A stretch of 64,000 bases of DNA from a virus, in the IMG/VR virus record IMGVR_UViG_3300030061_003198; one strand, given 5' to 3'. Each line of letters starts with the position of its first letter. Positions within the stretch are counted from its first letter, which is position 1. This document shows positions 1 to 64,000 of the stretch, in pieces. The notes below the pieces were generated by a model. That model was not told the origin of the DNA, did no database searches, and was given only the letters and a program-made list of their open reading frames with translations. The translations under genes and the position numbers were made by a program.

Positions 1-740
1 AATTTTTCATTATATAAATCTTGTCCTAATGATGCATATATATTAGGAAATTCTTCTATATCATTCATTATAATCATCCCGCGCGTATCAAAATAATCTC
101 CAATTGACGGCATACCCCAATAGATTGGAATTGTTCCGGTCATAATAGGATTAATTAATTTTTCGGAAAAATGTAGATCTCGCCGTTGATTTTCCATTGC
201 AATATGAAATGCATAATCTTTTAATCCAGTAGTTATACTATCAATTGGATTATATCCTCTACCCATAACATCAATAACATTGCCCCATCGTTGTATTAGT
301 TCATGCCTTTTTAAATGATCAGGAACATTGCTTTTTCCTGATGCGATAATACTTACTATTTTAGTTTTATTATGAAACATTCTATTTTCTGGTTCTATCC
401 AGCATCCGCCAAAAGGATAATAAATGAAATTTTCGCCTTTATCTAGTAATTTTTTTTCATTAGTTAATACATAATCAAATAAATGATTGTTATTTAATAC
501 CCATTCATAACAATCGGGTTGTTTAACATATGGTTCTATTAACCATGCTATTTTTTTGCGGTGGCCCGATTTATCGCCTTTCATAATATCGCTGTCGGTA
601 TAAAATACTAAATCTTCATTATGAGATACGTTTCTATCCCATTCTATATTATCTGAAAAAGATACAGGTGGCATAGGATTATTACTATATTCACAATGAC
701 AAAACGTTTGTTCTATTATTTTTAATTTTAATTTACTCAT
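1..740 (-). CDS. Glycosyltransferase family 10 (alpha-1,3-fucosyltransferase-like), runs off the window edge
   Basis: Not in the ORF track. Hand translation from ATG at 740 (ATGA overlap with the GT11 stop) gives MSKLKLKIIEQTFCHCEY...; it contains the GT10-type motif YAFHIAMEN...SEKLINPIMTGTIPIYWG. Confidence 0.8.
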   Translation of the reverse strand, partial: MSKLKLKIIEQTFCHCEYSNNPMPPVSFSDNIEWDRNVSHNEDLVFYTDSDIMKGDKSGHRKKIAWLIEPYVKQPDCYEWVLNNNHLFDYVLTNEKKLLDKGENFIYYPFGGCWIEPENRMFHNKTKIVSIIASGKSNVPDHLKRHELIQRWGNVIDVMGRGYNPIDSITTGLKDYAFHIAMENQRRDLHFSEKLINPIMTGTIPIYWGMPSIGDYFDTRGMIIMNDIEEFPNIYASLGQDLYNEK

Positions 741-1480
741 ATTACTAACCAATCTTTACAATATAAATCAGTTGGATCTAATTTTTTATTAGGACCAAAC
801 CAATTTTTAGGAGCAATTACTGTTTTATTATTATTTTTATTTAACCATGCCCCCCACCAGCTAAATGATGAATTTGCAATTATATTATGATTGCATAATG
901 ACATTAACCACAAATCTATATAATCTTCTTCTCCTTCGATAAATATAAATTTATCGCCTACAAAATTATTTTTACACCATACTATATCATCACTAAATAT
1001 AAGAAAATTATCACAATTATTGAAATATGTCATAGCTGAATTATAATAATTTATATCCTGTACAGGATGTTTATCTTGTTTATTTAAATAATCACCCCGT
1101 CGTACATGAATAGAAACAGAATTTGATAACATATTAGCATATTTAGTTTGTATATATGTATTTGAAGCTTTATCAATTGAATATAAATCTAATATTTTTA
1201 TCCTATCTAGATATTTTTCACTTTGAAAATATCCGTTGAATAGTATGTTATTATATGTAGGTAGTGGTTGATATGTAAAAGATGGTTCATCATACTCATA
1301 TTGCAATCCTTCAACATTTTGATTTATTTTTCTAAATATATTTCTAAGATACTTTTTAATATTGCCATGCACTTGTGTAGCATCTTGGATATTAAAACCT
1401 ACATCTTCAGACAATGAGTACATTGCAGCTACTTGAAATAAGTAGTTACCTAAACCTCCTTGTAGTTTACAGCTAATCAT
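737..1480 (-). CDS. Glycosyltransferase family 11 (alpha-1,2-fucosyltransferase-like)
   Basis: GGLGNYLFQ, HVRRGDY and NSSFSWWGA motifs. Confidence 0.9.
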   Translation of the reverse strand: MISCKLQGGLGNYLFQVAAMYSLSEDVGFNIQDATQVHGNIKKYLRNIFRKINQNVEGLQYEYDEPSFTYQPLPTYNNILFNGYFQSEKYLDRIKILDLYSIDKASNTYIQTKYANMLSNSVSIHVRRGDYLNKQDKHPVQDINYYNSAMTYFNNCDNFLIFSDDIVWCKNNFVGDKFIFIEGEEDYIDLWLMSLCNHNIIANSSFSWWGAWLNKNNNKTVIAPKNWFGPNKKLDPTDLYCKDWLVI

Positions 1481-2162
1481 TACTATCCTCTAATATTGAA
1501 TTCCAAGATTGTGATAAATTATAATTTACAACTTTCTGCTCTATATCACTATAATCATCTGCTTGATCTGTTAGGCAAGGATAACAACCAAATATATTAT
1601 AATTAGGATTATGATGTATTTCAGAAAGATAATAAAAATCAATATTTACACGGCTAGGACCTGACCATATGGTATTATCATAAAAGTTAACGTTATCATA
1701 TTTGTTTAGTATAGTATCATACATACTTTCATAAACAATGTATGAATGAGTTGTTTTTGCTCCGCCTATTCTAAATAAATTTTTATCGATCTTTTTATTA
1801 GTTTCAACATATCCAGTTAATAAATTGCCGCCTAAATAAAGCATATGAGGACTTAGATTATTTGTTTCAATTTGTTGTAATGATGCTAATAAAGTAGATT
1901 TAAATGTAGAAGGATTAGTAATAGTAAAATCATCTTCAAATATTAATATATTTTTATAATTATTTTCTTTAGCATGCTTTACTATATTATAATGTGATAA
2001 TGTACAACCTCGTATACCGATATTATCTTTAATAGCTGGAACTCGGTAATAATTAGTAATATTTACACTATTAAGCGCTTCTTCACATTTAGTACGCCTG
2101 TCTTGTCTTTCGTCTAGATTTATATAGACAATACAATCAATATATTCAGATAGCCAACTCAT
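1473..2162 (-). CDS. Glycosyltransferase family 25
   Basis: YINLDERQDRR, GCTLSH and ILIFEDD motifs. Confidence 0.85.
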   Translation of the reverse strand: MSWLSEYIDCIVYINLDERQDRRTKCEEALNSVNITNYYRVPAIKDNIGIRGCTLSHYNIVKHAKENNYKNILIFEDDFTITNPSTFKSTLLASLQQIETNNLSPHMLYLGGNLLTGYVETNKKIDKNLFRIGGAKTTHSYIVYESMYDTILNKYDNVNFYDNTIWSGPSRVNIDFYYLSEIHHNPNYNIFGCYPCLTDQADDYSDIEQKVVNYNLSQSWNSILEDSND

Positions 2163-2791
2163 TAAATCGTTTCGTAATATTCGTTTTGACGTTCTTGTTT
2201 ATCTATTGTCTTTGGATGATGTAATGCTAATTCTTCATTAGGTGGCACTTGAGATAAAGCTTTATGCCCTTCTATTCTTTCATGTACTTTTCCTACCCAA
2301 TTTATATTTTTGTCTCGTTTATATATTCTACCTTGATAATCAGGCCAATTGACCCATCCTTCGTTATTAACTTGCCATTCCCATTTTTCTATATGAGTTT
2401 GAGTTAAGCCTTCAACTGTATTTATTCTTGGTATGTATATTAATTCGACACTAGGATTCATTTCTAATATAGGATGTAAATTATTAACTAGAATCTCAGA
2501 AGGTATCTCGTCTGCATCCAATTGAAATATCCAATCACAATCACGGAATAATTCATAGCCAGTATTTTTAAATGTAGCAAAATCATTATTTAATGGGGCA
2601 TATGCTAATCGAATTGAATCATCGGGAAGTAAAAATTTCTCACATAATTCCCGAACTTCATCAGTATGATTTGTCTCATCTAATAATATTCCTATACAAT
2701 CAGTATCAGAAATATTTGTTTTTAGCATTAGTAATAATCTTGCCAATTCTTCAAATTCATTACAAGCTGTTATAAAATATCCTATTTTCAT
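2162..2791 (-). CDS. Glycosyltransferase family 2 (GT-A)
   Basis: WIFQLDADE DxD motif, PD(Y)QGR and VHE motifs typical of LPS beta-glucosyltransferase-like GT2. Confidence 0.85.
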   Translation of the reverse strand: MKIGYFITACNEFEELARLLLMLKTNISDTDCIGILLDETNHTDEVRELCEKFLLPDDSIRLAYAPLNNDFATFKNTGYELFRDCDWIFQLDADEIPSEILVNNLHPILEMNPSVELIYIPRINTVEGLTQTHIEKWEWQVNNEGWVNWPDYQGRIYKRDKNINWVGKVHERIEGHKALSQVPPNEELALHHPKTIDKQERQNEYYETI

Positions 2792-4101
2792 ACTTTGTTC
2801 AACTTTGGTAATTTAATATTTGTATTTCCGGAATTAGGTAAACTAGATTTTGTTGTTTTATTTATTTTAGGCAACGATAATTTAGGTAACTGTAATTGCG
2901 TTGTATCAGGTATATGTTTAGTTCCAATATCAATAGTTTCAATTAACTTACTATATTTTTCTTTCATTGAATTTCTAGTGAATTTTTCATTAACAAATTT
3001 TTTCTGAGCTCTAGAACCTGGTAAAAATTTATTATATTGTTTATGAACTTCTTTTAATGCTTTTTTTGCATATCCATAATCCGGAGTAAACCATTTAGCT
3101 TCATTAATTAAAAATGGATTCTGTGCTGATTGGTGTATTGGTGTTAATCCTCCAATTAATGCAATAATATTTTCTTTTTGTAAAAAATCAGCTTGTCCCG
3201 AATAATGTGGAGCTATAATAGGCTTACCTGTTGTTGCAAACTCTAATAATGGACGACCAAACCCTTCAGCTTTAGTAAATGATATCATTGATTTAACCTT
3301 TGTATGATTATAAAGTAAATTCATTTCATCATCAGTTAAGTCTCCATGTAATAGATAAACATTAGGTAATTTTGTTTGTTTAGGGTATAGTGCACGAATT
3401 TGATTAATCTTATGTTCAATTGCATGCTTGTCAGTTACTGAATATGTTGCTCCTCCAGTTTTTAATATTAATCCTGGAACATTTGTTTTATTTTTAAATG
3501 TTTCAAAAAATACGTTAATTAGGCCACTAATATTTTTTCTATCTTCGCCCAATTGGCCTTCTAGCCAATGGCCAACAAATAAATAACAAAACTGTTCATG
3601 AATATCATTTAATATTGTTAATGATTTGTCTTTAATTGGTTTATATATAGATTGATCAAAATATTCTGATATGACTTGTATATCAGTAGATATCAACATA
3701 TTATGTTTTTTAGCAGTATTTATAAAAGTTTGTTTAGTAAACTCAGATGGTACAACAATAACATCCATTCTATTAATACATTCAATCCATTCTTTTGGAC
3801 CTACATCGCCTTCGGTACCAGCTGTTACCCCAATATTATATCTACCAACTTTTTGAAATTCATTTGGTACTGTTATCTGAACCCATATATCTGGTTGTTC
3901 TGATAATGGAAGTGGAACAAATTTACTTTGCCATTCTGTTGGTACTGGATATGTAAATGGGGTGTTGCCCCATGGCATTGAAAGTAATTTAATATCCCAT
4001 TCTGTTTCTTTTTGTTCTATTATATGACTAATAAATTCTCGCGCGTGATGTCCGTACCCCGATTGTGTAGCTACTGGACTTGAAATAACACATTTTTTCA
4101 T
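2788..4101 (-). CDS. GT-B glycosyltransferase (GT4-like)
   Basis: SGYG N-terminal loop, VPSEF and EGFGRPLLE C-terminal motif. Confidence 0.85.
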   Translation of the reverse strand: MKKCVISSPVATQSGYGHHAREFISHIIEQKETEWDIKLLSMPWGNTPFTYPVPTEWQSKFVPLPLSEQPDIWVQITVPNEFQKVGRYNIGVTAGTEGDVGPKEWIECINRMDVIVVPSEFTKQTFINTAKKHNMLISTDIQVISEYFDQSIYKPIKDKSLTILNDIHEQFCYLFVGHWLEGQLGEDRKNISGLINVFFETFKNKTNVPGLILKTGGATYSVTDKHAIEHKINQIRALYPKQTKLPNVYLLHGDLTDDEMNLLYNHTKVKSMISFTKAEGFGRPLLEFATTGKPIIAPHYSGQADFLQKENIIALIGGLTPIHQSAQNPFLINEAKWFTPDYGYAKKALKEVHKQYNKFLPGSRAQKKFVNEKFTRNSMKEKYSKLIETIDIGTKHIPDTTQLQLPKLSLPKINKTTKSSLPNSGNTNIKLPKLNKV

Positions 4102-5555
4102 ACTATACCCATTTCTTTATATGTTGTTGATTCTACTTTATTTAATGTATATTTTGGTCTTTTATCTTTAGGATAATCGAATAAAAAGTCGATCATTTCG
4201 ATCATTTTATTACCCATTTGTTTTGATGTTAATCCATGAGATAAACAAAACTCCCTGCCAGCTTCGCCACATTCTTCTCTCTCTTCTGCTGGTGTAAAAT
4301 ACCATGCTGCAATTGCATCTGATACTTCTTCATATTGACATCTGTCGTCAAAAATATATGGAGTTTTAGGTGAACCTTGCATAGATCGATTAGATGGAAA
4401 TACTGGTTGTACCCATTTGCCATGCTTTTTAAAATTACCTTTATGATTGGTAGAAAATTCTCCGTTAAATCTTAACCAATTACCATCAGCATCTTCAAAT
4501 CTACATTGATCTTGTAATCCACCTGTAACATTATTAATAATTGGAGTACCTGATAACAATGATTCTGTACTACTCAATCCCCATCCTTCGTTAGACGCAA
4601 TATTAATAGTTACGTCTGCAACATTATACATTGCATTTAATTCTACTGAAGATATTCTGGCTTCTGAAAATAATATTTTACAATCTGGTGCAATATTTTC
4701 ATGTATTGTTCTAAGGTCTGTGCCATTATTATCTACAATTTGAGTATGCATTAGCAACCCTACTGTATCTTGTTTATCTTTTGGTAAATTATCTCTAAAT
4801 TTCTTGAATGCTAATATTACATCTCCAGGCTGTTTTCGCCTGATATTACGATTATTCCAAAATACTAAAAATTCAATTCCATTTTTAAGTTTTATATCAT
4901 CATGAAACTTTTTATATGTTGTATCTGTTTCGGATATAGGTTTATATATATTATGGTTCAACCCATGCGGAACATATCCAGTAATTACTTCATCCCATTC
5001 CAAATTTGGATCTGGCTTTTTAGTGTTGTCTTCTGTATCAAAGTCATACACCCCAAATCCGTTCTGTTCCAACACCTCTCGATGTATATTATCAGATTGT
5101 TTCGAAATTCCCATTATTAAGTCACAGCTACCGTAAAATGGGGCATTCCACATTGGATATGGTAGATCGTCCCAAATTGAATAATATATCAATGGAATAT
5201 TAAATGATGTTTTAATTTCATGTTCTAATGCGTATAACCATTCCCAATATCTCGGATCGGTAAAGTGGAATATAGCGTCTGGTTTTTCTGATTGAATTAT
5301 TGCAAATAATAAATTTCTATTTCCATATCCATCAGATGGTATAACTTTTACGTCTGCATCTTGAACGCCTGTTTCCCGACGAACATCTGCAGATAAATCA
5401 AACATTTTTCCAGTATCTGGATGTTTAACTGCTGCTCCTATTTGTACCCAATCATATTTGTGTACTGTATTTAAAATAATTTCTTTTGAAATGGTTCCAA
5501 TTCCAGAAGGTAATCTAAAATCGTCTGCTAATAACAGAATTTTCTTTTTTTTCAT
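4098..5555 (-). CDS. GT-B glycosyltransferase (GT4-like)
   Basis: PSGIG, VPHG, NRNIRRKQ and EGWGLSSTE (E-x7-E) motifs. Confidence 0.88.
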   Translation of the reverse strand: MKKKKILLLADDFRLPSGIGTISKEIILNTVHKYDWVQIGAAVKHPDTGKMFDLSADVRRETGVQDADVKVIPSDGYGNRNLLFAIIQSEKPDAIFHFTDPRYWEWLYALEHEIKTSFNIPLIYYSIWDDLPYPMWNAPFYGSCDLIMGISKQSDNIHREVLEQNGFGVYDFDTEDNTKKPDPNLEWDEVITGYVPHGLNHNIYKPISETDTTYKKFHDDIKLKNGIEFLVFWNNRNIRRKQPGDVILAFKKFRDNLPKDKQDTVGLLMHTQIVDNNGTDLRTIHENIAPDCKILFSEARISSVELNAMYNVADVTINIASNEGWGLSSTESLLSGTPIINNVTGGLQDQCRFEDADGNWLRFNGEFSTNHKGNFKKHGKWVQPVFPSNRSMQGSPKTPYIFDDRCQYEEVSDAIAAWYFTPAEEREECGEAGREFCLSHGLTSKQMGNKMIEMIDFLFDYPKDKRPKYTLNKVESTTYKEMGIV

Positions 5556-5565
5556 TAATAACCTT

Positions 5566-5596
5566 TATAAATATATAATAACTTTATTATAAATAT
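5566..5596 (-). promoter_or_regulatory. Tandem putative late promoters (ATATTTATA x2)
   Basis: TATAAATAT on + strand at 5566-5574 and 5588-5596; the same motif precedes structural genes. Confidence 0.6.
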
Positions 5597-5997
5597 CAAC
5601 CTAAAATAACAACAGGCTTTTTTAATTTTTTTATTTTATTATATGCTGTTTTTAATTGCGGATTCAAATTATTTTCATTATTCATAATTATCATATAATC
5701 ACAATTTTCTGCCAATAATTTCATTCTATGTAATAATTGCGAAAAGTGATATTTCTTTCCATAATATGACTCTGGTAACATTGAATATAAATTTCTTCCT
5801 GTATATGATGGATTATATTCTTGATATGATATTCCAAATTCTAATGCAAATTTTTTAACCATATGATTAGCTCCTTCAGAGCCTCCACCAGATACAATAA
5901 TTAATTCTTGTTTAAATTTTTGTTTTAATTCTGAAAGTACTTGTTGTACTTTTCTTTTATTTTGCCATTCTTTATTTCCAATAACAGCAATTTTCAT
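5596..5997 (-). CDS. SLOG/YspA-like (DUF2493) protein
   Basis: KIAVIG and IVSGG..GA signature of the SLOG fold. Confidence 0.7.
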   Translation of the reverse strand: MKIAVIGNKEWQNKRKVQQVLSELKQKFKQELIIVSGGGSEGANHMVKKFALEFGISYQEYNPSYTGRNLYSMLPESYYGKKYHFSQLLHRMKLLAENCDYMIIMNNENNLNPQLKTAYNKIKKLKKPVVILG

Positions 5998-6246
5998 TTA
6001 TCCTTTGATAACTGTTTTTGTGGTTGGAGTTTTAGCATCTGTGGTATGTGCTAACATCATTTTTAGTGCGTCTAATTTACCTTGTGCATCTGCAAACTTT
6101 TCTATAAACTTATCTATTTCTGCAACTAAATCTGGGTGTTCGCCTATTCCAACTGCATTGTTTAAATAAACATCTAACTTTGCTACTGCTACTGCTTTTT
6201 GTGCATGGTATTTTGCATATAAAGCGTCTAATAATAATCCATTCAT
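5998..6246 (-). CDS. Small conserved T4-like phage hypothetical protein
   Basis: VGIGEHPD motif recalled from marine T4-like phages; RBS and promoter upstream. Confidence 0.6.
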   Translation of the reverse strand: MNGLLLDALYAKYHAQKAVAVAKLDVYLNNAVGIGEHPDLVAEIDKFIEKFADAQGKLDALKMMLAHTTDAKTPTTKTVIKG

Positions 6247-6262
6247 ATTTTCCTTTTTATTT

Positions 6263-6291
6263 ATTATATTAAAAATTATTGACGAATCCTA
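6263..6291 (-). promoter_or_regulatory. Early/middle promoter TAGGAT-N17-TATAAT
   Basis: Matches the recurring two-box consensus with exact 17-nt spacing. Confidence 0.55.
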
Positions 6292-7229
6292 TCTTCTTTG
6301 GGACAATTATCATAATCCATCTTAAATGGACACCACTTACAATGTTTAGATCCTTTACCAGCAATAGATAGATAATTTTGTTCTACTCGCTTCTTGCCAG
6401 TTTCATCAAAACAAAATTCTATAAATGAGTCAATATCACGTTGAATCTTTTTTCTAGTAATTGATCCAGAAGCCGGATTAAGTATCTGTATACGCTTTTG
6501 TGGAAACATTGATTCTTCTAGTAACTTTCGTTTCACTATAAAGAATTCAATATCAATATTGTCAATTGGAGTTCCAAATTGGTCGGAAAAGTATTTTTTA
6601 TAAGCAACCAATTGTGCTGCTTTAAGCTTATCAGCTTTTTGCCATTTGTTCCAGCCCATTCGGCTAGTTTTAATATCTATTATTTTTATTGTATTTAATA
6701 CAGTATCTCTAACTACAATATCTATAAATCCGTACCAATAAACATTTTTATTAACTGATGATGCTGGTACTCCTAATTCTACTTCTATCCCAACTAGTTC
6801 CATATTTTTAGTAGAAAAATATTGAGATCTTCTTTTTTTGAACCAATCTAATATTTGTACTCCATCATTTAAATGTTCTGCTAATTCAGTTGGGGTTGAA
6901 AAATGTTCTCCATTATTTGCTTTTACTCCTTTGCTATATTCTAACTTCAAATATGTTAATAGCAAATCGTGAAGATTTATTTCATTTGCTGCCTTGACTG
7001 AATCAGTATATAATACAGTTAAATATTCTTGCAATGTTTCATGGAAGGCAGTTCCAAAACATGTTGCAATACTATGAGTAAATGGAGCTAACTTATCAAT
7101 ATATGAAAGCTTCCATTGTTTAGGACATTTTGAAAACATTGACCATTGTGAATATGATATCTTAGCCGGAACTTTTGATACATCATTTAATGATAATTTA
7201 TATATTGGGTTTATATATCCGGTTTTCAT
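6276..7229 (-). CDS. Cas4/RecB-like PD-(D/E)XK exonuclease with Fe-S cysteines
   Basis: SYSQ..CP, GFID, IIDIKT, QL..Y and C-terminal CKWCPF..C. Confidence 0.85.
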   Translation of the reverse strand: MKTGYINPIYKLSLNDVSKVPAKISYSQWSMFSKCPKQWKLSYIDKLAPFTHSIATCFGTAFHETLQEYLTVLYTDSVKAANEINLHDLLLTYLKLEYSKGVKANNGEHFSTPTELAEHLNDGVQILDWFKKRRSQYFSTKNMELVGIEVELGVPASSVNKNVYWYGFIDIVVRDTVLNTIKIIDIKTSRMGWNKWQKADKLKAAQLVAYKKYFSDQFGTPIDNIDIEFFIVKRKLLEESMFPQKRIQILNPASGSITRKKIQRDIDSFIEFCFDETGKKRVEQNYLSIAGKGSKHCKWCPFKMDYDNCPKEDRIRQ

Positions 7230-7231
7230 AA

Positions 7232-7816
7232 TTATGGGTAGATTAAAAGGCCTTGTTTACACTCATTTATAAGATCATCTTTTATTTCAGAAATTTTATC
7301 ATAAAAATTTTCAACTGCTTCATCATAAGCATATTGATCTTTATTTTCTATAAAATCGTCTTCATCTGGATATTCTGGAAGATCTTCATCATCACAAATA
7401 AAATCAGATCCATTATGATTTGCATAACCTCCTGATACATGTAAATATGCTTCATCTTCACTTCTAGCTTCCATTTCGAATTCACCACGCTTTGTAAACC
7501 AATCTGCTAGTTCATGAAATAATTCTTCTGGTGGATACCATGCTGAATCAAATGTTAAATCAATTATATCGTCATCTATATGCCAATCGTGTACAAAACA
7601 CCATTTTGCTCCTACATTTTCAATCATCCAATCTCTAGTTAAATTGTCTTTAGGATAATCTTTATATAATAATCCATATAAGTTATCAGCTATTATACTA
7701 CTTTTAAGTTGCCAATCAGCTTCTTCTACTTCTGGAGTAAATAATTTGTCTGCGAAATTTTTTAGAACTTCTACAGATGATTCTATACTTACAACAGTAT
7801 ATACGTTATTTGCCAT
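7232..7816 (-). CDS. YubB/DUF1281-like ferredoxin-fold protein, acidic
   Basis: W..ENVGAKW and FDSAWYPP motifs. Confidence 0.6.
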   Translation of the reverse strand: MANNVYTVVSIESSVEVLKNFADKLFTPEVEEADWQLKSSIIADNLYGLLYKDYPKDNLTRDWMIENVGAKWCFVHDWHIDDDIIDLTFDSAWYPPEELFHELADWFTKRGEFEMEARSEDEAYLHVSGGYANHNGSDFICDDEDLPEYPDEDDFIENKDQYAYDEAVENFYDKISEIKDDLINECKQGLLIYP

Positions 7817-7830
7817 AATATTTTTATTAT

Positions 7831-7859
7831 ATTATAAGAAATTATTCGGATTGATCCAA
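7831..7859 (-). promoter_or_regulatory. Early/middle promoter TTGGAT-N17-TATAAT
   Basis: ATCCAA at 7854-7859 and ATTATA at 7831-7836 on + strand. Confidence 0.65.
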
Positions 7860-8069
7860 ATGTTCAGTAAGATAAATATCAATTAAATCCTTTGACTTTT
7901 TTAGATCTTCTTCGAATGATCCTTTTTTTCTGCACCTAACTATACGTTTAAGTATGTCAAACTCATATGAGTTTAAGTCCCATTCTTCTGCAAATTTGTA
8001 TAGACTCGATTTACCAACATAATGATATTGAGTATTAATTGATCCTGTATTTGTTGATTCAAATGTCAT
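7842..8069 (-). CDS. DUF3310-like protein
   Basis: HY...K...R.RKKG...EDLKK pattern. Confidence 0.65.
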   Translation of the reverse strand: MTFESTNTGSINTQYHYVGKSSLYKFAEEWDLNSYEFDILKRIVRCRKKGSFEEDLKKSKDLIDIYLTEHLDQSE

Positions 8070-8509
8070 TTCTTCCCTTTTAACATTGTTTTAATTTCTT
8101 TTGTATTATATCCATACATTGATAACAAAGTACTGCAACTATCTTTAGGCATTAATTCAATGTAATCAATGGCTTCTGTTTTACTTACTAGATAGTGGTC
8201 TGCAATTTGTGAAACTAAATCAGTATTATACTTATCTTCCTTTTTTCCTTTAATGTACTTAGCAAAGGTTCTCTGGGCTGGTAATAAGCCGTGATAGAGA
8301 CGATAAGTATCTCTAGGCGATAATAACCCAATTGTATATTTTTGTAACTGATTAATTACTTCAATTAGTTCCATTTTCATTGATAACCATCTATTAACAA
8401 TAAAAGGAGAGAATTTCTTTTTGTCTATATCTGTATATTTAGACCATTCTTTCTTTTCATGTGTCATTCCGTTAATAAAATCGAAGATAGTTGCAGGTTT
8501 CTTTGTCAT
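8066..8509 (-). CDS. Clamp loader small subunit (T4 gp62-like)
   Basis: FSPFIVNRWLS motif; near the clamp loader ATPase. Confidence 0.7.
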   Translation of the reverse strand: MTKKPATIFDFINGMTHEKKEWSKYTDIDKKKFSPFIVNRWLSMKMELIEVINQLQKYTIGLLSPRDTYRLYHGLLPAQRTFAKYIKGKKEDKYNTDLVSQIADHYLVSKTEAIDYIELMPKDSCSTLLSMYGYNTKEIKTMLKGKK

Positions 8510-8718
8510 AGTTTATATTTTTGTTTATATGTGTCAATAAATGATTCGCCGATTGCTAATTCTAGTATTACCGCATTGTCAGGTACGCCCGGCATTTTCT
8601 TTCCATTAACAATGTCAATATTTTTGTTTTTAAATACTTTCATTTTGGTTTTAGCATTTTTTCTATTAGATGATTTAAATACTAAAACAACGGGGAGTTT
8701 TGGGTAAGGAGCTCCCAT
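8506..8718 (-). CDS. Basic hypothetical protein
   Basis: Start moved to MGAPYPK (TAATG overlap at 8718). Confidence 0.5.
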   Translation of the reverse strand: MGAPYPKLPVVLVFKSSNRKNAKTKMKVFKNKNIDIVNGKKMPGVPDNAVILELAIGESFIDTYKQKYKL

Positions 8719-8930
8719 TATCTTACCTCTGGTTGAAATTCTTCTGGAACATGGCCACAATCATCGCATCTAAATACCGGTACTGGGATAACAGTGTCTT
8801 TATCATGTCCTGTTATGAATCTAGATAATTTATTAATGCACATTACTTGTCTAAAATACATTCCGCTGCAATTAGAGCATATCATTGGCTCAGCATCAGC
8901 TGGATTAATATTTGGTTGATTTTTGTTCAT
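8718..8930 (-). CDS. Zn-ribbon protein
   Basis: CSNC...CDDC pairs. Confidence 0.6.
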   Translation of the reverse strand: MNKNQPNINPADAEPMICSNCSGMYFRQVMCINKLSRFITGHDKDTVIPVPVFRCDDCGHVPEEFQPEVR

Positions 8931-8939
8931 AATATTCCT

Positions 8940-9866
8940 TTATAATTCATTCATTAACTTAACAAACATTGCCATGGTATTAATTTCTTTATCAACTACG
9001 CTAGTATCTGTATATTGAGATTCTGCAATAATTAATATACATGCTGCTATACTACCAGTTGCAAATTCATCTAAATTATCAAATAAAAATGTATATAATG
9101 GTGTAAAATCTTTAACTTTACTATCTGCAATAATTTGTCGTATCTGCTTAAAAGATTCTTTTTTATCTTTAATATTTTTTAAAATATTTAATAATTCAGT
9201 CATATAATTAGCTTGAACAACACTATTTTTGTCTAATACTAATTTGCCTTTCACAACATGACTTTGTGCTGCATTAATTGCTCTACGAATATCTGGATAT
9301 GAAGAATTAATAATAGCTGCTACATCTTTTATTTCATATTCAACTTGTTTCTCTTCTAACACAGTAACTAATCTTTTTGCAACGTCTGCTTTGCCTGGAG
9401 GTGCGATTCCAAATGTCTGACATCTACTTTGTATTGGATCTATAATCTTTTCAACATAATTACATGTTAATATAAATCTTGTAGTCTTACTATATGTTTC
9501 CATTAAGTTTCTTAATGCTGCTTGTGCATTAGGGGTAAGATAGTCAGCTTCATCTAATATAACAATTTTCCATCGTTTAAATCCTACTGTAGATGCATAT
9601 CTTTTTATTTTATCTCTTACTGCGTCTACTGAGTTTTCGTCAGATGCATTAATATACATTAAATCAGCATCTACATTATTTGCAATGATCTTTGCTAATG
9701 TAGTCTTACCTGTGCCTGCTCCACCATAAAATAATAAATGCGGAACATCGCCATTTTCAATGAATATTTTGACTTTATCAATAATATGTTCATTACCAAT
9801 ATATCCGTCTAATGTATCGGGTCTAAATGATTCTACCCAAAGTGTATTTTCTGTTACTCCAAACAT
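8940..9866 (-). CDS. Clamp loader ATPase subunit (RFC-small / T4 gp44-like)
   Basis: WVESFRP, GGAGTGKTT, LDEAD and SRC motifs. Confidence 0.95.
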   Translation of the reverse strand: MFGVTENTLWVESFRPDTLDGYIGNEHIIDKVKIFIENGDVPHLLFYGGAGTGKTTLAKIIANNVDADLMYINASDENSVDAVRDKIKRYASTVGFKRWKIVILDEADYLTPNAQAALRNLMETYSKTTRFILTCNYVEKIIDPIQSRCQTFGIAPPGKADVAKRLVTVLEEKQVEYEIKDVAAIINSSYPDIRRAINAAQSHVVKGKLVLDKNSVVQANYMTELLNILKNIKDKKESFKQIRQIIADSKVKDFTPLYTFLFDNLDEFATGSIAACILIIAESQYTDTSVVDKEINTMAMFVKLMNEL

Positions 9867-9869
9867 AAT

Positions 9870-10298
9870 TTATTGTTTTCCTGTTGAACCAAAGCCTCCA
9901 GAACCTCTTGTAGTGTCAGCTAATGCTAATACAGGATTCCATTCTATTTGTTCAACTTTATTTAATACTAATTGTCCTATTCGTTCGCCTTTTTCTAAAG
10001 TAACCGTTGATAATCCATGATTAATTAAAATTACTCCAATTTCTCCTCTATAATCTGCGTCTATAGTGCCAGGAGAATTCAAAACTGTTATTTGTTTTTT
10101 ATATGCTAATCCACTTCTAGGTCTTACTTGTATTTCATACCCTACTGGAATTTCAACATATAATCCGGTTTTAATTAATGTACTCAAACCTTGACCTATT
10201 GTTGCTGAATGAGTTGATCTAACATCGCACCCCGCACTTCCTAATGTTTCATAGCTAGGAAGATCATTATCTGATTTATTTATTACTCGCACTTCCAT
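9870..10298 (-). CDS. dut: Trimeric dUTPase
   Basis: SAGCD, RSGLA, GTIDADYRGE and RGSGGFGSTG; start moved to MEVRVINK. Confidence 0.97.
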   Translation of the reverse strand: MEVRVINKSDNDLPSYETLGSAGCDVRSTHSATIGQGLSTLIKTGLYVEIPVGYEIQVRPRSGLAYKKQITVLNSPGTIDADYRGEIGVILINHGLSTVTLEKGERIGQLVLNKVEQIEWNPVLALADTTRGSGGFGSTGKQ

Positions 10299-10300
10299 AA

Positions 10301-11008
10301 TTAATTTTGTAATTGAACTAACCAATAATTTGAATCAAAGTCAGTACCAGTAAAATCTATTCTTGCTAATCCATTTGATGATATATGCATTATACCTTTA
10401 TCGCCTTTGTTTGCAGTTAATACTTCCTTTAGCTTATCAGCTGAAAAACAAATTGGATCTAAATCATTCGCTGTACCGCCTATTTCAAAGGTAACATTGT
10501 CTGAATTAATAGTTGTATAATTAATAATAAATTTAATTTTACCATTTTGAACTTGTACTGCAAAATTCTTTGCGTCTGGTAATGCATTTTTAGCTTTAAT
10601 AAATTTATTAACAAATAGTTCGTCAATATCAATTGTAACCTCATATTCAGGTTCTGCATTAATTGATGGGACTGCAGGTATAACAGAAGTATCAGCTAAC
10701 ATAAAAGTCATTGTTGTGCTTCCTTCTTTTATCTTCATTGCATAATTCTTGCCTTGTGCATCATTAACTTCAATGTCAATTTTCTCGCCTACTGCAGATA
10801 ACATTTTAGTTAACGCACCAGTATGATTAATACCTAATTCTCCTGACATAAATGGATCTGTTTTCCATTTAACTTTACCTACTACGGTTTGATCTACATC
10901 TATTAATTCACAATTAACAGATTCGCCATTTGCTTTAACAGTTACAGCTTCACAGTTGCCTGCTAAGTAATATCTGTTTATAAATGATTGTAATTTACTT
11001 TTTTCCAT
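10301..11008 (-). CDS. Sliding clamp (T4 gp45 / PCNA-like)
   Basis: 235 aa two-domain beta-rich pattern, AD...IP linker; next to the clamp loader. Confidence 0.7.
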   Translation of the reverse strand: MEKSKLQSFINRYYLAGNCEAVTVKANGESVNCELIDVDQTVVGKVKWKTDPFMSGELGINHTGALTKMLSAVGEKIDIEVNDAQGKNYAMKIKEGSTTMTFMLADTSVIPAVPSINAEPEYEVTIDIDELFVNKFIKAKNALPDAKNFAVQVQNGKIKFIINYTTINSDNVTFEIGGTANDLDPICFSADKLKEVLTANKGDKGIMHISSNGLARIDFTGTDFDSNYWLVQLQN

Positions 11009-11020
11009 TTTTCTACCTTT

Positions 11021-12271
11021 TTATATTTTAAAAAACTTATTAAATTGATTTGCATCAGTAGTTGATATACTATCACCACCAAATTTCTTATATGTTTTCT
11101 TGTATGTTGCATAAACATTCATTGCATTATCAGGATCTTCAAACATTGCATGCAATGATAATATAACATCATATAAGTCCTTTGGAATTGCTGTTTCTAA
11201 CAATTCAACATGATTATTTACTAGTTTGCTAACATCTTTAGCAATATTTACATATAAATGAGTATTATGTATAACCATTCTTGGCATTCCTTCTTGACTA
11301 TATCTATCTAATCCGGCTGCTGTTTGTCCACCTAAGTAATCATATGTAAAGTCTTTACAAGCTGGACAATCTATACTACATGGTACATGTCTCGATGTAT
11401 CAATATTAACTACAGGGTTTGCCATATTTGCATGTTTTTTTCTTCTATACTCATTATTCTTCGGAAAATATAACTCAGTAAATGTTTGAGTTTTATAATT
11501 ACCAGAATGAAGATATGTTCCAAATACAGGATATTGTCCTGGAGAGCTAGAATCTGTTGAAAACAATACTCTATCATCAGTTAACTTATTAACTAGCTTT
11601 TGTAATGTTGCTAATATAAAGAAGTCTGATATTTTTGATATACCTAATAAGTGTATATACTTTATATGTTTCTTTTCAAATTCTCTCTCTTTAAGCATTA
11701 ATGCTATAACATACATAAAGTCTACTAATTTCTTAGGGCCTCCAATACACCATCCATTAAATGCAAAATCTTTAAATTTATGATACCATTGTGCATATTC
11801 TTCATGATATGTACCTTGAATAACATTTAAGAAGTCTGTTTTACCTGTTTGTTTAGATTCAAAATATTTAAAGTTATCAAAACTTATATCCATTGATTCT
11901 GCGAATCGGTTTTCGTATTTTGCTCTAGGTGGAATATCTAAATTTGCTGCTACGTCTGAGTTATGTTCTAACCATTCAAATATACGCTCACGAATTGTAC
12001 TATCCCATTTTAAAGCTCCAGTTGCTATTTGGAATCCTCCTGAATCTCCAAATACTAATACCTCGTCATCTAACCCCATCTGATCCCGAAAGTCCATTTT
12101 TTTGAAATGGTGTCCTGCGGTGATTAAGAAATATGGATGTCTCCATTCTTCTGGATACTCTTTTGAAAAGAATCTAGTTGTAGTTCCATCTTCAAATTTT
12201 GTATTTTTCTTGAATGCAGATACCATACTCCCAGCCGATAATGACGGATAATATATAAAATTCTTATCCAT
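11021..12271 (-). CDS. dpdA: TGT-family base-exchange enzyme, probable DNA 7-deazaguanine transglycosylase (DpdA-like)
   Basis: DSGGFQ, LDIPP, VIQG, HLLG, TDSSS and the Zn site CSIDCPAC..HN; folE2/queD/queE in the same genome region; start moved to MDKNFIYY (TAATG overlap). Confidence 0.8.
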   Translation of the reverse strand: MDKNFIYYPSLSAGSMVSAFKKNTKFEDGTTTRFFSKEYPEEWRHPYFLITAGHHFKKMDFRDQMGLDDEVLVFGDSGGFQIATGALKWDSTIRERIFEWLEHNSDVAANLDIPPRAKYENRFAESMDISFDNFKYFESKQTGKTDFLNVIQGTYHEEYAQWYHKFKDFAFNGWCIGGPKKLVDFMYVIALMLKEREFEKKHIKYIHLLGISKISDFFILATLQKLVNKLTDDRVLFSTDSSSPGQYPVFGTYLHSGNYKTQTFTELYFPKNNEYRRKKHANMANPVVNIDTSRHVPCSIDCPACKDFTYDYLGGQTAAGLDRYSQEGMPRMVIHNTHLYVNIAKDVSKLVNNHVELLETAIPKDLYDVILSLHAMFEDPDNAMNVYATYKKTYKKFGGDSISTTDANQFNKFFKI

Positions 12272-12450
12272 TAATCTACTATCTCCCATGGCTTTTCGCC
12301 TAATTTTGAAAATTGTTCAAATATAAACGTTACTATTTCAGTAGTTTGTTTATCTAAACATCCTTTTTTATCTAGTTGCTCTGCTAGAGCTTGAAATGGA
12401 GTCTCTATAGTCGACTTTATTTCTTGTATTCCTTGTACATCAATTTTCAT
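12271..12450 (-). CDS. 59-aa hypothetical protein
   Basis: Not in the ORF track: MKIDVQGIQEIKSTIETPFQALAEQLDKKGCLDKQTTEIVTFIFEQFSKLGEKPWEIVD; its stop overlaps the dpdA start. Confidence 0.65.
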   Translation of the reverse strand: MKIDVQGIQEIKSTIETPFQALAEQLDKKGCLDKQTTEIVTFIFEQFSKLGEKPWEIVD

Positions 12451-12452
12451 GT

Positions 12453-13619
12453 TTATTCCTCGTTTTTATTTAATAAATGTTTACAATATTCAGCTTCATG
12501 CCAAATATTAATTTCTTGGTCTATTCCATTTGATACAATATATCCTTCCATCTGCCTACCTAAATCTGCTAGATATGCTATATTGTAATTTGGTTGTTTT
12601 ATTTGCATTACTTCATGCAATCTAATAACTGCAGATCCTACGTTAAATGGTGTATATAATTTATCTGCTGGTATAAATTCTGGAAATGATCTAAAATTTG
12701 GAAATACCATATCACAACCAAATGCAGTCGACTCTAATACAGTCCATGATACATAATCTTGTAATGATGAATTAAATTGTATTTTTGCTTCTGCTAATTC
12801 TTTATAATATTCTTGTTTAGTCAAATTCTTTAATAATTTAAAATTAGGCATCTCATCTGCTAATTTATACAATGCATCTATTACTCCAGGTAACATTGAC
12901 TTGAACTCTTTACCAGATGTTGTTACGTGCCATTCTGCACCAGGAAACTCTGTTAAATATTGTTTAGCAACAGCCATCATGAAAAACGGATTTTTTTCTT
13001 TATCTAATCTACTAGAATATACAACTATTGATTTCTTTTTTGCTTCTTTATCATATTCTGGATATTTATCAAGAGTCATTTCTAAATGCAATGGCAATGA
13101 CACAACATGTATAGGAGATTCAAATCCTGCTTCACGCAATTGATCTTTATGAATTGTCGAACCTACAAAGATACCGGTCATTCTTTTATCTAATCCTAAT
13201 TCAAAGCCTCGCATCCAACTTCTCATTGGATATGTAAAATCATATTCATCTACACTTTGAGCATGTAGCATTGCATATATATCTACCTTTATTCCATATA
13301 AATCTAATGCATATAATATTGATTCAATACCCGGATGCCAATAATCTTGTAAAAATATTACATCGCCATTATTAACTTCGTCTTTATTTAACATATCAAG
13401 AAAATTGCTACATTGACTCATAGCAAACTTACCTCTACCGACTGCATCTAATACAGCTCCTACCTTTATTTGCTGATCAGGATCAAATTCTCCTTCAACA
13501 TCAATAAATTCTACTTTATCTGAATATGGCTCGAACGTTGCCGGCATCCATTCTTTTGATAACTGATATGTATATCTTGCCTTTAAAGGCTCTAGTCCAA
13601 AATAAAATACTTTTTTCAT
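12453..13619 (-). CDS. GT-B glycosyltransferase in the DNA-modification cassette
   Basis: SSRLDKEKNP and QDYVSWTVLE (GT4-like C-terminal motif); start moved to MKKVFYF (ATGA overlap). Confidence 0.8.
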   Translation of the reverse strand: MKKVFYFGLEPLKARYTYQLSKEWMPATFEPYSDKVEFIDVEGEFDPDQQIKVGAVLDAVGRGKFAMSQCSNFLDMLNKDEVNNGDVIFLQDYWHPGIESILYALDLYGIKVDIYAMLHAQSVDEYDFTYPMRSWMRGFELGLDKRMTGIFVGSTIHKDQLREAGFESPIHVVSLPLHLEMTLDKYPEYDKEAKKKSIVVYSSRLDKEKNPFFMMAVAKQYLTEFPGAEWHVTTSGKEFKSMLPGVIDALYKLADEMPNFKLLKNLTKQEYYKELAEAKIQFNSSLQDYVSWTVLESTAFGCDMVFPNFRSFPEFIPADKLYTPFNVGSAVIRLHEVMQIKQPNYNIAYLADLGRQMEGYIVSNGIDQEINIWHEAEYCKHLLNKNEE

Positions 13620-13957
13620 CTTTCTATTATTGCTCCATTTTCCCAATCTTCCCAAACCTCTACTTTATATAGATTATCATTTTGTTCTAATAACCATTCG
13701 CCTATATCTTCACAACTCATTCTACCAAATTGTAATATATTTCCATCAAAGTTAGTTCTCAATTGTTTTTTTAATTTTCTTTGCATTAAGATAAATTCTT
13801 CATCTCTATCTGTATGTGTTACTTTTGCATAACAACGAAATCCGAACATATGCCTATGACTATCGGATAAAAATCCTACTTCTGGAAATATTTCTTTAGC
13901 TTCTGGCCAACAATGGAACCCTTCTAAGCTAAATGATACTACTACTGAATATTTCAT
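13616..13957 (-). CDS. T-fold QueD paralogue (DpdL-like, putative CDG decarboxylase)
   Basis: EGFH.W, LSDSHRHMF (LxxxHRHxF), SCE and VWED.EN motifs. Confidence 0.65.
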   Translation of the reverse strand: MKYSVVVSFSLEGFHCWPEAKEIFPEVGFLSDSHRHMFGFRCYAKVTHTDRDEEFILMQRKLKKQLRTNFDGNILQFGRMSCEDIGEWLLEQNDNLYKVEVWEDWENGAIIER

Positions 13958-14472
13958 ATTTTTTCTTTATTAACATGTAAATATTTTAAATATTTTTCAT
14001 TCATATTATTATAATAACTTGTTTTCATTAAATTATCATGTGCTTCATTTAAAACAGATGCTTTAGCTATATTAATTAAAAAATATGGTGCTAAACTTCT
14101 TGCATTAAATCCATTTATATTTAATTTATCATTTGGATTGAAACAAATACACTTTAAATGTTTATATCCATTTTCACGCAAAGTTTTATTAATAAAATCT
14201 TGATAACCAGCTGTATCTTTTTGTTTTAACTCAATATCAGAAACTTGTACAAATAATGCACTATCGTAATCTGTATTTTCGAAGCTTTCTACCATTTCTA
14301 TTAATGTATTTTGAATTGGATCAAATTTTTCTATTAATAATTTATTTTTATCTAGTTCTCCTCCAACAAATGGACAAGGAGGCATATTACCATATTCTTC
14401 CCTAGGAGTTCTTAGTATATTAATATAATCTAACACCCGAGTTTTAAAGTTTGTATATGGGCATTTACTCAT
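13954..14472 (-). CDS. Hypothetical protein with PCPF motif (DUF1415-like)
   Basis: MPPCPF, FNP and APYFLINI patterns resemble DUF1415. Confidence 0.45.
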   Translation of the reverse strand: MSKCPYTNFKTRVLDYINILRTPREEYGNMPPCPFVGGELDKNKLLIEKFDPIQNTLIEMVESFENTDYDSALFVQVSDIELKQKDTAGYQDFINKTLRENGYKHLKCICFNPNDKLNINGFNARSLAPYFLINIAKASVLNEAHDNLMKTSYYNNMNEKYLKYLHVNKEKI

Positions 14473-14924
14473 TAAATTTCTTCGTCAAATTTATAGTTAT
14501 CTGGACTTATTTCCATCATATTGCATTTAGTTACTTGATGAACTCTATACCAGCCTGCGTCAATTGATAATGTGTCAGTGTCTTTAAGCATTTCTAAATA
14601 AGGATCACTGATTCTATAAATAATATGACATCTATTAAATAGATCCGGCTTAATTGTATCTAATGTGTCTTTAGTAGCTTCTATAGTAACAGCACTTTTA
14701 GATTCATTTAAAATACCTCTAATTGTTTCTAGATATTTTTCGTCCTTCATAGACTTTTTCATAAATTCAATTGTAAAATAATAATGAGGATATGATATTA
14801 TAGATTTTACTTCTAAACCATAAGTGCTTCGCATATTATGATTTAAATCTCTTACGAAGAAAGTCATAAGATCTGAATATCGACCTTCTACTTCTCTCCC
14901 TTTCCATTGATGTTTACCGTACAT
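14472..14924 (-). CDS. Hypothetical protein (G.EVEG motif), first gene of the modification cassette
   Basis: ORF with its own upstream promoter, coupled to the next gene by a TAATG overlap. Confidence 0.6.
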   Translation of the reverse strand: MYGKHQWKGREVEGRYSDLMTFFVRDLNHNMRSTYGLEVKSIISYPHYYFTIEFMKKSMKDEKYLETIRGILNESKSAVTIEATKDTLDTIKPDLFNRCHIIYRISDPYLEMLKDTDTLSIDAGWYRVHQVTKCNMMEISPDNYKFDEEI

Positions 14925-14935
14925 ATTTTTTCTAT

Positions 14936-14964
14936 ATTATAATTAATTTTATTGAATTATCCAA
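14936..14964 (-). promoter_or_regulatory. Early/middle promoter TTGGAT-N17-TATAAT
   Basis: The -35 box is formed by the last codons of polB (TTT GGA TAA). Confidence 0.65.
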
Positions 14965-17476
14965 ATGAAAAGAATTTATTCATATTATTATTTTCAGGAA
15001 GTTTATCCCAATTCATAGATGCATAAAAATCATCTAATTTGCCACGAATCTCTCTATCAAATATCTTATTCCTATCAATATATTTTTCTACAAATTCTGT
15101 TAATTCTCTTGGATCATCATAACCACGAAGGGCAATAGAATCAAACCCCATAGCGTTTGTTTTAAGATATGCCCATTTAATTTTATCTCCATTCTGAATT
15201 TCAGGAATTACTTTACTTCTTCTATTAATACCTAAATGTTTTAACATATCATTGTAATTAATTGCAGATTTAACATGAATCGGAGTTCCAGACAGATATC
15301 CAGATAATGGCTTTCTACCTTTTGTATACTTTGTGACATTTTTAACACCTGTATTCTTCATAACATCTAATATTGGAGAATCTTGTATTTTGTCTTTAAA
15401 ATCCATTATTAAATTAGTTGTGTCATTTTTTGACTTTTCTTTGAGTACATACCATAATGTTTCTTTCATTATAGTTTTAAACTCTGTAGGGAAAGATGAT
15501 CTTACTACGTCTAGACCTTTAATATCCATTTTATCTGTGGGTTTTCCTTCTTTAAAGATTACCCATTGAGCATATCTCTTTTTTGCTATCCATAGACCAG
15601 ATTTAGCAACATATTCTTGTTTAATTTGCCATCGATGATCAAATGTATTATGAAAGTGAACTGCATATTGATCATACATTTTGTTAACATGAGCTTGTAT
15701 CTCAGACGCAATGTCATTTGTTTTTTCAATCATAAACTTTTCATCTGATTCATCAAATCCGGGATATCTTTTTTCTATAAGAGGTAAACTAGATACAAAT
15801 GTTGAATCTGTATCCGTATAAAATGAAAATTCGGCTTTGTTGCCATTAGCGTTAATAAAATAATCTTTGCCAACTTCCTTTTCATAATATTTATTAATAA
15901 CTTTTGCTGAAAATTTAATAACACTTTGGCCAGTTGCTGTAATAGCTCCTGCATTGTCTAAGTCATGAAATCTAAATGTCTTTAATCCTAATACTCCATA
16001 AAATGAATTTAACAATACTTTTTGTGTTAATTGCATTGCATCATAAAATTTATACTTATCACTACCAACTTCATGATTATCTCGCTCATTCTTAAATTTA
16101 ACACGTTCGTCAAACCATTTCTCTAATATCTTTGGTAAGAATCCTTTACTTCTTGTATCATATACTACTCCGTTACTTGCAACAGTAAATTTATTATCAA
16201 TTAACCATTGTTTAATATCTGGTATAGTTTGGCCATTACATTGTACACTAACAGCTTCTTTACTTAATAATGATTCTTGTTTCCAATTTGGAATAACGCC
16301 TATTTTTGTTTCTGGAGATATATTAAGACTCATAATAATTGAAGGATACAGAGAAGTTAAATCTAAATCATATATCCATTTATATAATCCTGGAATTGGA
16401 GGCATAACATATGCGCCTGCTAATTTATTCTGCTCTTCGTCTTCAACAAATCTAAATTGTTTATTTGGAGCTACCAGCCCGTTTCTTTTTAAATCTACAA
16501 TAGCGGCGCCGTCTAGATATTTAGATGCATAATAAACGTCTTCATATGGAACATGGCCTTTGTGACATATTGTTCTTGCTAAGTTAATTAATTGTAATTT
16601 TTCATCTAACTCATATACAAGATCAACATCCGTCATATTATATTCTATAAACTTGTTAATATCTGAAACAAATAAATCGTCTAAGTCGCCATCATATTCA
16701 ATTTTACCTTTGCCTAATTCTGTTTTACCTACAGTGTCTAATCTATAATTAGGAAGTTCTGAATATGTAAAGTTCTTATATAATTTAATATAATCTAAAC
16801 TCGATACGCCAAATATTTTATATTTTTCGCGATGCTTATTCCATTCTACAATCCCAGCTGGTGATAATTTATTTGCAGACTTAGGACCTAACACTTTTTT
16901 AATCCTATTAATAAGATAAGGAATATCATATCCATCAGTATTCCAACCAGTTATAACAGTAGGTTGTATTTCTGAAAAATAGTTAATAAATTTAATTAAT
17001 AAGTTAGCTTCATTGTCAAATACCTCAACAGTATAGTTATCACCATATATAATATCATCAGATAATCTATTTTCTTTGTCTAATACTAATACTCTTCTAT
17101 CTTTACCAACTTTGTCATAATATGCTATCGATGTTATTTCGGTTCTAACATCTTGCGGAGTAGAATAACCATCTGCGTCTTTTGCTGTTTCAATATCAAA
17201 GAAGAAATCAGCATGGCCAGTCGAGACTAAATCAGATTCATAATATAAGTCTATTAATGTTCTAACCTCTTCATTTAAGTCAGATTCATATGCATCTGAA
17301 TTATCTCTATGATTACCTGGAGTCTTTGCTAACTTAGTTCCATTTAATGATATATATTCTCCACTCGGATCTGGAATATACCCATATGGCTTAAACTTAA
17401 AAGTTTTATGACCTAATTCGTCATCCCATACGTGCATTGTGCTTGTTTTTTTATGATATGCTATATTCTGATACAT
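14957..17476 (-). CDS. Family B DNA polymerase (T4 gp43-like)
   Basis: Exo motifs DIET and GWN..YD; polymerase motifs DLTSLYPSII, KVLLNSFYG and YTDTDS. Confidence 0.97.
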   Translation of the reverse strand: MYQNIAYHKKTSTMHVWDDELGHKTFKFKPYGYIPDPSGEYISLNGTKLAKTPGNHRDNSDAYESDLNEEVRTLIDLYYESDLVSTGHADFFFDIETAKDADGYSTPQDVRTEITSIAYYDKVGKDRRVLVLDKENRLSDDIIYGDNYTVEVFDNEANLLIKFINYFSEIQPTVITGWNTDGYDIPYLINRIKKVLGPKSANKLSPAGIVEWNKHREKYKIFGVSSLDYIKLYKNFTYSELPNYRLDTVGKTELGKGKIEYDGDLDDLFVSDINKFIEYNMTDVDLVYELDEKLQLINLARTICHKGHVPYEDVYYASKYLDGAAIVDLKRNGLVAPNKQFRFVEDEEQNKLAGAYVMPPIPGLYKWIYDLDLTSLYPSIIMSLNISPETKIGVIPNWKQESLLSKEAVSVQCNGQTIPDIKQWLIDNKFTVASNGVVYDTRSKGFLPKILEKWFDERVKFKNERDNHEVGSDKYKFYDAMQLTQKVLLNSFYGVLGLKTFRFHDLDNAGAITATGQSVIKFSAKVINKYYEKEVGKDYFINANGNKAEFSFYTDTDSTFVSSLPLIEKRYPGFDESDEKFMIEKTNDIASEIQAHVNKMYDQYAVHFHNTFDHRWQIKQEYVAKSGLWIAKKRYAQWVIFKEGKPTDKMDIKGLDVVRSSFPTEFKTIMKETLWYVLKEKSKNDTTNLIMDFKDKIQDSPILDVMKNTGVKNVTKYTKGRKPLSGYLSGTPIHVKSAINYNDMLKHLGINRRSKVIPEIQNGDKIKWAYLKTNAMGFDSIALRGYDDPRELTEFVEKYIDRNKIFDREIRGKLDDFYASMNWDKLPENNNMNKFFSFG

Positions 17477-17704
17477 TTATTTCTTTTGCGCTTTTTTTAT
17501 ATTATACATTCCATATACATTAATCGATATAATGACAAAACTTAATACTAAATGACTAAAGTTATCAATAAAGAAATCATATACTATCCATCCAGTATCT
17601 CCTATAATCCAAGCAATCATTGCAATATATGTTAACTGTCGAGCATTACATATGTAACCTAATAGTACTAATGCTGTACTAAACCATCCTAAAAATTCTA
17701 TCAT
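17477..17704 (-). CDS. Small three-helix membrane protein
   Basis: Three hydrophobic segments and a basic tail. Confidence 0.55.
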   Translation of the reverse strand: MIEFLGWFSTALVLLGYICNARQLTYIAMIAWIIGDTGWIVYDFFIDNFSHLVLSFVIISINVYGMYNIKKAQKK

Positions 17705-17706
17705 AT

Positions 17707-18741
17707 TTATATTATAAGTAATTTTTTTTGTTTTTCCAATACCGGTAAAATAGCTAACTCTTTTGCTTTAGCTTCTACAACGATGTCTAGATTTTCAACG
17801 TTATAAGTATTAGGAGTATTCACAATATAATCTGCATGAGCAGGCTCTTTGATCTTGCTAAATATTTTGTATTCTTTTTCAAAGGTCGGCCATAAGTGTA
17901 ATTCTGATAATGGTATATTATTATGATTCAACATTTTTTCTATCAATAACTTTTGCTCTTGTCGTCTAGACTCAGAGTAATGAGTACATTGAGTAACACC
18001 ATGTTTATCCCAGGTAGACTTTGCCATAAAGAATGCTTGACGTTCTGTTAAATCGCCTGTACAGAAGGTATGATGCCAATAGTCAAATGTAATAGGAATA
18101 CCAATTTCTTGGTGTATAAGGTCGTATAGATGCCTTACGCTGTACATAGATGCCTTGTCATCGTTTTCTAAAACTAATCTAGCTTTTAGGGAGTCAGATA
18201 GTCGTTGCCAAGTCTTGATCCACCGCTTAGCAGTAGCTTCACGATCACCATAAGCACCAGCTACATGAATATTGATCTTGTTATGAAACGATGGCTCATA
18301 CCCCATAAGATCAAACATTTCAGAATGTCGTTCTAAGCCAATAATACTTTTTTCTACAACATCTTGTCTAGGGGAACCTAATACATGGAACGGACCAGGA
18401 TGTGTAGTTAATCTATGACCATGTTGCCTAGCAAATTCACCTGCAGCGAATAAGTGCTGAGCAATTTCTTCGTAGTCTGGAAGATCATGTAATTCGTATT
18501 GATCATGCCATGGAAATAATTCAGAGCCTACACGAAATAACGTAATACCATGCTCTTCATTCCATTTGAGATAAGTGAGTAAATCTTTTGCATTGTCTAA
18601 TGCTTTGTCACTAATAAGTTGTAAATTATTAGGATACCAAGAAGCTTTTCTAGCCGTACGGGAAGTAGTAACTCTACCGCCTAATTTCTTGGGTCTATTC
18701 GTTAGTGTTGCGTTAACGCACGCATAGCCATATCTAATCAT
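17707..18741 (-). CDS. uvsE: UV damage endonuclease (UvsE/UVDE)
   Basis: GYAC, FRVGSELFP, HPG, LENDD, FDYWHH, HAD and EAKAKE motifs. Confidence 0.93.
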   Translation of the reverse strand: MIRYGYACVNATLTNRPKKLGGRVTTSRTARKASWYPNNLQLISDKALDNAKDLLTYLKWNEEHGITLFRVGSELFPWHDQYELHDLPDYEEIAQHLFAAGEFARQHGHRLTTHPGPFHVLGSPRQDVVEKSIIGLERHSEMFDLMGYEPSFHNKINIHVAGAYGDREATAKRWIKTWQRLSDSLKARLVLENDDKASMYSVRHLYDLIHQEIGIPITFDYWHHTFCTGDLTERQAFFMAKSTWDKHGVTQCTHYSESRRQEQKLLIEKMLNHNNIPLSELHLWPTFEKEYKIFSKIKEPAHADYIVNTPNTYNVENLDIVVEAKAKELAILPVLEKQKKLLII

Positions 18742-18751
18742 ATTTTATTAT

Positions 18752-18780
18752 ATAATAAGAAATAATTTTAAATTATCCAA
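18752..18780 (-). promoter_or_regulatory. Early/middle promoter TTGGAT-N17-TATTAT
   Basis: Consensus match upstream of uvsE. Confidence 0.6.
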
Positions 18781-18782
18781 GT

Positions 18783-19445
18783 TTATGAGTAAGATTGTAA
18801 TAATCGTAATACTTCATTTAATGCAGAATGTCTATGGTTGTCTTTTAAAGTAACAGCATGAACAAAATTAGATCCTTTAACTTTAGGTACATCATGTATT
18901 GCCGAATCATTACTAAATTTTAAATCAATTTGTTGCGGGTCTCCTGTTAATATCATTGTGGATCCTTTACCTAATCTACCTAATACCATTCCTAACTGTT
19001 GTTTGGTTAAATTTTGAAATTCATCGATGATTACACACGAATTTTCAAAAGTTCTTCCTCTAAAATGAGATAATGATACTAATTCAATATTTTCATCATT
19101 TTCCATTTTTTCTAATATTTGAGGTTTATTATATACCTTTCTCATATTAGACCGAATTGGAACTAACCATGGCTCCATTTTTTCAGTTAATGAGCCTGGT
19201 AAATACCCATTATCTTCATTTGATACAGTTGGTCTGGTAATAATGATTTGATTAACACTCCTTTTGAAAAACATATCCAATGCAACTTGAACTGCTAACA
19301 ATGTTTTGCCACTTCCTGCTTTACCTATAATAAAATTATATGGATGCATTAATATTTCAGCTTTTGCTAATTTTTGTTCTTCCGATAATGAAATTGAAAA
19401 TCTTACATTACCTTTCGGTGGAGTCTTATCTTTGTTATCTGGCAT
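18783..19445 (-). CDS. phoH: PhoH-like ATPase
   Basis: GKAGSGKT, GYLPG, RGRTF, DEFQN and GDPQQID. Confidence 0.93.
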   Translation of the reverse strand: MPDNKDKTPPKGNVRFSISLSEEQKLAKAEILMHPYNFIIGKAGSGKTLLAVQVALDMFFKRSVNQIIITRPTVSNEDNGYLPGSLTEKMEPWLVPIRSNMRKVYNKPQILEKMENDENIELVSLSHFRGRTFENSCVIIDEFQNLTKQQLGMVLGRLGKGSTMILTGDPQQIDLKFSNDSAIHDVPKVKGSNFVHAVTLKDNHRHSALNEVLRLLQSYS

Positions 19446-19446
19446 A

Positions 19447-19989
19447 TTATATACTTTTTATTTTTATTTTTATATCATGGGGAGCTGTTTCAGTTCCGCC
19501 AAAATACGGCCATGTATAATATTTAGAATTGTTAGATCTGGAACATGGTCTATTAATAAATATTTGAGTGTTGTCTATTACAATTTTATATTCTGCATCT
19601 GTGAATTGTATACTACAATTAATTATGGTATTTAAATCTACACATTTAATTTTATCAAATTCAAAATTACCATCATGTTTAAACCAATGTAGTTCCAAAC
19701 TATCATTTAACCAGCGCCAACCAATTCGAATTGATGACTCGGTATGAAAATCGCCACAATCGCTTAGGCCATATAATTTATTAATATCAAATTGATTTAT
19801 AGGATCTGTGGTTGTATATATAGCAGATGAATCAAATATTACTTGAAAATTTAAACAATTTGATCTAGTAAATTTCATTCCATAGTTTGATTTATGATTT
19901 CCTTGCTTAATGGTATATGTTTTAAACCCATTTTCATCGATTTTCTTACATCCAACAAGTATTAGAAATAATATGATATAATTTTTCAT
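19447..19989 (-). CDS. Putative lipoprotein with beta-sandwich domain
   Basis: Signal peptide with lipobox LVG-C. Confidence 0.55.
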   Translation of the reverse strand: MKNYIILFLILVGCKKIDENGFKTYTIKQGNHKSNYGMKFTRSNCLNFQVIFDSSAIYTTTDPINQFDINKLYGLSDCGDFHTESSIRIGWRWLNDSLELHWFKHDGNFEFDKIKCVDLNTIINCSIQFTDAEYKIVIDNTQIFINRPCSRSNNSKYYTWPYFGGTETAPHDIKIKIKSI

Positions 19990-20000
19990 TTAACCAAAAT

Positions 20001-20300
20001 TTAGTTTGACACCATTGATATTTCCATTTCTCTTACTAGAATATAGTCAATGTTATCAAATTTTACTTTTTTCTGTGTACCTAAATTATTTTTACTAATT
20101 AATACAACGTCATCTTTTGAGACTGACATTGGTATTCTATTTCCTGTTTGTGTAAATAATCCAGGTCCAACTGCGATTACATCGGCATATACAAATTCTT
20201 CGTCATACCCAGCATCTACTAATATAATTCCAGATTCTGTTTTATCAGATTTTTCTTGTTCTCGGATCAATACTTGATCTCCCATTGGTTGCATTTTCAT
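20001..20300 (-). CDS. groES: Co-chaperonin GroES
   Basis: PMGDQVLI, KTESGIIL and VIAVGPG. Confidence 0.9.
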   Translation of the reverse strand: MKMQPMGDQVLIREQEKSDKTESGIILVDAGYDEEFVYADVIAVGPGLFTQTGNRIPMSVSKDDVVLISKNNLGTQKKVKFDNIDYILVREMEISMVSN

Positions 20301-20309
20301 AACTTTTCC

Positions 20310-20441
20310 TTATTTTGTGTTTTCTAATATATTTCGTAATTTATCTATCATTTCCTGAACTTCATCAGGATCCATTGTTATTGCACAACAAATATTAACA
20401 TTTTCTTCTATCTCATTTAATAGTTCTAATGCTTCATCCAT
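20310..20441 (-). CDS. 43-aa acidic hypothetical protein
   Basis: Not in the track: MDEALELLNEIEENVNICCAITMDPDEVQEMIDKLRNILENTK; TAATG overlap with queE. Confidence 0.55.
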   Translation of the reverse strand: MDEALELLNEIEENVNICCAITMDPDEVQEMIDKLRNILENTK

Positions 20442-21226
20442 TATACTCCTCTTTCAGTGTCATATGCTATAATATGATCTCTTCCTGTCATATTATAGCC
20501 ATGTTCTGCTACCATTTCAAATACTATAGGATACATCTCCATTAATGTTTTTCTAGTATCTCCAGCCGGCATTACATAAGTTTTATGTTTAGGAATATCC
20601 ATTTCAATTCTAAATTCTTCTATTTCTTTTAGATTCTTTTCAGTGCCATCCCATACAGGTTTAAAATGATAATCTTTATGATAATCTAATGTCTTACGCA
20701 TTGCATCTTTATTCATTCTTAATCTATTATGAACTTTAATCATTCGTTCATCTGTAACTGATCCATTAGGAGTTATTGCACCTAAGACAGGAACTGAATT
20801 AGAAAATTTAGGAGATAAAGATATTAAGTCAATTGGATAATCAGTTTCGAGAAAATGACTTCCTTCTGTTTCAATAGTAACTAATATTCCCCTTTCGTTT
20901 GCAAAGTGCATAATTTCATTTACTAATGCTGGATGCATTGTTGGTGATCCACCAGTTAACATCATTTCTTTTACATGAGGATTTTCATCATATATTTTAA
21001 TAATATCATTAAATGTAAATGTACCTTTTTCTGGATGAATACTTGTATACCAACTATCACACCAACCACCTTCTCCAAAGTAGCATCTATGTGTACATCC
21101 TGTTGTTCTAACTGCTATTGTGGGTCTTCCAAATCTTGACCCTTCTGATTGAACACATCTATATATTTCTAATACAGGAATTGTTTTATTATAATCTTTA
21201 AGTCTTTTTAATTTTTTATTCACCAT
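20441..21226 (-). CDS. queE: 7-carboxy-7-deazaguanine synthase (radical SAM)
   Basis: QSEG...G, CTHRC....CDS, LTGGSP, IETEG and SLSPK; next to queD; exact start uncertain (21226 or 21238). Confidence 0.9.
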   Translation of the reverse strand: MVNKKLKRLKDYNKTIPVLEIYRCVQSEGSRFGRPTIAVRTTGCTHRCYFGEGGWCDSWYTSIHPEKGTFTFNDIIKIYDENPHVKEMMLTGGSPTMHPALVNEIMHFANERGILVTIETEGSHFLETDYPIDLISLSPKFSNSVPVLGAITPNGSVTDERMIKVHNRLRMNKDAMRKTLDYHKDYHFKPVWDGTEKNLKEIEEFRIEMDIPKHKTYVMPAGDTRKTLMEMYPIVFEMVAEHGYNMTGRDHIIAYDTERGV

Positions 21227-21680
21227 AATATGCTGCATTTTTACCGTGCTCCATGAACTTAACTTTTGTAACTCTTACTCTGTTATCTGTTTCTGTTTTA
21301 ACAAAGTCATTTAACTTGTTATAAATATATTCAGCAAACTTTTCGGCGCCTGTTGCTTCGATCCATCTCAATTGTATAATACCTCTTTCATTCATTTCTT
21401 CTAAAACATCAACTGCAGGATCGTCTTTTGCTGCTACTACAGTATGGTCAAACATATAATCCATCCAAGCTTTAGGTTGCATTCCATCTATAAGAGTTTT
21501 AGCTCTTTTCATTCCTCCAAAGTCCCAAACCCAATTTCTGTGGTCTAATTCACCTTCAAAATATACTTTAAATGATATTCCATACCCATGTAAAAATCTA
21601 CAATGTGTATTTTCTGCTTTCCATTGACGAAACACTGTACTAAATCCGTCAAAAACTTTACTTGATTGATGTTTTCCCAT
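21216..21680 (-). CDS. queD: 6-carboxytetrahydropterin synthase
   Basis: HCRFLHGY, WVWDFG, FDH and AE motifs. Confidence 0.9.
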   Translation of the reverse strand: MGKHQSSKVFDGFSTVFRQWKAENTHCRFLHGYGISFKVYFEGELDHRNWVWDFGGMKRAKTLIDGMQPKAWMDYMFDHTVVAAKDDPAVDVLEEMNERGIIQLRWIEATGAEKFAEYIYNKLNDFVKTETDNRVRVTKVKFMEHGKNAAYYGE

Positions 21681-21835
21681 TATACTAATTCTTCTAAAAT
21701 TCCTATTCCTTCGCTTATTACTAAAGTTACTGCGGCTATTACCATATCAAATGGTAACATACAATATCCTAATATTCGAACAAATGATTTAATAAAACTT
21801 ACTATTTGGTGCTTTTTTGCGTCTGGATACTTCAT
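21680..21835 (-). CDS. 51-aa membrane protein
   Basis: Not in the track: MKYPDAKKHQIVSFIKSFVRILGYCMLPFDMVIAAVTLVISEGIGILEELV; TAATG overlap with queD. Confidence 0.55.
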   Translation of the reverse strand: MKYPDAKKHQIVSFIKSFVRILGYCMLPFDMVIAAVTLVISEGIGILEELV

Positions 21836-21836
21836 G

Positions 21837-22856
21837 TTATGATATATGTATTAAGCTTGACCATAATTCATGCGGAATATCACTAGAAAATTTGCTATTA
21901 GGTGCTAATATTACTGATACTGCGTCATGTGAGTGTAGCGATTCTTGATGTGAGCAAATAACTCTAAAATCTTTAATTCTTTTATCCTCAATTAATTGTT
22001 CATACAATAATCTAGCTGCATCTTCAACAAATTTTAAATATGATCCATTTAATTCAGCAAATGCCATTTCATCTTCACGTTTAACAACAACTTGAGTTTC
22101 AGTACGTAAAGCTTTTTCACAAATTTCTTGTAGATCTTCAATCCATACTAATTCATCAAACTCTACTGATATTCTTGCAACAGATCTTTGTGAATGTGAT
22201 ACTGTAGCTTTATTCCTATATTTTCTAGCATATTCTGCTAATTCATATGAACAAGGACATGCAGATGAATATACAAAGTCAAAGTGAAGTATCTTTTTAA
22301 AAGTTCCTTTGTCGTCAATATTGCCTTCTAATGTTACATTATAATATTGATATCCAGCATTATCAGATCTTAATGATGGTTGTAATATTGGATATGAAAA
22401 ATGTAATCCAATCTTAGCATCAAATGATTCTAAATCATCTTTATACTTTAATAAAATAGTATCTAATTCTCCGAAGACATAATCATCTTTAAACTTATAA
22501 AATGATCGCATAATACGAGACATGTTAATACCTTTTTTATGTGCTGCTAAAGAAACATTTCCAGTTACTTTAGTTTCTAATTCAATATCACCGCCATCAC
22601 GCTTTTTATATTTTAAAGGAAGACGAAAATTATGAATACCAACTTGTTGAATAGCTACAGGAGCTCCTTGTATTAAAGAAGAAGGGCCATTTTGTAAATC
22701 TGGAAATGTTTCTATATCATTTTTAGTTGGTTTATAGTCTGAATCATAATCTCGTTCAGGTTCATGATAATTTACTGAATGTTTATTTTCTTCTGCTATT
22801 TTATGAGATTCGACATCATCGAACCACTCATATTTAGTATTATTTTTTTCTGCCAT
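21837..22856 (-). CDS. folE2: GTP cyclohydrolase IB
   Basis: PDLQ, KGINMSR, SACPCS, HSQRS, KREDE, FVEDAAR and ESLHSHDA. Confidence 0.93.
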   Translation of the reverse strand: MAEKNNTKYEWFDDVESHKIAEENKHSVNYHEPERDYDSDYKPTKNDIETFPDLQNGPSSLIQGAPVAIQQVGIHNFRLPLKYKKRDGGDIELETKVTGNVSLAAHKKGINMSRIMRSFYKFKDDYVFGELDTILLKYKDDLESFDAKIGLHFSYPILQPSLRSDNAGYQYYNVTLEGNIDDKGTFKKILHFDFVYSSACPCSYELAEYARKYRNKATVSHSQRSVARISVEFDELVWIEDLQEICEKALRTETQVVVKREDEMAFAELNGSYLKFVEDAARLLYEQLIEDKRIKDFRVICSHQESLHSHDAVSVILAPNSKFSSDIPHELWSSLIHIS

Positions 22857-22857
22857 A

Positions 22858-23172
22858 TTATTTACTATCATGTTTTAATTTTAAGCTACTTAATAATTCG
22901 GATACTGATTTAACAGTTTCTAAATTAATTGTTAACCATTTTTTATATTTTTTTTGTTGTATAATCAATTGACTACATTTTTCATATTCTTCAAGATGTT
23001 CTCCTACTGAGATTAAATATGATAAAAATTCATCTAGGTTTTTATTATAATCGAGTAAAACAGCGTCATTGAGCATATGTAGCTCTATACCATCTTTATC
23101 TGACAATGTATTTACACATTTGTAAAACATATTTCGGTCAACTTTATTTGGATCTAAAAAACTAAAACTCAT
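22858..23172 (-). CDS. Hypothetical protein
   Basis: ORF with an upstream promoter; EEYEKC resembles a UVR-type motif. Confidence 0.55.
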   Translation of the reverse strand: MSFSFLDPNKVDRNMFYKCVNTLSDKDGIELHMLNDAVLLDYNKNLDEFLSYLISVGEHLEEYEKCSQLIIQQKKYKKWLTINLETVKSVSELLSSLKLKHDSK

Positions 23173-23183
23173 TCTTTTATTTT

Positions 23184-24836
<1,653 letters not shown>

Positions 24837-24838
24837 TT

Positions 24839-24867
24839 ATTATAATAAATTTTTATTAAATATCCAA
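24839..24867 (-). promoter_or_regulatory. Early/middle promoter TTGGAT-N17-TATAAT
   Basis: Consensus match upstream of groEL. Confidence 0.65.
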
Positions 24868-24905
24868 ACCATAATATAATCTTGTTATCCAATCATCTGC
24901 TCTCA

Positions 24906-26765
24906 TTATTGTATCTCACAAGCTCCACCAGCACAAGCTAATTCTCCTGATAAATCGGTATTATCATCTAGTTCAATAATATTTGAAACATCTACTTCTT
25001 TTAACGTTTCCATTAATCTATTATATGTTTCTTCTGAACAATCTTCGAATGGTGCTTGAGTATAACTACCGCCATCATAATTTAATACTGATAACCCGTT
25101 ATAATGTTTTCTGTTATCCCACATCCATTCGCCAGCATCTTTCCATTCTGTATCTTTCAAGCTGACAGTTGCAGACACGTTGTGAGTGTTACTACCATTA
25201 CGATGACCTGGGGCTACCCATTCCATGGCTACTTTTTTAATTCTTTCTAATAATTGAAAAGGAGACTCTGTTCTCATTATAGCTCCATCTGGTGCTTTTT
25301 GTGGTACACTAATTACTGCAGTGTCATGGGGTCTAAAATACTCATCTTCTACTAATTCAGGGTGGTTTTCAACTAAATACTTATATATTGATTCATTTTT
25401 ACCAACTCTAACTCTTCTAATATAAAAATCATTATGCCATGCATGAATACCAGACGATGTTCCCAATGCTAAAGATGTAGTTCCAGCTGGTTTAACGGTT
25501 GTACAACGTGCTGCTCGGTTAATACCAATTAATTTAGCTACTCTTGTATTTTCTCGCTTAACAACATCGGCTCCTTTTTTCATATCATAGCCTAATACTG
25601 TTCCTGATCCTATACCGGTCATTGATACTCCAATTAACGCATCTTTTTCTGTAGTTTCTCTCCATACATCTCTTAAATAATGAAAGTCGGTATATCCTGC
25701 TTGTAATGTTCCTATAAATGCAGCTCCTTTTACTCTAGCATTAAAATCTTCTTGTGATTCTAAGTCAGATGCATTTACTTCACATAAGTTGCAAAATTGA
25801 TATGGTCTTAATGCTATTTCGCAACAAGGATTAGTACCCCAATCTTTATCATTATTAAAATATATACCTGGTTCTCCAGCTCCTGATAATTCAACTCGTT
25901 TCCATAGATCCATAAAAAATGATTTAGTAATTTTATGTCTCATTAATACTGCAGAGTTATTTGATCTACCTCTTTGGGGATCTGTTTCCCACCAGTTACC
26001 AGCTTTACATCCAATCATTTGATCATCATCTGCACTAAATAAACTAATTAATGCTGCTCTCCTAATTCCTCCGGCTAAAACTGCGTCTGCAATATGACAA
26101 ACTATATCATGTACTTCTAACGTTGATAGCTTATCGCCGTCTTCTCTAGCATCTAATATACCTGTTACTTTTAGAATGCATTCTTTTAATGGTTGTGGGC
26201 CTGGAGCTTTCCCTCCTGATGTTACTAATTGAGCTCCTTTGGGTCTAACGTCAGAATAATCAAATTCTATTCGTGAGCTTTTACCATTTAAATATGATTT
26301 CATTAACACTTTGATAGCGTCTGCCCAACCTTCAATTGAATCGCCTATTAAAAATCTACGTTTTCTTTTAGCGTAAGGTTTGTTAACAGGTGGTAATTTA
26401 GCTACATGATGTTTTTGTACTGAATAACCTACTCCGGTACCGCCTAATAATAAGAACATTATCTCACTAAATGAGTCAATATGATCTAATGGTAAATAAG
26501 CACAATTATACACCCGATTAGGTGATATTTCAATTGGTTTGCCGCCAAATTGTAATGATCTCATTGATGGCAATATTTTTTTATTATAAACCATTTTATA
26601 AACATCTTCAATTTCATCTTTTAAGTTTGGGTACCTTTTAATATGCATATTTTTGTTTCGTGTAACGAGCTCGTCCCATGTTTCTCTCCTATTAAATTCT
26701 GGGATGTATTTGGCATATTTCATATGCACTGTTATATCTGATAAAATTTTGTTTGAAATGTTCAT
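24906..26765 (-). CDS. nrdJ: Class II (adenosylcobalamin) ribonucleotide reductase, monomeric type
   Basis: PSMR, NCA, GTNPCCEI, TVKPAGT and C-terminal CAGGAC; start moved to MNISNK after an AAGGAG RBS. Confidence 0.9.
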   Translation of the reverse strand: MNISNKILSDITVHMKYAKYIPEFNRRETWDELVTRNKNMHIKRYPNLKDEIEDVYKMVYNKKILPSMRSLQFGGKPIEISPNRVYNCAYLPLDHIDSFSEIMFLLLGGTGVGYSVQKHHVAKLPPVNKPYAKRKRRFLIGDSIEGWADAIKVLMKSYLNGKSSRIEFDYSDVRPKGAQLVTSGGKAPGPQPLKECILKVTGILDAREDGDKLSTLEVHDIVCHIADAVLAGGIRRAALISLFSADDDQMIGCKAGNWWETDPQRGRSNNSAVLMRHKITKSFFMDLWKRVELSGAGEPGIYFNNDKDWGTNPCCEIALRPYQFCNLCEVNASDLESQEDFNARVKGAAFIGTLQAGYTDFHYLRDVWRETTEKDALIGVSMTGIGSGTVLGYDMKKGADVVKRENTRVAKLIGINRAARCTTVKPAGTTSLALGTSSGIHAWHNDFYIRRVRVGKNESIYKYLVENHPELVEDEYFRPHDTAVISVPQKAPDGAIMRTESPFQLLERIKKVAMEWVAPGHRNGSNTHNVSATVSLKDTEWKDAGEWMWDNRKHYNGLSVLNYDGGSYTQAPFEDCSEETYNRLMETLKEVDVSNIIELDDNTDLSGELACAGGACEIQ

Positions 26766-26793
26766 ATATATGACTCCTTTTTTTATTTTAGAC

Positions 26794-26823
26794 AAAAATA
26801 GGCCTCCATTTGAAAGGCCTATT
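26794..26823 (-). terminator. Stem-loop followed by T-run
   Basis: AATAGGCCT...AGGCCTATT inverted repeat, then TTTT on the minus strand. Confidence 0.6.
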
Positions 26824-26833
26824 ATTAATTTAT

Positions 26834-26842
26834 TATAAATAT
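26834..26842 (-). promoter_or_regulatory. Putative late promoter ATATTTATA
   Basis: Exact motif copy in an intergenic gap. Confidence 0.45.
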
Positions 26843-26847
26843 GATTA

Positions 26848-28203
26848 CTACCCTAAACTTCCGCCTAGATCTTTAAACTTTTGTGCTAAATTTTTCTTAA
26901 CTAATGTTTCGCCTGTCTTCATTGTTTGAGTTGTTTGTCTACCTTGAGTAGTCTGCGGTTCAAAGAAATTAAACTGACCGTTATTTGTATTTATTTTACT
27001 TGGTAATGTAATACCATCTGGACCAAATCTGTTTTTAATAACATGACCTCTACCTGTTCCTGATAACTTATCTTCTACTTTTCTAGACAATGACATTAAA
27101 AAGTCAGCTACCATTACTTTACCATATGAAGAAGCAATTTTATCAGCTTCTATAATATCATCTTCCAATGCAGACCTACCTGCTTGAGATGCTGTCCAAA
27201 CTGGAATATTATATTCGCCTGCCATGCCTCTCATTTCTTCATATAATTCTTCTAATGCTTCATGCTTATCTTTTTTAGTATTAACCTTTAAAAGATCGCC
27301 ATAATCTACTACAATTAAATCTGGAGTATTTCCTAGCATTATAGTTTTTTCAATATGAGCTTTAATACCCATTACACCTGTAGATTTTGTTGGATAATAT
27401 TTTATAATCAACTCACCTGGAAGTGTTTCTAATTTTTCTTCTATATCGTCTGTGTGATGTTTTAAGTTTTGAGCTGCAATACCAGTTACTACACTATCAT
27501 ATCGTTGACCTACATAATTATCGTTTAATTCTAACGTATAATGTATAACTGTTTTTCCTTGCTTTACAGCATTAGCTCCAATATTAATAAGCATCCATGA
27601 TTTACCAATTCCTGCAGGAGCCATTACTACGCCTAATTCGCCGGGAGCTAATCCGCCATCCATTAAATCGTCAATTACATCCCATCCAGTGCTTATAGTA
27701 TGCCTAGCTGATTCGGTATATCTTGCTACAACATCTTTTTTATATTCATGGCCAATATCTGTGTCAGCTCCAGCTTTCATTGCAGAATCCATTTTGCTTT
27801 TTATTTCATCATAACTACCTAATTTTAGTAGTCCAACTGAATCCATAATAGCTCGCTTAATTTCTTGATTCTTACAAAATTTTAGTATTTCATTTTTTAC
27901 AAAGTCTAAATCATCTGACTCCATATATCGAAATACATCTTTTAATTGTTCTAAAATTGCTGCTTTAAGAATATCATTGTCTATTTCAGTAACTTTAACT
28001 TTTAAAACGTCTTTTGAAGGGGGCGTTTTATATTCTCGAAAATGTTCTATTAATATATCTAATAACCAACTATTAGCATCAGATTCAAAATAATCTGATT
28101 GAATAATATCAGCAATCTGTTGAAGAAATGTTCTATCCACAAACATAGCTGCCAAAACTTTAACCTGAAAAGACCATCCATACTCACTTAACTTATCTGT
28201 CAT
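26848..28203 (-). CDS. Replicative DnaB-like helicase (T4 gp41-like)
   Basis: APAGIGKS Walker A, TLE, VDYGD, TASQ and KNRFG. Confidence 0.93.
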   Translation of the reverse strand: MTDKLSEYGWSFQVKVLAAMFVDRTFLQQIADIIQSDYFESDANSWLLDILIEHFREYKTPPSKDVLKVKVTEIDNDILKAAILEQLKDVFRYMESDDLDFVKNEILKFCKNQEIKRAIMDSVGLLKLGSYDEIKSKMDSAMKAGADTDIGHEYKKDVVARYTESARHTISTGWDVIDDLMDGGLAPGELGVVMAPAGIGKSWMLINIGANAVKQGKTVIHYTLELNDNYVGQRYDSVVTGIAAQNLKHHTDDIEEKLETLPGELIIKYYPTKSTGVMGIKAHIEKTIMLGNTPDLIVVDYGDLLKVNTKKDKHEALEELYEEMRGMAGEYNIPVWTASQAGRSALEDDIIEADKIASSYGKVMVADFLMSLSRKVEDKLSGTGRGHVIKNRFGPDGITLPSKINTNNGQFNFFEPQTTQGRQTTQTMKTGETLVKKNLAQKFKDLGGSLG

Positions 28204-28208
28204 AAACT

Positions 28209-28237
28209 ATTATATAAAAAATAAATATTAAATCCAA
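28209..28237 (-). promoter_or_regulatory. Early/middle promoter TTGGAT-N17-TATAAT
   Basis: Consensus match upstream of the helicase. Confidence 0.6.
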
Positions 28238-28238
28238 T

Positions 28239-29288
28239 TTATTTTGTTTTTTGTGCGAAGGCACTCAATGATAACCATGTATTGTTTAACCAATCAGGCA
28301 TATTTTTCATAACGGACCACATCTTATCTTCCATAAATAGTTTTCTAAATTCTACTTTATTTAATTCAGATACAGTCGATTCCATTATTTTTCTAATATT
28401 ACTTTTTGTTTGTGCTGGAATATCTAATAGTTTTAGATTCATTAGTTTCCAATTGTCAGATATTATATTTTCATTATCTAATATCTTTTTATATGTTTTA
28501 GATTCATCAATGTTTTTGTTACATGTTTCCCAAAGATTATCTAATTTATATTCTTGTTCTTGATTCAAATTAGGAACATGTTTTAATAATGTCTTTGGCC
28601 CTATACCCATTACACCAGGAATATTATCTGACTTATCTCCTGTAAATGCTCTATATAATACATAGTTTTTAGGGTGTACTTGAAATTCATCTAATAATTT
28701 TTCTGTATCATACAATTTCTTTTTAATAGGTGACCAAATTTGAATTTTATCATTAATTAATTGATAAAAGTCTCTGTCAGTTGATACAATTGTTATTTTT
28801 TTACTTTTAGCTTCATACATTTCAGTAATATATGCAATAGTATCATCTGCTTCAATTCCATCCATTGATAAAAAGGTAACTGGTAATGCATCTAAATATG
28901 AAACTAATCTGCTGAATTGATGTCGCATAGCTTCTTGCTCATGCTCAATACTAGGCATATGATGATCATGTCTTCGTAACCTTGTTTTATTAACACGATT
29001 ACCTTTATAATCTTTGTAAATCTTTTTTCTTCGCTTAGATCCACCTACACCATCAAAAACAATAATACACCTAGATGGTTTAAAATCTCTAACACATTTT
29101 CCAATGCTATATAAAAATCCAGTAATGCCTCCTATATGTTCTCCATCTTCATTGGTAGATGGCGTTGCAGAAAAACTTCTAATAAAAGTATTCAGGCCGT
29201 CAAAAATCATTAAATGATCGTCAGGCCCTTGTGGAATACTTTCTTTTTCAATTTGAAGTTGCTTAAATAATTCTTGATATTTATTCAT
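28239..29288 (-). CDS. 5'-3' exonuclease / flap endonuclease (T4 RNase H-like)
   Basis: DG.N, VFDG, YKGNR, EADD, STDRD and GDKSDNIPGV.GIGPKT. Confidence 0.93.
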   Translation of the reverse strand: MNKYQELFKQLQIEKESIPQGPDDHLMIFDGLNTFIRSFSATPSTNEDGEHIGGITGFLYSIGKCVRDFKPSRCIIVFDGVGGSKRRKKIYKDYKGNRVNKTRLRRHDHHMPSIEHEQEAMRHQFSRLVSYLDALPVTFLSMDGIEADDTIAYITEMYEAKSKKITIVSTDRDFYQLINDKIQIWSPIKKKLYDTEKLLDEFQVHPKNYVLYRAFTGDKSDNIPGVMGIGPKTLLKHVPNLNQEQEYKLDNLWETCNKNIDESKTYKKILDNENIISDNWKLMNLKLLDIPAQTKSNIRKIMESTVSELNKVEFRKLFMEDKMWSVMKNMPDWLNNTWLSLSAFAQKTK

Positions 29289-30445
29289 TATCCTTCTTCG
29301 TTTATAACTTCTTCATCAACTACTACATCATCAATACCGCCATCTACACCAGCACGATATTTAAAAATATATGCTTCGCAAATTCGATTGTACAATCTGT
29401 CTTTCATTTCTGTGTTTTCTATTACTTTTTCTATAAAATCTTTACTTTGAAATTTAACTGTACTTAGAACTTCTCCCGTGTCTGGATCAACATCGTCTAA
29501 TGAATACCAAGCTCCTGATTGTGAAACTAATTTAAAATTTTTCATGATATTTAACCAACCACCATAGTTGTCAATTCCACTATCATAATATATTTCATAA
29601 TCAATTTTTCTATTAGGAGGACCCATTCTATTCTTTACAACATGTACATTGGTTTTATTTCCAACAACCTGATCAGCTCCATTTACTCTAGCTTTAATCA
29701 TTCCGGTATTTTTCAAACGAAGTCTAACTGATGAGTGAAATGGTAAAGCTTTTCCTCCTGCTGTTGTCCATGGGTCTCCAAACGATACGCCTAATTTAGT
29801 TCTTAACTGATTAGTGAATATTAAACATATTCTTTCTCTAGCTATCCAATTGGTAACTTTTCTCATAGCTTTACTTAATATAATAGATTTAGAAGTTGCA
29901 TATCCATCCTTATCATATTCCATAGCCATTTCAATTTTAGTAGATGCACCCATGACTGAGTCGACTACTATAGTTACTAATCTATCTTTGTCAGACTTTC
30001 TAACATTTTCAACAATAGTCTCAATAGTTTCAAATATTTCTTCGATTGTTTCTAATGGAACATATAGCATAGTTTTTAAATCTACACCAATTGCCGTTAA
30101 AAATTCTGCGCTACTTGCTGATTCTGTATCGATATATACTGCTAATCCGCCTCGCTTTTGTGTCTCTGCTAAGGTATGAGCTGCTAACAAGGATTTACCC
30201 GAAGCCTCAAGTCCTGTTATTTCAGTAATTCTACCAACAGGAAAACCTCCATTTGGACGATTTGAAATAGCTAAATCTAACATTGAACATCCGGTAGATA
30301 TCCATTCATTAACATTTGTCGGAGCATCGGCATCTCCATCTAAGAAGAATGCCGATTTATAATTTTGCCCTTTAAATTGTTTATTAATGCTATCTGCAAG
30401 AGTTGAAGCTAATGAATCTTCCAGTTCGCTCTTTTTCTTTGCCAT
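29288..30445 (-). CDS. recA: RecA/UvsX recombinase
   Basis: ISTG, GRITEITGLEASGKS, IDTE, DSV, NQLR and GGKALPF. Confidence 0.93.
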   Translation of the reverse strand: MAKKKSELEDSLASTLADSINKQFKGQNYKSAFFLDGDADAPTNVNEWISTGCSMLDLAISNRPNGGFPVGRITEITGLEASGKSLLAAHTLAETQKRGGLAVYIDTESASSAEFLTAIGVDLKTMLYVPLETIEEIFETIETIVENVRKSDKDRLVTIVVDSVMGASTKIEMAMEYDKDGYATSKSIILSKAMRKVTNWIARERICLIFTNQLRTKLGVSFGDPWTTAGGKALPFHSSVRLRLKNTGMIKARVNGADQVVGNKTNVHVVKNRMGPPNRKIDYEIYYDSGIDNYGGWLNIMKNFKLVSQSGAWYSLDDVDPDTGEVLSTVKFQSKDFIEKVIENTEMKDRLYNRICEAYIFKYRAGVDGGIDDVVVDEEVINEEG

Positions 30446-30456
30446 AATAAACTTTC

Positions 30457-31233
30457 CTAATTATTGAATAAATCGTTAAATGCGTCTGCTACATCAGTCT
30501 TTGTTTCTGGTGTTTTTGTTGCAGTGTCTTTCGATTTTGTTTCAGTTGAAGCTGCTGGAGCAGCACTTGTATCAGAGTCAGCACTTTCTGGATTCATCCA
30601 ATCATTTAATGCTTGCTGTAATTCTTCATATGTCGGCTCTGGAAATAGATCTGTTATTTTAGGTTGATCTAATATTGATTTTGCAATTGCTTTATCTTCA
30701 GTAGCTGCAGATGTATTAGGTTTAACTCTAATAGCAGTCTTTGGATATTGTCCAGGTCCTTCTGATGGGGTAAATTCAATATCAATGTCTCTACCATTCA
30801 TTAAGTCTGTAATGTCGCCATAATCAGGATCTGCTATAATAGATAATAATTCAGAATAAATTGTTTTTCCGAATCCCCAAAATTTAACGCCTTCTGATTC
30901 TTTTCCTCTTACGATAACAGGAACATATGTTCTCATTTTAGGCTCAATTTTTCTACCCATTAACCAATCGTCTTTATCGCCAGTTTTCTTTAATTTTTCA
31001 GCAAACTCTACTACTGGATCTGCATTACCAAATGTGATAGGCGAAAGCATACTACGCTTTGCAATATCATAATGAAAATACATTTCTAAAAAAGGGTTTT
31101 CTTTGCGGTGAACGTAAGGGACTATTCTTACTCTTTGCTTACCAGGTTCTGGTCTGAAATAATTATTTTTTCTGTCGTTAGTCGTGTTTAATTGGTTAAG
31201 TTTCGCTCTAATGGCGTCTAAATCTAAACTCAT
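30457..31233 (-). CDS. Single-stranded DNA-binding protein (T4 gp32-like)
   Basis: VRIVP, FWGFGKTIY, GRD and an acidic C-terminal tail ending DLFNN. Confidence 0.85.
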   Translation of the reverse strand: MSLDLDAIRAKLNQLNTTNDRKNNYFRPEPGKQRVRIVPYVHRKENPFLEMYFHYDIAKRSMLSPITFGNADPVVEFAEKLKKTGDKDDWLMGRKIEPKMRTYVPVIVRGKESEGVKFWGFGKTIYSELLSIIADPDYGDITDLMNGRDIDIEFTPSEGPGQYPKTAIRVKPNTSAATEDKAIAKSILDQPKITDLFPEPTYEELQQALNDWMNPESADSDTSAAPAASTETKSKDTATKTPETKTDVADAFNDLFNN

Positions 31234-31285
31234 TGTTTTTCCTTTAAGTGTTTAATTGTTATTATTTGTTTTATTTATTAATTAT

Positions 31286-31313
31286 ATTATAAGTAATTAA
31301 TTCGTTAATTCAA
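31286..31313 (-). promoter_or_regulatory. Variant promoter TTGAAT-N16-TATAAT in an AT-rich gap
   Basis: Partial consensus match upstream of ssb. Confidence 0.4.
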
Positions 31314-31339
31314 AGTTAATTGTTTAATTTTTTATTTTA

Positions 31340-31834
31340 TTAATCCATTCGGCTACCAGGTGGATAAACCTGATTTGAAAAATTCTTATAGGTTGTTCCA
31401 GCTGTTCCGCTGTTTTTAGAATAATCCCATTTAGGAGAAGTAGTTCCCATTCCTGTAGAAGCTTGTATAAATTCGCCTAGAGTGGATATTAGAGTTACCT
31501 TATCACCGACATATCCTCCAATCATATACGTGTTATTTGTTCCTCTGTACATTCCATATCTTTTGAAAACTGAATCGGCATTCCCTGTTGCATTAAATGC
31601 ATTGATCATTTCTTGTTTTAATTTTCCCCAGGTTGTACCACCACGTACAGGAAATGAATCTTGATATTTACTAGGAGAATTAGCACTTGATAAAGAGTTG
31701 AGCCATTCTTCAAACTTATTATTTTCGCTAGTAGATTCAAATTCGTCAGGATAGCCATTATTATTAGAATCTAGATCTTGTTCATTTAAATTCTTGGTAC
31801 CAAACCTTCGCATATTTTCTTTTAATTTATTCAT
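31340..31834 (-). CDS. Hypothetical protein, possible internal head protein
   Basis: N-terminal LKE/LNE motifs; downstream of a late motif. Confidence 0.5.
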   Translation of the reverse strand: MNKLKENMRRFGTKNLNEQDLDSNNNGYPDEFESTSENNKFEEWLNSLSSANSPSKYQDSFPVRGGTTWGKLKQEMINAFNATGNADSVFKRYGMYRGTNNTYMIGGYVGDKVTLISTLGEFIQASTGMGTTSPKWDYSKNSGTAGTTYKNFSNQVYPPGSRMD

Positions 31835-31846
31835 AATACCATGTTC

Positions 31847-32491
31847 CTAATATAGATAATCTTGTAGTCGTTGATATACCCAATCATGCTCATTCATCAT
31901 AAGCCATTCCATTTGATCATCGTTTAATGGATCTCCATTTTCAAATTCAGCATATGAAATAAATGCATCTGTAAATTTTGGATATTGTTTTGGATCAATG
32001 TCTTCAAATTTTATTGACGTATTTTTTATATTATCTATGTCTACCCGATGTAAGTCGTCTTCCTCATTTTCTCGAAACATCGATCTAGGTCCAGTAACTT
32101 CTTTTTCTAATGTGTCAATATCATAATCTTCTATTTCTCCATGGAAGGCCATAGATCCTTCCATGCCCCATTCGCCACCGCCTTCGTCTACTCCCATTAA
32201 CCAAATTGCTTTTGTATATCCATGGTCATCAACCTCTTCATGATCATCAAATTCAATATCAAATGGTTTGCCTCCATCAATTTTAACTGTTATAATAGGA
32301 TATCCATTTCCATCTCTTTTTCTATTTACTACTTCAATACTTGGTTGATAGTTTTTATTATCTTTATAGTCTTCATTAGTTTTAGATCGATTATATTCTG
32401 CTTGCACCTCTTCTAATGTCGGCAAAGAACCATTTTCATTACGCCTTTGCCAAGCATATGATTCTTTTAATAATTTTTTTAGTTTAATCAT
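31847..32491 (-). CDS. Acidic hypothetical protein, possible internal head protein
   Basis: MIKLKKLLKE N-terminus; ATATTTATA at 32508-32516. Confidence 0.5.
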   Translation of the reverse strand: MIKLKKLLKESYAWQRRNENGSLPTLEEVQAEYNRSKTNEDYKDNKNYQPSIEVVNRKRDGNGYPIITVKIDGGKPFDIEFDDHEEVDDHGYTKAIWLMGVDEGGGEWGMEGSMAFHGEIEDYDIDTLEKEVTGPRSMFRENEEDDLHRVDIDNIKNTSIKFEDIDPKQYPKFTDAFISYAEFENGDPLNDDQMEWLMMNEHDWVYQRLQDYLY

Positions 32492-32518
32492 GATATTATT
32501 CCTTATATATAAATATAT

Positions 32519-32902
32519 CTAAAAATTAATTCTTCGTACAAATACTAAGTCTATTCTTTTATACCCAGGATCGTCTAATAATATAAACGAATTTTCAAAT
32601 GCATCCCATGGAATAATCATTGTTTTATCTAATATCCCATTATTTAGATCTTTAATAACTTCATTTAATGCATTAACTGTGTATAATGTATTTGTTTCTT
32701 TTTTTCTGTGTATTGAAATTGTATTTTTACCTCTGTATCCATTGTCTTCTGCGTTAAATGTGCAATATAATTCATTACGCTTTGCATAATTTGCAAAAAT
32801 AAAAATTCTATTTTCTGGGATTTCGAAGTTTTGTTTAATATATTCAGTAACAATCTCTAAATTAGTTTTATGTGCAAATGTGCACAATAGTTGCGTTCTC
32901 AC
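32519..32902 (-). CDS. Conserved phage hypothetical protein
   Basis: QLLCTF...TISIHRKKETNTLYTVNALN pattern; GTG start. Confidence 0.6.
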   Translation of the reverse strand: MRTQLLCTFAHKTNLEIVTEYIKQNFEIPENRIFIFANYAKRNELYCTFNAEDNGYRGKNTISIHRKKETNTLYTVNALNEVIKDLNNGILDKTMIIPWDAFENSFILLDDPGYKRIDLVFVRRINF

Positions 32903-32904
32903 AT

Positions 32905-34239
32905 TTACCCCTCTTGTGCTAATCTCATATCTTTAATAGCTGCGTTAATTCTATTTCCATTTACAAATAAATGAAATCCTTTAAAATTTCCAACTGCAGG
33001 TGATATTCTATTATTTTTACATTTAAGTGCGCTATATACCTCATCACTAGTTTCTAAATATAATACACCTTTGTTAATAATACCCCACCATCTTACATTT
33101 CCATCTGATAATTTTGCTTTAATTGTGTTATCTAATTGCGCACAAAAATTTTCTACAATTCTTTCTGGATTACCGTCTGGCATAAATCTTTGTAATTTAT
33201 CAACAAATCTTCGTATAACTTTTATCTCAGTATCTTTTGATATTTGCATTAATGATCTTATGTCATTTTTTAACTCTTCAGAATCTAAATTATCTAGTAT
33301 TGCATTGATAGAATCTCTCGTCATCGACTTATTAATTTGCATACCTGTTAACATTTCAAATGAATTAACAGCTGTTTTTAATAATATAGCAGTATCAGCT
33401 GTTAAATTACCAAAATCAACGGTAGAAATTTTTTCATAATCTTTTAAAGATACTCCGTCAGCGCCTACATCTATGTCTGATACTATACTTTCTCCAGCAA
33501 CACCGCCTTTAACTTCACCATTAAATTTAATTGCAAACCATAACTCTGAATAATGTCCGTTTGGTATTCTTACCGTTCTATTAATTAAATTATATAATTC
33601 AGCGTCTATACCTTTTATTACATAGTCTCCAGATTTAAGTGGTTTTTTATTTAAATCTGTTATTAGATTCATTAATTCGTTTGAATTAGGACTTTCTTTA
33701 ACTGCTTTATATAATTCTGGTAATCCGTTGAATTCTTGTCCGTCTGCTCCATATTCATCATATATAAAATTTTGGAACATTTCTGGATTACTAAAATCCA
33801 TATATTGATCCGCGCTAGCTTTAGGAACGTTAAATTTTAAATCCTTTGCAAATTTTGATGTAGACGTGTCTATAGTTAAATCTAGAAATCCGTTATCGAT
33901 ATCACTTTCTATATTATTATCTCTCAAATAATCTGCTACGCCTAATTTGAATTCTTTAGATCGTTTATTAAAATTATTAATAATGATTTGACTATCTGTG
34001 GAAACATATATTGGATTTGGTCCTGCGCCTTGTAATGATTGTATATCATTTTTAATACGATCGGTATTTTCTTTTGACTCGAATATACCTTGTGCTTGCA
34101 ATACTGTGTTATGAATTTCTTGTTCAGAAAGCATATTGGTTTCTTGTAACACAGAACGAAGTACTTCGTAATCTGATTCTTTTGTTGGATACCCAACTTC
34201 CAATTGGTATGTCCATTCATTTATAATTTTATCTATCAT
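32905..34239 (-). CDS. Hypothetical protein, possible degenerate PD-(D/E)XK domain
   Basis: 444-aa ORF; G..SE...SDID....SLK; late motif at 34262-34270. Confidence 0.45.
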   Translation of the reverse strand: MIDKIINEWTYQLEVGYPTKESDYEVLRSVLQETNMLSEQEIHNTVLQAQGIFESKENTDRIKNDIQSLQGAGPNPIYVSTDSQIIINNFNKRSKEFKLGVADYLRDNNIESDIDNGFLDLTIDTSTSKFAKDLKFNVPKASADQYMDFSNPEMFQNFIYDEYGADGQEFNGLPELYKAVKESPNSNELMNLITDLNKKPLKSGDYVIKGIDAELYNLINRTVRIPNGHYSELWFAIKFNGEVKGGVAGESIVSDIDVGADGVSLKDYEKISTVDFGNLTADTAILLKTAVNSFEMLTGMQINKSMTRDSINAILDNLDSEELKNDIRSLMQISKDTEIKVIRRFVDKLQRFMPDGNPERIVENFCAQLDNTIKAKLSDGNVRWWGIINKGVLYLETSDEVYSALKCKNNRISPAVGNFKGFHLFVNGNRINAAIKDMRLAQEG

Positions 34240-35591
34240 AACTTGATATCACTCATTTTACTATAAATATTGCCTACTTTACATTTAACAGGAAAATCAT
34301 CTCCTTCTAAACATGATTTTATTTTTGGTAATATTTCTTTAGCATTATGAATTGGGACATCAAATAACACAGAATCATATGTATATAATATAATACATGT
34401 TTTATACCCCTTTAACAAGTATGATAATTGATTTAATCGATTTGCAGTAAATTCTGTTTCGAATGCTTGAAGAAAATAATTAAATAATTTGTTTTGATTC
34501 ATATTAGACAAACTATCTTTATACAATCTCCTTTTTAATAATGGTGTTTCTATATATCCATCTTTTTTCCATTCACTCCATAATGAATACACAAAGTCAT
34601 TTATTTCTTGAAAAAATGGAATCTTTAAAAATTCTTTTTCTATATGGCCATATAACAATCTAAATGTTATTTGTTTACTTTGTTCATATTGTTCTGATGT
34701 TAACGTTTCAGTACCAAAATAAAATTTACCAAAATATGTATGTATAGATCCTGGTGGCAATTCATATCCAATTAGTCTTGCAATTAGTCTTACATGATAT
34801 GCATCAAAATCAAATTCAACTAATGCTCCGTTTTCAAATCTACTACACAATGCATCTCTAGTGCCGTCTTGTTTATTCATTGCTGCAAAATTGAATCCAC
34901 GGAATGCATTTGAAGGACGACCTGTAGTTGTATGATAATGATAATTTGAATAAACTCGTCCGTCAGTAATTAACTCTTTCATTTTAAAAGAATCATTAAC
35001 TTGTATTCCGTTAGATTCAATTTCAGCAAATATTCTTGGATAAATCATATTAAATCGAATATATGAAGCATATCCACTTTCTGTTGATCTAATTTCTGAT
35101 AATTTTTGATTAACAATCATCGGCCATGCATACTTTCGTATTTTTTGACACATTTCTACGTGTTTCATTAATGGGACAATTGTATTAACATGTTGTAAAT
35201 TAGTGTGCCTTCTCCAATAAAAATTATGGGCAGAGGTATAATAATGATTATCATCATATGCTTCGTTATATGTATACCACCACAAACTTTTTACATCAAA
35301 AACTGTATTATTTCCGCCCATTTGTAACCATAACTTTTTGTCATGAACAAATATAGATTCTAGCTCGAGTAATTTATTTAGATGTTCTTTAAACCCGGTT
35401 ATTTGTTCAGTATGATGTATAGGAACAATGAATTCAATTTCATTGCTTGAATATACGTATATACAAGATATTTTATTGATTGAGGGGTGAAGTTGGTGGT
35501 CTGTTAATATTGGAACAACTAATACAACTTCTTCTTTTTTAATTTCTTGTAATAACGAATCTAGTTCTGCGGAATCGTCTATTATTATCAT
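34236..35591 (-). CDS. Short atypical family A DNA polymerase
   Basis: TTGRPSN, motif A DFDAYHVR, motif B KQITFRLLYG, NYFLQ and motif C YDS. Confidence 0.8.
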   Translation of the reverse strand: MIIIDDSAELDSLLQEIKKEEVVLVVPILTDHQLHPSINKISCIYVYSSNEIEFIVPIHHTEQITGFKEHLNKLLELESIFVHDKKLWLQMGGNNTVFDVKSLWWYTYNEAYDDNHYYTSAHNFYWRRHTNLQHVNTIVPLMKHVEMCQKIRKYAWPMIVNQKLSEIRSTESGYASYIRFNMIYPRIFAEIESNGIQVNDSFKMKELITDGRVYSNYHYHTTTGRPSNAFRGFNFAAMNKQDGTRDALCSRFENGALVEFDFDAYHVRLIARLIGYELPPGSIHTYFGKFYFGTETLTSEQYEQSKQITFRLLYGHIEKEFLKIPFFQEINDFVYSLWSEWKKDGYIETPLLKRRLYKDSLSNMNQNKLFNYFLQAFETEFTANRLNQLSYLLKGYKTCIILYTYDSVLFDVPIHNAKEILPKIKSCLEGDDFPVKCKVGNIYSKMSDIKL

Positions 35592-35599
35592 ACATTAAT

Positions 35600-35628
35600 A
35601 TAATAATAAATTATTTATAAAAATCCAA
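35600..35628 (-). promoter_or_regulatory. Early/middle promoter TTGGAT-N17-TATTAT
   Basis: Consensus match upstream of the polA-like gene. Confidence 0.55.
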
Positions 35629-35630
35629 AT

Positions 35631-36260
35631 TTATTCTAATCCATTTATATCTGGTGGAGATATATATGAGGTATCAAAATAAAATTCTTCTAAATTAGTT
35701 AGATAATTTCGTATATTTGGCATTATGGCTGCAGCAATTTCAATTTGCTCTGCATTTTTTTCGTATACTGCTTTTTGTTTGATACTAGTAAGTTGATTTC
35801 TGTGGTGGTTTGAATTTTTAAGTCCTGCGATAAACCATGTTAATTTAACTGCAGTATACAAATTAGCATCTATTTTTTGCGTTGAATGGGATTCATATTG
35901 TTCTTTATCAACTTCATATATAATTCGTGATGATACATTTTGTAAAAAATATCTTGTTATCGATTGCTTTTTTATATCTTCATTGTTTATAGTTGGTTGG
36001 CTTTGGGTTACTGAATCATATGAAGTTTTAATATTAGGTTTTAATGTATTATATTCTACAGTATTTGTTTCATTTAATTTAAATTTTAATAATGGCTTCG
36101 ATGTTATTGGATTCCATGCGGCTTCGGTATATACTTCGCCTGTAATATAAGAATGGTAAGATCCTTTGTATTCTGTTAAATCTTCTAACATCCATTCACT
36201 ACCGGTAGTAAATAATCCGTTATTTATTTCATCATTTAAATAATATATTTTGTTTCTCAT
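35631..36260 (-). CDS. Hypothetical virion/baseplate-associated protein
   Basis: Last gene of the baseplate operon; start moved to MRNKIYY (TAATG overlap). Confidence 0.5.
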   Translation of the reverse strand: MRNKIYYLNDEINNGLFTTGSEWMLEDLTEYKGSYHSYITGEVYTEAAWNPITSKPLLKFKLNETNTVEYNTLKPNIKTSYDSVTQSQPTINNEDIKKQSITRYFLQNVSSRIIYEVDKEQYESHSTQKIDANLYTAVKLTWFIAGLKNSNHHRNQLTSIKQKAVYEKNAEQIEIAAAIMPNIRNYLTNLEEFYFDTSYISPPDINGLE

Positions 36261-38425
36261 TATGTTATCTCTAATATACGTGATCTTGCAAAACAGGTAA
36301 TACTTGTAGTCCATTCACCCGAGTCTGATATCGTATGCTTTATTTTACTAATATTAAAAACAAATTGTTGATTATATCTAGATGGTAATCCTCTAAAAAA
36401 TAAAACATCGCCGTATATGAATCCATTTATACCATCTATTGTAAATTCTAAATTCATTGGCCAAATTGGAGCATTTATATTACACGCACTTTCTGGAGAT
36501 ACATCGGGATAGGCAATATGACCAGATATTGCCTTTTGCAATGATGCTATATTAGACTCACTTTGATCATTACCATATGCTTCTTTTGCATTTTTAATAG
36601 CCATTAAACTAGCAATATAATTTTTTTCAAATTCATCTTTACGTATAGCTTTTGCTTCTTCAGAATCGCTAAAAATATATGGATTAAATGCCGTTAATGA
36701 AGTTGCAGAAGGTTGCGTTCCAGCAAATCCGATCAATGTTGTTTTATATGCATCAGGTAAGTCAAATCCTAATTTAAATTCTCTCACAACCGTGCCTGAG
36801 CCTTTACCTGAAAAAACAGGAATTTCAAATTCTGGTACGGCTTGTTTATCTTTTCCTAGATAATTAGTATCATAATATAACAGTGCATCTGGAATATCAG
36901 GATGTTGTATTAATGCCATTCTTATAGCATATGAAGTCTGCTGTCCTATTTCTTCTTTAATTTTATTTAAAAATTGTTTTATTGTAGTTGGCTTTTCCGC
37001 AGTTGATTCAGCTGTTAATGTTTCTACTATTTCTTTTATTACTTTTAAATTAATATAAATCCTTGACGGATGACCATATGTTTTTGATTCTGTCATACCG
37101 GCGTCTTCTCCCGCAGTATCAAATTTTTGAAATTCTCTATTTTCAAAAAAACCAGGTGTCTTTGGAGAGGTTTGGCTATAAGCTGTTATACCAGATCGCG
37201 ATTCAGGAAATTGTCTATATACATTTGTATTAAAATCATTGGTTCCAGGCCATAATAATACTCTAGTTGGATCTGCAGAAACTAAATGTTCATAATAATT
37301 ACTAAAACATAATTGATCATTGCAAAATAATAAATCTTGGTTTCCTATAGTAGTAGAATTATTTTTAATTACGGCACCTATATAGTCATCTAGATAGTCA
37401 ATTAACAATCCTAATGTTATAAAGGTATCTTCAGGCTTCTTTGATTTAACTGCATCGGCATTATCCTTTTTTTGCTTTTTTAATGAACCATATAATATAG
37501 AACGATCATTCAGGGCTATATCTTCTTCGTTTATAGTAATTTTTTTTGAAATTGGAATTTCTATAGGATTTGTGTATCCGTCATTGGAATCTTTTAATTC
37601 AGTATTTACTTTTTTCTGAATAAATTCATGAAAATTTTGAGAAGTATCAGCTGATCCGATTTCTTGATCAACTGTTTCGTCTCTAGTTAATAATTCTATA
37701 TCTGGATTGGTTATAAAAAATGATGCGTCTGGGTAGGTGCCGGCAGTTGCTCGTAAACTTAATGTAGCTGTTATTGATACGTCATCATTATATTTTATAT
37801 TAAACGAGCTTACCAATCCAGTAAATACTAGCCTATCCATTTTTAAAAATTCATCAATCATTTCTGCAGGAAATTCATTTTGTAAAATCCTTGTTGACGT
37901 TACTAATTCTGATTTAGATAGGGCATTTCCTGGAAGACCAGGTTCGTCTTCACTCAATATAGCAGATTCTGGATGTTGTACTGTTAATTTAACTACACGA
38001 CCTGGCTTAAAAAAAATTCTTTCTATTACATCTAAATCAATTGGATCTTGAATTAATATTGTTACAGTAGAAGTATTTATTGCAAATTGTGCATTATCTG
38101 CAATATTAACTGTAACACCGGTTATAACTGGTTCTGGCCTTTTGGAATGTCGATTTAAATATCCATCTTCTCCAGATGGCATAAACAGGCCTGATCTTAA
38201 CTTTTTACCTCCTAGAGTATATAAAGGGACATCTTCAGTTGATATCGTTTTAGATTCTTCTGTTGGATTGTCTTTTGCTTGATATGCTGTTAATTCTACA
38301 TTTGCAATTTTACCCAACATATAATTTAATTGTTTGGTACTACGACCAGTTTTTCCTGCCTGGCCTCTTAATTCAAGTTCATTTGCTAACTTTCGATTAA
38401 CTTGGGAATAAAATATATCGCTCAT
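36260..38425 (-). CDS. Putative baseplate hub protein
   Basis: Position after the LysM/gp53-like gene; C-terminal LEFTIDGING..GD...KIKHTI...WTTSI resembles hub proteins. Confidence 0.55.
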   Translation of the reverse strand: MSDIFYSQVNRKLANELELRGQAGKTGRSTKQLNYMLGKIANVELTAYQAKDNPTEESKTISTEDVPLYTLGGKKLRSGLFMPSGEDGYLNRHSKRPEPVITGVTVNIADNAQFAINTSTVTILIQDPIDLDVIERIFFKPGRVVKLTVQHPESAILSEDEPGLPGNALSKSELVTSTRILQNEFPAEMIDEFLKMDRLVFTGLVSSFNIKYNDDVSITATLSLRATAGTYPDASFFITNPDIELLTRDETVDQEIGSADTSQNFHEFIQKKVNTELKDSNDGYTNPIEIPISKKITINEEDIALNDRSILYGSLKKQKKDNADAVKSKKPEDTFITLGLLIDYLDDYIGAVIKNNSTTIGNQDLLFCNDQLCFSNYYEHLVSADPTRVLLWPGTNDFNTNVYRQFPESRSGITAYSQTSPKTPGFFENREFQKFDTAGEDAGMTESKTYGHPSRIYINLKVIKEIVETLTAESTAEKPTTIKQFLNKIKEEIGQQTSYAIRMALIQHPDIPDALLYYDTNYLGKDKQAVPEFEIPVFSGKGSGTVVREFKLGFDLPDAYKTTLIGFAGTQPSATSLTAFNPYIFSDSEEAKAIRKDEFEKNYIASLMAIKNAKEAYGNDQSESNIASLQKAISGHIAYPDVSPESACNINAPIWPMNLEFTIDGINGFIYGDVLFFRGLPSRYNQQFVFNISKIKHTISDSGEWTTSITCFARSRILEIT

Positions 38426-38724
38426 CTTTGATTGTTTTCGTCACTTATTAAATCTTGTATATTTCCTTTAGGTGGAATTCGTAATCTAGTATTTGCTGGA
38501 ATAATTAGGGTACCTTTTGGTAAACTATTTGATTCTGCAATGATCCACCATAATGTGGCATCATCATAAAAATCGTATGCTAATTTATCTAACCGTTCTA
38601 TTCCACTAGTTATTATATATGTATCTAGATTAGTTGTTGGAACAACTGGTAATATTACGGTTGATAGTTTACGTTTACCATTTTTATCTTTTATCGTTTT
38701 TGAATTTGCATATCTACTTGACAT
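38422..38724 (-). CDS. Baseplate wedge LysM-like protein (gp53 / P2 X-like)
   Basis: RLDKLAYDFYDDATLWWIIA..N...LRIP. Confidence 0.8.
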   Translation of the reverse strand: MSSRYANSKTIKDKNGKRKLSTVILPVVPTTNLDTYIITSGIERLDKLAYDFYDDATLWWIIAESNSLPKGTLIIPANTRLRIPPKGNIQDLISDENNQR

Positions 38725-38725
38725 A

Positions 38726-40732
38726 TTAGTCTCCGACTCCTGTTATTTTTTTAAACGCATCTGTAAATGGTTCAGCAGCTGCTTTAACCCCTTCTATAAA
38801 CTTGTCTTTATTTGATAAATTCTCTGACAATAAAGATCCTTCAGCATCACTTAACCAATTGTGGCCACCAGCTTTCGGAACACTATTTTTATCAAATCTA
38901 GAAGCTAATGAATACATTCTTCCGCCTTTTTGTGGTAAATAATCTGTTATCACATTGAATTGTACTGACACTTCCACTTTAAATGGAGCTTGCATCATCA
39001 TGGGATCTTTTACTAAATTTGTTTCCCATGTTGTATCAGAATCTACAAATGTATAATATACACTAGTTAGTACAACAGGTTGATGTATTAATAAATCTCC
39101 GATTGTTATTCTTAGCCATGGTGCTTCCATTGTTAAAGTATCGTCAGAATATGTAGGAGCAGTATATGAAGCTAAATAATTTAATTTACGATACATTGGT
39201 TTCATTTCGTCTCGATCGGATGCATATACTGTGAAGTTAACGTCAAATTGTCTGCCGTACCCTTGGTATGTGTAATTAGGATCTGCCCTTCCAATATATT
39301 TTACTGGATTCCATGATGCATTAAATGTGTCTGTTAATGAACTTATCATAGCTCTAAAAACTAATACATCATCTTTTGTTCCTTCTGTAGGATTAGCTGT
39401 TAATTTAGGACCTGTAAAATAAAATTTAACAAGGTCTCTGGTAGTTCCAGATCCTAGTGCGTCTAATGCAGCTCCAAATGATGTTTCATTTAAAGTTAAT
39501 GGAGGCCTCCATTTGTAAATTTGGCCATGAGACTTTTGTCCAAAATCTATTACATTGACTTTATCTCCTCTAAATTGAGTAGCTATTTCTATAGGATTAA
39601 TAGTTTGTATAAATCCGCCTTTGCGGTTGTCGCCTGAAGGTTGCCATCTAGTTGCTACATTACTTCTTAATGTAAAATCTTTTTTTGATTGCGGATTAAA
39701 CCCAGTATAACTACCAAAGCCATATGTTGATTCTAAATTAAAAACGCTATATGCTCCGCCTGGTGCTAATGAAGCTGCTGAATATGCTCCGGCTAGTGCA
39801 GATCCTCGTAATAATGCTGCGGCGCCGTCGACTCTTGTGTCTTTTCCTAATGTTCCAATTTCTCTTCTAAAATCATAGTATGGTAGAAATGAATCTTGTA
39901 TAGTTTTTATTTTATCTTTTGATAATAATTTATATGATGTACGTTGTTTTCCTCCGCCCCCAATCAATCCAGTAATAGCTGTGTTTGAAGTTAATCCACT
40001 AGCTAAACTAATTCCAGATGATCTAAGAATATCTTCGCCATTGATATCACCGCCCATTTCCGAGATGCCAATCTTCGAAGAAATATCCGGATTAGTGCCG
40101 GCATTAGGATATGTGCCAATCAAGTTAAATGTGTTTGGTTGTTTAAATACTGTCTCTGGTACTGGCAATTCTGCGTAATGGTCTGCATAATCAGCGGTGC
40201 CTACTTCTGGGTCTGGTTTTCCTTCTGGCCCATATGGATTAGTATTATAAAATGGGTTATCTGGACCAATTCCTGGTTTTAGTATTTGCGTACCTACATT
40301 ATCTTCATAATGAAAAGTATTGAAGAATGGGTTATCTGGACCAATTCCTCGACCATCTTTTAATGGATCAGAAACAGGAAGTTGGTATGGATTAGTATTG
40401 AAGAATGGGTTATCTGGTCCAATTCCTTGACCATATTGAATTGGAAAAGGTCCATTATGTTGATAATGAAAAATATTGAAATATTGATTGTGAATTGGGC
40501 CTGCACCTGTGCCTACTTGGATTGGTGCATATCCGTTATCTTGGTATGGGAAAGTATTGAAGAATGGGTTATCTGGTCCATTACCTAAGCCGACGTTGGT
40601 GAAGATGCCGTTAGGTTGATATCGCCAATTGGTCTGGAACTCATTTCCTTGAACTCCATTGCCTGTGCCATATTGAATTGGTGTATATCCGTTAGGTTGA
40701 TATGGGTTTGTATTTGTATATAATATTGGCAT
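38726..40732 (-). CDS. Baseplate / tail-tube initiator-like protein with N-terminal repeats
   Basis: C-terminal FRA....D...W....Y.GR....Y.Y.G..R and P.LRITIGD pattern; follows the tape measure gene. Confidence 0.6.
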   Translation of the reverse strand: MPILYTNTNPYQPNGYTPIQYGTGNGVQGNEFQTNWRYQPNGIFTNVGLGNGPDNPFFNTFPYQDNGYAPIQVGTGAGPIHNQYFNIFHYQHNGPFPIQYGQGIGPDNPFFNTNPYQLPVSDPLKDGRGIGPDNPFFNTFHYEDNVGTQILKPGIGPDNPFYNTNPYGPEGKPDPEVGTADYADHYAELPVPETVFKQPNTFNLIGTYPNAGTNPDISSKIGISEMGGDINGEDILRSSGISLASGLTSNTAITGLIGGGGKQRTSYKLLSKDKIKTIQDSFLPYYDFRREIGTLGKDTRVDGAAALLRGSALAGAYSAASLAPGGAYSVFNLESTYGFGSYTGFNPQSKKDFTLRSNVATRWQPSGDNRKGGFIQTINPIEIATQFRGDKVNVIDFGQKSHGQIYKWRPPLTLNETSFGAALDALGSGTTRDLVKFYFTGPKLTANPTEGTKDDVLVFRAMISSLTDTFNASWNPVKYIGRADPNYTYQGYGRQFDVNFTVYASDRDEMKPMYRKLNYLASYTAPTYSDDTLTMEAPWLRITIGDLLIHQPVVLTSVYYTFVDSDTTWETNLVKDPMMMQAPFKVEVSVQFNVITDYLPQKGGRMYSLASRFDKNSVPKAGGHNWLSDAEGSLLSENLSNKDKFIEGVKAAAEPFTDAFKKITGVGD
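40230..40715 (-). repeat. About six imperfect 25-27 aa coding repeats (YQxNG..PIQ.G.G.GPDNPFFNT)
   Basis: GPDNPF(F/Y)NT x4; DNA core AATGGGTTATCTGG(T/A)CCA recurs near 40250, 40326, 40404 and 40563. Confidence 0.85.
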
Positions 40733-40740
40733 ATATTTCC

Positions 40741-42477
40741 TTAAGCGTTCATTTTATTTCCCTGGATTATTTCCATTGCAGTTATTATTTCTTCTCCATT
40801 AAAACTATTATTAACAACAAATGACATACCAGCTATTGCAGTAGCTACTTGTTGACCTATATTAGATGTGTCATTTGATGAACCTCCGGCCATGTTTGCA
40901 GTTGTTTTATCTAATGAACCTTGGCTTGTTGATGCCATTATATTAATTTTATCATTTGGATCAAATAATATAGTATCATTAACTCGTATGAATGCATCAT
41001 TTTTCGTATCAACTGCAGCAGTAGTATCGGGACTTTCTGTATCAAATCCGGTATCTTTCTCTTTTAAAGCGGTTACTAGAGCGTTACCTGTATCGGCTAA
41101 GTTTAATACATCGGCAACTATAGTTGCAGTTCCAATTGCAAATTCTACTATTCCGTCTTCAGCTGATAGACCTGCAGCCAATTTATCCATTAGGTTGTTA
41201 GCGGTGTCAACTACTTCAGCTGAAGAAAATGCGTTGTTACTAGCCGATACAGACATAACAGCTTTTCTGTTTTCTTGTGCATCGTCAACTCGTTCAATGG
41301 TAGTTTGAGTACTCCTCAGATCTGATAGCTCTTTTATATATTGTTCAATTGTCTTACCGCCGGTACCGTCTAATACTCCGCCTACACCAGCTCCAGTGCC
41401 TTTCCTCTCTGCTTTTCGTTTTTCGAAGTCTTCATCCGATTCACCTTCGCGTTGCTCTACATTCATTTGACCAAGCTTGTTGTATTCTTCCATCATTGAT
41501 AACATATCTGTTATTTGTCTGGTTTCAATTCCAAGATATTTTGCAGTGGCTTCTCTTGCTTTAAAGTTATTTTTTAATTCATGACCTTGTGTTTTTATAA
41601 GATCTACCATTATATCCATTTGCTTTTCAGAATCACCTTCGATGGTAGCTTGGTTATATGCAGCTGCTACATTTTTATATTTTTGTCCTTCTAATTTTTT
41701 TCCGGTAAATATTTGATATTCAACAGCTGAGGTGGTTGCACTTTCTATATCTAACATGGCTCCGGCGGTTTTATTTAAATCACCTAATGTTAACCCAAAT
41801 TTCTTTGCAGCTATTACAGATTTTTCTAACTGTCCAGGTATGCCTCGGCCGTATTGTATAGCTATATCACTATTTAAGTTGGCCATCTCTGATAGTATAT
41901 CAACTATTCCGCCGGCATATCCTTCTTCATCAATTAATTCCTTATTTATTTGTTCTGCATCTCTTATTACTTCTGTTACTGATTTGCCTTGTAGATTAGC
42001 TAGTTTTCTAATACTAAATGCTTGTTGAGCATCTAAGCCTAAACGATTTCTTAAGAAATCATTTGTTAATTGTAATTCTTTGTTGTATTCTTTATTAGCC
42101 GTTATATTTTTAATTTGACCTGGCATAAACTTTGCCATGTCTGAAGTATATTGTTTTGATAATCTTGCGTTTACCTTTAAAGCAATTGCAACTTTATCTA
42201 ATTCAATTGCTTGTTTTCGGGATGTATCCGTTGTTAAATTAAATGCTTTTTGCAATCCTAAAGCTCGAGCTTCTAGAACAGTAACTGATTTTATCAGGTC
42301 TTCTGTTCTTGATTGTAGAACTTCTAATATTGATATTTGTTTGTTTAAAGATCGTTCATCTATATATGCTTCGAATGCTTCTTTATATTGTTCATTTAAA
42401 TTCTCAGCTTCAGATTGGCCGTGTTTAGGTAAGTTTTTTAAATCTTGTATTAATATGTGATTGTAAACATAGTTCAT
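40741..42477 (-). CDS. Tape measure protein
   Basis: Helical Ala/Lys/Glu-rich ORF between the tail chaperones and baseplate; late motif at 42496-42504. Confidence 0.65.
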   Translation of the reverse strand: MNYVYNHILIQDLKNLPKHGQSEAENLNEQYKEAFEAYIDERSLNKQISILEVLQSRTEDLIKSVTVLEARALGLQKAFNLTTDTSRKQAIELDKVAIALKVNARLSKQYTSDMAKFMPGQIKNITANKEYNKELQLTNDFLRNRLGLDAQQAFSIRKLANLQGKSVTEVIRDAEQINKELIDEEGYAGGIVDILSEMANLNSDIAIQYGRGIPGQLEKSVIAAKKFGLTLGDLNKTAGAMLDIESATTSAVEYQIFTGKKLEGQKYKNVAAAYNQATIEGDSEKQMDIMVDLIKTQGHELKNNFKAREATAKYLGIETRQITDMLSMMEEYNKLGQMNVEQREGESDEDFEKRKAERKGTGAGVGGVLDGTGGKTIEQYIKELSDLRSTQTTIERVDDAQENRKAVMSVSASNNAFSSAEVVDTANNLMDKLAAGLSAEDGIVEFAIGTATIVADVLNLADTGNALVTALKEKDTGFDTESPDTTAAVDTKNDAFIRVNDTILFDPNDKINIMASTSQGSLDKTTANMAGGSSNDTSNIGQQVATAIAGMSFVVNNSFNGEEIITAMEIIQGNKMNA

Positions 42478-42504
42478 TAACCGTCCTTTATTTTATATAA
42501 ATAT

Positions 42505-42735
42505 TTAGAAAGGAGGTTTTGTGATTGTTTTTTTAGAAGTACTTGATTGTTTTGTGGCTTCTACTTGTTGTTTTCTGTCTGCAGACATCTTATTAAGTTT
42601 TTTAACATAAAAGTTTCTCAAGAAAACTGGCATATTATATATGGTATTCCAATCCCAACGACCTTCTCCTACCCAAACTAAATCAAATATAAGATCATGT
42701 AGTTTTGGTCTATCTTTTGGACTAAGGCCAAAAAA
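42505..42735 (-). CDS. Tail assembly chaperone C-terminal (frameshift) segment
   Basis: FFGLS...IFDLV...W.W.TIYNMP..LR.FY; no convincing start of its own; overlaps the upstream ORF at a T6 run. Confidence 0.6.
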   Translation of the reverse strand, partial: FFGLSPKDRPKLHDLIFDLVWVGEGRWDWNTIYNMPVFLRNFYVKKLNKMSADRKQQVEATKQSSTSKKTITKPPF

Positions 42736-43495
42736 GGTCTGATCCAAGCGGAAACCCGGCAGTAAAGGTGCCTCCGTCTTCACCTTCAAACTCATATTCA
42801 AAATTTACACCAGGAGAATTTTTAAAAACATGGTTTTGAAAGCTTTTCGAATCTTGTATAAGAAATTTGTATTTGATAAAATCTTCTATATCACCAAGCT
42901 TTCTAGAGTCATCTACTTGTTTAATCACTTTCATTAAAAATGAAGAAATATTTTTAGTTGTGTCTATGTCTTTGTTATCGGCAGTTGATATATATGAATA
43001 TTTTATAATAGTACCAGATGGTAATTTATATGTTATTTCTCCAGCATCATCAGAATCAACATCAAAGTCTTTATATTTTAATTTTTTTAAATCTACTGAT
43101 CTAGTTAACGTGGTGCCTGTATTTGGATCTATAATTGATACTGGATATTTAGCTCCGTAGCTAACAATTCTTGCAGATATTATTAATGCATCTTTGTCTA
43201 CTAATGCAATATCATTAACGTTAACATTTGTAATAATTAATGCTTCTAATAATTTATCTAATGTGATTCCGTCTTCCAAATATGATGTATTTGTTAATAT
43301 ATCTTCATCATATGCAGTCATATATCGCATTTCTAACTTTCCTTCGCTTAAAGGACTGCTCTTTGGATATATCTTTCCTTTGCTTGGTAAATAAACAATT
43401 TCTGTTGGTAATGTACTTCTTTGTGAAGTTTCATATTTTTGTTTAGCTAGATTTATTAAATTATCATTATCATAACGATCGGTGTGTTTTGCCAT
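42722..43495 (-). CDS. Tail assembly chaperone / baseplate hub assembly protein (T4 gp26-like)
   Basis: LPSKG..Y, MTA.DEDIL and ARI.SYG..Y; lies between tube and tape measure genes. Confidence 0.7.
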   Translation of the reverse strand: MAKHTDRYDNDNLINLAKQKYETSQRSTLPTEIVYLPSKGKIYPKSSPLSEGKLEMRYMTAYDEDILTNTSYLEDGITLDKLLEALIITNVNVNDIALVDKDALIISARIVSYGAKYPVSIIDPNTGTTLTRSVDLKKLKYKDFDVDSDDAGEITYKLPSGTIIKYSYISTADNKDIDTTKNISSFLMKVIKQVDDSRKLGDIEDFIKYKFLIQDSKSFQNHVFKNSPGVNFEYEFEGEDGGTFTAGFPLGSDLFWP

Positions 43496-43516
43496 TGTAT
43501 TCCTTTATAACTTTAA

Positions 43517-43525
43517 TATAAATAT
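43517..43525 (-). promoter_or_regulatory. Putative late promoter ATATTTATA
   Basis: Directly downstream of the tube-gene terminator. Confidence 0.6.
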
Positions 43526-43536
43526 TACTAAACAGT

Positions 43537-43563
43537 AAAAATGGGAGTAAAACTACTCCCATT
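43537..43563 (-). terminator. Rho-independent terminator after the tail tube gene
   Basis: AATGGGAGTA-GTTT-TACTCCCATT followed by TTT on the minus strand. Confidence 0.8.
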
Positions 43564-43579
43564 ATAATATAATTAAATA

Positions 43580-44089
43580 TTAATATTGTAATACTGCATA
43601 ATCATATTTGAGTGTCATTTCAATTGTGACTGCTTCTTCATTTGACCAATCCATTTGACCAAAATTAGTATCTAAAATAAATGCTCCATTTAAAGTCCAT
43701 TCTTCAATAAACTCTCCCGTTGGAGATAATGAATTAAATGTTATTTGTTTTTTATAATCAGATGAATACCCATCTCTACCAGTTAATGATTCATGGTGTT
43801 TTCTTACCCAATCCATTACAGCTTGTGCTCCGGAAGGTACAATTGGATCATATAATGTAATTGATATATCATTCCACCTAGACTTTCCTTTAACTTTTCT
43901 GTCAATGTTCATGTGATCTAATACAATTTCTCCATTTGTCATCGATGGCCTTGCAGCTGCTTTAATAAGGTATGATGGAATGTCATCTATATACATTATA
44001 AATCGATTGGAGTATTTAGGTTCCCAATTAAACGCTTGGTTAAATAATTCATCATTATCTACACCTGGTAAATTTTGTTGTATGGCCAT
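43580..44089 (-). CDS. Tail tube protein (T4 gp19-like)
   Basis: EPK..NRF, W.DI.ITLYDP, YKK and EEW.L.GAF; follows the sheath gene; late motif at 44109-44117. Confidence 0.9.
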   Translation of the reverse strand: MAIQQNLPGVDNDELFNQAFNWEPKYSNRFIMYIDDIPSYLIKAAARPSMTNGEIVLDHMNIDRKVKGKSRWNDISITLYDPIVPSGAQAVMDWVRKHHESLTGRDGYSSDYKKQITFNSLSPTGEFIEEWTLNGAFILDTNFGQMDWSNEEAVTIEMTLKYDYAVLQY

Positions 44090-44132
44090 TTCTATTTATT
44101 CCTTTTTATATAAATATTGTATACTTTAATTT

Positions 44133-46673
44133 TTATTCTGGGAATGCTGCTCCCGTTGGCATAATATTAAAGTCTAATACAATAAATTCTGCAGTTCTTG
44201 TTGGTTGTAAAAATATCTGACCATATAATTTATTCTGATCAATTATATCTGGAGTATTATTTGTTCCATCCATTACAACTCTAAATGCTGTTAACCCTTG
44301 TTCTTGTTTTACTTTATCTAAATATGGATTAACAATACTTAAAAATCTATTTCTTGTTGCTGCCGTATTTTGTTCAAATACTAAAAATCTAGTTGCAGAT
44401 GATATAAATTTCTTAACGGTAATTAATAATCTTCTAACATTTACTCTATCTAATGCACTTGGTCTATCTTGCAATGTTTTTTGACCCCAAACACATACTC
44501 CTTGATTAGGGAATGTTGCGATTGGATTAACTCTTGCAATATATAATTCATCTCTATCTGCTTGTGATAAATTATCATATGCTTTTATTACGGTATCTAA
44601 ACCACCTCTATTTAATCCGGCTGGTGCATACCATGGAGCTTTTAATCTGTCATTTTTAGCTAATGCTCCAATTACTAATACTGATGGTGGTAAGAAAATA
44701 TCTTTATTACTTCCATCAAATCGTTTCAACCATGGATAATATGTTGCAGTATAATTAGAATTAACTTGTTTAACTAAATTAGTTGTAGTTAATATATTCT
44801 CATCTAATTTATTTGAATCCATTACATAAAATGTATCTTGTCGTCTTAATGCCATATTTCGAGCTAACGATGTTACCCCAGGATGTTGTGAATGTAATAT
44901 ACCAGGAGTTAATAACATGTTAATATCAAAAAAGTCTGTATTGCTTAATGCATTAAATGCTTGTTTATAAACAGCGGTACCTGATGTATCTGCTGTACTA
45001 CAATCAAATCCAAATGTATTAGTAGATTTTATATCGCCTCCAGATAATTTTTGAAGATTTGGTCTTGCTCCATCAAATCCTCCTTGGAATGGAACAATAA
45101 ATTGCCTAGTTGACAATTTAATATTTGTTGCAAACGTTCCGCCTGTCAATGAATCTCCAATACTTCCAGAATAAGTTCCGCCTCCAGCACCTGTACCAAA
45201 ATCTGCTCCTGAGTCTTGTTTCATGTCTCCTAGGTAGAATGCTGCTGAACCTGAGCCAACTGCTGATCCTGAACTTGGTAATGGAGCTAAATAATTTAAA
45301 TTATGTACATCTGTATAATCAAATCCATATAAGAAAGCTGGATTATACTGGGATAAAGCATCTAATTGATTTGATTTATATATTGGTTTTTCTAAATTTT
45401 TTCCTTCTGCTGCCGAACCTGATTGCTGAACTGGTGATACTAAATTTGCATATCCAAATGGTATTTTTGATGAATTAATAGTTCCTTTTTCAACACTTTG
45501 AGGTACTTCTACTCTTATATATTCAGAATTATTTGGATAATCGCCATGATCTGTAATTTTACCTGCATTATCAATTGTCCTATATTGTGTACCTATTTTT
45601 TTAGCTATATAATTTATCGAATTAGGATTTAAATTACAATTTGAATATGATTCTAATATTACTTGTTCTATATCGGTGTCAACCGTTGCTCGATCTTCAT
45701 TTATAAATGGTGAATCTGGAATATGTACTTGATTGACTTTTCTAACAGTTACTGCAAATGAAGCATATCCGTCTGGGTCTCCATTTTCAGTTCCTAATAA
45801 TATATTTGATATTGCAACTTTAACGTCATAATTTTCAGCTGTTCCATGTGATAGTGTATGGAATTTCATTAAATTAGATACTACACCACTACTTTTTTGT
45901 GATGTGATCCATGGGGTTGAAGCTTCACTATAATCTGTTAAATTTTGATAATCTGGTATGATTCCTAATGACATAGTAATCATATTTTTATGCGCTATTA
46001 AACCATATGCATTAGGATTTGCATATTGTATATATACTGGCTTAGATGTTGTTTTATAATTGTCATCGATTACATCTCCAATTGGAGGAACTATGTTACC
46101 TAGTGCATCTGTATAATCATTAGTTTGTATTGACATACTAATATAGCCAGCACCTGTGCCGTCAACTGGAATATCATATCCTGAATATCCAGGCGTTGAA
46201 GGGTCAATTGCATAAGATCCAGATATTAATAATCTAAAACTTCCTGATTCGCCAGAAACTAATTTTGATTTCTCAAATAAGTCATCTGTTTCTGCAGTAG
46301 CGGCTGTATAGCTTACTGATTGGCCTGGGTGTAATACATGCGTTACATACTCAATTGATCCACTACTTGCGATAATACATAAAACACCATTTTTTAAACG
46401 ATATCCACCTTTATGAAGTAATCTTGTTACAGTCATAACACCACCTTGTGCATTTCTAAAATATTCGTCTGCAGCAATAGGTAGATATGAGTCTTCTGTA
46501 TATCCTCCGAATTTGGCAGCAAATTCTGTTTGATTAACAACAGTTGGCAGTAAAGCCGGCCCTTTTAGTGTCGGTCCAACAATAGCAGGTCCTATTTCCC
46601 TAACTCCTTGTGATAAAAATGATTGGTCTTTTTCTTTGGTAAAAACACCAGGCGATACGATTCTCTCGGCCAT
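44133..46673 (-). CDS. Contractile tail sheath protein (T4 gp18-like)
   Basis: SPGVFT.E.D, PW.APAGLNRG, VNPI, WGQKTL, RVNVRRL, FEQN and PTRTAEFI; late motif at 46702-46710. Confidence 0.95.
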   Translation of the reverse strand: MAERIVSPGVFTKEKDQSFLSQGVREIGPAIVGPTLKGPALLPTVVNQTEFAAKFGGYTEDSYLPIAADEYFRNAQGGVMTVTRLLHKGGYRLKNGVLCIIASSGSIEYVTHVLHPGQSVSYTAATAETDDLFEKSKLVSGESGSFRLLISGSYAIDPSTPGYSGYDIPVDGTGAGYISMSIQTNDYTDALGNIVPPIGDVIDDNYKTTSKPVYIQYANPNAYGLIAHKNMITMSLGIIPDYQNLTDYSEASTPWITSQKSSGVVSNLMKFHTLSHGTAENYDVKVAISNILLGTENGDPDGYASFAVTVRKVNQVHIPDSPFINEDRATVDTDIEQVILESYSNCNLNPNSINYIAKKIGTQYRTIDNAGKITDHGDYPNNSEYIRVEVPQSVEKGTINSSKIPFGYANLVSPVQQSGSAAEGKNLEKPIYKSNQLDALSQYNPAFLYGFDYTDVHNLNYLAPLPSSGSAVGSGSAAFYLGDMKQDSGADFGTGAGGGTYSGSIGDSLTGGTFATNIKLSTRQFIVPFQGGFDGARPNLQKLSGGDIKSTNTFGFDCSTADTSGTAVYKQAFNALSNTDFFDINMLLTPGILHSQHPGVTSLARNMALRRQDTFYVMDSNKLDENILTTTNLVKQVNSNYTATYYPWLKRFDGSNKDIFLPPSVLVIGALAKNDRLKAPWYAPAGLNRGGLDTVIKAYDNLSQADRDELYIARVNPIATFPNQGVCVWGQKTLQDRPSALDRVNVRRLLITVKKFISSATRFLVFEQNTAATRNRFLSIVNPYLDKVKQEQGLTAFRVVMDGTNNTPDIIDQNKLYGQIFLQPTRTAEFIVLDFNIMPTGAAFPE

Positions 46674-46719
46674 TAAAATACTCCTATATAATTTATTTAT
46701 TTATAAATATGTCTTTAAA

Positions 46720-47004
46720 CTATGAAACAGGTACTGGGACTGAAGTAAATGTACCATCTTGTATATTAATTTGCCCATCACCATATTTTTCTCGTAGTTC
46801 GTTAATGAATTCTTCTTCATTTTGTTTTAAATTCTTTAATTCGTCAAAAAATTCATCTTTTGCTTTTTCAATTTCTTTCAATTGTTCAGATACAATAAAT
46901 TCATCAGTAGCTACTGCTCCTATTTTTGAATTTAATTCTGTGTATTGTTCTCTGAATGTGTTTATTTTTTCTAAATGTTCTTGTTCTAATTTCTGTGTTT
47001 CCAT
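46720..47004 (-). CDS. Coiled-coil hypothetical protein
   Basis: Heptad-rich, ending KYGDGQINIQDGTF; TAGGAT-N17-TATATT promoter at 47024-47052. Confidence 0.6.
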   Translation of the reverse strand: METQKLEQEHLEKINTFREQYTELNSKIGAVATDEFIVSEQLKEIEKAKDEFFDELKNLKQNEEEFINELREKYGDGQINIQDGTFTSVPVPVS

Positions 47005-47049
47005 AATTATAACCTTTATTTTTAATATAATAAAAAAAAATTTATTATC

Positions 47050-47529
47050 CTATGACATTCTAATTTTTATTAAACTTCCTGATCTATATAATCCACCTAA
47101 CGGTACTCCTCCGGAACCAGCTGCTGTGTCAGTATCATAATGTAAACTTTTTGAAACATGGGTCAATGTTATATATCCTGAGTTACTAGTTAACGTTCCT
47201 GACAGATTACCAGCAAAACTACCAGTTCCGGATAATGCATGACTTGATGTTGTTGATGTTACTGCAGTCGTTGCATGTGAAGATGATATTGAATATGAAG
47301 ATGATATTGAATATGATGATGTTAATGGACTTATATTTCCTTGTGTACTAGAAAAATAATCAGCTGATGATGTTCCTTTTACGTCAAATGATCCTGTATG
47401 GAATGTAGATCCCGAAATGTATATATTATATGCATGCTCTGCAGTTAATGCATCGATTGATTGTGTTAATTGTGCTGCAGTAATTAAACTGCCGTCAGAC
47501 ATTCCGGTTTTTGATAATTTATTTGCCAT
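47050..47529 (-). CDS. Virion structural protein (Ser-rich)
   Basis: ISGS/TGS repeats and a GGVPLGGLYR C-terminus; late-motif variant upstream. Confidence 0.6.
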   Translation of the reverse strand: MANKLSKTGMSDGSLITAAQLTQSIDALTAEHAYNIYISGSTFHTGSFDVKGTSSADYFSSTQGNISPLTSSYSISSSYSISSSHATTAVTSTTSSHALSGTGSFAGNLSGTLTSNSGYITLTHVSKSLHYDTDTAAGSGGVPLGGLYRSGSLIKIRMS

Positions 47530-47575
47530 TATTATTTCTTTTCTTTATTAATAAATATAAGTATTTTTTGTAAAA

Positions 47576-47836
47576 TTACGGCATTGAACCAGTGTCAGTC
47601 CAAAATGAGCTAGTTAATTTTGTTGAACTATCTGAATGAGACCCGCGCCAAGTTAAGGTTACGCTATTATTTGTGATAAATGTAGGCTCTTTTTCAGTAT
47701 ACCATTTTAAAATAAATTGTGTTTTATCGATTGATTTTCTAACAGTATCTGCAGACTTTTCCATAACTTGTGTAAAATCTACATTGCCAATTGTCGATGT
47801 ATTTGCATATGCATATGTTCTATTTGAATAATTCAT
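47576..47836 (-). CDS. Hypothetical virion-associated protein
   Basis: ORF with GGAG RBS and late motif at 47851-47859. Confidence 0.55.
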   Translation of the reverse strand: MNYSNRTYAYANTSTIGNVDFTQVMEKSADTVRKSIDKTQFILKWYTEKEPTFITNNSVTLTWRGSHSDSSTKLTSSFWTDTGSMP

Positions 47837-47871
47837 AAATCTTCTCCTATTATAAATATATATAGAAAATA

Positions 47872-48207
47872 TTATCCTTCAGAATTATCAATTTCCATAT
47901 ATGAGACCGTAGCTTGTAGACTACCGCTTAAATCAGATTGTGCTGTTAATAAATCATTATTGTCTAATACCATTGTGCCATCAATGGCTTGAAATGATGA
48001 TGCTTGCGGTACAACAACGTCTTTAGCTATGAAATATTCTTTATTACTTGCACTAGTATCTTTCCACTTTAAAGTAACTTGTGCATTTGAACTAGTAATA
48101 TTAGTTATATGTATAGTTTTAAGTAATAATTTTTTTGATGCTCCTGCAGTTACTAATGTTGCAGCTGAAGCTGATGTTATATACGATCCTGTAATTAAAT
48201 ATTCCAT
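47872..48207 (-). CDS. Small beta-sandwich virion protein
   Basis: I.ITN...V..P......VL...D.L pattern; structural context. Confidence 0.5.
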   Translation of the reverse strand: MEYLITGSYITSASAATLVTAGASKKLLLKTIHITNITSSNAQVTLKWKDTSASNKEYFIAKDVVVPQASSFQAIDGTMVLDNNDLLTAQSDLSGSLQATVSYMEIDNSEG

Positions 48208-48227
48208 TTTTTCTCCATTTCTTTTAT

Positions 48228-48839
48228 TTAGCTATCAGTATTATATGTTCCTGTTAGCAAATTCATAACTTGATTTTTTAATTCTACTGTATAATATGAC
48301 TTCGAAGGAAATCCAGTACTGCTATATGCAGCTGTTCCTTCTACATAATCAAATAAACCATCAATATTATCTAATGCTTTTGATTCTATACCATAATAAA
48401 TATATTTCTCATTCAATATTATAGTATCATTTGCAATTTCATTTGATTGATCTTTTGATAATCGATAGGATATATAAGATTTTACCTTGTTCCAACGTTG
48501 TTGTCTAGCTGTTTGTGAATTTACAATATAAGTTGCCCAATAAGACTCTTGTTCAGAATCTGTATATAATTTATCTCTATCTGTTTTATCAACACAGAAG
48601 TTTTGGGCTGCATAAGGCTTATCATATTCAGTTAACGCATCAAATCCTCCATTATTAGTTATATACCCCATTGAACCCGTACGTTGGTATATATAATCTT
48701 TTCCAGCTTCTTCTCCAATTTTAAACCAATATTCAACACAAGAAATGTCTAAATAATCAGTATCGAGTGTTTCTTTAAATTGGTATATTGGTGCTGATGG
48801 ATTAGCTCCATAATATTTTCCTATTTTTAAATATCCCAT
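48228..48839 (-). CDS. Hypothetical protein
   Basis: 203-aa ORF with RBS in the fibre cluster. Confidence 0.5.
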   Translation of the reverse strand: MGYLKIGKYYGANPSAPIYQFKETLDTDYLDISCVEYWFKIGEEAGKDYIYQRTGSMGYITNNGGFDALTEYDKPYAAQNFCVDKTDRDKLYTDSEQESYWATYIVNSQTARQQRWNKVKSYISYRLSKDQSNEIANDTIILNEKYIYYGIESKALDNIDGLFDYVEGTAAYSSTGFPSKSYYTVELKNQVMNLLTGTYNTDS

Positions 48840-48851
48840 GTTATTCCTTTA

Positions 48852-49685
48852 CTAAGATATATTATATCTATCTTTTAAATAATTTTCTGTTATCTCTTGG
48901 CCTGCTGCACTTAAAGTTGCCGGATACCAAAGAACTTCTCCATAGTCCCAATCACCATCATATGCATCTGAACCACCTCTATTTAAACTTATTCCTTCTC
49001 CTGATGCGTTTAGATCTGTTGTAGAAAGTGATTTTGAATCAGAATCAGCATCTGTTCCTATAATTGCTGCTGCTATTGTAGATCCATCATATTGAAATTT
49101 GTATATATTTACATCTGATGTTCCAGGACTATCTAGCTCTATTCGTTTTGATGCCGTATTCCAATAGTCTATAAAGAACCTCAATACGCCGGCATAGTAA
49201 TATATGCCCCAACCAGTGCTCCATGTTGTTCCGTTTGTTCTACTGACAAAGAATGAAAATGTTGACGGATATGAATTTCTTTTAGCTACAACATATAAAC
49301 AAAATCCTCCGCTAGCATCTAAACTCGAATCATCATCTGTTTCCATGGAGTCGCCGTTTGCTGCATTAATACTTGGTAAGTTGTTTAGTACTGGGTTAGA
49401 TGCTTCATATTGTGGATAATCTCCAGATGTTCCTTGTTTAAAATGATTGTCGTTACCACTTTGATCATCCCATTGAGATACATTGTTAGATCCATCTTTT
49501 GTTACACCAAATGTTGATTTAGACCAAACCGAATATCCAGGCGCTGGTTGAAGGCCTGCTGATAGATTTCCATCTTTTCGTGTAAGATAATGTTGTGTAA
49601 GTCCAAGTGAGCCACTATAACCTGTCTCTATTCCGCCAAATCTAAAATCTGGATTTGTATATCCGCTATTGCCTCTTCTCCCCAT
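48852..49685 (-). CDS. Virion protein with LamG/concanavalin-like domain
   Basis: VSQWDDQSGN.NH...GEVL.Y...L......ENYL..RY; start moved by TAATG overlap. Confidence 0.6.
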   Translation of the reverse strand: MGRRGNSGYTNPDFRFGGIETGYSGSLGLTQHYLTRKDGNLSAGLQPAPGYSVWSKSTFGVTKDGSNNVSQWDDQSGNDNHFKQGTSGDYPQYEASNPVLNNLPSINAANGDSMETDDDSSLDASGGFCLYVVAKRNSYPSTFSFFVSRTNGTTWSTGWGIYYYAGVLRFFIDYWNTASKRIELDSPGTSDVNIYKFQYDGSTIAAAIIGTDADSDSKSLSTTDLNASGEGISLNRGGSDAYDGDWDYGEVLWYPATLSAAGQEITENYLKDRYNIS

Positions 49686-50503
49686 TATGAATTTGCCTTT
49701 AATCTTACATTTGCAATAGTCCAAGCTGGTTGGTACTGAACACTACTGTCAGCTTCGAAACTAAATATAATTCTTCGAGTGGTACCTACAGTCCATAAGC
49801 TACCATTAGTTATTTCACTTCCATCTATAGTTATACTTTCTCCATAAAATGCATTTCTTGCTGCACTAGTGCCGGCTCTAGAGTTAGAGTCTTCACTATT
49901 AAATTTTCCATTATTAGTATTAGCTGCTACGTTAGTGCCTACTAGTCTTTCATAATTTGAGCCATTAGTGAGGCCATATCCAGTACCAGCAACTGGTGTG
50001 AATGTGGTGTCAGCAAATCCTACGTAACCAAAATCAAAACTACTTACTCCACTACCATTCTCTCCATAACACATCCATTCGAATGTGAGAGTCAAGCTTG
50101 TAGTTCCAGCTGGTATATCAAAATCAAAATACATATGACATTCTGTGTTTGCTACATATGTGTTATTACTAGAGTCACTTGAAACATATGCAGCATGAGT
50201 TGAGCTTGATGGTATTGTTTTTACAGCTCCATCGTTGCCTTTTGTGTTTTGTCCACATATCCATCTTTTACTTGTTGATTCTTCTAAGTTTGTCCATTTT
50301 GACAAATCACCAGTTGCAAATGTATCTTCAAATAAAAATTCAGTTGGAAAGATCGGCTGTAAATCTCCTCCTAATCTTTCTAATCTAATTTTTCTATTTG
50401 AAAGTATGCCTATAGAGCTAGTTGTAGCAAGAGAACTAGTTACATTAGATCTAGCATCATAGCCTATTAATCCGCCATTGCCTTTTCTTGCACTGATTCC
50501 CAT
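49685..50503 (-). CDS. Virion protein with jelly-roll (MAM-like) domain
   Basis: F.DTF..G....W and LTF.W pattern; start moved by TAATG overlap. Confidence 0.5.
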   Translation of the reverse strand: MGISARKGNGGLIGYDARSNVTSSLATTSSIGILSNRKIRLERLGGDLQPIFPTEFLFEDTFATGDLSKWTNLEESTSKRWICGQNTKGNDGAVKTIPSSSTHAAYVSSDSSNNTYVANTECHMYFDFDIPAGTTSLTLTFEWMCYGENGSGVSSFDFGYVGFADTTFTPVAGTGYGLTNGSNYERLVGTNVAANTNNGKFNSEDSNSRAGTSAARNAFYGESITIDGSEITNGSLWTVGTTRRIIFSFEADSSVQYQPAWTIANVRLKANS

Positions 50504-53109
50504 TACGTCATTCCTTGATACCATACAAATATTTTAGTTTGATCTGGGATTGATAGATGTTTACCAGACCCTGAAAAGAATGCAGCTGATGCGGTGCTTG
50601 ATACTGTTAATGATCCTGTTATTTGTAAATTGTTAGTAGTTGCAAAATATGATCCAGTTTCGTGGAATATACTTCCTCCGCCAGCGCTTGGTAAATTTGT
50701 TAAACCAGATCCATTCCCTATAAAGCTTCCAGAAAATAAAGATGCAGAAACTGTACCTAATATAGTAACTCCTTGTGTTCCGGAGCCTGATATATATAAA
50801 CTACCCGATAATATTGTATTTCCATTTACGTCTAAAGTGGATCTAGGATTTGTTTTATTAAGTCCAAAATTACCTCCACCATTCCAATATGATTGACTTG
50901 TAGGTCCAACTATAAATTTAAGATTGGGAGAGTCATTATTTGAATTTTCTAGATAAACCCCAAATGTTCTACGTTCTGTTACTGTTGTTGTGCCTTCATT
51001 TTGATCATTAGCTACTAAAGTAATAGAACTTATAGCAGTAGCAGTAGGTTGAGCATTTATTCCTATTGCAATACTACCTCTACCTGTACTAGTACCACTT
51101 CCTGCACCAGCTCCTATTGTAATTGAATCTAATCCAGCTCTTGCAACTTCGCCAATACCAATACCTTTCATATCAGCAAAAGCTCCATCTCCTATAGCAA
51201 CTGCGCCTTCTGCATTTGCAGTTGTTCCTAAAGTAGCTGAATTACCTATTAAAACAACATTTGCTCCTACTCCTGATGTTTGTCTAATTCCTCCAAATAC
51301 ATTTAATGAACCTGTAATTGTTCCGGAGCCTGATATATATAAACTACCTGATATTACTTGATTTCCATTAAATGTATTTGATCCTGTAATTGCATATGAT
51401 GAAGTTTGTGAATTGGTTACAAATGAAGACGTCTGAGAATTGGTTACAAATGATGAAGTTGCTGAACTAGTAACAAATCCTAATGCACTAATTTGGGTTG
51501 ATCCAGATACTGTACCAGCTGGTATAGTTATTATATTTAGAGCATGAGATGCAGTAACTGCAAAACTTGATGTCAATACCGACATCGAAGATGTCTGTGA
51601 ATTGGTTACAAATGATGAAGTTTGTGAATTGGTTACAAACGATGATGTCTGCGAGTTTACTACAAACGAAGCGGTTGCACTATTTGCTACTACATTTGCT
51701 GTTTGTGCATATGATGATAGATCTTGATCACCTGTATTGGTTCCTGATAAATTTGAACCTAATACTGTGCCAGTTGCTAATACGTTTCCTGCTACTATAT
51801 TTAATGATCCGCTAATATTTACACTACCAGATACTGTTAAGAATCCATTTTGTATTACAGACCCTGTGATAATAGATAGTGTTCCTCCCAATCCCATATT
51901 TGCATGGTTAGTGCAATAGTAATATAGAGTAGGAGTAGAATTAGTTACAGATATCTGCGTATATGCTCCTGCAGATCCAGGACTTCCTGCAATAGTAACT
52001 CCGGTTGAATAATTAGATGATCCACCGGTGTCGGTTGAAAATCTTAGCGGATGGCTTCCTCCACTTCCGTTTGATGCGTCTGATTGGTCAAATTTATATG
52101 AATTTCCTGCAGTTAGACTTATAGACGATGTTATAGTTCCATCTAGATAATACTTATTACCTCCTCCTGGATCGACTACTGTTACTGCAATTGATGATGT
52201 TGATCCATTACCAGGTACTACGCTACCTGACAAATTTGTTATAGTTAAGTTGTCAAAACTAGCTGTAGATGAATTTGTTAAAAACGATGATGTTTGTGAG
52301 TTTACAACAAATGAAGATGTCTGTGAGTTCACAACAAATGAGCTTGTTTGTGAATTGGTTACAAAAGATGCTGTTGCTGAGCTACTAATAAATCCAAAGG
52401 CTGTTATTTGTGCCGAACTAGATATTGTTCCTGATGGTGTACTTCCTCCTCCAATTAAAAATGAAGCTGTAGCTGCGAAACTCGCAGATACTACTGTTCC
52501 TAATAAAAGAGATGCTGTTGTTGCAAAGCTTGAACTTAAAACGGTCATCGATGAAGTTTGTGAATTAGTTACAAATGAAGCAGTTGCCGAACTTGTTACG
52601 AATCCAAATGCAGTTATTTGAGCAGAGCTAGATACAGTTCCTGCAGCTGCAGATCCGCCTCCTACTGAAAAATCAGCTCCAGCAATTGTAATAGTAGTTA
52701 AAGCAGTACCTGGTGATCCACCTGGATTTGCAACTACTGTTGTTCCGCCACCGCCACTAATACCAGTTAATGCAGATCCGTCTCCTTGGAATGAACCAGA
52801 AAAAGATCCGGAGAATTGACTTGCGTCGAATATAACAGTATCGCCTAATGAAGAATCTCCAATCGTTAATATATTGCCATTAGCAGATATTTTACCACCA
52901 CCCATCAATTTTAATGTTGATTCTGCAGCCGGCAGTCCAATTTCAACATCACCTGCAGTACTTTGATCTCCTAATATAATATCATTATTAGATCCAGATT
53001 TTGGTAATATAACTAAATCTCCAGATCCAGAAACAAATATTTCACCCATTAGGTGTCCAATTGTATTAAAAAATTGTATTTTTTCGTTATTTAGTATCTG
53101 GTATTTCAT
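50503..53109 (-). CDS. Ser/Gly/Thr-rich tail/neck fibre protein
   Basis: SGS and VTNSQTSSF repeats, YadA-like (A/S)IAIG repeats and a C-x2-H-x2-M module. Confidence 0.7.
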   Translation of the reverse strand: MKYQILNNEKIQFFNTIGHLMGEIFVSGSGDLVILPKSGSNNDIILGDQSTAGDVEIGLPAAESTLKLMGGGKISANGNILTIGDSSLGDTVIFDASQFSGSFSGSFQGDGSALTGISGGGGTTVVANPGGSPGTALTTITIAGADFSVGGGSAAAGTVSSSAQITAFGFVTSSATASFVTNSQTSSMTVLSSSFATTASLLLGTVVSASFAATASFLIGGGSTPSGTISSSAQITAFGFISSSATASFVTNSQTSSFVVNSQTSSFVVNSQTSSFLTNSSTASFDNLTITNLSGSVVPGNGSTSSIAVTVVDPGGGNKYYLDGTITSSISLTAGNSYKFDQSDASNGSGGSHPLRFSTDTGGSSNYSTGVTIAGSPGSAGAYTQISVTNSTPTLYYYCTNHANMGLGGTLSIITGSVIQNGFLTVSGSVNISGSLNIVAGNVLATGTVLGSNLSGTNTGDQDLSSYAQTANVVANSATASFVVNSQTSSFVTNSQTSSFVTNSQTSSMSVLTSSFAVTASHALNIITIPAGTVSGSTQISALGFVTSSATSSFVTNSQTSSFVTNSQTSSYAITGSNTFNGNQVISGSLYISGSGTITGSLNVFGGIRQTSGVGANVVLIGNSATLGTTANAEGAVAIGDGAFADMKGIGIGEVARAGLDSITIGAGAGSGTSTGRGSIAIGINAQPTATAISSITLVANDQNEGTTTVTERRTFGVYLENSNNDSPNLKFIVGPTSQSYWNGGGNFGLNKTNPRSTLDVNGNTILSGSLYISGSGTQGVTILGTVSASLFSGSFIGNGSGLTNLPSAGGGSIFHETGSYFATTNNLQITGSLTVSSTASAAFFSGSGKHLSIPDQTKIFVWYQGMT
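51395..52600 (-). repeat. Clusters of 27-bp (V(T/V)NSQTSSF) tandem coding repeats
   Basis: About nine NSQTSS units in four clusters (near 51400-51450, 51585-51670, 52280-52370 and 52550-52580). Confidence 0.85.
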
Positions 53110-53122
53110 ATATTAATAAATA

Positions 53123-56100
53123 TCATAATTTAATTTTATTGAACTTATAAATTTGTGTTAAATCAGATGTTTGTTGCAATACTCTATTTCTTCCTGCGGA
53201 GTTTGTAAATGGAGTGTTCTGTGATGTTATATAATGTTTTTGATTATCAAATAATTTTAAGAAATCCATATTGCTGTATTGTATATGTATTTTTGATACA
53301 TCTGGAGTTACAATTTTAAAATTTAAATCTTTAAATGAACAAATCAATCCTATGGGCATATAATATTGTCCTTTAACATAAAATGAAAATGTATATGTAC
53401 CTTTATTTAATGTATATTGCTTATTGGTAGCTATTGTAGTTAAGTCTAATTGATTTAATCGAATAACATCTAAAATAGTATTAGTTGTTTGATTTTCAAA
53501 TATCCATTCATGTTGGGATTGAGCATAAGCATTATATTGTGGTTGGGCGTAACTAGAATATGCTGAGTCGCCGAACATAGCTTGTAATGTTGTTTTATAT
53601 ATAAAATTAAAATCTATACGTACTGGGGTATTATCCTCTGATACTTCAAAATGACAAGCTATATGTCTAGCTGTTTCTGTTGTTCCGCCAGAATCTGGAT
53701 TTGGTAATGTATCTCCTCTCCAATATAATTCATATAATCCATCGGTTTTAAAGGTATCAGTTTTAACAATTTGAACTTGAGCTGTATTACTAGCTTTAAT
53801 TAATACATAATCTCTATTTCCAAATCTCCTAGAGTCTGAGCCTTTGAAGAAGATTGGATTTGTGCCTTGACCTGGATATGTTCCTAATGTCGATTGGCCT
53901 CGGCCGGTATAGGTATCTACGTACCCCAATTGAGAGCTGCGCATTCTAGGATTTGCTGCAGATGGATAATAAAATACATTATTTGTGTTATTTTTAAAAT
54001 TATTTCTTGTATTCATTTCATAATCTATTAAAGGGCCATTAACGGCGCTTTCAAGATAATTATCTCTCCAGTTCCAATTGTATTCTTCAGGAAAAATATT
54101 ATTACTAGTATGTATAACATTTGATAAATCTGATATTGCATTATATCCTCTATCAACACGAATTCCGCCTGTTAAAGCATGATTACGTTGATAACCTCCA
54201 ATCATAAATGTATTTTGTAAATATACTTTTCCAGTAGCTTGCGAGGTACCTAATCCATATTGATCTATAGGTACATTAACACCGCCGGTTATACGATGTT
54301 GTGCTACGCAAAAATTAATTACATTTTTTTGTTTTCTTGGATACATAAATCCTAAATAAGTAGTGCTTCCATATGTCATAAAAACATTGAATGCTAATAA
54401 TTGGGATGGAGCAGATGGATTTGCTGTTGGGATAGCTTGTAATGTATTATGAGTTAAAATATTACGATACAACCCAGGTTTCATATGAGAAACATAACTT
54501 TCTTGATTTAAGAACATTCCTATATCTTCATAAGTTCGTATACCTTCATATTCATTACCATTATAATTATATATTGCTCCATTTTTAAATGTTACATTAC
54601 ATAATTGTTGAGTTACATTATCACTTGAATATGTATATATAAAGAATGGGGCTGCTCTATCTCCAATTAATGTTACTTGTCCTCTGTTATATTTGTATGC
54701 CATTGTACCAACACCAATATGTTCATGTGTTATTGGTCTGTCTAATGTTACTATATTATTATTAATAGCTATTATATCATAATAACGATTAACTCCTCCT
54801 AAAGCTTGCTCATCCGGAGTTGATTTATCATAATACCCGGTCATATTGTGTACGTTTGTATAATTTTGCCAAGTTGAGTTATCTGTAGCAGTTGCGATAT
54901 GACCGGTGGAATTCATTTGTTTACTCCAAAAGAATATTTGATCTCCAATTGCAAAGTTTTTTACATTAGCTAATTCTACTTGACATAAAGAAGAAGTTGG
55001 GCCGCCATAGGCATCAACACAACTAGCAGATGGAGGAGCATTATCTAATGATCCAGAAAAATTATATGCTCCAAAGAAAGCGTGCCTATAATATAAAGCA
55101 TTAGATGTTCCGCCACGTGACTTATATTTTACATAACGTTTATTTACGGATCCGGAAGGGAAAGTATAATAACGTATTGCGCCTCTATATGTAGATCTTC
55201 TTGTATCATCTAAAAGTCCAACTACTGTTTGCCAAGCTGGAGTAGCTACGCCAATATCATCGCAAACTTGAAATGTAATATCATTCATTTGGTTACTAGT
55301 ATCTCTTTCAAACCCATATGCATCTTTAGAAAATACCATTCCAATTGTATCAAATTCTACTTGGGTTCTAAAATCATATATAATATAAAAATTATCATTT
55401 GATTGACCATAACTCCAATAGCTAGGATTATTCGATCCACGTGGAACTAATGTTGCTCCTTTATTATATCTGTCAGATGAATATCGATATGCATTAACAC
55501 TAGGTAAACTAGTGCCACCAGCGGTTGTACCAGTATAACATGTTGCATACATGTATGGTAAAATAGATGTGTCGCCTTTTTTATACTCATAGTCCCATAA
55601 TAAATTTTTAAATCCTTTTGCGTCAACTACTTCTGTTGCAATAAATTTACTGCGTTTATTTGCATATTGATTATATAACAATCCGCCTTCTTTTATTTTG
55701 TCACGATATGTAAATGAATCTTGTGTATCTAATATTAACATTTGCCATTTTGTTTTAATATTAACGCTATGAATCGATCCATATTGTCCTAGAGTTAGAC
55801 CAAGCCTTCCCCTAGGCATTTCAGTCTCTTTTTTGTCTATTAAAATTTCTCTACCTTTTGGATCTCCTAAATATGTTGTTTTAAGATTATCATCAAAAAC
55901 TATTCTTAAATGAGCACTACCGCCTGTTTTACTACCTCTTTGTGATTCTAATGATGCAGTTACTGAATGCCAGCTAGCAGTTAAATTATTTACAACAGGC
56001 CGCATATCAAAATTAGTGCTAGTTACATCGTTGTAATTTATAGCATTTTGTCGATATTGATATCTAAATGGCGTTGCTGGATTATTATATTGAGAATAAA

Positions 56101-59100
56101 GATTTATTGAGCCTGATATATTAGAAGCAGAACAAGGAAAGTTTCCAAAGTTAAATCCTTGGGAGTAAACTGTTCCTGCAGATTGCACTACTCGGCCACC
56201 ATAGTTTCCTGATATGGTTGTTCGATCCATATATGGCCAAGGAGTTTGATATGCATAATCTAGATCTCCATAAGTACTTCCATAACTATCTTTTCGACTA
56301 GGTGGTGAGAATGGAATACATCCATTTACTACGCCAAAAAATGTTGATGTGTACATTGCTTGACTCGATGTAGGATCATATAATCCATTTCTTAGCAAAC
56401 TTCCAGAAACTATTATTTCTCCCCTTTGAAAATTTGAGGTATCTTTTAATTGGTATTCTCCTGATATGTAATTAGTGGTATATATAGAATGGTATCTATA
56501 TGTCTGATTGACGCTTCCATTTGTTCTATCCATTCTATATGATGGATGTACATTATACCAAGTATATGCTTGAGTCGGATCCAATTGTAATGATCGGTAT
56601 CCTTGATTCGATCCTGATTTTTGTGCATAATTTAAAGCATTATATGCATTACTATTAAAAGATGCAGAGTCAGGAAAATGTCTACTTCCTCTATATGATC
56701 CTGTTATTAATAGTCTATCTTTCATGAACAGTTCAGTGAAATATGTACTAGGTTGTGTTATACCATATGTGCTAGAATTAGTTGGCCAGATGGAAGATGC
56801 AGAATAATCATTTTCTAATAGATCAAATACTTGATTTAATGCTGGTTGATTTGATGATGTAAATTCATAAAAATGTGATTGCGATAAATATGTAGTAGCA
56901 TGTAATACATTATATGCACTACCACTTATAACTAATTTATCACCTGTTTGGAAATTTAAATGTGTACTATCTACTAATACAACACGCTTAGATCCAATAT
57001 AATTAGAATCTGGAGCTTCTTTAAATGTTTCTGTAAAATCATTATGTGTATACAATCCCATATTTGATTGTATCTCTCCCTCTTTTCCATACATTTTACC
57101 TACTGTAATATAATCGCCGCTCATTGACATTATTTGTACAATTTCATCTGTTTCAAATGCATGATCATATGATCTTTCTATATAATATTTACCGTCAGTA
57201 CTTGTATATCCGCCAACTGCATCTGTCCTTGGACGATTGTAAACGCTGAATTGTGGACTGGCGTGTCTATTTGCAAATTGATCTGAACTAGCTGACCACC
57301 ATGTATTTGGATCATTTTCATCAATATAGTCTAAACCAAAATCAGTATTTTTAGCATGTATTTTAATTGATCCAGTCGATTCTAAAGATATATAATCACC
57401 TACTCCAAAAGTATTTTGTGCATCGGTAATTCGTATTGTTGTGTCGCCGGCGCTAGCTGCTTCTGTTAGTATAGACGATGAATAATTTGCTGATCCTGAA
57501 ATTATTACTGATGTATAATTTTGTCTTTGATATATTCCTGATTCATAATTAGGAACTAATGATGTTCTACTAGAACTTAAATGTATTGTTGCTTGATCTG
57601 TTACTAATAATGTTGATCGAACTGCATAATCGTACATATCAATACTAGGATAATATGTACTATCTTCTAGATCATGTATTGTAATTTTTGATTGATCTTT
57701 TACATGAAAATGGGTAAAGCCGCCCATTTCAATACGTCCTACCTCCCAATGCTGACTACCTGTTAATTCCCATTGTTGCATTAAAGTATCACTATAAAAA
57801 GTATTGCTAGTTCTCCACATTGCACCGTTGACTTTATAAGTATTCGATCCAGTTAATGGAGCATACAATGGAACATGTATCACAGATTCTGTAGTATATA
57901 AAGAGTAATTTGTATCAATATTTATTCCACGCATATAGCTTGTTTGTGGATCTTGAAGATTAATTTTTACTATTTGATGATTACCAGGTCCAAGGCCTTG
58001 GTAAAACATATTAGCAGTATATGCATATATATGGCCTGAGCCAGTTATGAATTTTGAGTAATAACCACTATTTGAAGAAGTATATGGGGTTCCGTATTTA
58101 ATACTAGCAGTTCCTTCTGGAAACCATATAGGATATTCCATATTTCTTAATGTGTCTCCGCTTCCACTAAACCCACCTGTTACAAAGCCATATGCATGTG
58201 CCGCGCGGAGGTAACCACTAGTGTCAGTTCTAGTCATATTATAACTAGCAGCATTAACATATCCAAATGACGGTCCACTAGTATGATTCGAGTTTCGATA
58301 TTCGCTACCAGTAGTTGTAAATACAGTGAAACAGTTTAAATTATTTAGGTATGCGTTATTGTTATTTGTTAGTCCCCGAGCGTTATGAGGACCACGGATT
58401 TCCCATCTTCCTCCATTTGAAACATGTAATGCAGATCCAGTAAATAAATCAACCATTCTATCAGTCATTGGATAGCCTTCATTAGCTGCTAGCCAATCTT
58501 CTTTGCTAACACCAAATGCTCTACTTCTTGTGTAATATGTTTCTCCGACTAATCCTAATGGTTCTGCAATTGTTACCCCATCAATAGTAAATGATGTATC
58601 ATTGACACCATCATAATACAAATAATATGTTGAAGCATACATGAAGTATCTATTAGGCAATCGGTCAGCGTTATTTACATTGAATGTGTCACGATATAAC
58701 CAGTTCCATTGATTTTCTGAGGTTGCATTGTAACTATGTGTTGTACCATATGTACTATTACCATTTACATTATTGTATGCTCCTCTAAAATATGATTCAG
58801 TTCCACTTGCACCATATGCATATGCACTTTGAGCATAGGTACCACCAGGTATATCATTAACAATTCCTGGGAATTGTCTTTGTATTATATTCCATTTACT
58901 AGAAGAATATGAATAATTAGGGTGATTAAAATGAATTGGTAGTATCAGTTCTCCGTCATATGCATTACTATTGTTTTTGCTTGTGGCGCCTAAATAGATG
59001 TTATTTTCATAGGAGGTATAAACGGATGCCATTCGTTTAAATCTTGCTACATCTTCCTTACCAGGTACTACTCCACCTTCCCAGTTTTTAGGGTCTAACG

Positions 59101-59149
59101 GATTCCAACATTGGGTAGTTGGATTATATATTGATTGTATTATTGCCAT
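53123..59149 (-). CDS. Giant (2008 aa) Tyr/Asn/Ser/Thr-rich virion protein, probable receptor-binding or spike protein
   Basis: Long ORF in the fibre cluster; discoidin-like segment YIIYDF...ITFQV.DD...WQTV...RYVK. Confidence 0.6.
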   Translation of the reverse strand: MAIIQSIYNPTTQCWNPLDPKNWEGGVVPGKEDVARFKRMASVYTSYENNIYLGATSKNNSNAYDGELILPIHFNHPNYSYSSSKWNIIQRQFPGIVNDIPGGTYAQSAYAYGASGTESYFRGAYNNVNGNSTYGTTHSYNATSENQWNWLYRDTFNVNNADRLPNRYFMYASTYYLYYDGVNDTSFTIDGVTIAEPLGLVGETYYTRSRAFGVSKEDWLAANEGYPMTDRMVDLFTGSALHVSNGGRWEIRGPHNARGLTNNNNAYLNNLNCFTVFTTTGSEYRNSNHTSGPSFGYVNAASYNMTRTDTSGYLRAAHAYGFVTGGFSGSGDTLRNMEYPIWFPEGTASIKYGTPYTSSNSGYYSKFITGSGHIYAYTANMFYQGLGPGNHQIVKINLQDPQTSYMRGINIDTNYSLYTTESVIHVPLYAPLTGSNTYKVNGAMWRTSNTFYSDTLMQQWELTGSQHWEVGRIEMGGFTHFHVKDQSKITIHDLEDSTYYPSIDMYDYAVRSTLLVTDQATIHLSSSRTSLVPNYESGIYQRQNYTSVIISGSANYSSSILTEAASAGDTTIRITDAQNTFGVGDYISLESTGSIKIHAKNTDFGLDYIDENDPNTWWSASSDQFANRHASPQFSVYNRPRTDAVGGYTSTDGKYYIERSYDHAFETDEIVQIMSMSGDYITVGKMYGKEGEIQSNMGLYTHNDFTETFKEAPDSNYIGSKRVVLVDSTHLNFQTGDKLVISGSAYNVLHATTYLSQSHFYEFTSSNQPALNQVFDLLENDYSASSIWPTNSSTYGITQPSTYFTELFMKDRLLITGSYRGSRHFPDSASFNSNAYNALNYAQKSGSNQGYRSLQLDPTQAYTWYNVHPSYRMDRTNGSVNQTYRYHSIYTTNYISGEYQLKDTSNFQRGEIIVSGSLLRNGLYDPTSSQAMYTSTFFGVVNGCIPFSPPSRKDSYGSTYGDLDYAYQTPWPYMDRTTISGNYGGRVVQSAGTVYSQGFNFGNFPCSASNISGSINLYSQYNNPATPFRYQYRQNAINYNDVTSTNFDMRPVVNNLTASWHSVTASLESQRGSKTGGSAHLRIVFDDNLKTTYLGDPKGREILIDKKETEMPRGRLGLTLGQYGSIHSVNIKTKWQMLILDTQDSFTYRDKIKEGGLLYNQYANKRSKFIATEVVDAKGFKNLLWDYEYKKGDTSILPYMYATCYTGTTAGGTSLPSVNAYRYSSDRYNKGATLVPRGSNNPSYWSYGQSNDNFYIIYDFRTQVEFDTIGMVFSKDAYGFERDTSNQMNDITFQVCDDIGVATPAWQTVVGLLDDTRRSTYRGAIRYYTFPSGSVNKRYVKYKSRGGTSNALYYRHAFFGAYNFSGSLDNAPPSASCVDAYGGPTSSLCQVELANVKNFAIGDQIFFWSKQMNSTGHIATATDNSTWQNYTNVHNMTGYYDKSTPDEQALGGVNRYYDIIAINNNIVTLDRPITHEHIGVGTMAYKYNRGQVTLIGDRAAPFFIYTYSSDNVTQQLCNVTFKNGAIYNYNGNEYEGIRTYEDIGMFLNQESYVSHMKPGLYRNILTHNTLQAIPTANPSAPSQLLAFNVFMTYGSTTYLGFMYPRKQKNVINFCVAQHRITGGVNVPIDQYGLGTSQATGKVYLQNTFMIGGYQRNHALTGGIRVDRGYNAISDLSNVIHTSNNIFPEEYNWNWRDNYLESAVNGPLIDYEMNTRNNFKNNTNNVFYYPSAANPRMRSSQLGYVDTYTGRGQSTLGTYPGQGTNPIFFKGSDSRRFGNRDYVLIKASNTAQVQIVKTDTFKTDGLYELYWRGDTLPNPDSGGTTETARHIACHFEVSEDNTPVRIDFNFIYKTTLQAMFGDSAYSSYAQPQYNAYAQSQHEWIFENQTTNTILDVIRLNQLDLTTIATNKQYTLNKGTYTFSFYVKGQYYMPIGLICSFKDLNFKIVTPDVSKIHIQYSNMDFLKLFDNQKHYITSQNTPFTNSAGRNRVLQQTSDLTQIYKFNKIKL

Positions 59150-59430
59150 TATAACGTTTCATTAAAATTTTGAATTGATTCTTTTACTAATTCTAACCAT
59201 TTAATAAAGTCTTTAATATAAGCTATATTGTCCATTTCTGCTTTTTTGTAATTATCAATTGACGTTTGTATAGACTGTAATAACGTTATAATATCGTCTT
59301 TATTATAATTATGTGTTAATGAAATTGTATGTGATTCTTGATTGATCTCAATTGTAGTATCAGTACTAAGTGCATATAGTAATGTTACTTCTGGAGTCAT
59401 TATAGTTTCTAGTGCTTCGATTGATTGCAT
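59149..59430 (-). CDS. Hypothetical protein, possible fibre chaperone
   Basis: Coupled by a TAATG overlap to the giant ORF. Confidence 0.5.
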   Translation of the reverse strand: MQSIEALETIMTPEVTLLYALSTDTTIEINQESHTISLTHNYNKDDIITLLQSIQTSIDNYKKAEMDNIAYIKDFIKWLELVKESIQNFNETL

Positions 59431-59433
59431 AAC

Positions 59434-62265
59434 TTACGGCCTTTTTAATGATTTATATGTTATTTCTGATCCTGATGGGATTGTTACTAAATATTTTATT
59501 GTTGTGTTTGATGTAGGAAGAAAATCCATATCATAACGAAGTCTTAATCCATTAATAAATACTTCTAGGTATTCATATACAGATGATGAAACAAATGTTA
59601 AACTATCTGGCAATGGTACTGTCGCTCCTGATGATGTTATTTCGGTAACGTTATAATATTTAACTATTGGATTAATTAATGGTAATGATTCGATATCAAC
59701 ATATGATGCAGTTACCGCATGAGACGATGTGATCGAATATGATGCCGTTAGGCTATTTGTTACGCCTTGTACGCCAGTAATAGATCCTGTTACTAATAAT
59801 GAACCAGTTATCTGTAGATCGTTTGTTGTCGCATAATATGACCCCGTTTGATGGAATATTCCAGAAGTTATTCCTGTTAATTGTGAACCATCCCCTACAA
59901 AGTATGCTGCTGATGCTGTACTAGCAAATATTAAATCTCCTGTTGTTAATGATCCAGAAATTGCATGAATAATTCCGTTTCCAATTCTAAGCTGGTTATT
60001 AAAGTTGGTACTATTAACACCCACATTTTCGTGACCTATTAAAATATTATAATCACCATAACGAAGATCGTGTCCTGCTTGATATCCAATTAATGTATTA
60101 CCATCATTATCGGTAAAATATCTGCCAGCTTGATATCCTACTGCCACGTTATTAGTTGCTGATGTTAGCCCCCAATAGCTAGCAATACCTGCTCCTAAAA
60201 ATACATTGTAGTTTGATGTGCTGCTATCACCACTATGTCCGGTACCAGTTTGATTACCAATATAAACATTAGCACTACCATTACCATATCGCCCATTATA
60301 AGCACCAATCAAGATACTACTATTTTGATCTCCAAACTCGCCAGTATAAGAACCTAAAAATATATTTTTTGATTCTGTGTTAGTGTCTCTTCTACCAGCA
60401 TGATATCCAATTGTAATATTATCATCTCCAGTAGTTAATCCTCGCGATGAGCTTTCACCCATTATAATGTTTCGTTCTCCTCCAGCTTCTAATGATCCTG
60501 CAGCACCTTTACCTATAATAATATTATCACCTTTTTGCGGAATAAAAGATCCTGATATTGTTAATGAACCAGTTATTTGAGTATCAGTGTTGATTTGTAA
60601 TCCTTTATCAGGAGCAATTGATGCGGTAACGCTACCACTTGCAATTCTAGATAAGTTTAATCCAGTTATCCCTGATGCTGGTATATTAGTAATGCCAGAA
60701 CCATTACCTACATAGCTACCACTAAAGCTTCCACTAAAAACACCATTTCCGCTTTGAGCAAATGAAGCAGTATCAGCATAGCTGGAAGATACTTCTTTTA
60801 TTATTTCATGGGATGAACTTATTGCATAAGATGCAGATACTGCGTATGATGATGAAATTATTCCTGTTAATTGCGAACCATCACCTAAATAAGTTCCAAA
60901 GGATGATGTTGATGTTGTAGAGCCTGATATATTTCCAGAAAATATTGTTCTAGTATTATTTATATCTTGCCAATCCTCTGTATCATTCTTTCCTATTTTA
61001 ACATACGCTGCGTTACCAGTACTTTTAATATGTGCCCAATTGACTTGTCCTAGACGAATACCAGCTGGTGTGCCACCACCGTTACTATAAAAATGTCCTA
61101 TAGTATTACTAGTATTAGCAGTTAAAAACATTCCTCCAAAAGCCCCTGCTAATTTAACATGATATCCAGCATCATTGTCAGCACCGGTAAGTGTAATCAT
61201 TTGGTTAGAATGAATATATGATTGTTCATTATTTCCGCCGCCGTTGCCAGATCCAACTGCAGATAATTCTAATGTTGCTTGAGACCCATCATCTCCACCT
61301 GTTAATACAATTCCAGCTCCTTCTGTATATACAGGCGTGCTATTTTCGACCGAATCATATATATGTAATCTCGTACGATCGTTGCTGCCTGATATTCTAA
61401 TAGCATTTGTAGGAGCATTTGGTAAAAGAATATCTGAATTATGTGATCCGGATATTGTTAATGATCCTGTTATCTTAGCATTTGTATTAACAATAAATCC
61501 TTTATCGGGAGCAATTGATGCAGTAGCTGATCCGGACGCAATTCTAGATAAATTTAATCCAGTTATACCAGATGCTGGTATATTAGTAAGGCCGGAACCA
61601 TTACCTTGAAAAGATCCAGAAAAAGAACCCGAAGCTACTCTCGCATCTGCAATATATATATTTCCTGCCATCGGAGCATGTGCTGTACATTGATATTTTA
61701 GATGGGTTGGTCCGTCCATTGGCACATCAAATGATAAAAATCCTAATTGTACTCCGTTATTTATAATCCCTGTATTAAATGCACTACCTCCTAAATCTTG
61801 AATTTGGAACGGGTGAGCATTCATAGGATTATAAAATCTATATTTTTGTCCTCTAGTTAACTGTATATCTGGGTTTTGTTCTGTGCCATTTAAATCTCCA
61901 GGTCCGGTAAAGTAGTAATAGTTACTACCGCCGTCTGCTCCTAAAGTCCATGTTGACATATTAATATCAAATGTTGTAATTGATCCAGATACATATAATG
62001 AACCAGTTAAATCAACATCTTGTTGTAACGGACTTATATATGATGCAGTGTCTGCAGTGTTAGCGTGAGATGATGAAATTTCTTTTATTATTTCATGTGA
62101 TGCTGATATTGCATATGAAGCTGTTATTGCATATGAAGCTGATATTGCAGGTATCCCGCCTCCAATATTTGATAATAATGATCCATCGCCCTGAAAAGAT
62201 CCAGAGAATGATCCAGATAATGATAAATCATTTCTAAATTGTTTGCTATTAAATAATCTTCCCAT
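59434..62265 (-). CDS. Ser/Gly-rich fibre protein
   Basis: Internal duplications, N..IG..AG beta-helix repeats and a C-x2-H-x2-M module. Confidence 0.7.
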   Translation of the reverse strand: MGRLFNSKQFRNDLSLSGSFSGSFQGDGSLLSNIGGGIPAISASYAITASYAISASHEIIKEISSSHANTADTASYISPLQQDVDLTGSLYVSGSITTFDINMSTWTLGADGGSNYYYFTGPGDLNGTEQNPDIQLTRGQKYRFYNPMNAHPFQIQDLGGSAFNTGIINNGVQLGFLSFDVPMDGPTHLKYQCTAHAPMAGNIYIADARVASGSFSGSFQGNGSGLTNIPASGITGLNLSRIASGSATASIAPDKGFIVNTNAKITGSLTISGSHNSDILLPNAPTNAIRISGSNDRTRLHIYDSVENSTPVYTEGAGIVLTGGDDGSQATLELSAVGSGNGGGNNEQSYIHSNQMITLTGADNDAGYHVKLAGAFGGMFLTANTSNTIGHFYSNGGGTPAGIRLGQVNWAHIKSTGNAAYVKIGKNDTEDWQDINNTRTIFSGNISGSTTSTSSFGTYLGDGSQLTGIISSSYAVSASYAISSSHEIIKEVSSSYADTASFAQSGNGVFSGSFSGSYVGNGSGITNIPASGITGLNLSRIASGSVTASIAPDKGLQINTDTQITGSLTISGSFIPQKGDNIIIGKGAAGSLEAGGERNIIMGESSSRGLTTGDDNITIGYHAGRRDTNTESKNIFLGSYTGEFGDQNSSILIGAYNGRYGNGSANVYIGNQTGTGHSGDSSTSNYNVFLGAGIASYWGLTSATNNVAVGYQAGRYFTDNDGNTLIGYQAGHDLRYGDYNILIGHENVGVNSTNFNNQLRIGNGIIHAISGSLTTGDLIFASTASAAYFVGDGSQLTGITSGIFHQTGSYYATTNDLQITGSLLVTGSITGVQGVTNSLTASYSITSSHAVTASYVDIESLPLINPIVKYYNVTEITSSGATVPLPDSLTFVSSSVYEYLEVFINGLRLRYDMDFLPTSNTTIKYLVTIPSGSEITYKSLKRP
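60590..61630 (-). repeat. Intragenic duplicated block of about 45 aa
   Basis: FSGS..GNGSG.TNIPASGITGLNLSRIASGS.TASIAPDKG occurs at about 60590-60735 and 61490-61630. Confidence 0.8.
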
Positions 62266-63512
62266 TAACTAGTACTCCATCTACCATTAATTACAACTGT
62301 ATCAGATGATGCAATTTCATATCCTAACGAACCGGTATTAAAGTCTAATGTCTGTACAGCCGATACTGAAGGTGTCCATTCATATAAATATTTATCGATA
62401 TACTGTCCGTTTATATATACATCAAATTCATTTTTAGTAGCAGCTGCCGATGTTATTGGATTTAATGCTGCTGAACCTGTAACTGCAATAGTGTCTGCGT
62501 CTGAAAAAGATCCTGATATATCAGATAGTTCAGTTATGTATAGCATTGTTGCTGCATCGATAGTTCCGCCACCGCCACCAGCACTACCGCCGTCATTTGA
62601 TACTAATACAGCATTTCCAGAAATAATATTTTGTTTTTGTTCTAATAATTGTTGCGGTATAGTTGTACTACCAAATAATATACTTGTATCTAAATCTATA
62701 ATAGTATCCCAAGATAATATCTTTGTAGAAAATCTTTTTTGTAATGTAGACATTTTAAATTCTTGTTCCGACAATAATGTCCCATTAACTGTTAATGGTA
62801 CCGTACATCTAACAATTCGATCGTCGCCAACCGTATTAACTGTTTCGAAACTCAAAGTTCGTATATATGTTTTATATTTGTTAAATTCATTGCCCCATGC
62901 AAATGTTCCAAATGGCATAATTTGTTCTACAATTGTATTCATTTGTGTAGTGAAATCAGTCCATATTAATAATTCATATTCTAAATCAACATATTCTGGC
63001 ACGTTAATTGTATAAATTTCATCGCTCTCTTTTGGTTGGGTATTAAATACTGGGTTGACATCGTCTTCATATCTATTTCGTTTATTGTATTTCTTTTTAT
63101 AAAATAATACATTTCCGGCCGCTGCTCTATTAATATCTAGTTTTCTTAACTGGTCTCTTTCTGCTAATGAATTTCTTTTTATAACTATGATAGGCGACTG
63201 CAACATTCCCTTTTCATCACGTAAATATCCTAGTCTTCTTACATTATCCCATTTTTCACCATTTGCAAAAATTACAGGAACATTTATTAATTCTCCATTT
63301 GCTTCAACTTGTGGCTGTATTTCATTATCTAAAAACCATTTTATTGCATAATCAATATCATATACGGTACGTTTTGGCGTTCGTACAACATCATCATCTC
63401 TTCGAACTTGATTAGCACGATTTAAAATTGGGTCAGGGCGTGTAGATTCTGAATTTTTTAACTCTGGCTTATTTGTTTTTCTATCGATATTTTGTATACG
63501 GTATCTAGGCAT
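62265..63512 (-). CDS. Tail terminator / sheath stabiliser (T4 gp15-like) with C-terminal extension
   Basis: VPV.F..GEKW, P.YVDL.YEL.IW and QMN.IVEQI. Confidence 0.7.
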   Translation of the reverse strand: MPRYRIQNIDRKTNKPELKNSESTRPDPILNRANQVRRDDDVVRTPKRTVYDIDYAIKWFLDNEIQPQVEANGELINVPVIFANGEKWDNVRRLGYLRDEKGMLQSPIIVIKRNSLAERDQLRKLDINRAAAGNVLFYKKKYNKRNRYEDDVNPVFNTQPKESDEIYTINVPEYVDLEYELLIWTDFTTQMNTIVEQIMPFGTFAWGNEFNKYKTYIRTLSFETVNTVGDDRIVRCTVPLTVNGTLLSEQEFKMSTLQKRFSTKILSWDTIIDLDTSILFGSTTIPQQLLEQKQNIISGNAVLVSNDGGSAGGGGGTIDAATMLYITELSDISGSFSDADTIAVTGSAALNPITSAAATKNEFDVYINGQYIDKYLYEWTPSVSAVQTLDFNTGSLGYEIASSDTVVINGRWSTS

Positions 63513-64000
63513 TAACCAAATCCTTTATATGAATTATCATCATTTGGAGATCCAAATCTCATTTTTCTAATATTAGTAGGGGTTTGTCTTGTTACATGAG
63601 CATCACATAAAACAGATACACTATATCCAAATTTATCGCCATTTGGCCAAGTTTCTGGATTCTTTCCTGCAAAATATTCATTTGCATCTACATTATCTAA
63701 TTCATAAAATTCATTATCCCATTTTACAATATCTCCAGATTCTGGATAGAAATCTGCTTTTACTAATATATCTCTAGATATTCCAAATTGAGCCGTACGT
63801 GTATATGAATGTCCATAATCATCCATATTAGAAGTTTTTCCTTCTTTTGTAATTAACGCTGGTATTAGTATTGAATTAAAATATGATTTAGATGTAGATT
63901 CGCCATATATATTTGAATTGGATTGTTCAACAACCAATTTAAAAAATTCTATTTCTGTATCTACTATTGCATTTAATAATTCTGCATTAATAGATGCTAG
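63512..64000 (-). CDS. Neck / head-closure protein (T4 gp14-like), start outside the window
   Basis: Frame is open to base 64000; NIYGES and P..GDIV.W...FYE patterns. Confidence 0.65.
   Translation of the reverse strand, partial: LASINAELLNAIVDTEIEFFKLVVEQSNSNIYGESTSKSYFNSILIPALITKEGKTSNMDDYGHSYTRTAQFGISRDILVKADFYPESGDIVKWDNEFYELDNVDANEYFAGKNPETWPNGDKFGYSVSVLCDAHVTRQTPTNIRKMRFGSPNDDNSYKGFG

Follow-up and report, generated by a model that had tools for sequence, protein, structure and literature searches.

A 14-gene glycosyltransferase operon with a predicted GDP-colitose pathway in a marine T4-like phage

Gene content and predicted sugar pathway

The window (the whole analysed stretch of 64,000 nucleotides) belongs to an uncultured marine T4-like phage of a lineage linked to Bacteroidota; the whole record measures 112 kb and is 66% complete. 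Positions 1-5596 hold a promoter region and six minus-strand open reading frames, joined by stops and starts that overlap or abut, which encode GT4, GT4, GT2, GT25, GT11 and GT10 transferases (Table 1). The first-pass annotation had described these six genes, and all six family calls hold against Pfam and PHROG profiles. Its expectation that the operon continues past the window edge is borne out by eight further genes. The locus is therefore larger than first reported, with 14 genes where at least six had been counted. The operon is translationally coupled and spans ~12.1 kb (C1:72743-84854), with all junctions between -23 and +3 nt (overlaps, or gaps of at most 3 nt). No plus-strand terminator was found inside it. 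It encodes at least nine transferases, or nine to ten with the ~252-aa protein, which may be GT-A-like. The operon is placed outside the structural module, flanked by the replication module and the lysis module, and an endolysin-like gene bearing the variant motif TATTTATT follows directly.

Table 1. Features of the operon. Unprefixed coordinates are window positions and C1 coordinates are record positions.
Feature	Coordinates	Strand	Profile match
Distal ATATTTATA copy	5588..5596	-	
Proximal ATATTTATA copy	5566..5574	-	
GT4a, 485 aa	4098..5555	-	Glycos_transf_1 PF00534, 4.6e-6, 26.7 bits (cut-off 26.4)
GT4b, 437 aa	2788..4101	-	Glycos_transf_1 PF00534, 9e-5, 22.5 bits (below cut-off)
GT2a, 209 aa	2162..2791	-	PF00535, 1.3e-5, 25.7 bits (cut-off 23.3)
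GT25-family transferase, 229 aa	1473..2162	-	PF01755, 9.6e-10, 39.1 bits (cut-off 24)
GT11-family alpha-1,2-fucosyl/colitosyl-transferase, 247 aa	737..1480	-	PF01531, 3.1e-28; phrog_2644, 7e-54
GT10-family alpha-1,3/4-fucosyl/colitosyl-transferase	1..740 (752), runs off edge; whole gene C1:77558-78394	- (in window)	PF00852, 8.7e-7, 29.3 bits (cut-off 23.9)
Fcl/ColC-like reductase	C1:78394-79281 (off-window)		
ColD, GDP-4-keto-6-deoxymannose 3-dehydratase type	C1:79265-80419 (off-window)		
Gmd	C1:80412-81392 (off-window)		TIGR01472, 405 bits
Protein of ~252 aa	C1:81379-82137 (off-window)		
Methyltransferase-like gene	C1:82139-82687 (off-window)		
GT2b	C1:82691-83416 (off-window)		
GT2c	C1:83413-84102 (off-window)		
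GT2d	C1:84099-84854 (off-window)		

The first three genes form the core. GT4a is a retaining GT-B (GT4) transferase that matches phrog_2170 (2.8e-19), carries an EX7E motif (NEGWGLSSTE) and has an AF2 model with a GT-B fold (pLDDT 84.7). Sequence profile (1.4e-13) and fold agree on chlorovirus NY-2A B736L (PDB 3OY2) as its best solved match. GT4b, a second GT4-like transferase with a 4-nt overlap between its start and the GT4a stop, matches the glycosyltransferase family phrog_2170 (2.2e-18) and contains the EX7E motif AEGFGRPLLE; a sequence search of the PDB gave no match for it. GT2a is a GT-A (GT2) transferase.

The variable island begins with the GT25 gene, which only a few relatives possess, at 25-34% identity. 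The GT11 protein carries an HVRRGDY motif, and its family includes WbgN. This alpha-1,2-transferase of E. coli O55 uses GDP-colitose as its natural substrate and tolerates GDP-fucose (PMC12723683). The GT10 gene, with ~246 codons inside the window, aligns to the H. pylori alpha-1,3-FucT (PDB 2NZW, 4.7e-8) and keeps the FENS..TEK-type motif as MENQ..SEK, followed by TIPIYWG.

The adjacent DNA contains both genes that the first-pass annotation had named as worth seeking there, gmd and fcl. In the Fcl-like reductase, the STC and YxxxK catalytic residues align with those of human and E. coli GDP-fucose synthase. Between these genes lies ColD, which matches E. coli O55 WbdK (PDB 2GMS, 7.5e-60) and retains the catalytic His (His188 equivalent) where aminotransferases have Lys; a 3-dehydratase of this type points to GDP-L-colitose as the donor. 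Judged from these sequences, Gmd, ColD and the Fcl/ColC-like reductase constitute a predicted route from host GDP-mannose to GDP-L-colitose (3-deoxy-fucose), with GDP-fucose as a possible additional product. The glycan had earlier been called fucosylated. The fucose-family transferases stand, but the term is better read as colitosylated and/or fucosylated.

The same enzyme trio occurs in the gmd-colD(wbdK)-colC(wbdJ)-wbgN loci of E. coli O55/O111 and in V. cholerae O139, and the GT11 gene sits beside the pathway here as the colitosyltransferase gene wbgN does in E. coli. Unlike those bacterial O-antigen loci, the operon lacks ManB/ManC, Wzx, Wzy and an initiating transferase. It is also phage-borne, preceded by an apparently late-type phage promoter and coupled to a phage-specific GT4-GT4-GT2 core. 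No hydrophobic 19-mer (Kyte-Doolittle score of at least 1.6) was found in any of the 14 operon proteins, all of which are predicted to be soluble.

A structural-gene motif before the operon

Both copies of ATATTTATA (core TATTTATA) are located on the gene strand in the 40-nt gap preceding GT4a. The distal copy starts immediately past the stop codon of the SLOG-like gene upstream, and 11 nt separate the proximal copy from the start codon of GT4a. Such tandem duplication was seen only in this phage and its closest relative (L005). In the window the motif count is not above chance (13 versus 9.6 expected), with 12 of the 13 on the gene strand. The 112-kb record has 21 copies on the gene strand. 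A start codon follows 17 of these at 11-39 nt, and 16 of them fall within the intergenic 3.4% of the genome (binomial p ~1e-19, a calculation that ignores the higher A+T of spacers). Among 8-mers, ATATTTAT shows the strongest enrichment upstream of genes: 20 of the 63 regions contain it, where ~1 would be expected. The genes behind the motif are mostly structural and include those for the portal, head-tail adaptor-like protein, sheath, tube, baseplate hub and fibres; one copy precedes an RNR gene, and two fall inside genes. The earlier observation, two tandem copies of a motif that sits mainly before structural genes, is confirmed.

The TATTTATA element lacks a -35 box and stands before head, tail and lysis genes as well. 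At the position of the distal copy before GT4a, 44 of the 53 distinct relatives carry it, as does Flavobacterium phage immuto. A second promoter class of the -35/-10 type, T[TA]GGA[TA]-N15-19-TTATTATA, occurs 16 times on the gene strand and never on the opposite one, and is followed by replication and small-ORF genes. By its placement, TATTTATA appears to behave as a structural-gene (late-type) promoter distinct from this replication-gene class. As no terminator was found between the operon and the upstream early/middle genes, transcripts that start at the early/middle promoter at C1:70439 may read through into the operon. A gp55-like late sigma factor was not found in the record, at its present completeness.

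Conserved core and hypervariable island in related phages

Phages of Flavobacterium, Microcystis and Rhodothermus share a lineage-wide core of GT4a, GT4b and GT2a, which also recurs in thousands of metagenomic clusters; more than 8000 protein clusters match GT4a. Among relatives in 80 IMG/VR loci GT4a identity is 67-88%, while relatives share 57-68% for GT4b and 40-75% for GT2a. Identities for GT4a and the MCP, respectively, are 45% and 57% in immuto, 50% and 53% in Mel-JY01, 34% and 52.5% in LR756508, and 28% and 39% in RM378. GT4a thus accompanies a T4-like capsid protein in phages of hosts from three phyla. Core-gene synteny is retained in immuto, Mel-JY01 and RM378, and extends to GT2a in the first two.

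Downstream of the core lies a hypervariable sugar island; across relatives, 10 to 21 kb separate GT4a from a shared downstream gene. In a Pfam census of 150 island proteins, the 25 commonest families comprised only nucleotide-sugar enzymes, GT2 and methyltransferases; sugar genes in relatives include NeuB, DegT, RmlC and FkbM methyltransferases. Among 348 island proteins of 43 relatives, 12 have a hydrophobic window and none is of Wzx/Wzy size.

Candidate acceptors of the glycan

Most likely, the phage makes a strain-variable sugar coat of its own, with particle proteins as the probable site. We favour cytoplasmic glycosylation of virion proteins, a reading with about an even chance of being correct and a wholly putative acceptor. 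Late in infection, GT4a, GT4b and GT2a would place an inner oligosaccharide directly on a phage-intrinsic acceptor in the cytoplasm, most likely surface-exposed virion proteins such as fibres, sheath or head decoration. Variable enzymes would lengthen the glycan, with galactose probably added by GT25, and its caps would be colitose or fucose, linked alpha-1,2 by GT11 and alpha-1,3/4 by GT10. The resulting epitope would be Lewis-b/Y-like or Vibrio cholerae O139-like, and GT2 additions and methylation may follow. Since the sugar pathways occupying this slot differ between related phages, the outer glycan would represent a strain-variable ‘serotype’ of the particle.

The co-occurrence of GT4a with the capsid protein across three host phyla counts for a phage-intrinsic acceptor, and PMC12619734 cites glycans on mycobacteriophage capsid and tail-tube subunits. 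The late-type promoter, the lack of membrane machinery and the layout of core plus variable island also speak for virion glycosylation. Counting against it are the position of the operon outside the structural module, the possible early/middle read-through, the missing gp55-like sigma factor, and the absence from the major capsid and tube proteins of a Ser/Thr-rich C-terminal tail of mycobacteriophage type. The fibres are indeed Ser/Thr-rich, as first described (22.6%, 30.2% and 35.8% S+T versus 13.7% genome-wide). These residues reside in ordinary SGSFxGxGSGLTN-type fibre repeats, which account for the [ST]GS enrichment, and the reversed tripeptide shows a similar enrichment. The Ser/Thr richness is not diagnostic.

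The main rival, which we consider a distinctly weaker candidate, is host-surface remodelling. Soluble phage transferases would use host Und-PP-GlcNAc-type intermediates, lipid A-core or a Bacteroidota protein O-glycan precursor, and the host flippase/ligase would then export the altered glycan. The changed LPS, capsule or glycoproteins would block superinfection or keep progeny from sticking to debris. GT25, GT11, GT10 and colitose are classically associated with LPS/O-antigen, and these transferases combined with a Gmd-ColD-ColC route are typical of O-antigen/LOS loci. Most O-antigen transferases are likewise soluble or peripheral, so the missing transmembrane segments are compatible with lipid-linked acceptors. 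A universal acceptor of that kind could account for core conservation across host phyla, and the slightly lower G+C of the variable part (28.5% versus 31.2% for the genome) is often seen in O-antigen loci. Cyanomyovirus clusters resemble the operon in being marine and T4-like, with NDP-sugar epimerases, predicted function and many transferases of the same CAZy families, but belong to a different lineage without the GT4a core; to our knowledge, neither a core/island structure nor a promoter link has been described for them. These ‘cell-wall/LPS’ clusters of P-SSM2, S-SCSM1 and S-SCSM2R with 13 transferases, GT10, GT11 and GT25 among them, have been read as modifying the host surface (PMC12801897) or DNA. 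Against remodelling, neither a lipid-carrier initiating enzyme (phosphoglycosyl transferase) nor a flippase (Wzx), polymerase (Wzy), ligase or ABC exporter was found in the operon or 43 related islands. The operon promoter is of the structural/lysis type, whereas superinfection exclusion would expect an early one, and late replacement of envelope glycans would presumably be slow in a lytic cycle. GT4a is also strongly conserved and co-inherited with the capsid in Bacteroidota, Cyanobacteria and Rhodothermus phages.

An effector-type modification of a non-structural protein, from host or phage, is improbable, as is a free oligosaccharide, glycolipid or compatible solute as the product. The soluble operon enzymes and the fold neighbours of GT4a among small-molecule transferases (MshA, BshA, TreT, sucrose-phosphate synthase, GlgM) would suit such products, as would the SLOG-family nucleotide-binding gene that is a conserved upstream neighbour. 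However, this gene is missing from immuto, Mel-JY01 and RM378, searches for defence/counter-defence families gave no match, and hypervariable rare-sugar islands would signal exposed glycans under diversifying selection rather than an effector or metabolite inside the cell. Least probable by far is an oligosaccharide built on a modified genome base, even though phage transferases are classically DNA-modifying, the operon comes after the replication module and a DNA alpha-glucosyltransferase ranks 28th among viral fold matches. The T4 alpha/beta-glucosyltransferases are likewise phage-encoded GT-B enzymes in a T4-like genome, but are single early/middle enzymes that use UDP-glucose and need hmC; here a late-type promoter serves nine to ten transferases that would use a GDP-deoxyhexose. 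We know of no DNA glycan approaching the output of such a pathway. Other viruses also encode DNA glycosyltransferases, and a variety of DNA glycans is known (Pyle et al. 2024, as cited in PMC12619734). A ThyA-family gene (synthase or hydroxymethylase) occurs in three of four near-complete relatives, but is absent from this record and from a complete relative (G001) that keeps the core, and the phage already has a separate 7-deazaguanine system (QueD, QueE). Immuto has the orthologous core and a sugar island, yet its DNA contained only dA, dC, dT and fdPreQ1 by LC-UV-MS, with no glycosylated base (bioRxiv 10.1101/2023.04.13.536721), which strengthens the original argument against DNA modification.

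Virion glycosylation has parallels in other viruses. Chloroviruses, which glycosylate their capsid autonomously (PBCV-1 Vp54), similarly encode GMD, an epimerase/reductase (GMER) and multiple cytoplasmic transferases and methyltransferases. They are eukaryotic giant viruses, and we know of no ColD or colitose among them. The nearest solved relative of GT4a, B736L (PBCV-1 A546L), shares only ~18% identity with it, and the B736L acceptor is itself not established (PMC9614988). Mycobacteriophage virion glycosylation is discussed in PMC12619734 and PMC12801897. As in the operon, several soluble phage transferases are involved there (with methyltransferases in some) and the glycan is proposed to be strain-variable; mycobacteriophage transferases decorate particle proteins in the cytoplasm, whereas the system here is known from its genes. 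Virion O-glycosylation by phage-encoded glycosyltransferases was reportedly described in mycobacteriophages by Freeman et al. in 2023 (Cell Host Microbe). The present phage differs in being T4-like with a Gram-negative host, in capsid and tube proteins that lack Ser/Thr-rich C-terminal tails, and in having 14 genes with their own nucleotide-sugar pathway, set apart from the structural genes.

Enzymes of the operon and the predicted GDP-colitose route

By its gene content, the locus is a candidate glycan factory headed by a predicted late-type promoter. It lies in a 112,279-bp virus record (66% complete by CheckV estimate; about 31% G+C; 139 of 149 ORFs on one strand), and the window is the minus strand of C1:14298-78297, where C1 denotes the genome coordinates of the whole record. 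Contigs of 157-169 kb carry identical or 91%-identical proteins. The six minus-strand ORFs in window 1-5596 have stop/start overlaps of 1-16 nt and, when read on past the window edge in the same genome, belong to an operon of 14 genes and 12.1 kb. No junction in the operon exceeds 3 nt. A terminator scan found no plus-strand terminator inside it, and a sigma-70 scan returned fewer promoter-like sites than in shuffles.

Coordinates of the operon, its promoters and neighbouring features (window positions unless prefixed C1 or L085)
Feature	Position	Strand	Evidence or remark
GT4a	4098-5555	minus	PF00534 26.7 bits (cut-off 26.4); phrog_2170 2.8e-19
GT4b	2788-4101	minus	phrog_2170 2.2e-18; Pfam 22.5 bits, under cut-off
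GT2a	2162-2791	minus	
GT25	1473-2162	minus	PF01755 39.1 bits (cut-off 24)
GT11	737-1480	minus	PF01531 99.3 bits (cut-off 23.9), E 3e-28
GT10	1-740, runs past window edge	minus	PF00852 29.3 bits (cut-off 23.9)
Whole operon	C1:72743-84854		
Motif ATATTTATA, two copies	5588-5596, 5566-5574	gene strand	
GTTATAA(A/G)GGA element	5540-5566		between TATTTATA and GT4a start
SLOG-family gene	5596-5997	minus	YAcAr/YspA-like, PF10686, 3.7e-8; 133 aa
RNA contigs, SLOG and phrog_1811 genes	5651-6292		
Second promoter class, examples	7816-7860, 14925-14965, 18742-18781, 24828-24868, 35592-35629	minus	
Promoter of upstream genes	C1:70439		early/middle-type
QueE-like gene	20441-21238	minus	phrog_2076, 1e-49
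QueD-like gene	21216-21680	minus	phrog_2389, 2.7e-39
RNR gene	24906-26795		
TATTTATA copy, hairpin aggcctttcaaatggaggcct and T-run	26796-26850	minus	ahead of RNR gene
GT4b-GT2a junction	2827/2862		529 extra nt in a related strain
Fibre proteins	59434-62265, 50503-53109	minus	
Probable lysis cassette	C1:84894-88021		beyond window position 1
GT4a orthologue of Mel-JY01	L085 9001-10492		two CDS, 191 + 303 aa

The six glycosyltransferase family assignments of the first-pass annotation hold gene by gene with Pfam and PHROGs. CAZy GT4 enzymes are defined by a Glycos_transf_1 domain, a GT-B fold and an EX7E motif. GT4a has all three; GT4b keeps EX7E and matches phrog_2170, with a Pfam score below the cut-off. 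An AF2 model of GT4a has a GT-B fold (pLDDT 84.7) with GT4 structures as top matches, and among solved structures chlorovirus NY-2A B736L ranks first by profile as well as by fold. As the acceptor of B736L is itself not known, this likeness counts only as a resemblance. A defence or counter-defence reading was rejected, with no PADLOC matches and with the Pfam "GT4-conflict" at 15 bits against a cut-off of 26.

The GT25 alignment is confined to profile positions 69-136 of 199 in PF01755. GT11 contains HVRRGDY, corresponding to motif I (HxRRGDY) of CAZy GT11. CAZy family GT10 is defined by a PF00852 score above cut-off and a C-terminal nucleotide-sugar motif, FxxxFENS...TEK. Our GT10 has both, the Pfam match being limited to the C-terminal domain: it keeps F-x-I-x-M-E-N and S-E-K followed by TIPIYWG, and its MENQ...SEK-TIPIYWG aligns to FENT...TEK-TIPIYWG of the Helicobacter pylori alpha-1,3-FucT (2NZW). 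GT10 is followed, in this order, by an Fcl-like SDR, a DegT-fold protein, Gmd, a protein of about 252-255 aa, a methyltransferase-like protein and, at the distal end of the operon, three further GT2 enzymes. The protein of about 252-255 aa had no match in Pfam, PHROG, NCBIfam or PDB; Atlas placed it in a phage/Bacteroidota cluster with a weak GT2 lead (0.92).

A check of the adjacent sequence for gmd and fcl found both Gmd and an Fcl-like SDR downstream of GT10. Gmd aligns over its full length to TIGR01472 (405.1 bits, slightly below the cut-off of 415) and matches Pfam GDP_Man_Dehyd at 5.9e-117. The 295-aa SDR has its best matches among GDP-L-fucose synthases (human 4B8W, 3.9e-53), with the catalytic Ser/Cys/Tyr/Lys/His aligned; it scores 168 bits against a cut-off of 500 for NF047922. 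By this comparison with Fcl-type models it is Fcl-like, and it may be either an Fcl or a ColC, the C5-epimerase/C4-reductase that acts on the 3-deoxy intermediate. Accompanying them is a 384-aa DegT-fold protein whose closest PDB entries are those of ColD/WbdK from E. coli O55 (2GMS, 3GR9; 7.5e-60), compared with 2e-28 for CDP-hexulose E1 and 1.6e-24 for perosamine synthase. Its GHH aligns with the SHH of ColD and places a His at the Schiff-base Lys position; in the mutant entries 3B8X and 2R0T (H188N and H188K) it is the first His of SHH that has been replaced. A perosamine synthase was rejected on the far stronger ColD match and the retained ColD His, and the protein is predicted to be a ColD-type PMP-dependent 3-dehydratase rather than an aminotransferase.

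Between them, Gmd, ColD and the Fcl-like epimerase/reductase constitute a predicted GDP-L-colitose route. GDP-fucose could arise as a side product, we infer, if the reductase also takes the intermediate left untouched by ColD. Fucosyltransferase-family enzymes can use GDP-colitose: the natural donor of WbgN from E. coli O55 is GDP-colitose and GDP-fucose is tolerated (PMC12723683). The "fucosylated" glycan first proposed thus stands in its gmd/fcl part, but the presence of ColD changes the predicted sugar to colitose, possibly plus fucose. No description of a phage-encoded colitose pathway was found in the literature, and this appears to be the first described phage-encoded GDP-colitose pathway. 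Being compact, the locus also offers a ready supply of soluble enzymes for GDP-colitose and of putative colitosyltransferases.

Promoter classes around the operon

The two tandem motif copies reported ahead of the glycosyltransferase genes were both found in the 40-nt spacer before GT4a. Within the window the raw count of the motif is not significant; its placement is. Across the genome, the gene strand carries 21 copies and the opposite strand three; 17 of the 21 lie 11-39 nt upstream of a start codon in a genome with 3.4% intergenic DNA. Genes behind the motif include those for portal, adaptor-like, sheath, tube, baseplate-hub and fibre proteins and several unknowns of the structural block; a variant, TATTTATT, precedes the endolysin-like gene next after the glycan operon. 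No -35 element accompanies the motif, which takes the form of T4-type late promoters, a single -10-like element ahead of structural and lysis genes.

The second class, T[TA]GGA[TA]-N15-19-T[TA]AT[AT]AT[AT], is found 16 times, always on the gene strand. Its members, of the TTGGAT-N17-TTATTATA type, stand ahead of replication, nucleotide-metabolism and small-ORF genes. They look like early/middle promoters and resemble a sigma-70 -35/-10 pair more than the Bacteroidota TTTG/TAnnTTTG type. Because 13 of the 16 end 4-24 nt before a start codon, leaders would be very short or absent.

With structural and lysis genes behind TATTTATA and the other class before replication genes, TATTTATA is classed as a late-type promoter. 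The class is assigned by gene association only. T4 late promoters, which a gp55-type sigma factor reads, have TATAAATA as their consensus on the non-template strand; here the coding strand has TATTTATA, which is not that consensus but its reverse complement, and no gp55 homologue was found (T4 gp55 against the 66%-complete record; ten candidate ORFs against PHROGs, with no sigma-factor PHROG). The late promoter of the first-pass annotation thus survives as a motif before structural genes, and it is at most a putative member of the T4 late-promoter family. The motif holds its position in 44 of 53 distinct relatives and in Flavobacterium phage immuto; its tandem duplication is confined to this phage and its nearest relative.

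The genes upstream of GT4a (194-aa ORF, nuclease, phrog_1811 and SLOG) have their own early/middle-type promoter, and since no terminator follows it, some earlier read-through into the operon may occur. Near-identical contigs from two RNA libraries cover the SLOG and phrog_1811 genes, and a 199-nt contig from one library falls within GT4a. As assembled contigs, they say nothing of when, on which strand or from which start site transcription took place. The shared contig "end" at 5651 coincides with a low-complexity stretch skipped by the search tool.

Two further observations concern sequence near the motif. GTTATAA(A/G)GGA is kept before GT4a in most relatives (loci L005-L084) and recurs ahead of the gene for the baseplate hub, near window position 43500. 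Its possible roles are those of a leader, a ribosome-binding element or an overlapping -10 element. Ahead of the RNR gene, the TATTTATA copy is followed by a G+C hairpin and T-run, so that a late-type promoter and a terminator-like hairpin occur together before a nucleotide-metabolism gene.

Conserved core and variable island in related phages

GT4a has 275 confirmed relatives in IMG/VR, and at least 8000 protein clusters at 90% identity match it. In the 80 loci examined, the order nuclease-SLOG-GT4a-GT4b-GT2a is present throughout, wherever the contig extends far enough, with identities of 67-88% for GT4a, 57-68% for GT4b and 40-75% for GT2a. Downstream of GT2a, gene content hardly ever agrees between these loci: clustering the 348 ORFs of this part in 43 loci at 50% identity gave 197 clusters. 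The constant trio and ever-different downstream genes point to an architecture of a conserved three-enzyme core plus a hypervariable sugar island, the same logic as the core and O-antigen of LPS.

A Pfam census of 150 representative island proteins returned NDP-sugar epimerase/dehydratases (19 members), Polysacc_synt_2 (13), GT2 (11), several kinds of methyltransferases including FkbM, DegT (5), RmlC (3), PIG-L deacetylases (3) and NeuB (2). The colitose module recurs in two related loci (L024, L036), where ColD is 67% and Gmd 70% identical, the FSMYFGHH motif is the same, and GT11, GT10 and GT25 lie alongside. ColD homologues of 75-92% identity also occur on phage-sized marine contigs. The module is therefore common in the marine part of the clade, but patchy relative to GT4a similarity. 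To mark the far side of the island in relatives, the endolysin-like gene was of no use, as it gave no match there; the gene of a 705-aa protein is shared, and it lies 15.3 kb downstream of GT4a here and about 10, 14.5 and 21 kb downstream in three near-complete relatives.

The SLOG gene is upstream of GT4a in all 80 metagenomic relatives (58-80% identity) and is missing from the named phages immuto, Mel-JY01 and RM378. At the GT4b-GT2a junction, the insertion in a related marine-metagenome strain matches immuto_91, a small extra ORF between GT4b and GT2 in immuto. The annotation of GT4a as two CDS in the Microcystis phage Mel-JY01 may reflect a frameshift, a sequencing error or a genuine split. 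In its capsid protein this phage resembles RM378 and immuto, which supports the Far-T4 label. Glycosyltransferases are not mentioned in the Far-T4 description (PMC4360716) or in a host-prediction paper (PMC7198788).

Probable acceptor of the predicted glycan, significance and neighbouring genes

GT4a co-occurs with a T4-like capsid protein across phages whose hosts span different phyla: immuto (Flavobacterium; GT4a 45%, MCP 57%), Mel-JY01 (Microcystis; 50%, 53%), RM378 (Rhodothermus; 28%, 39%) and the huge uncultured phage LR756508 (34%, 52.5%). Synteny of the core is kept in immuto, Mel-JY01 and RM378, the last with a GT4a/GT4b-like pair only. Two RM378-sized entries of 484 and 425 aa among the structural matches are, judging by their lengths, Rm378p013 and p014. 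Conservation of the core across phages of such different hosts argues for a phage-intrinsic acceptor. The earlier observation is confirmed and extended, and its reading as a fucosylated virion glycan pathway is partly supported, with colitose (possibly plus fucose) as the sugar and the virion as the target that we infer; glycosylation of virion proteins is given about an even chance. Another cytoplasmic acceptor is rather improbable.

Remodelling of host envelope glycans through the host's own export machinery is unlikely, though the leading competitor of the virion reading. Against it, the operon contains no initiating phosphoglycosyl transferase, flippase, polymerase, exporter or ligase, nor are such families in the top 25 of the Pfam census, and it lacks the make-up of a Wzx/Wzy- or ABC-dependent O-antigen/capsule locus. 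None of the 14 operon proteins has a transmembrane-like segment. Among the 348 island proteins of relatives, 12 have any such segment, none is both polytopic and large, and only three small proteins have 3-4 TM segments. Modification of DNA is very improbable: immuto DNA analysed by LC-UV-MS contains dA, dC, dT and fdPreQ1 and nothing else (bioRxiv 10.1101/2023.04.13.536721), and our phage has its own QueD/QueE deazaguanine genes, its guanine probably being replaced by a 7-deazaguanine derivative as in immuto. Phage DNA glycosylation would call for a glycosylated nucleoside in virion DNA and for a hydroxymethylase to provide the base that is glycosylated; the literature shows no such nucleoside for immuto. 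No ThyA-family gene is present in this record or in the complete relative G001; three other relatives do carry one, and gene content by itself thus does not settle the matter.

The Ser/Thr richness of the fibres, noted at first pass, was borne out by a composition count. The tripeptide [ST]GS is enriched over shuffles in the fibres, a 2008-aa protein and the sheath; the reverse, SG[ST], is enriched about equally, and the excess in the fibres stems from SGSFxGxGSGLTN-like and SASYAITASYA-like repeats. [S/T]-G-S was accordingly rejected as a glycosylation sequon. There is no Ser/Thr tail on the capsid or tube proteins, and the Ser/Thr richness is thus no evidence for glycosylation.

Glycan coats made by the virus itself are well documented in chloroviruses, mimiviruses and mycobacteriophages; to our knowledge, they are not established for phages of Gram-negative bacteria or marine T4-like phages. 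We tentatively propose, at somewhat less than even likelihood, that Far-T4 myoviruses, which are abundant in aquatic habitats, build an oligosaccharide of their own on the particle. The lineage-wide GT4-GT4-GT2 core would lay the inner part, the outer glycan would be exchanged between strains like an O-antigen serotype, and the version built by this phage would be a Lewis-like epitope capped with colitose. If true, this would be a general, hitherto unrecognised layer of ocean phage surface variation. GT4a is one of the best-conserved genes in a lineage of very high abundance and turns up in marine metagenomes of many studies, and the hypervariable slot joined to it holds pathways for different rare sugars: colitose, nonulosonic acids, amino and methylated deoxy-sugars. 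A product on the particle would bear on adsorption and on host range, on how phages decay and are grazed in seawater, and on their detection with lectins and antibodies, and would provide a sizeable set of the "auxiliary" carbohydrate genes of viromes with a concrete function. Immuto, whose host is Flavobacterium sp. LMO8, offers a cultured relative.

Directly after the operon lies the probable lysis cassette. Its first gene, behind the TATTTATT variant, encodes a 204-aa endolysin-like protein (phrog_3000/33083), and small TM proteins, a 370-aa protein with a signal peptide and a secreted thioredoxin-like protein follow.

Follow-up and report, generated by a model that had tools for sequence, protein, structure and literature searches.

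A phage gene module joining DpdL, a long DpdA and a GT4-type glycosyltransferase, and a possible route to sugar-bearing 7-deazaguanine in DNA

A marine T4-like phage carries a module of genes in which a glycosyltransferase (GT) is encoded beside DpdL, a long DpdA-like guanine transglycosylase and a QueE-like protein, here called g150. It was found in a window of 64,000 nucleotides, the whole stretch of DNA analysed, belonging to the IMG/VR record IMGVR_UViG_3300030061_003198. The four core genes (g150, DpdL, GT and DpdA) travel together in many phage lineages. We tentatively propose, at a probability of roughly 45%, that the module may direct a QueC-less, DpdL-type replacement of guanine by a sugar-bearing 7-deazaguanine, with the GT4 enzyme and QueE-derived proteins as additional core members. 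Placing the sugar on the inserted DNA base draws on gene linkage and shares that tentative standing. If this reading is true, phage DNA would have its G replaced by a sugar-bearing 7-deazaguanine and would be restriction-resistant. No report of a sugar-bearing purine in DNA was found in the literature searched, and no link between a GT and the deazaguanine pathway was found in the literature searched on the cultured phages that carry the core, in which the deposited annotations mostly read 'hypothetical protein'.

Organization of the Locus

The module lies within six packed minus-strand ORFs (11021-14924). From the upstream end, these encode g150 (14472..14924; 150 aa), g172 (13954..14472; 172 aa), DpdL (13616..13957; 113 aa), the GT (12453..13619; 388 aa), g59 (12271..12450; 59 aa) and the DpdA-like guanine transglycosylase, a long form of the TGT superfamily (11021..12289 or ..12271; 422 or 416 aa). 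The tight coupling described in the first-pass annotation was recovered when the sequence was re-read, with one 1-nt TAATG overlap, two ATGA overlaps and one 2-nt gap at the junctions; the g59/dpdA overlap measures 19 nt, or 1 nt if dpdA starts at its second Met. Since homologues align from that point, the true start of the GT was placed at the ATG at residue 13 of a 400-aa ORF opening with TTG. The earlier reading of the flanking genes as those for DNA polymerase B and for the sliding clamp is upheld: the former matches its Pfam family with 144 bits, and the latter falls into PHROG 223, a processivity factor.

The block had been described as a six-gene cassette, a description that has to be narrowed to the four core genes, considering that, of 81 related loci, only about 5 carry the accessory g172, and that about 30 of 80 carry the accessory g59, with 56-73% identity. 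The order polB, g150, DpdL, GT, DpdA, clamp was kept across 80 related marine loci. No Pfam match was obtained for g172, and its DUF1415-like character, already suspected, was borne out in the ESM Atlas by a feature score of 0.95, with 226-228 features shared with DUF1415/DUF6875 phage clusters. In 23 close relatives, the slot that g172 occupies between g150 and DpdL holds a cytidylyltransferase-like gene, which would fit a step activating the sugar donor; a donor-activating gene was not found in the window's own block. For g59, searches of Pfam, PHROG and NCBIfam returned no match.

A promoter-like TTGGAT-N17-TATAAT site is read on the minus strand at 14964-14936, its -35 part overlapping the polB stop codon. 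The claim that it precedes the block holds as to its presence and conservation, but not as to an excess over chance within the window, since the count of promoter-like sites in this one sequence (50) does not exceed that in shuffles (56 +/- 8). Among related phages, 51 of 62 distinct regions upstream of g150 retain TTGG-N14-20-TATAWT, including some in which another gene lies upstream of g150, and the form TTTGGAT...TATAAT also occurs directly upstream of the GroEL gene in the window. The predicted promoter is therefore supported by conservation rather than by the statistics of the window alone.

Linkage of the Glycosyltransferase to DpdL and DpdA

The co-occurrence of this GT family with dpdA and dpdL, proposed earlier as a check, was evaluated in metagenomic loci where the GT is flanked by 2.5 kb or more on each side (n=53), and the outcome was strongly positive. 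By HMM, DpdL or DpdA lies near the GT in 53/53 loci, DpdL in 48 and DpdA in 46 of them. Two phages without an adjacent DpdL encode it elsewhere in the genome, and in loci without an HMM match to DpdA, divergent DpdA-like genes adjoin the GT. Additionally, three distant contigs, whose GTs are 32-34% identical to the window GT, each have DpdL within 1 kb, and one of them also carries a YhhQ-type transporter gene. The check was further answered in six cultured lineages (ACP17, the PA5oct group, BUCT-ZZ01, BCSR5, X1/BUDD and Phosso), in which the GT lies inside the FolE/QueD/QueE/DpdL set with the gene order shuffled. Since the association of the GT with DpdL and DpdA held throughout the sampled contexts, the enzyme is very likely a member of the deazaguanine pathway.

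A GT gene in a phage could also be a passenger that glycosylates the virion or the host envelope and has no part in base modification. This is highly improbable here, since GT, DpdL and DpdA are found together in differing orders in unrelated phages whose hosts come from several phyla. The GT family also looks phage-borne, because only four short MAG contigs were found to carry it in 185,579 species genomes by a short-pattern scan, which is insensitive.

DpdL and the Supply of CDG

The 113-aa protein reads FLSDSHRHMFGF and carries the motif L-x3-H-R-H-x-F where QueD has C-x3-H-G-H. The former motif was defined for DpdL by Cui et al. 2023 (PMC10516641), and the earlier account of DpdL as a decarboxylase of 7-carboxy-7-deazaguanine (CDG) agrees with that study. 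Along its full length (residues 1-113), the protein is 40% identical to phiST DpdL (CGPG_00067; tblastn E 5e-14), and a profile HMM built here matches phiST DpdL at 1e-32 to 1e-39. In an alignment of 20 homologues, L30, H34, H36 and H15 never vary, and R35 and F38 almost never do. Homology thus identifies this QueD-paralogous T-fold protein as DpdL, as had been suggested from its motif, and its role as CDG decarboxylase is a proposed one.

The genes that would supply CDG lie 6-8 kb upstream of the six-gene block, also on the minus strand. FolE2 (21837-22871) scores above the NCBIfam cut-off, with 273 bits; QueD (21216-21680; 27 bits) and QueE (20441-21238; 60 bits) fall below theirs, and both match the corresponding proteins of ACP17, BUCT-ZZ01 and BCSR5, in line with the annotated presence of this supply in the same stretch. 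Neither QueC nor QueF was found in the 112-kb record, which is only about 66% complete. To the extent that such a record can tell, a genome encoding FolE, QueD, QueE and DpdA without QueC is what would be expected of the DpdL type, and the notion of CDG supply without QueC stands.

A QueE-like Core Protein

The 150-aa product of the first gene had been listed as unknown, and this no longer applies, since its predicted structure (AF2 pLDDT 92.5) suggests a QueE-like fold and its sequence carries a QueE-type motif. Its three best VIA-align matches are QueE proteins (Z 5.5-5.9 over 116-129 residues), and in the ESM Atlas a QueE cluster comes first (TM 0.65 over 137 residues), so that QueE leads in two libraries. 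The N-terminal motif E-x-E-G...F-V-R has the same spacing as the E-G...F-x-R of QueE, and the two can be aligned there over 13 columns (hhalign P 0.004, probability 8.7%). However, g150 is about 100 residues shorter than QueE and lacks the cluster cysteines: neither C-x3-C-x2-C nor C-x14-C-x2-C was found in it, and its alignment contains no invariant or near-invariant Cys. In the absence of an iron-sulfur cysteine motif, radical-SAM chemistry is impossible for g150, and its candidacy as a radical-SAM QueE was ruled out. It is best described as a predicted QueE-like protein without the cluster and a core member of the module, with the reservation that Z values below 6 and a short motif could reflect a common fold alone.

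The gene is present in most close relatives. A g150-like protein adjoins the GT in BCSR5 and X1, a weak match was found in ACP17, and in L132, a complete 70-kb phage, a g150-like protein is fused to DpdL (DpdL::g150).

The Glycosyltransferase and Its Acceptor

The 388-aa protein is confidently predicted to be a retaining, GT4-type enzyme with a GT-B fold of two Rossmann domains, in which the predicted donor residues are conserved; its earlier reading as a GT-B enzyme is upheld. Its AF2 model (pLDDT 96.3) matches BshA (Z 26.8, rmsd 3.2 A over 315 residues), and among its 50 best structural matches nearly all are retaining GT-B enzymes and most, including all the top ones, are GT4. R204 and K209 are invariant in alignments of 69 and 20 rows; D288 and E296, which as D-x7-E occupy the E-x7-E position, are at least 90% conserved in the former and invariant in the latter. 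By analogy with other GT4 enzymes, R204/K209 (diphosphate) and D288-x7-E296 are taken to be the donor-binding residues. The window GT has no Pfam match at E 0.01; its relatives score 19-28 bits against PF00534 (Glycos_transf_1), whose cut-off is 26.4, and many of them carry a precomputed match to it.

The family is acidic, with a median pI of about 6 and a value of 5.1 for the window GT. Together with the small-molecule acceptors of the nearest GT4 structures, this points to a small-molecule acceptor. It also bears on whether the sugar might be added after insertion, in which case DpdA would insert 7-deazaguanine or CDG and the GT would flip the base and glycosylate it in the duplex, like the T4 enzymes. 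Phage DNA glucosyltransferases are GT-B enzymes, the GT gene lies between dpdL and dpdA beside replication genes, and DpdA would need no enlarged pocket. The arguments on the other side are weak ones, namely the acidity of the family, the fact that the 50 best structures are GT4, most with small-molecule acceptors and with no DNA glucosyltransferase among them, and a GT-DpdL linkage at least as tight as that of GT and DpdA. Taking both sides together, modification after insertion seems rather unlikely.

The structural matches also include tetrahydrobiopterin glucosyltransferases (Z 23.8 and 23.1), which would fit a reading in which the DNA carries only plain dDG, as in phiST, and the GT serves to modify a side product or an intermediate. 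Such an enzyme could glycosylate pterins, like the cyanobacterial tetrahydrobiopterin glucosyltransferase, or trap released guanine or surplus deazaguanine, either driving the exchange to completion or protecting host or phage tRNA. The pathway passes through pterins and includes T-fold enzymes, 7-deazaguanine has no hydroxyl, and phiST, whose DNA carries plain 2'-deoxy-7-deazaguanosine (dDG), achieves this full replacement without any GT (PMC10516641). However, the pterin enzymes come 27th and 42nd among the matches and do not stand apart from other GT4 enzymes; a side reaction would hardly hold the GT beside DpdL/DpdA in every lineage, nor make it co-evolve with a QueE-like partner; and a phage-encoded HPRT would already clear free guanine. 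A side reaction is thus considered unlikely.

The Long DpdA

The 422-aa protein is, by homology, a long and divergent TGT/DpdA, and DNA is its probable substrate. It scores 28.4 bits against the Pfam TGT family (PF01702; cut-off 26.3), and in 16 homologues D82-S-G-G-F-Q, D118, Q158-G159, H213-L-L-G and D246-S-S-S-P, which include the catalytic Asp motifs, are invariant or nearly so, so that its assignment to the TGT family is secure. As to the named subfamilies (bDpdA, DpdA1-4), it reaches 18 bits against the NCBIfam DpdA model, whose cut-off is 200, and its grouping is with the long DpdA forms found in PA5oct, ACP17, X1 and BCSR5.

Enzymes of the TGT superfamily work primarily on tRNA, and glycosylated queuosine occurs in eukaryotic tRNA. 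The TGT-like enzyme and the GT could accordingly act on tRNA, yielding a glycosylated deazaguanosine like the mannosyl- and galactosyl-queuosine of eukaryotes. Nevertheless, this is very improbable, considering that PA5oct, in which a homologous DpdA (BLASTP E 3e-21) adjoins the GT, has DNA with modified G that withstands cutting by restriction enzymes with G in their recognition sites (PMC12191111), and that dDG is present in the DNA of the DpdL-bearing phiST. Additionally, no tRNA gene was found in the window, and the block sits among replication genes.

Proposed Pathway

In the preferred reading, replacement of guanine by a sugar-bearing 7-deazaguanine, FolE2, QueD and QueE would first convert GTP into CDG. 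In the second step, g150, through its QueE substrate-binding N-terminal motif, might bind CDG or a close relative and partner DpdL, which, after the phiST precedent, would strip the CDG carboxyl to give 7-deazaguanine. The GT would then transfer a sugar from a nucleotide-activated donor to the deazaguanine, the free base being slightly favoured as acceptor, as for HuiG in huimycin synthesis, and the long DpdA would finally put the product into phage DNA in exchange for guanine. Since plain 7-deazaguanine has no hydroxyl for the usual GT4 O-glycosylation, N- or C-glycosylation or a CDG ester must be assumed, with N2, C7/C8 or the CDG carboxylate as candidate acceptor atoms. TGT-type pockets read the 2-amino group, and therefore a base bearing the sugar on N2 might not be insertable. 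When dpdL and dpdA of ACP17 were expressed in E. coli, no dDG was obtained, and Cui et al. suggested that further enzymes are needed (PMC10516641).

Comparison with Known Systems

The T4 alpha- and beta-glucosyltransferases are phage GT-B enzymes that glycosylate 5-hydroxymethylcytosine in DNA as a counter-defence. Like the GT, they are phage-encoded, and, as is proposed here, they place a sugar onto a non-canonical DNA base; in contrast, their target is the hydroxymethyl group of a pyrimidine in the duplex, neither of them appears in the list of the 50 best structures, and they have no sequence likeness to the GT.

HuiG, from the huimycin cluster of Kutzneria albida, attaches GlcNAc to a free 7-deazapurine at N2 (PMC7439116; also a 2026 preprint). 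Like the GT described here, HuiG is encoded with FolE, QueD and QueE homologues, and PF13439, the Pfam domain for the N-terminal part of GT4 enzymes, occurs in its family, the likeness to the GT being one of family domain and description. However, huimycin is a secondary metabolite and not DNA, and the substrate is O-methylated preQ0, for which QueC is needed (PMC7439116).

Cellulophaga phage phiST (Cui, Hutinet et al., NAR 2023, PMC10516641) encodes, as here, FolE, QueD and QueE without QueC, a DpdL with L-x3-H-R-H-x-F and a TGT-superfamily transglycosylase, at a site beside the DNA polymerase gene. It differs in having neither a GT4 nor g150, and MazG-like and P-loop kinase-like genes are found instead; its DpdA3, with 259 aa, is shorter than the 422-aa protein described here, and the likeness between the two is remote (176 columns, hhalign P 0.004). 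The same long-DpdA/GT/DpdL core is shared with Acidovorax phage ACP17, Pseudomonas phage PA5oct, Synechococcus phage BUCT-ZZ01, Burkholderia phage BCSR5 and Xanthomonas phage X1, which differ from the window in gene order, in sequence (23-35% identity) and in accessory genes, an HPRT-like gene being the accessory in PA5oct and BUCT-ZZ01.

Gene Organization and Promoter of the Block

The IMG/VR record containing the window spans 112 kb, is about 66% complete and has a G+C content of about 30%. In the window, the six minus-strand genes of the block are preceded by the DNA polymerase B gene (17476-14957, minus strand) and followed by the sliding-clamp gene (11008-10301, minus strand) and then by a dUTPase gene. 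The supply genes FolE2, QueD and QueE are found on the minus strand at 22871-20441, and neither QueC nor QueF was detected anywhere in the 112-kb, about 66% complete record. The close coupling of the six genes, described in the first-pass annotation as short overlaps or a 2-nt gap, was confirmed at every junction, and the start of the glycosyltransferase (GT) gene was assigned to the ATG at 13619, not to the upstream TTG, because all homologues align from that ATG.

A single promoter, TTGGAT-N17-TATAAT (14936-14964), had also been proposed ahead of the block. It was verified that the site exists and that its motif is conserved in relatives, although it is statistically unremarkable in the A+T-rich sequence of the window. 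Of 62 distinct sequences from relatives, 51 carry a TTGG-N14-20-TATAWT element ahead of the 150-aa gene, some of them with a different upstream gene, and the TTTGGAT...TATAAT form likewise precedes the GroEL gene in the window. Additionally, GroEL and GroES homologues, a UvdE UV endonuclease and PhoH are encoded around the deazaguanine supply genes (23205-24827, 20001-20300, 17707-18741 and 18783-19445). Searched as DNA, the block had no match among 50,697 phage records; it was found, as assembled Logan contigs, in marine sequencing runs from ten studies.

DpdL, DpdA and the QueE-like Protein

By its sequence, the 113-aa protein (13957-13616) is DpdL, the proposed 7-carboxy-7-deazaguanine (CDG) decarboxylase. 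It shares 40% identity over its full length with DpdL of Cellulophaga phage phiST, and across 20 homologues the leucine and both histidines of the L-x3-H-R-H-x-F signature, defined by Cui et al. 2023 (PMC10516641), are invariant, with the arginine and phenylalanine nearly so. The 422-aa DpdA-like protein (starting at 12289 or 12271 and ending at 11021) exceeds the Pfam TGT cut-off, retains the DSGGFQ, LDIPP, VIQG, HLLG and DSSSP motifs, and corresponds to the long form common to the cultured phages PA5oct (E 3e-21), ACP17, X1 and BCSR5. Searches of PDB sequences using phmmer with GT, DpdL and DpdA, and using a DpdA profile, gave nothing significant.

The 150-aa protein (g150, 14924-14472) had no sequence family match, and its confident model (pLDDT 92.5) ranked QueE first in each of two independent structure libraries, with Z 5.5-5.9 for three QueE entries in one and TM 0.65 for a QueE cluster in the other. 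Its N-terminal E-G...F-V-R residues occur at the spacing of QueE, homologues hold the more QueE-like E-x-E-G-R-x-x-G-I-P-x-L-F, and none of the iron-sulfur cluster cysteines is present in g150. Model and sequence together suggest a QueE derivative that may have kept pterin/deazapurine binding and lost the radical chemistry, an assignment considered provisional because the scores are modest. A relationship to small GTPases was rejected, with no Foldseek match in the PDB at E 0.001 or better and with the weak small-GTPase rows read as a generic alpha/beta arrangement. Kinship with DpdL was also dismissed, given that an hhalign comparison of the two proteins gave no sign of relatedness; therefore, an early weak phmmer match of g150 to the PA5oct DpdL was attributed to chance.

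Directly upstream of GT, BCSR5 and X1 encode a g150-like protein; in ACP17 its counterpart, recognised through a weak match, precedes DpdA. The L132 phage, complete at 70 kb and carrying terminal repeats, has DpdL (residues 1-105) fused at its C-terminus to a g150-like domain (L132:7135-7995), within a compact operon composed of QueD, QueE, FolE, the DpdL::g150 fusion, GT and a DpdA-like gene. Two genes of the block are accessory: the 172-aa protein (14472-13954), which resembles DUF1415/DUF6875 phage proteins, and the 59-aa protein (12450-12271) are each encoded in a minority of close relatives.

The Glycosyltransferase and Its Sugar Donor

The model of the 388-aa GT (13619-12453) has a GT-B fold (pLDDT 96), and its nearest structures are retaining GT4 enzymes, among them BshA, MshA, sucrose-phosphate synthase, SenB and LmbT (Z as high as 26.8). 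The R204, K209 and D288-x7-E296 residues are conserved where GT4 enzymes hold the nucleotide-sugar, and the enzyme therefore looks catalytically competent. The family comprises 988 clusters at 50% identity, and a scan of genome contigs with a 20-row GT alignment returned four short MAG contigs, a yield not to be read as absence elsewhere. In Xanthomonas phages of the PhiXhv/Ep026 type, the GT matches extend over just 64% of the query and are accompanied by GlmS and a deacetylase but not by DpdL; these were treated as another GT4 family.

In the nearest genomes compared (L018, L038 and L072), polB, g150, DpdL, DpdA and GT residues 1-160 are 85-96% identical to those of the window, with only 47-75% identity over GT residues 161-388 (12453-13138), the half that constitutes the donor-binding domain in GT-B enzymes. 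This pattern suggests, at the sequence level, a domain-level exchange of sugar-donor specificity on a constant acceptor domain. Since the donor-binding half appears to be exchanged between near-identical phages, the sugar would represent a swappable specificity element. In 23 relatives (L015:3869-4297 and 22 others), the slot between g150 and dpdL, occupied here by the 172-aa DUF1415-like gene, carries a gene for a 142-aa cytidylyltransferase-like protein (PF01467, 33 bits), possibly a donor-activating enzyme; no such gene was detected in the window's own record.

Two GT paralogues were observed in one deazaguanine region of a complete 197-kb phage (L119:7992-9176 and L119:13221-14315), the second beginning at the DpdL stop codon, and likewise in L120. 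Such pairs could reflect two sugars or two donors. Another homologue of 726 aa (P0193) is interrupted by an intein-like insert whose Intein_splicing score of 26 bits is under the Pfam cut-off of 35.8 bits.

Linkage of GT with DpdL and DpdA

The association of GT with DpdL and DpdA, which the first-pass annotation had drawn from their adjacency, was borne out by a survey of 135 loci: HMMs placed DpdL or DpdA near GT in all 53 of those with at least 2.5 kb on each side of GT. Two phages without an adjacent DpdL encode it elsewhere in the genome, and where the DpdA HMM found no match, the locus has a divergent DpdA-like gene in which both Asp motifs are kept. The order polB, g150, DpdL, GT, DpdA, clamp is kept in 80 related marine loci, and three distant GTs (32-34% identical to that of the window) all have DpdL within 1 kb. 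Next to one of these three, beyond a run of DpdA, DpdL and GT, come two further genes (L150:2552-3647): one for a small QueF-like T-fold protein, whose 21 bits fall short of the Pfam cut-off, and one for a Vut_1/YhhQ-type transporter. In the cultured ACP17, PA5oct group, BUCT-ZZ01, BCSR5, X1/BUDD and Phosso phages, GT is found inside the FolE/QueD/QueE/DpdL set, with differing gene orders. Because a passenger gene would not stay linked through so many rearrangements, GT almost certainly belongs to the deazaguanine pathway.

An HPRT-type phosphoribosyltransferase of 168 aa (PF00156, 87 bits) is encoded in the window's own record, outside the window (G000:C1:103144-103557; L157:1453-1959), and HPRT-like genes are also found within the PA5oct and BUCT-ZZ01 deazaguanine clusters. 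Such enzymes may salvage, or otherwise remove, the guanine that base exchange sets free.

The Proposed Acceptor and Modified Base

A slightly favored acceptor of GT would be the free deazaguanine base. In favor of this step, the GT family is acidic, its structural neighbours use small molecules, its linkage is tightest to DpdL and g150, and HuiG, from huimycin synthesis, glycosylates a free 7-deazapurine (PMC7439116). One main rival, which also yields a sugar-bearing base, is that the sugar is added at the DNA level after base insertion. 7-Deazaguanine has no hydroxyl group, the DpdL reaction is itself only proposed, and the TGT pocket may not accept an N2-substituted base, all of which count against a simple picture; the other main rival is that GT catalyzes a side reaction, leaving plain 2'-deoxy-7-deazaguanosine (dDG) in the DNA. 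For these reasons, the probability that the phage DNA bears a sugar-carrying deazaguanine base was set at about 0.45. The fuller proposal, somewhat more doubtful, is that a four-protein module (the cluster-less QueE-like protein, DpdL, the GT4 enzyme and long DpdA) replaces G by a glycosylated 7-deazaguanine with a swappable sugar, a sugar-bearing purine that would be without precedent in natural DNA. To our knowledge, all glycosylated bases of natural DNA are pyrimidines.

In PA5oct, G is modified by a chemistry not yet named (PMC12191111), and ACP17 dpdL and dpdA expressed in E. coli produced no dDG (PMC10516641); both observations are consistent with a missing step. Eight 7-deazaguanine derivatives are known from phage DNA (Cui et al. 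2023, PMC10516641), and a sugar was not found reported on any of them. Likewise, no report of glycosylated deazaguanine in DNA, or of this GT in the pathway, was found in the full-text literature covered, mostly outside subscription journals and including that on DpdA3 and PA5oct. If true, the sugar-bearing deazapurine would constitute a new class of DNA base, could account for the failure of dpdL and dpdA in E. coli, would name the modified G of PA5oct-type therapy-candidate phages, and would offer new substrates for work on restriction, on CRISPR and on the defences of the glycosylase or END type by which modified G is recognised. The module occurs widely, and the prediction is testable in cultured phages.

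Comparison with GT-less DpdL Phages

DpdL also occurs without GT, as in phiST, Vibrio D479 and others. Unlike the module described here, these phages lack g150 and have a kinase-like gene alongside a short DpdA3, with MazG additionally present in phiST, whose 259-aa DpdA3 shows only remote likeness to the 422-aa DpdA-like protein of the window. In phiST DNA, plain dDG replaces all G (PMC10516641).
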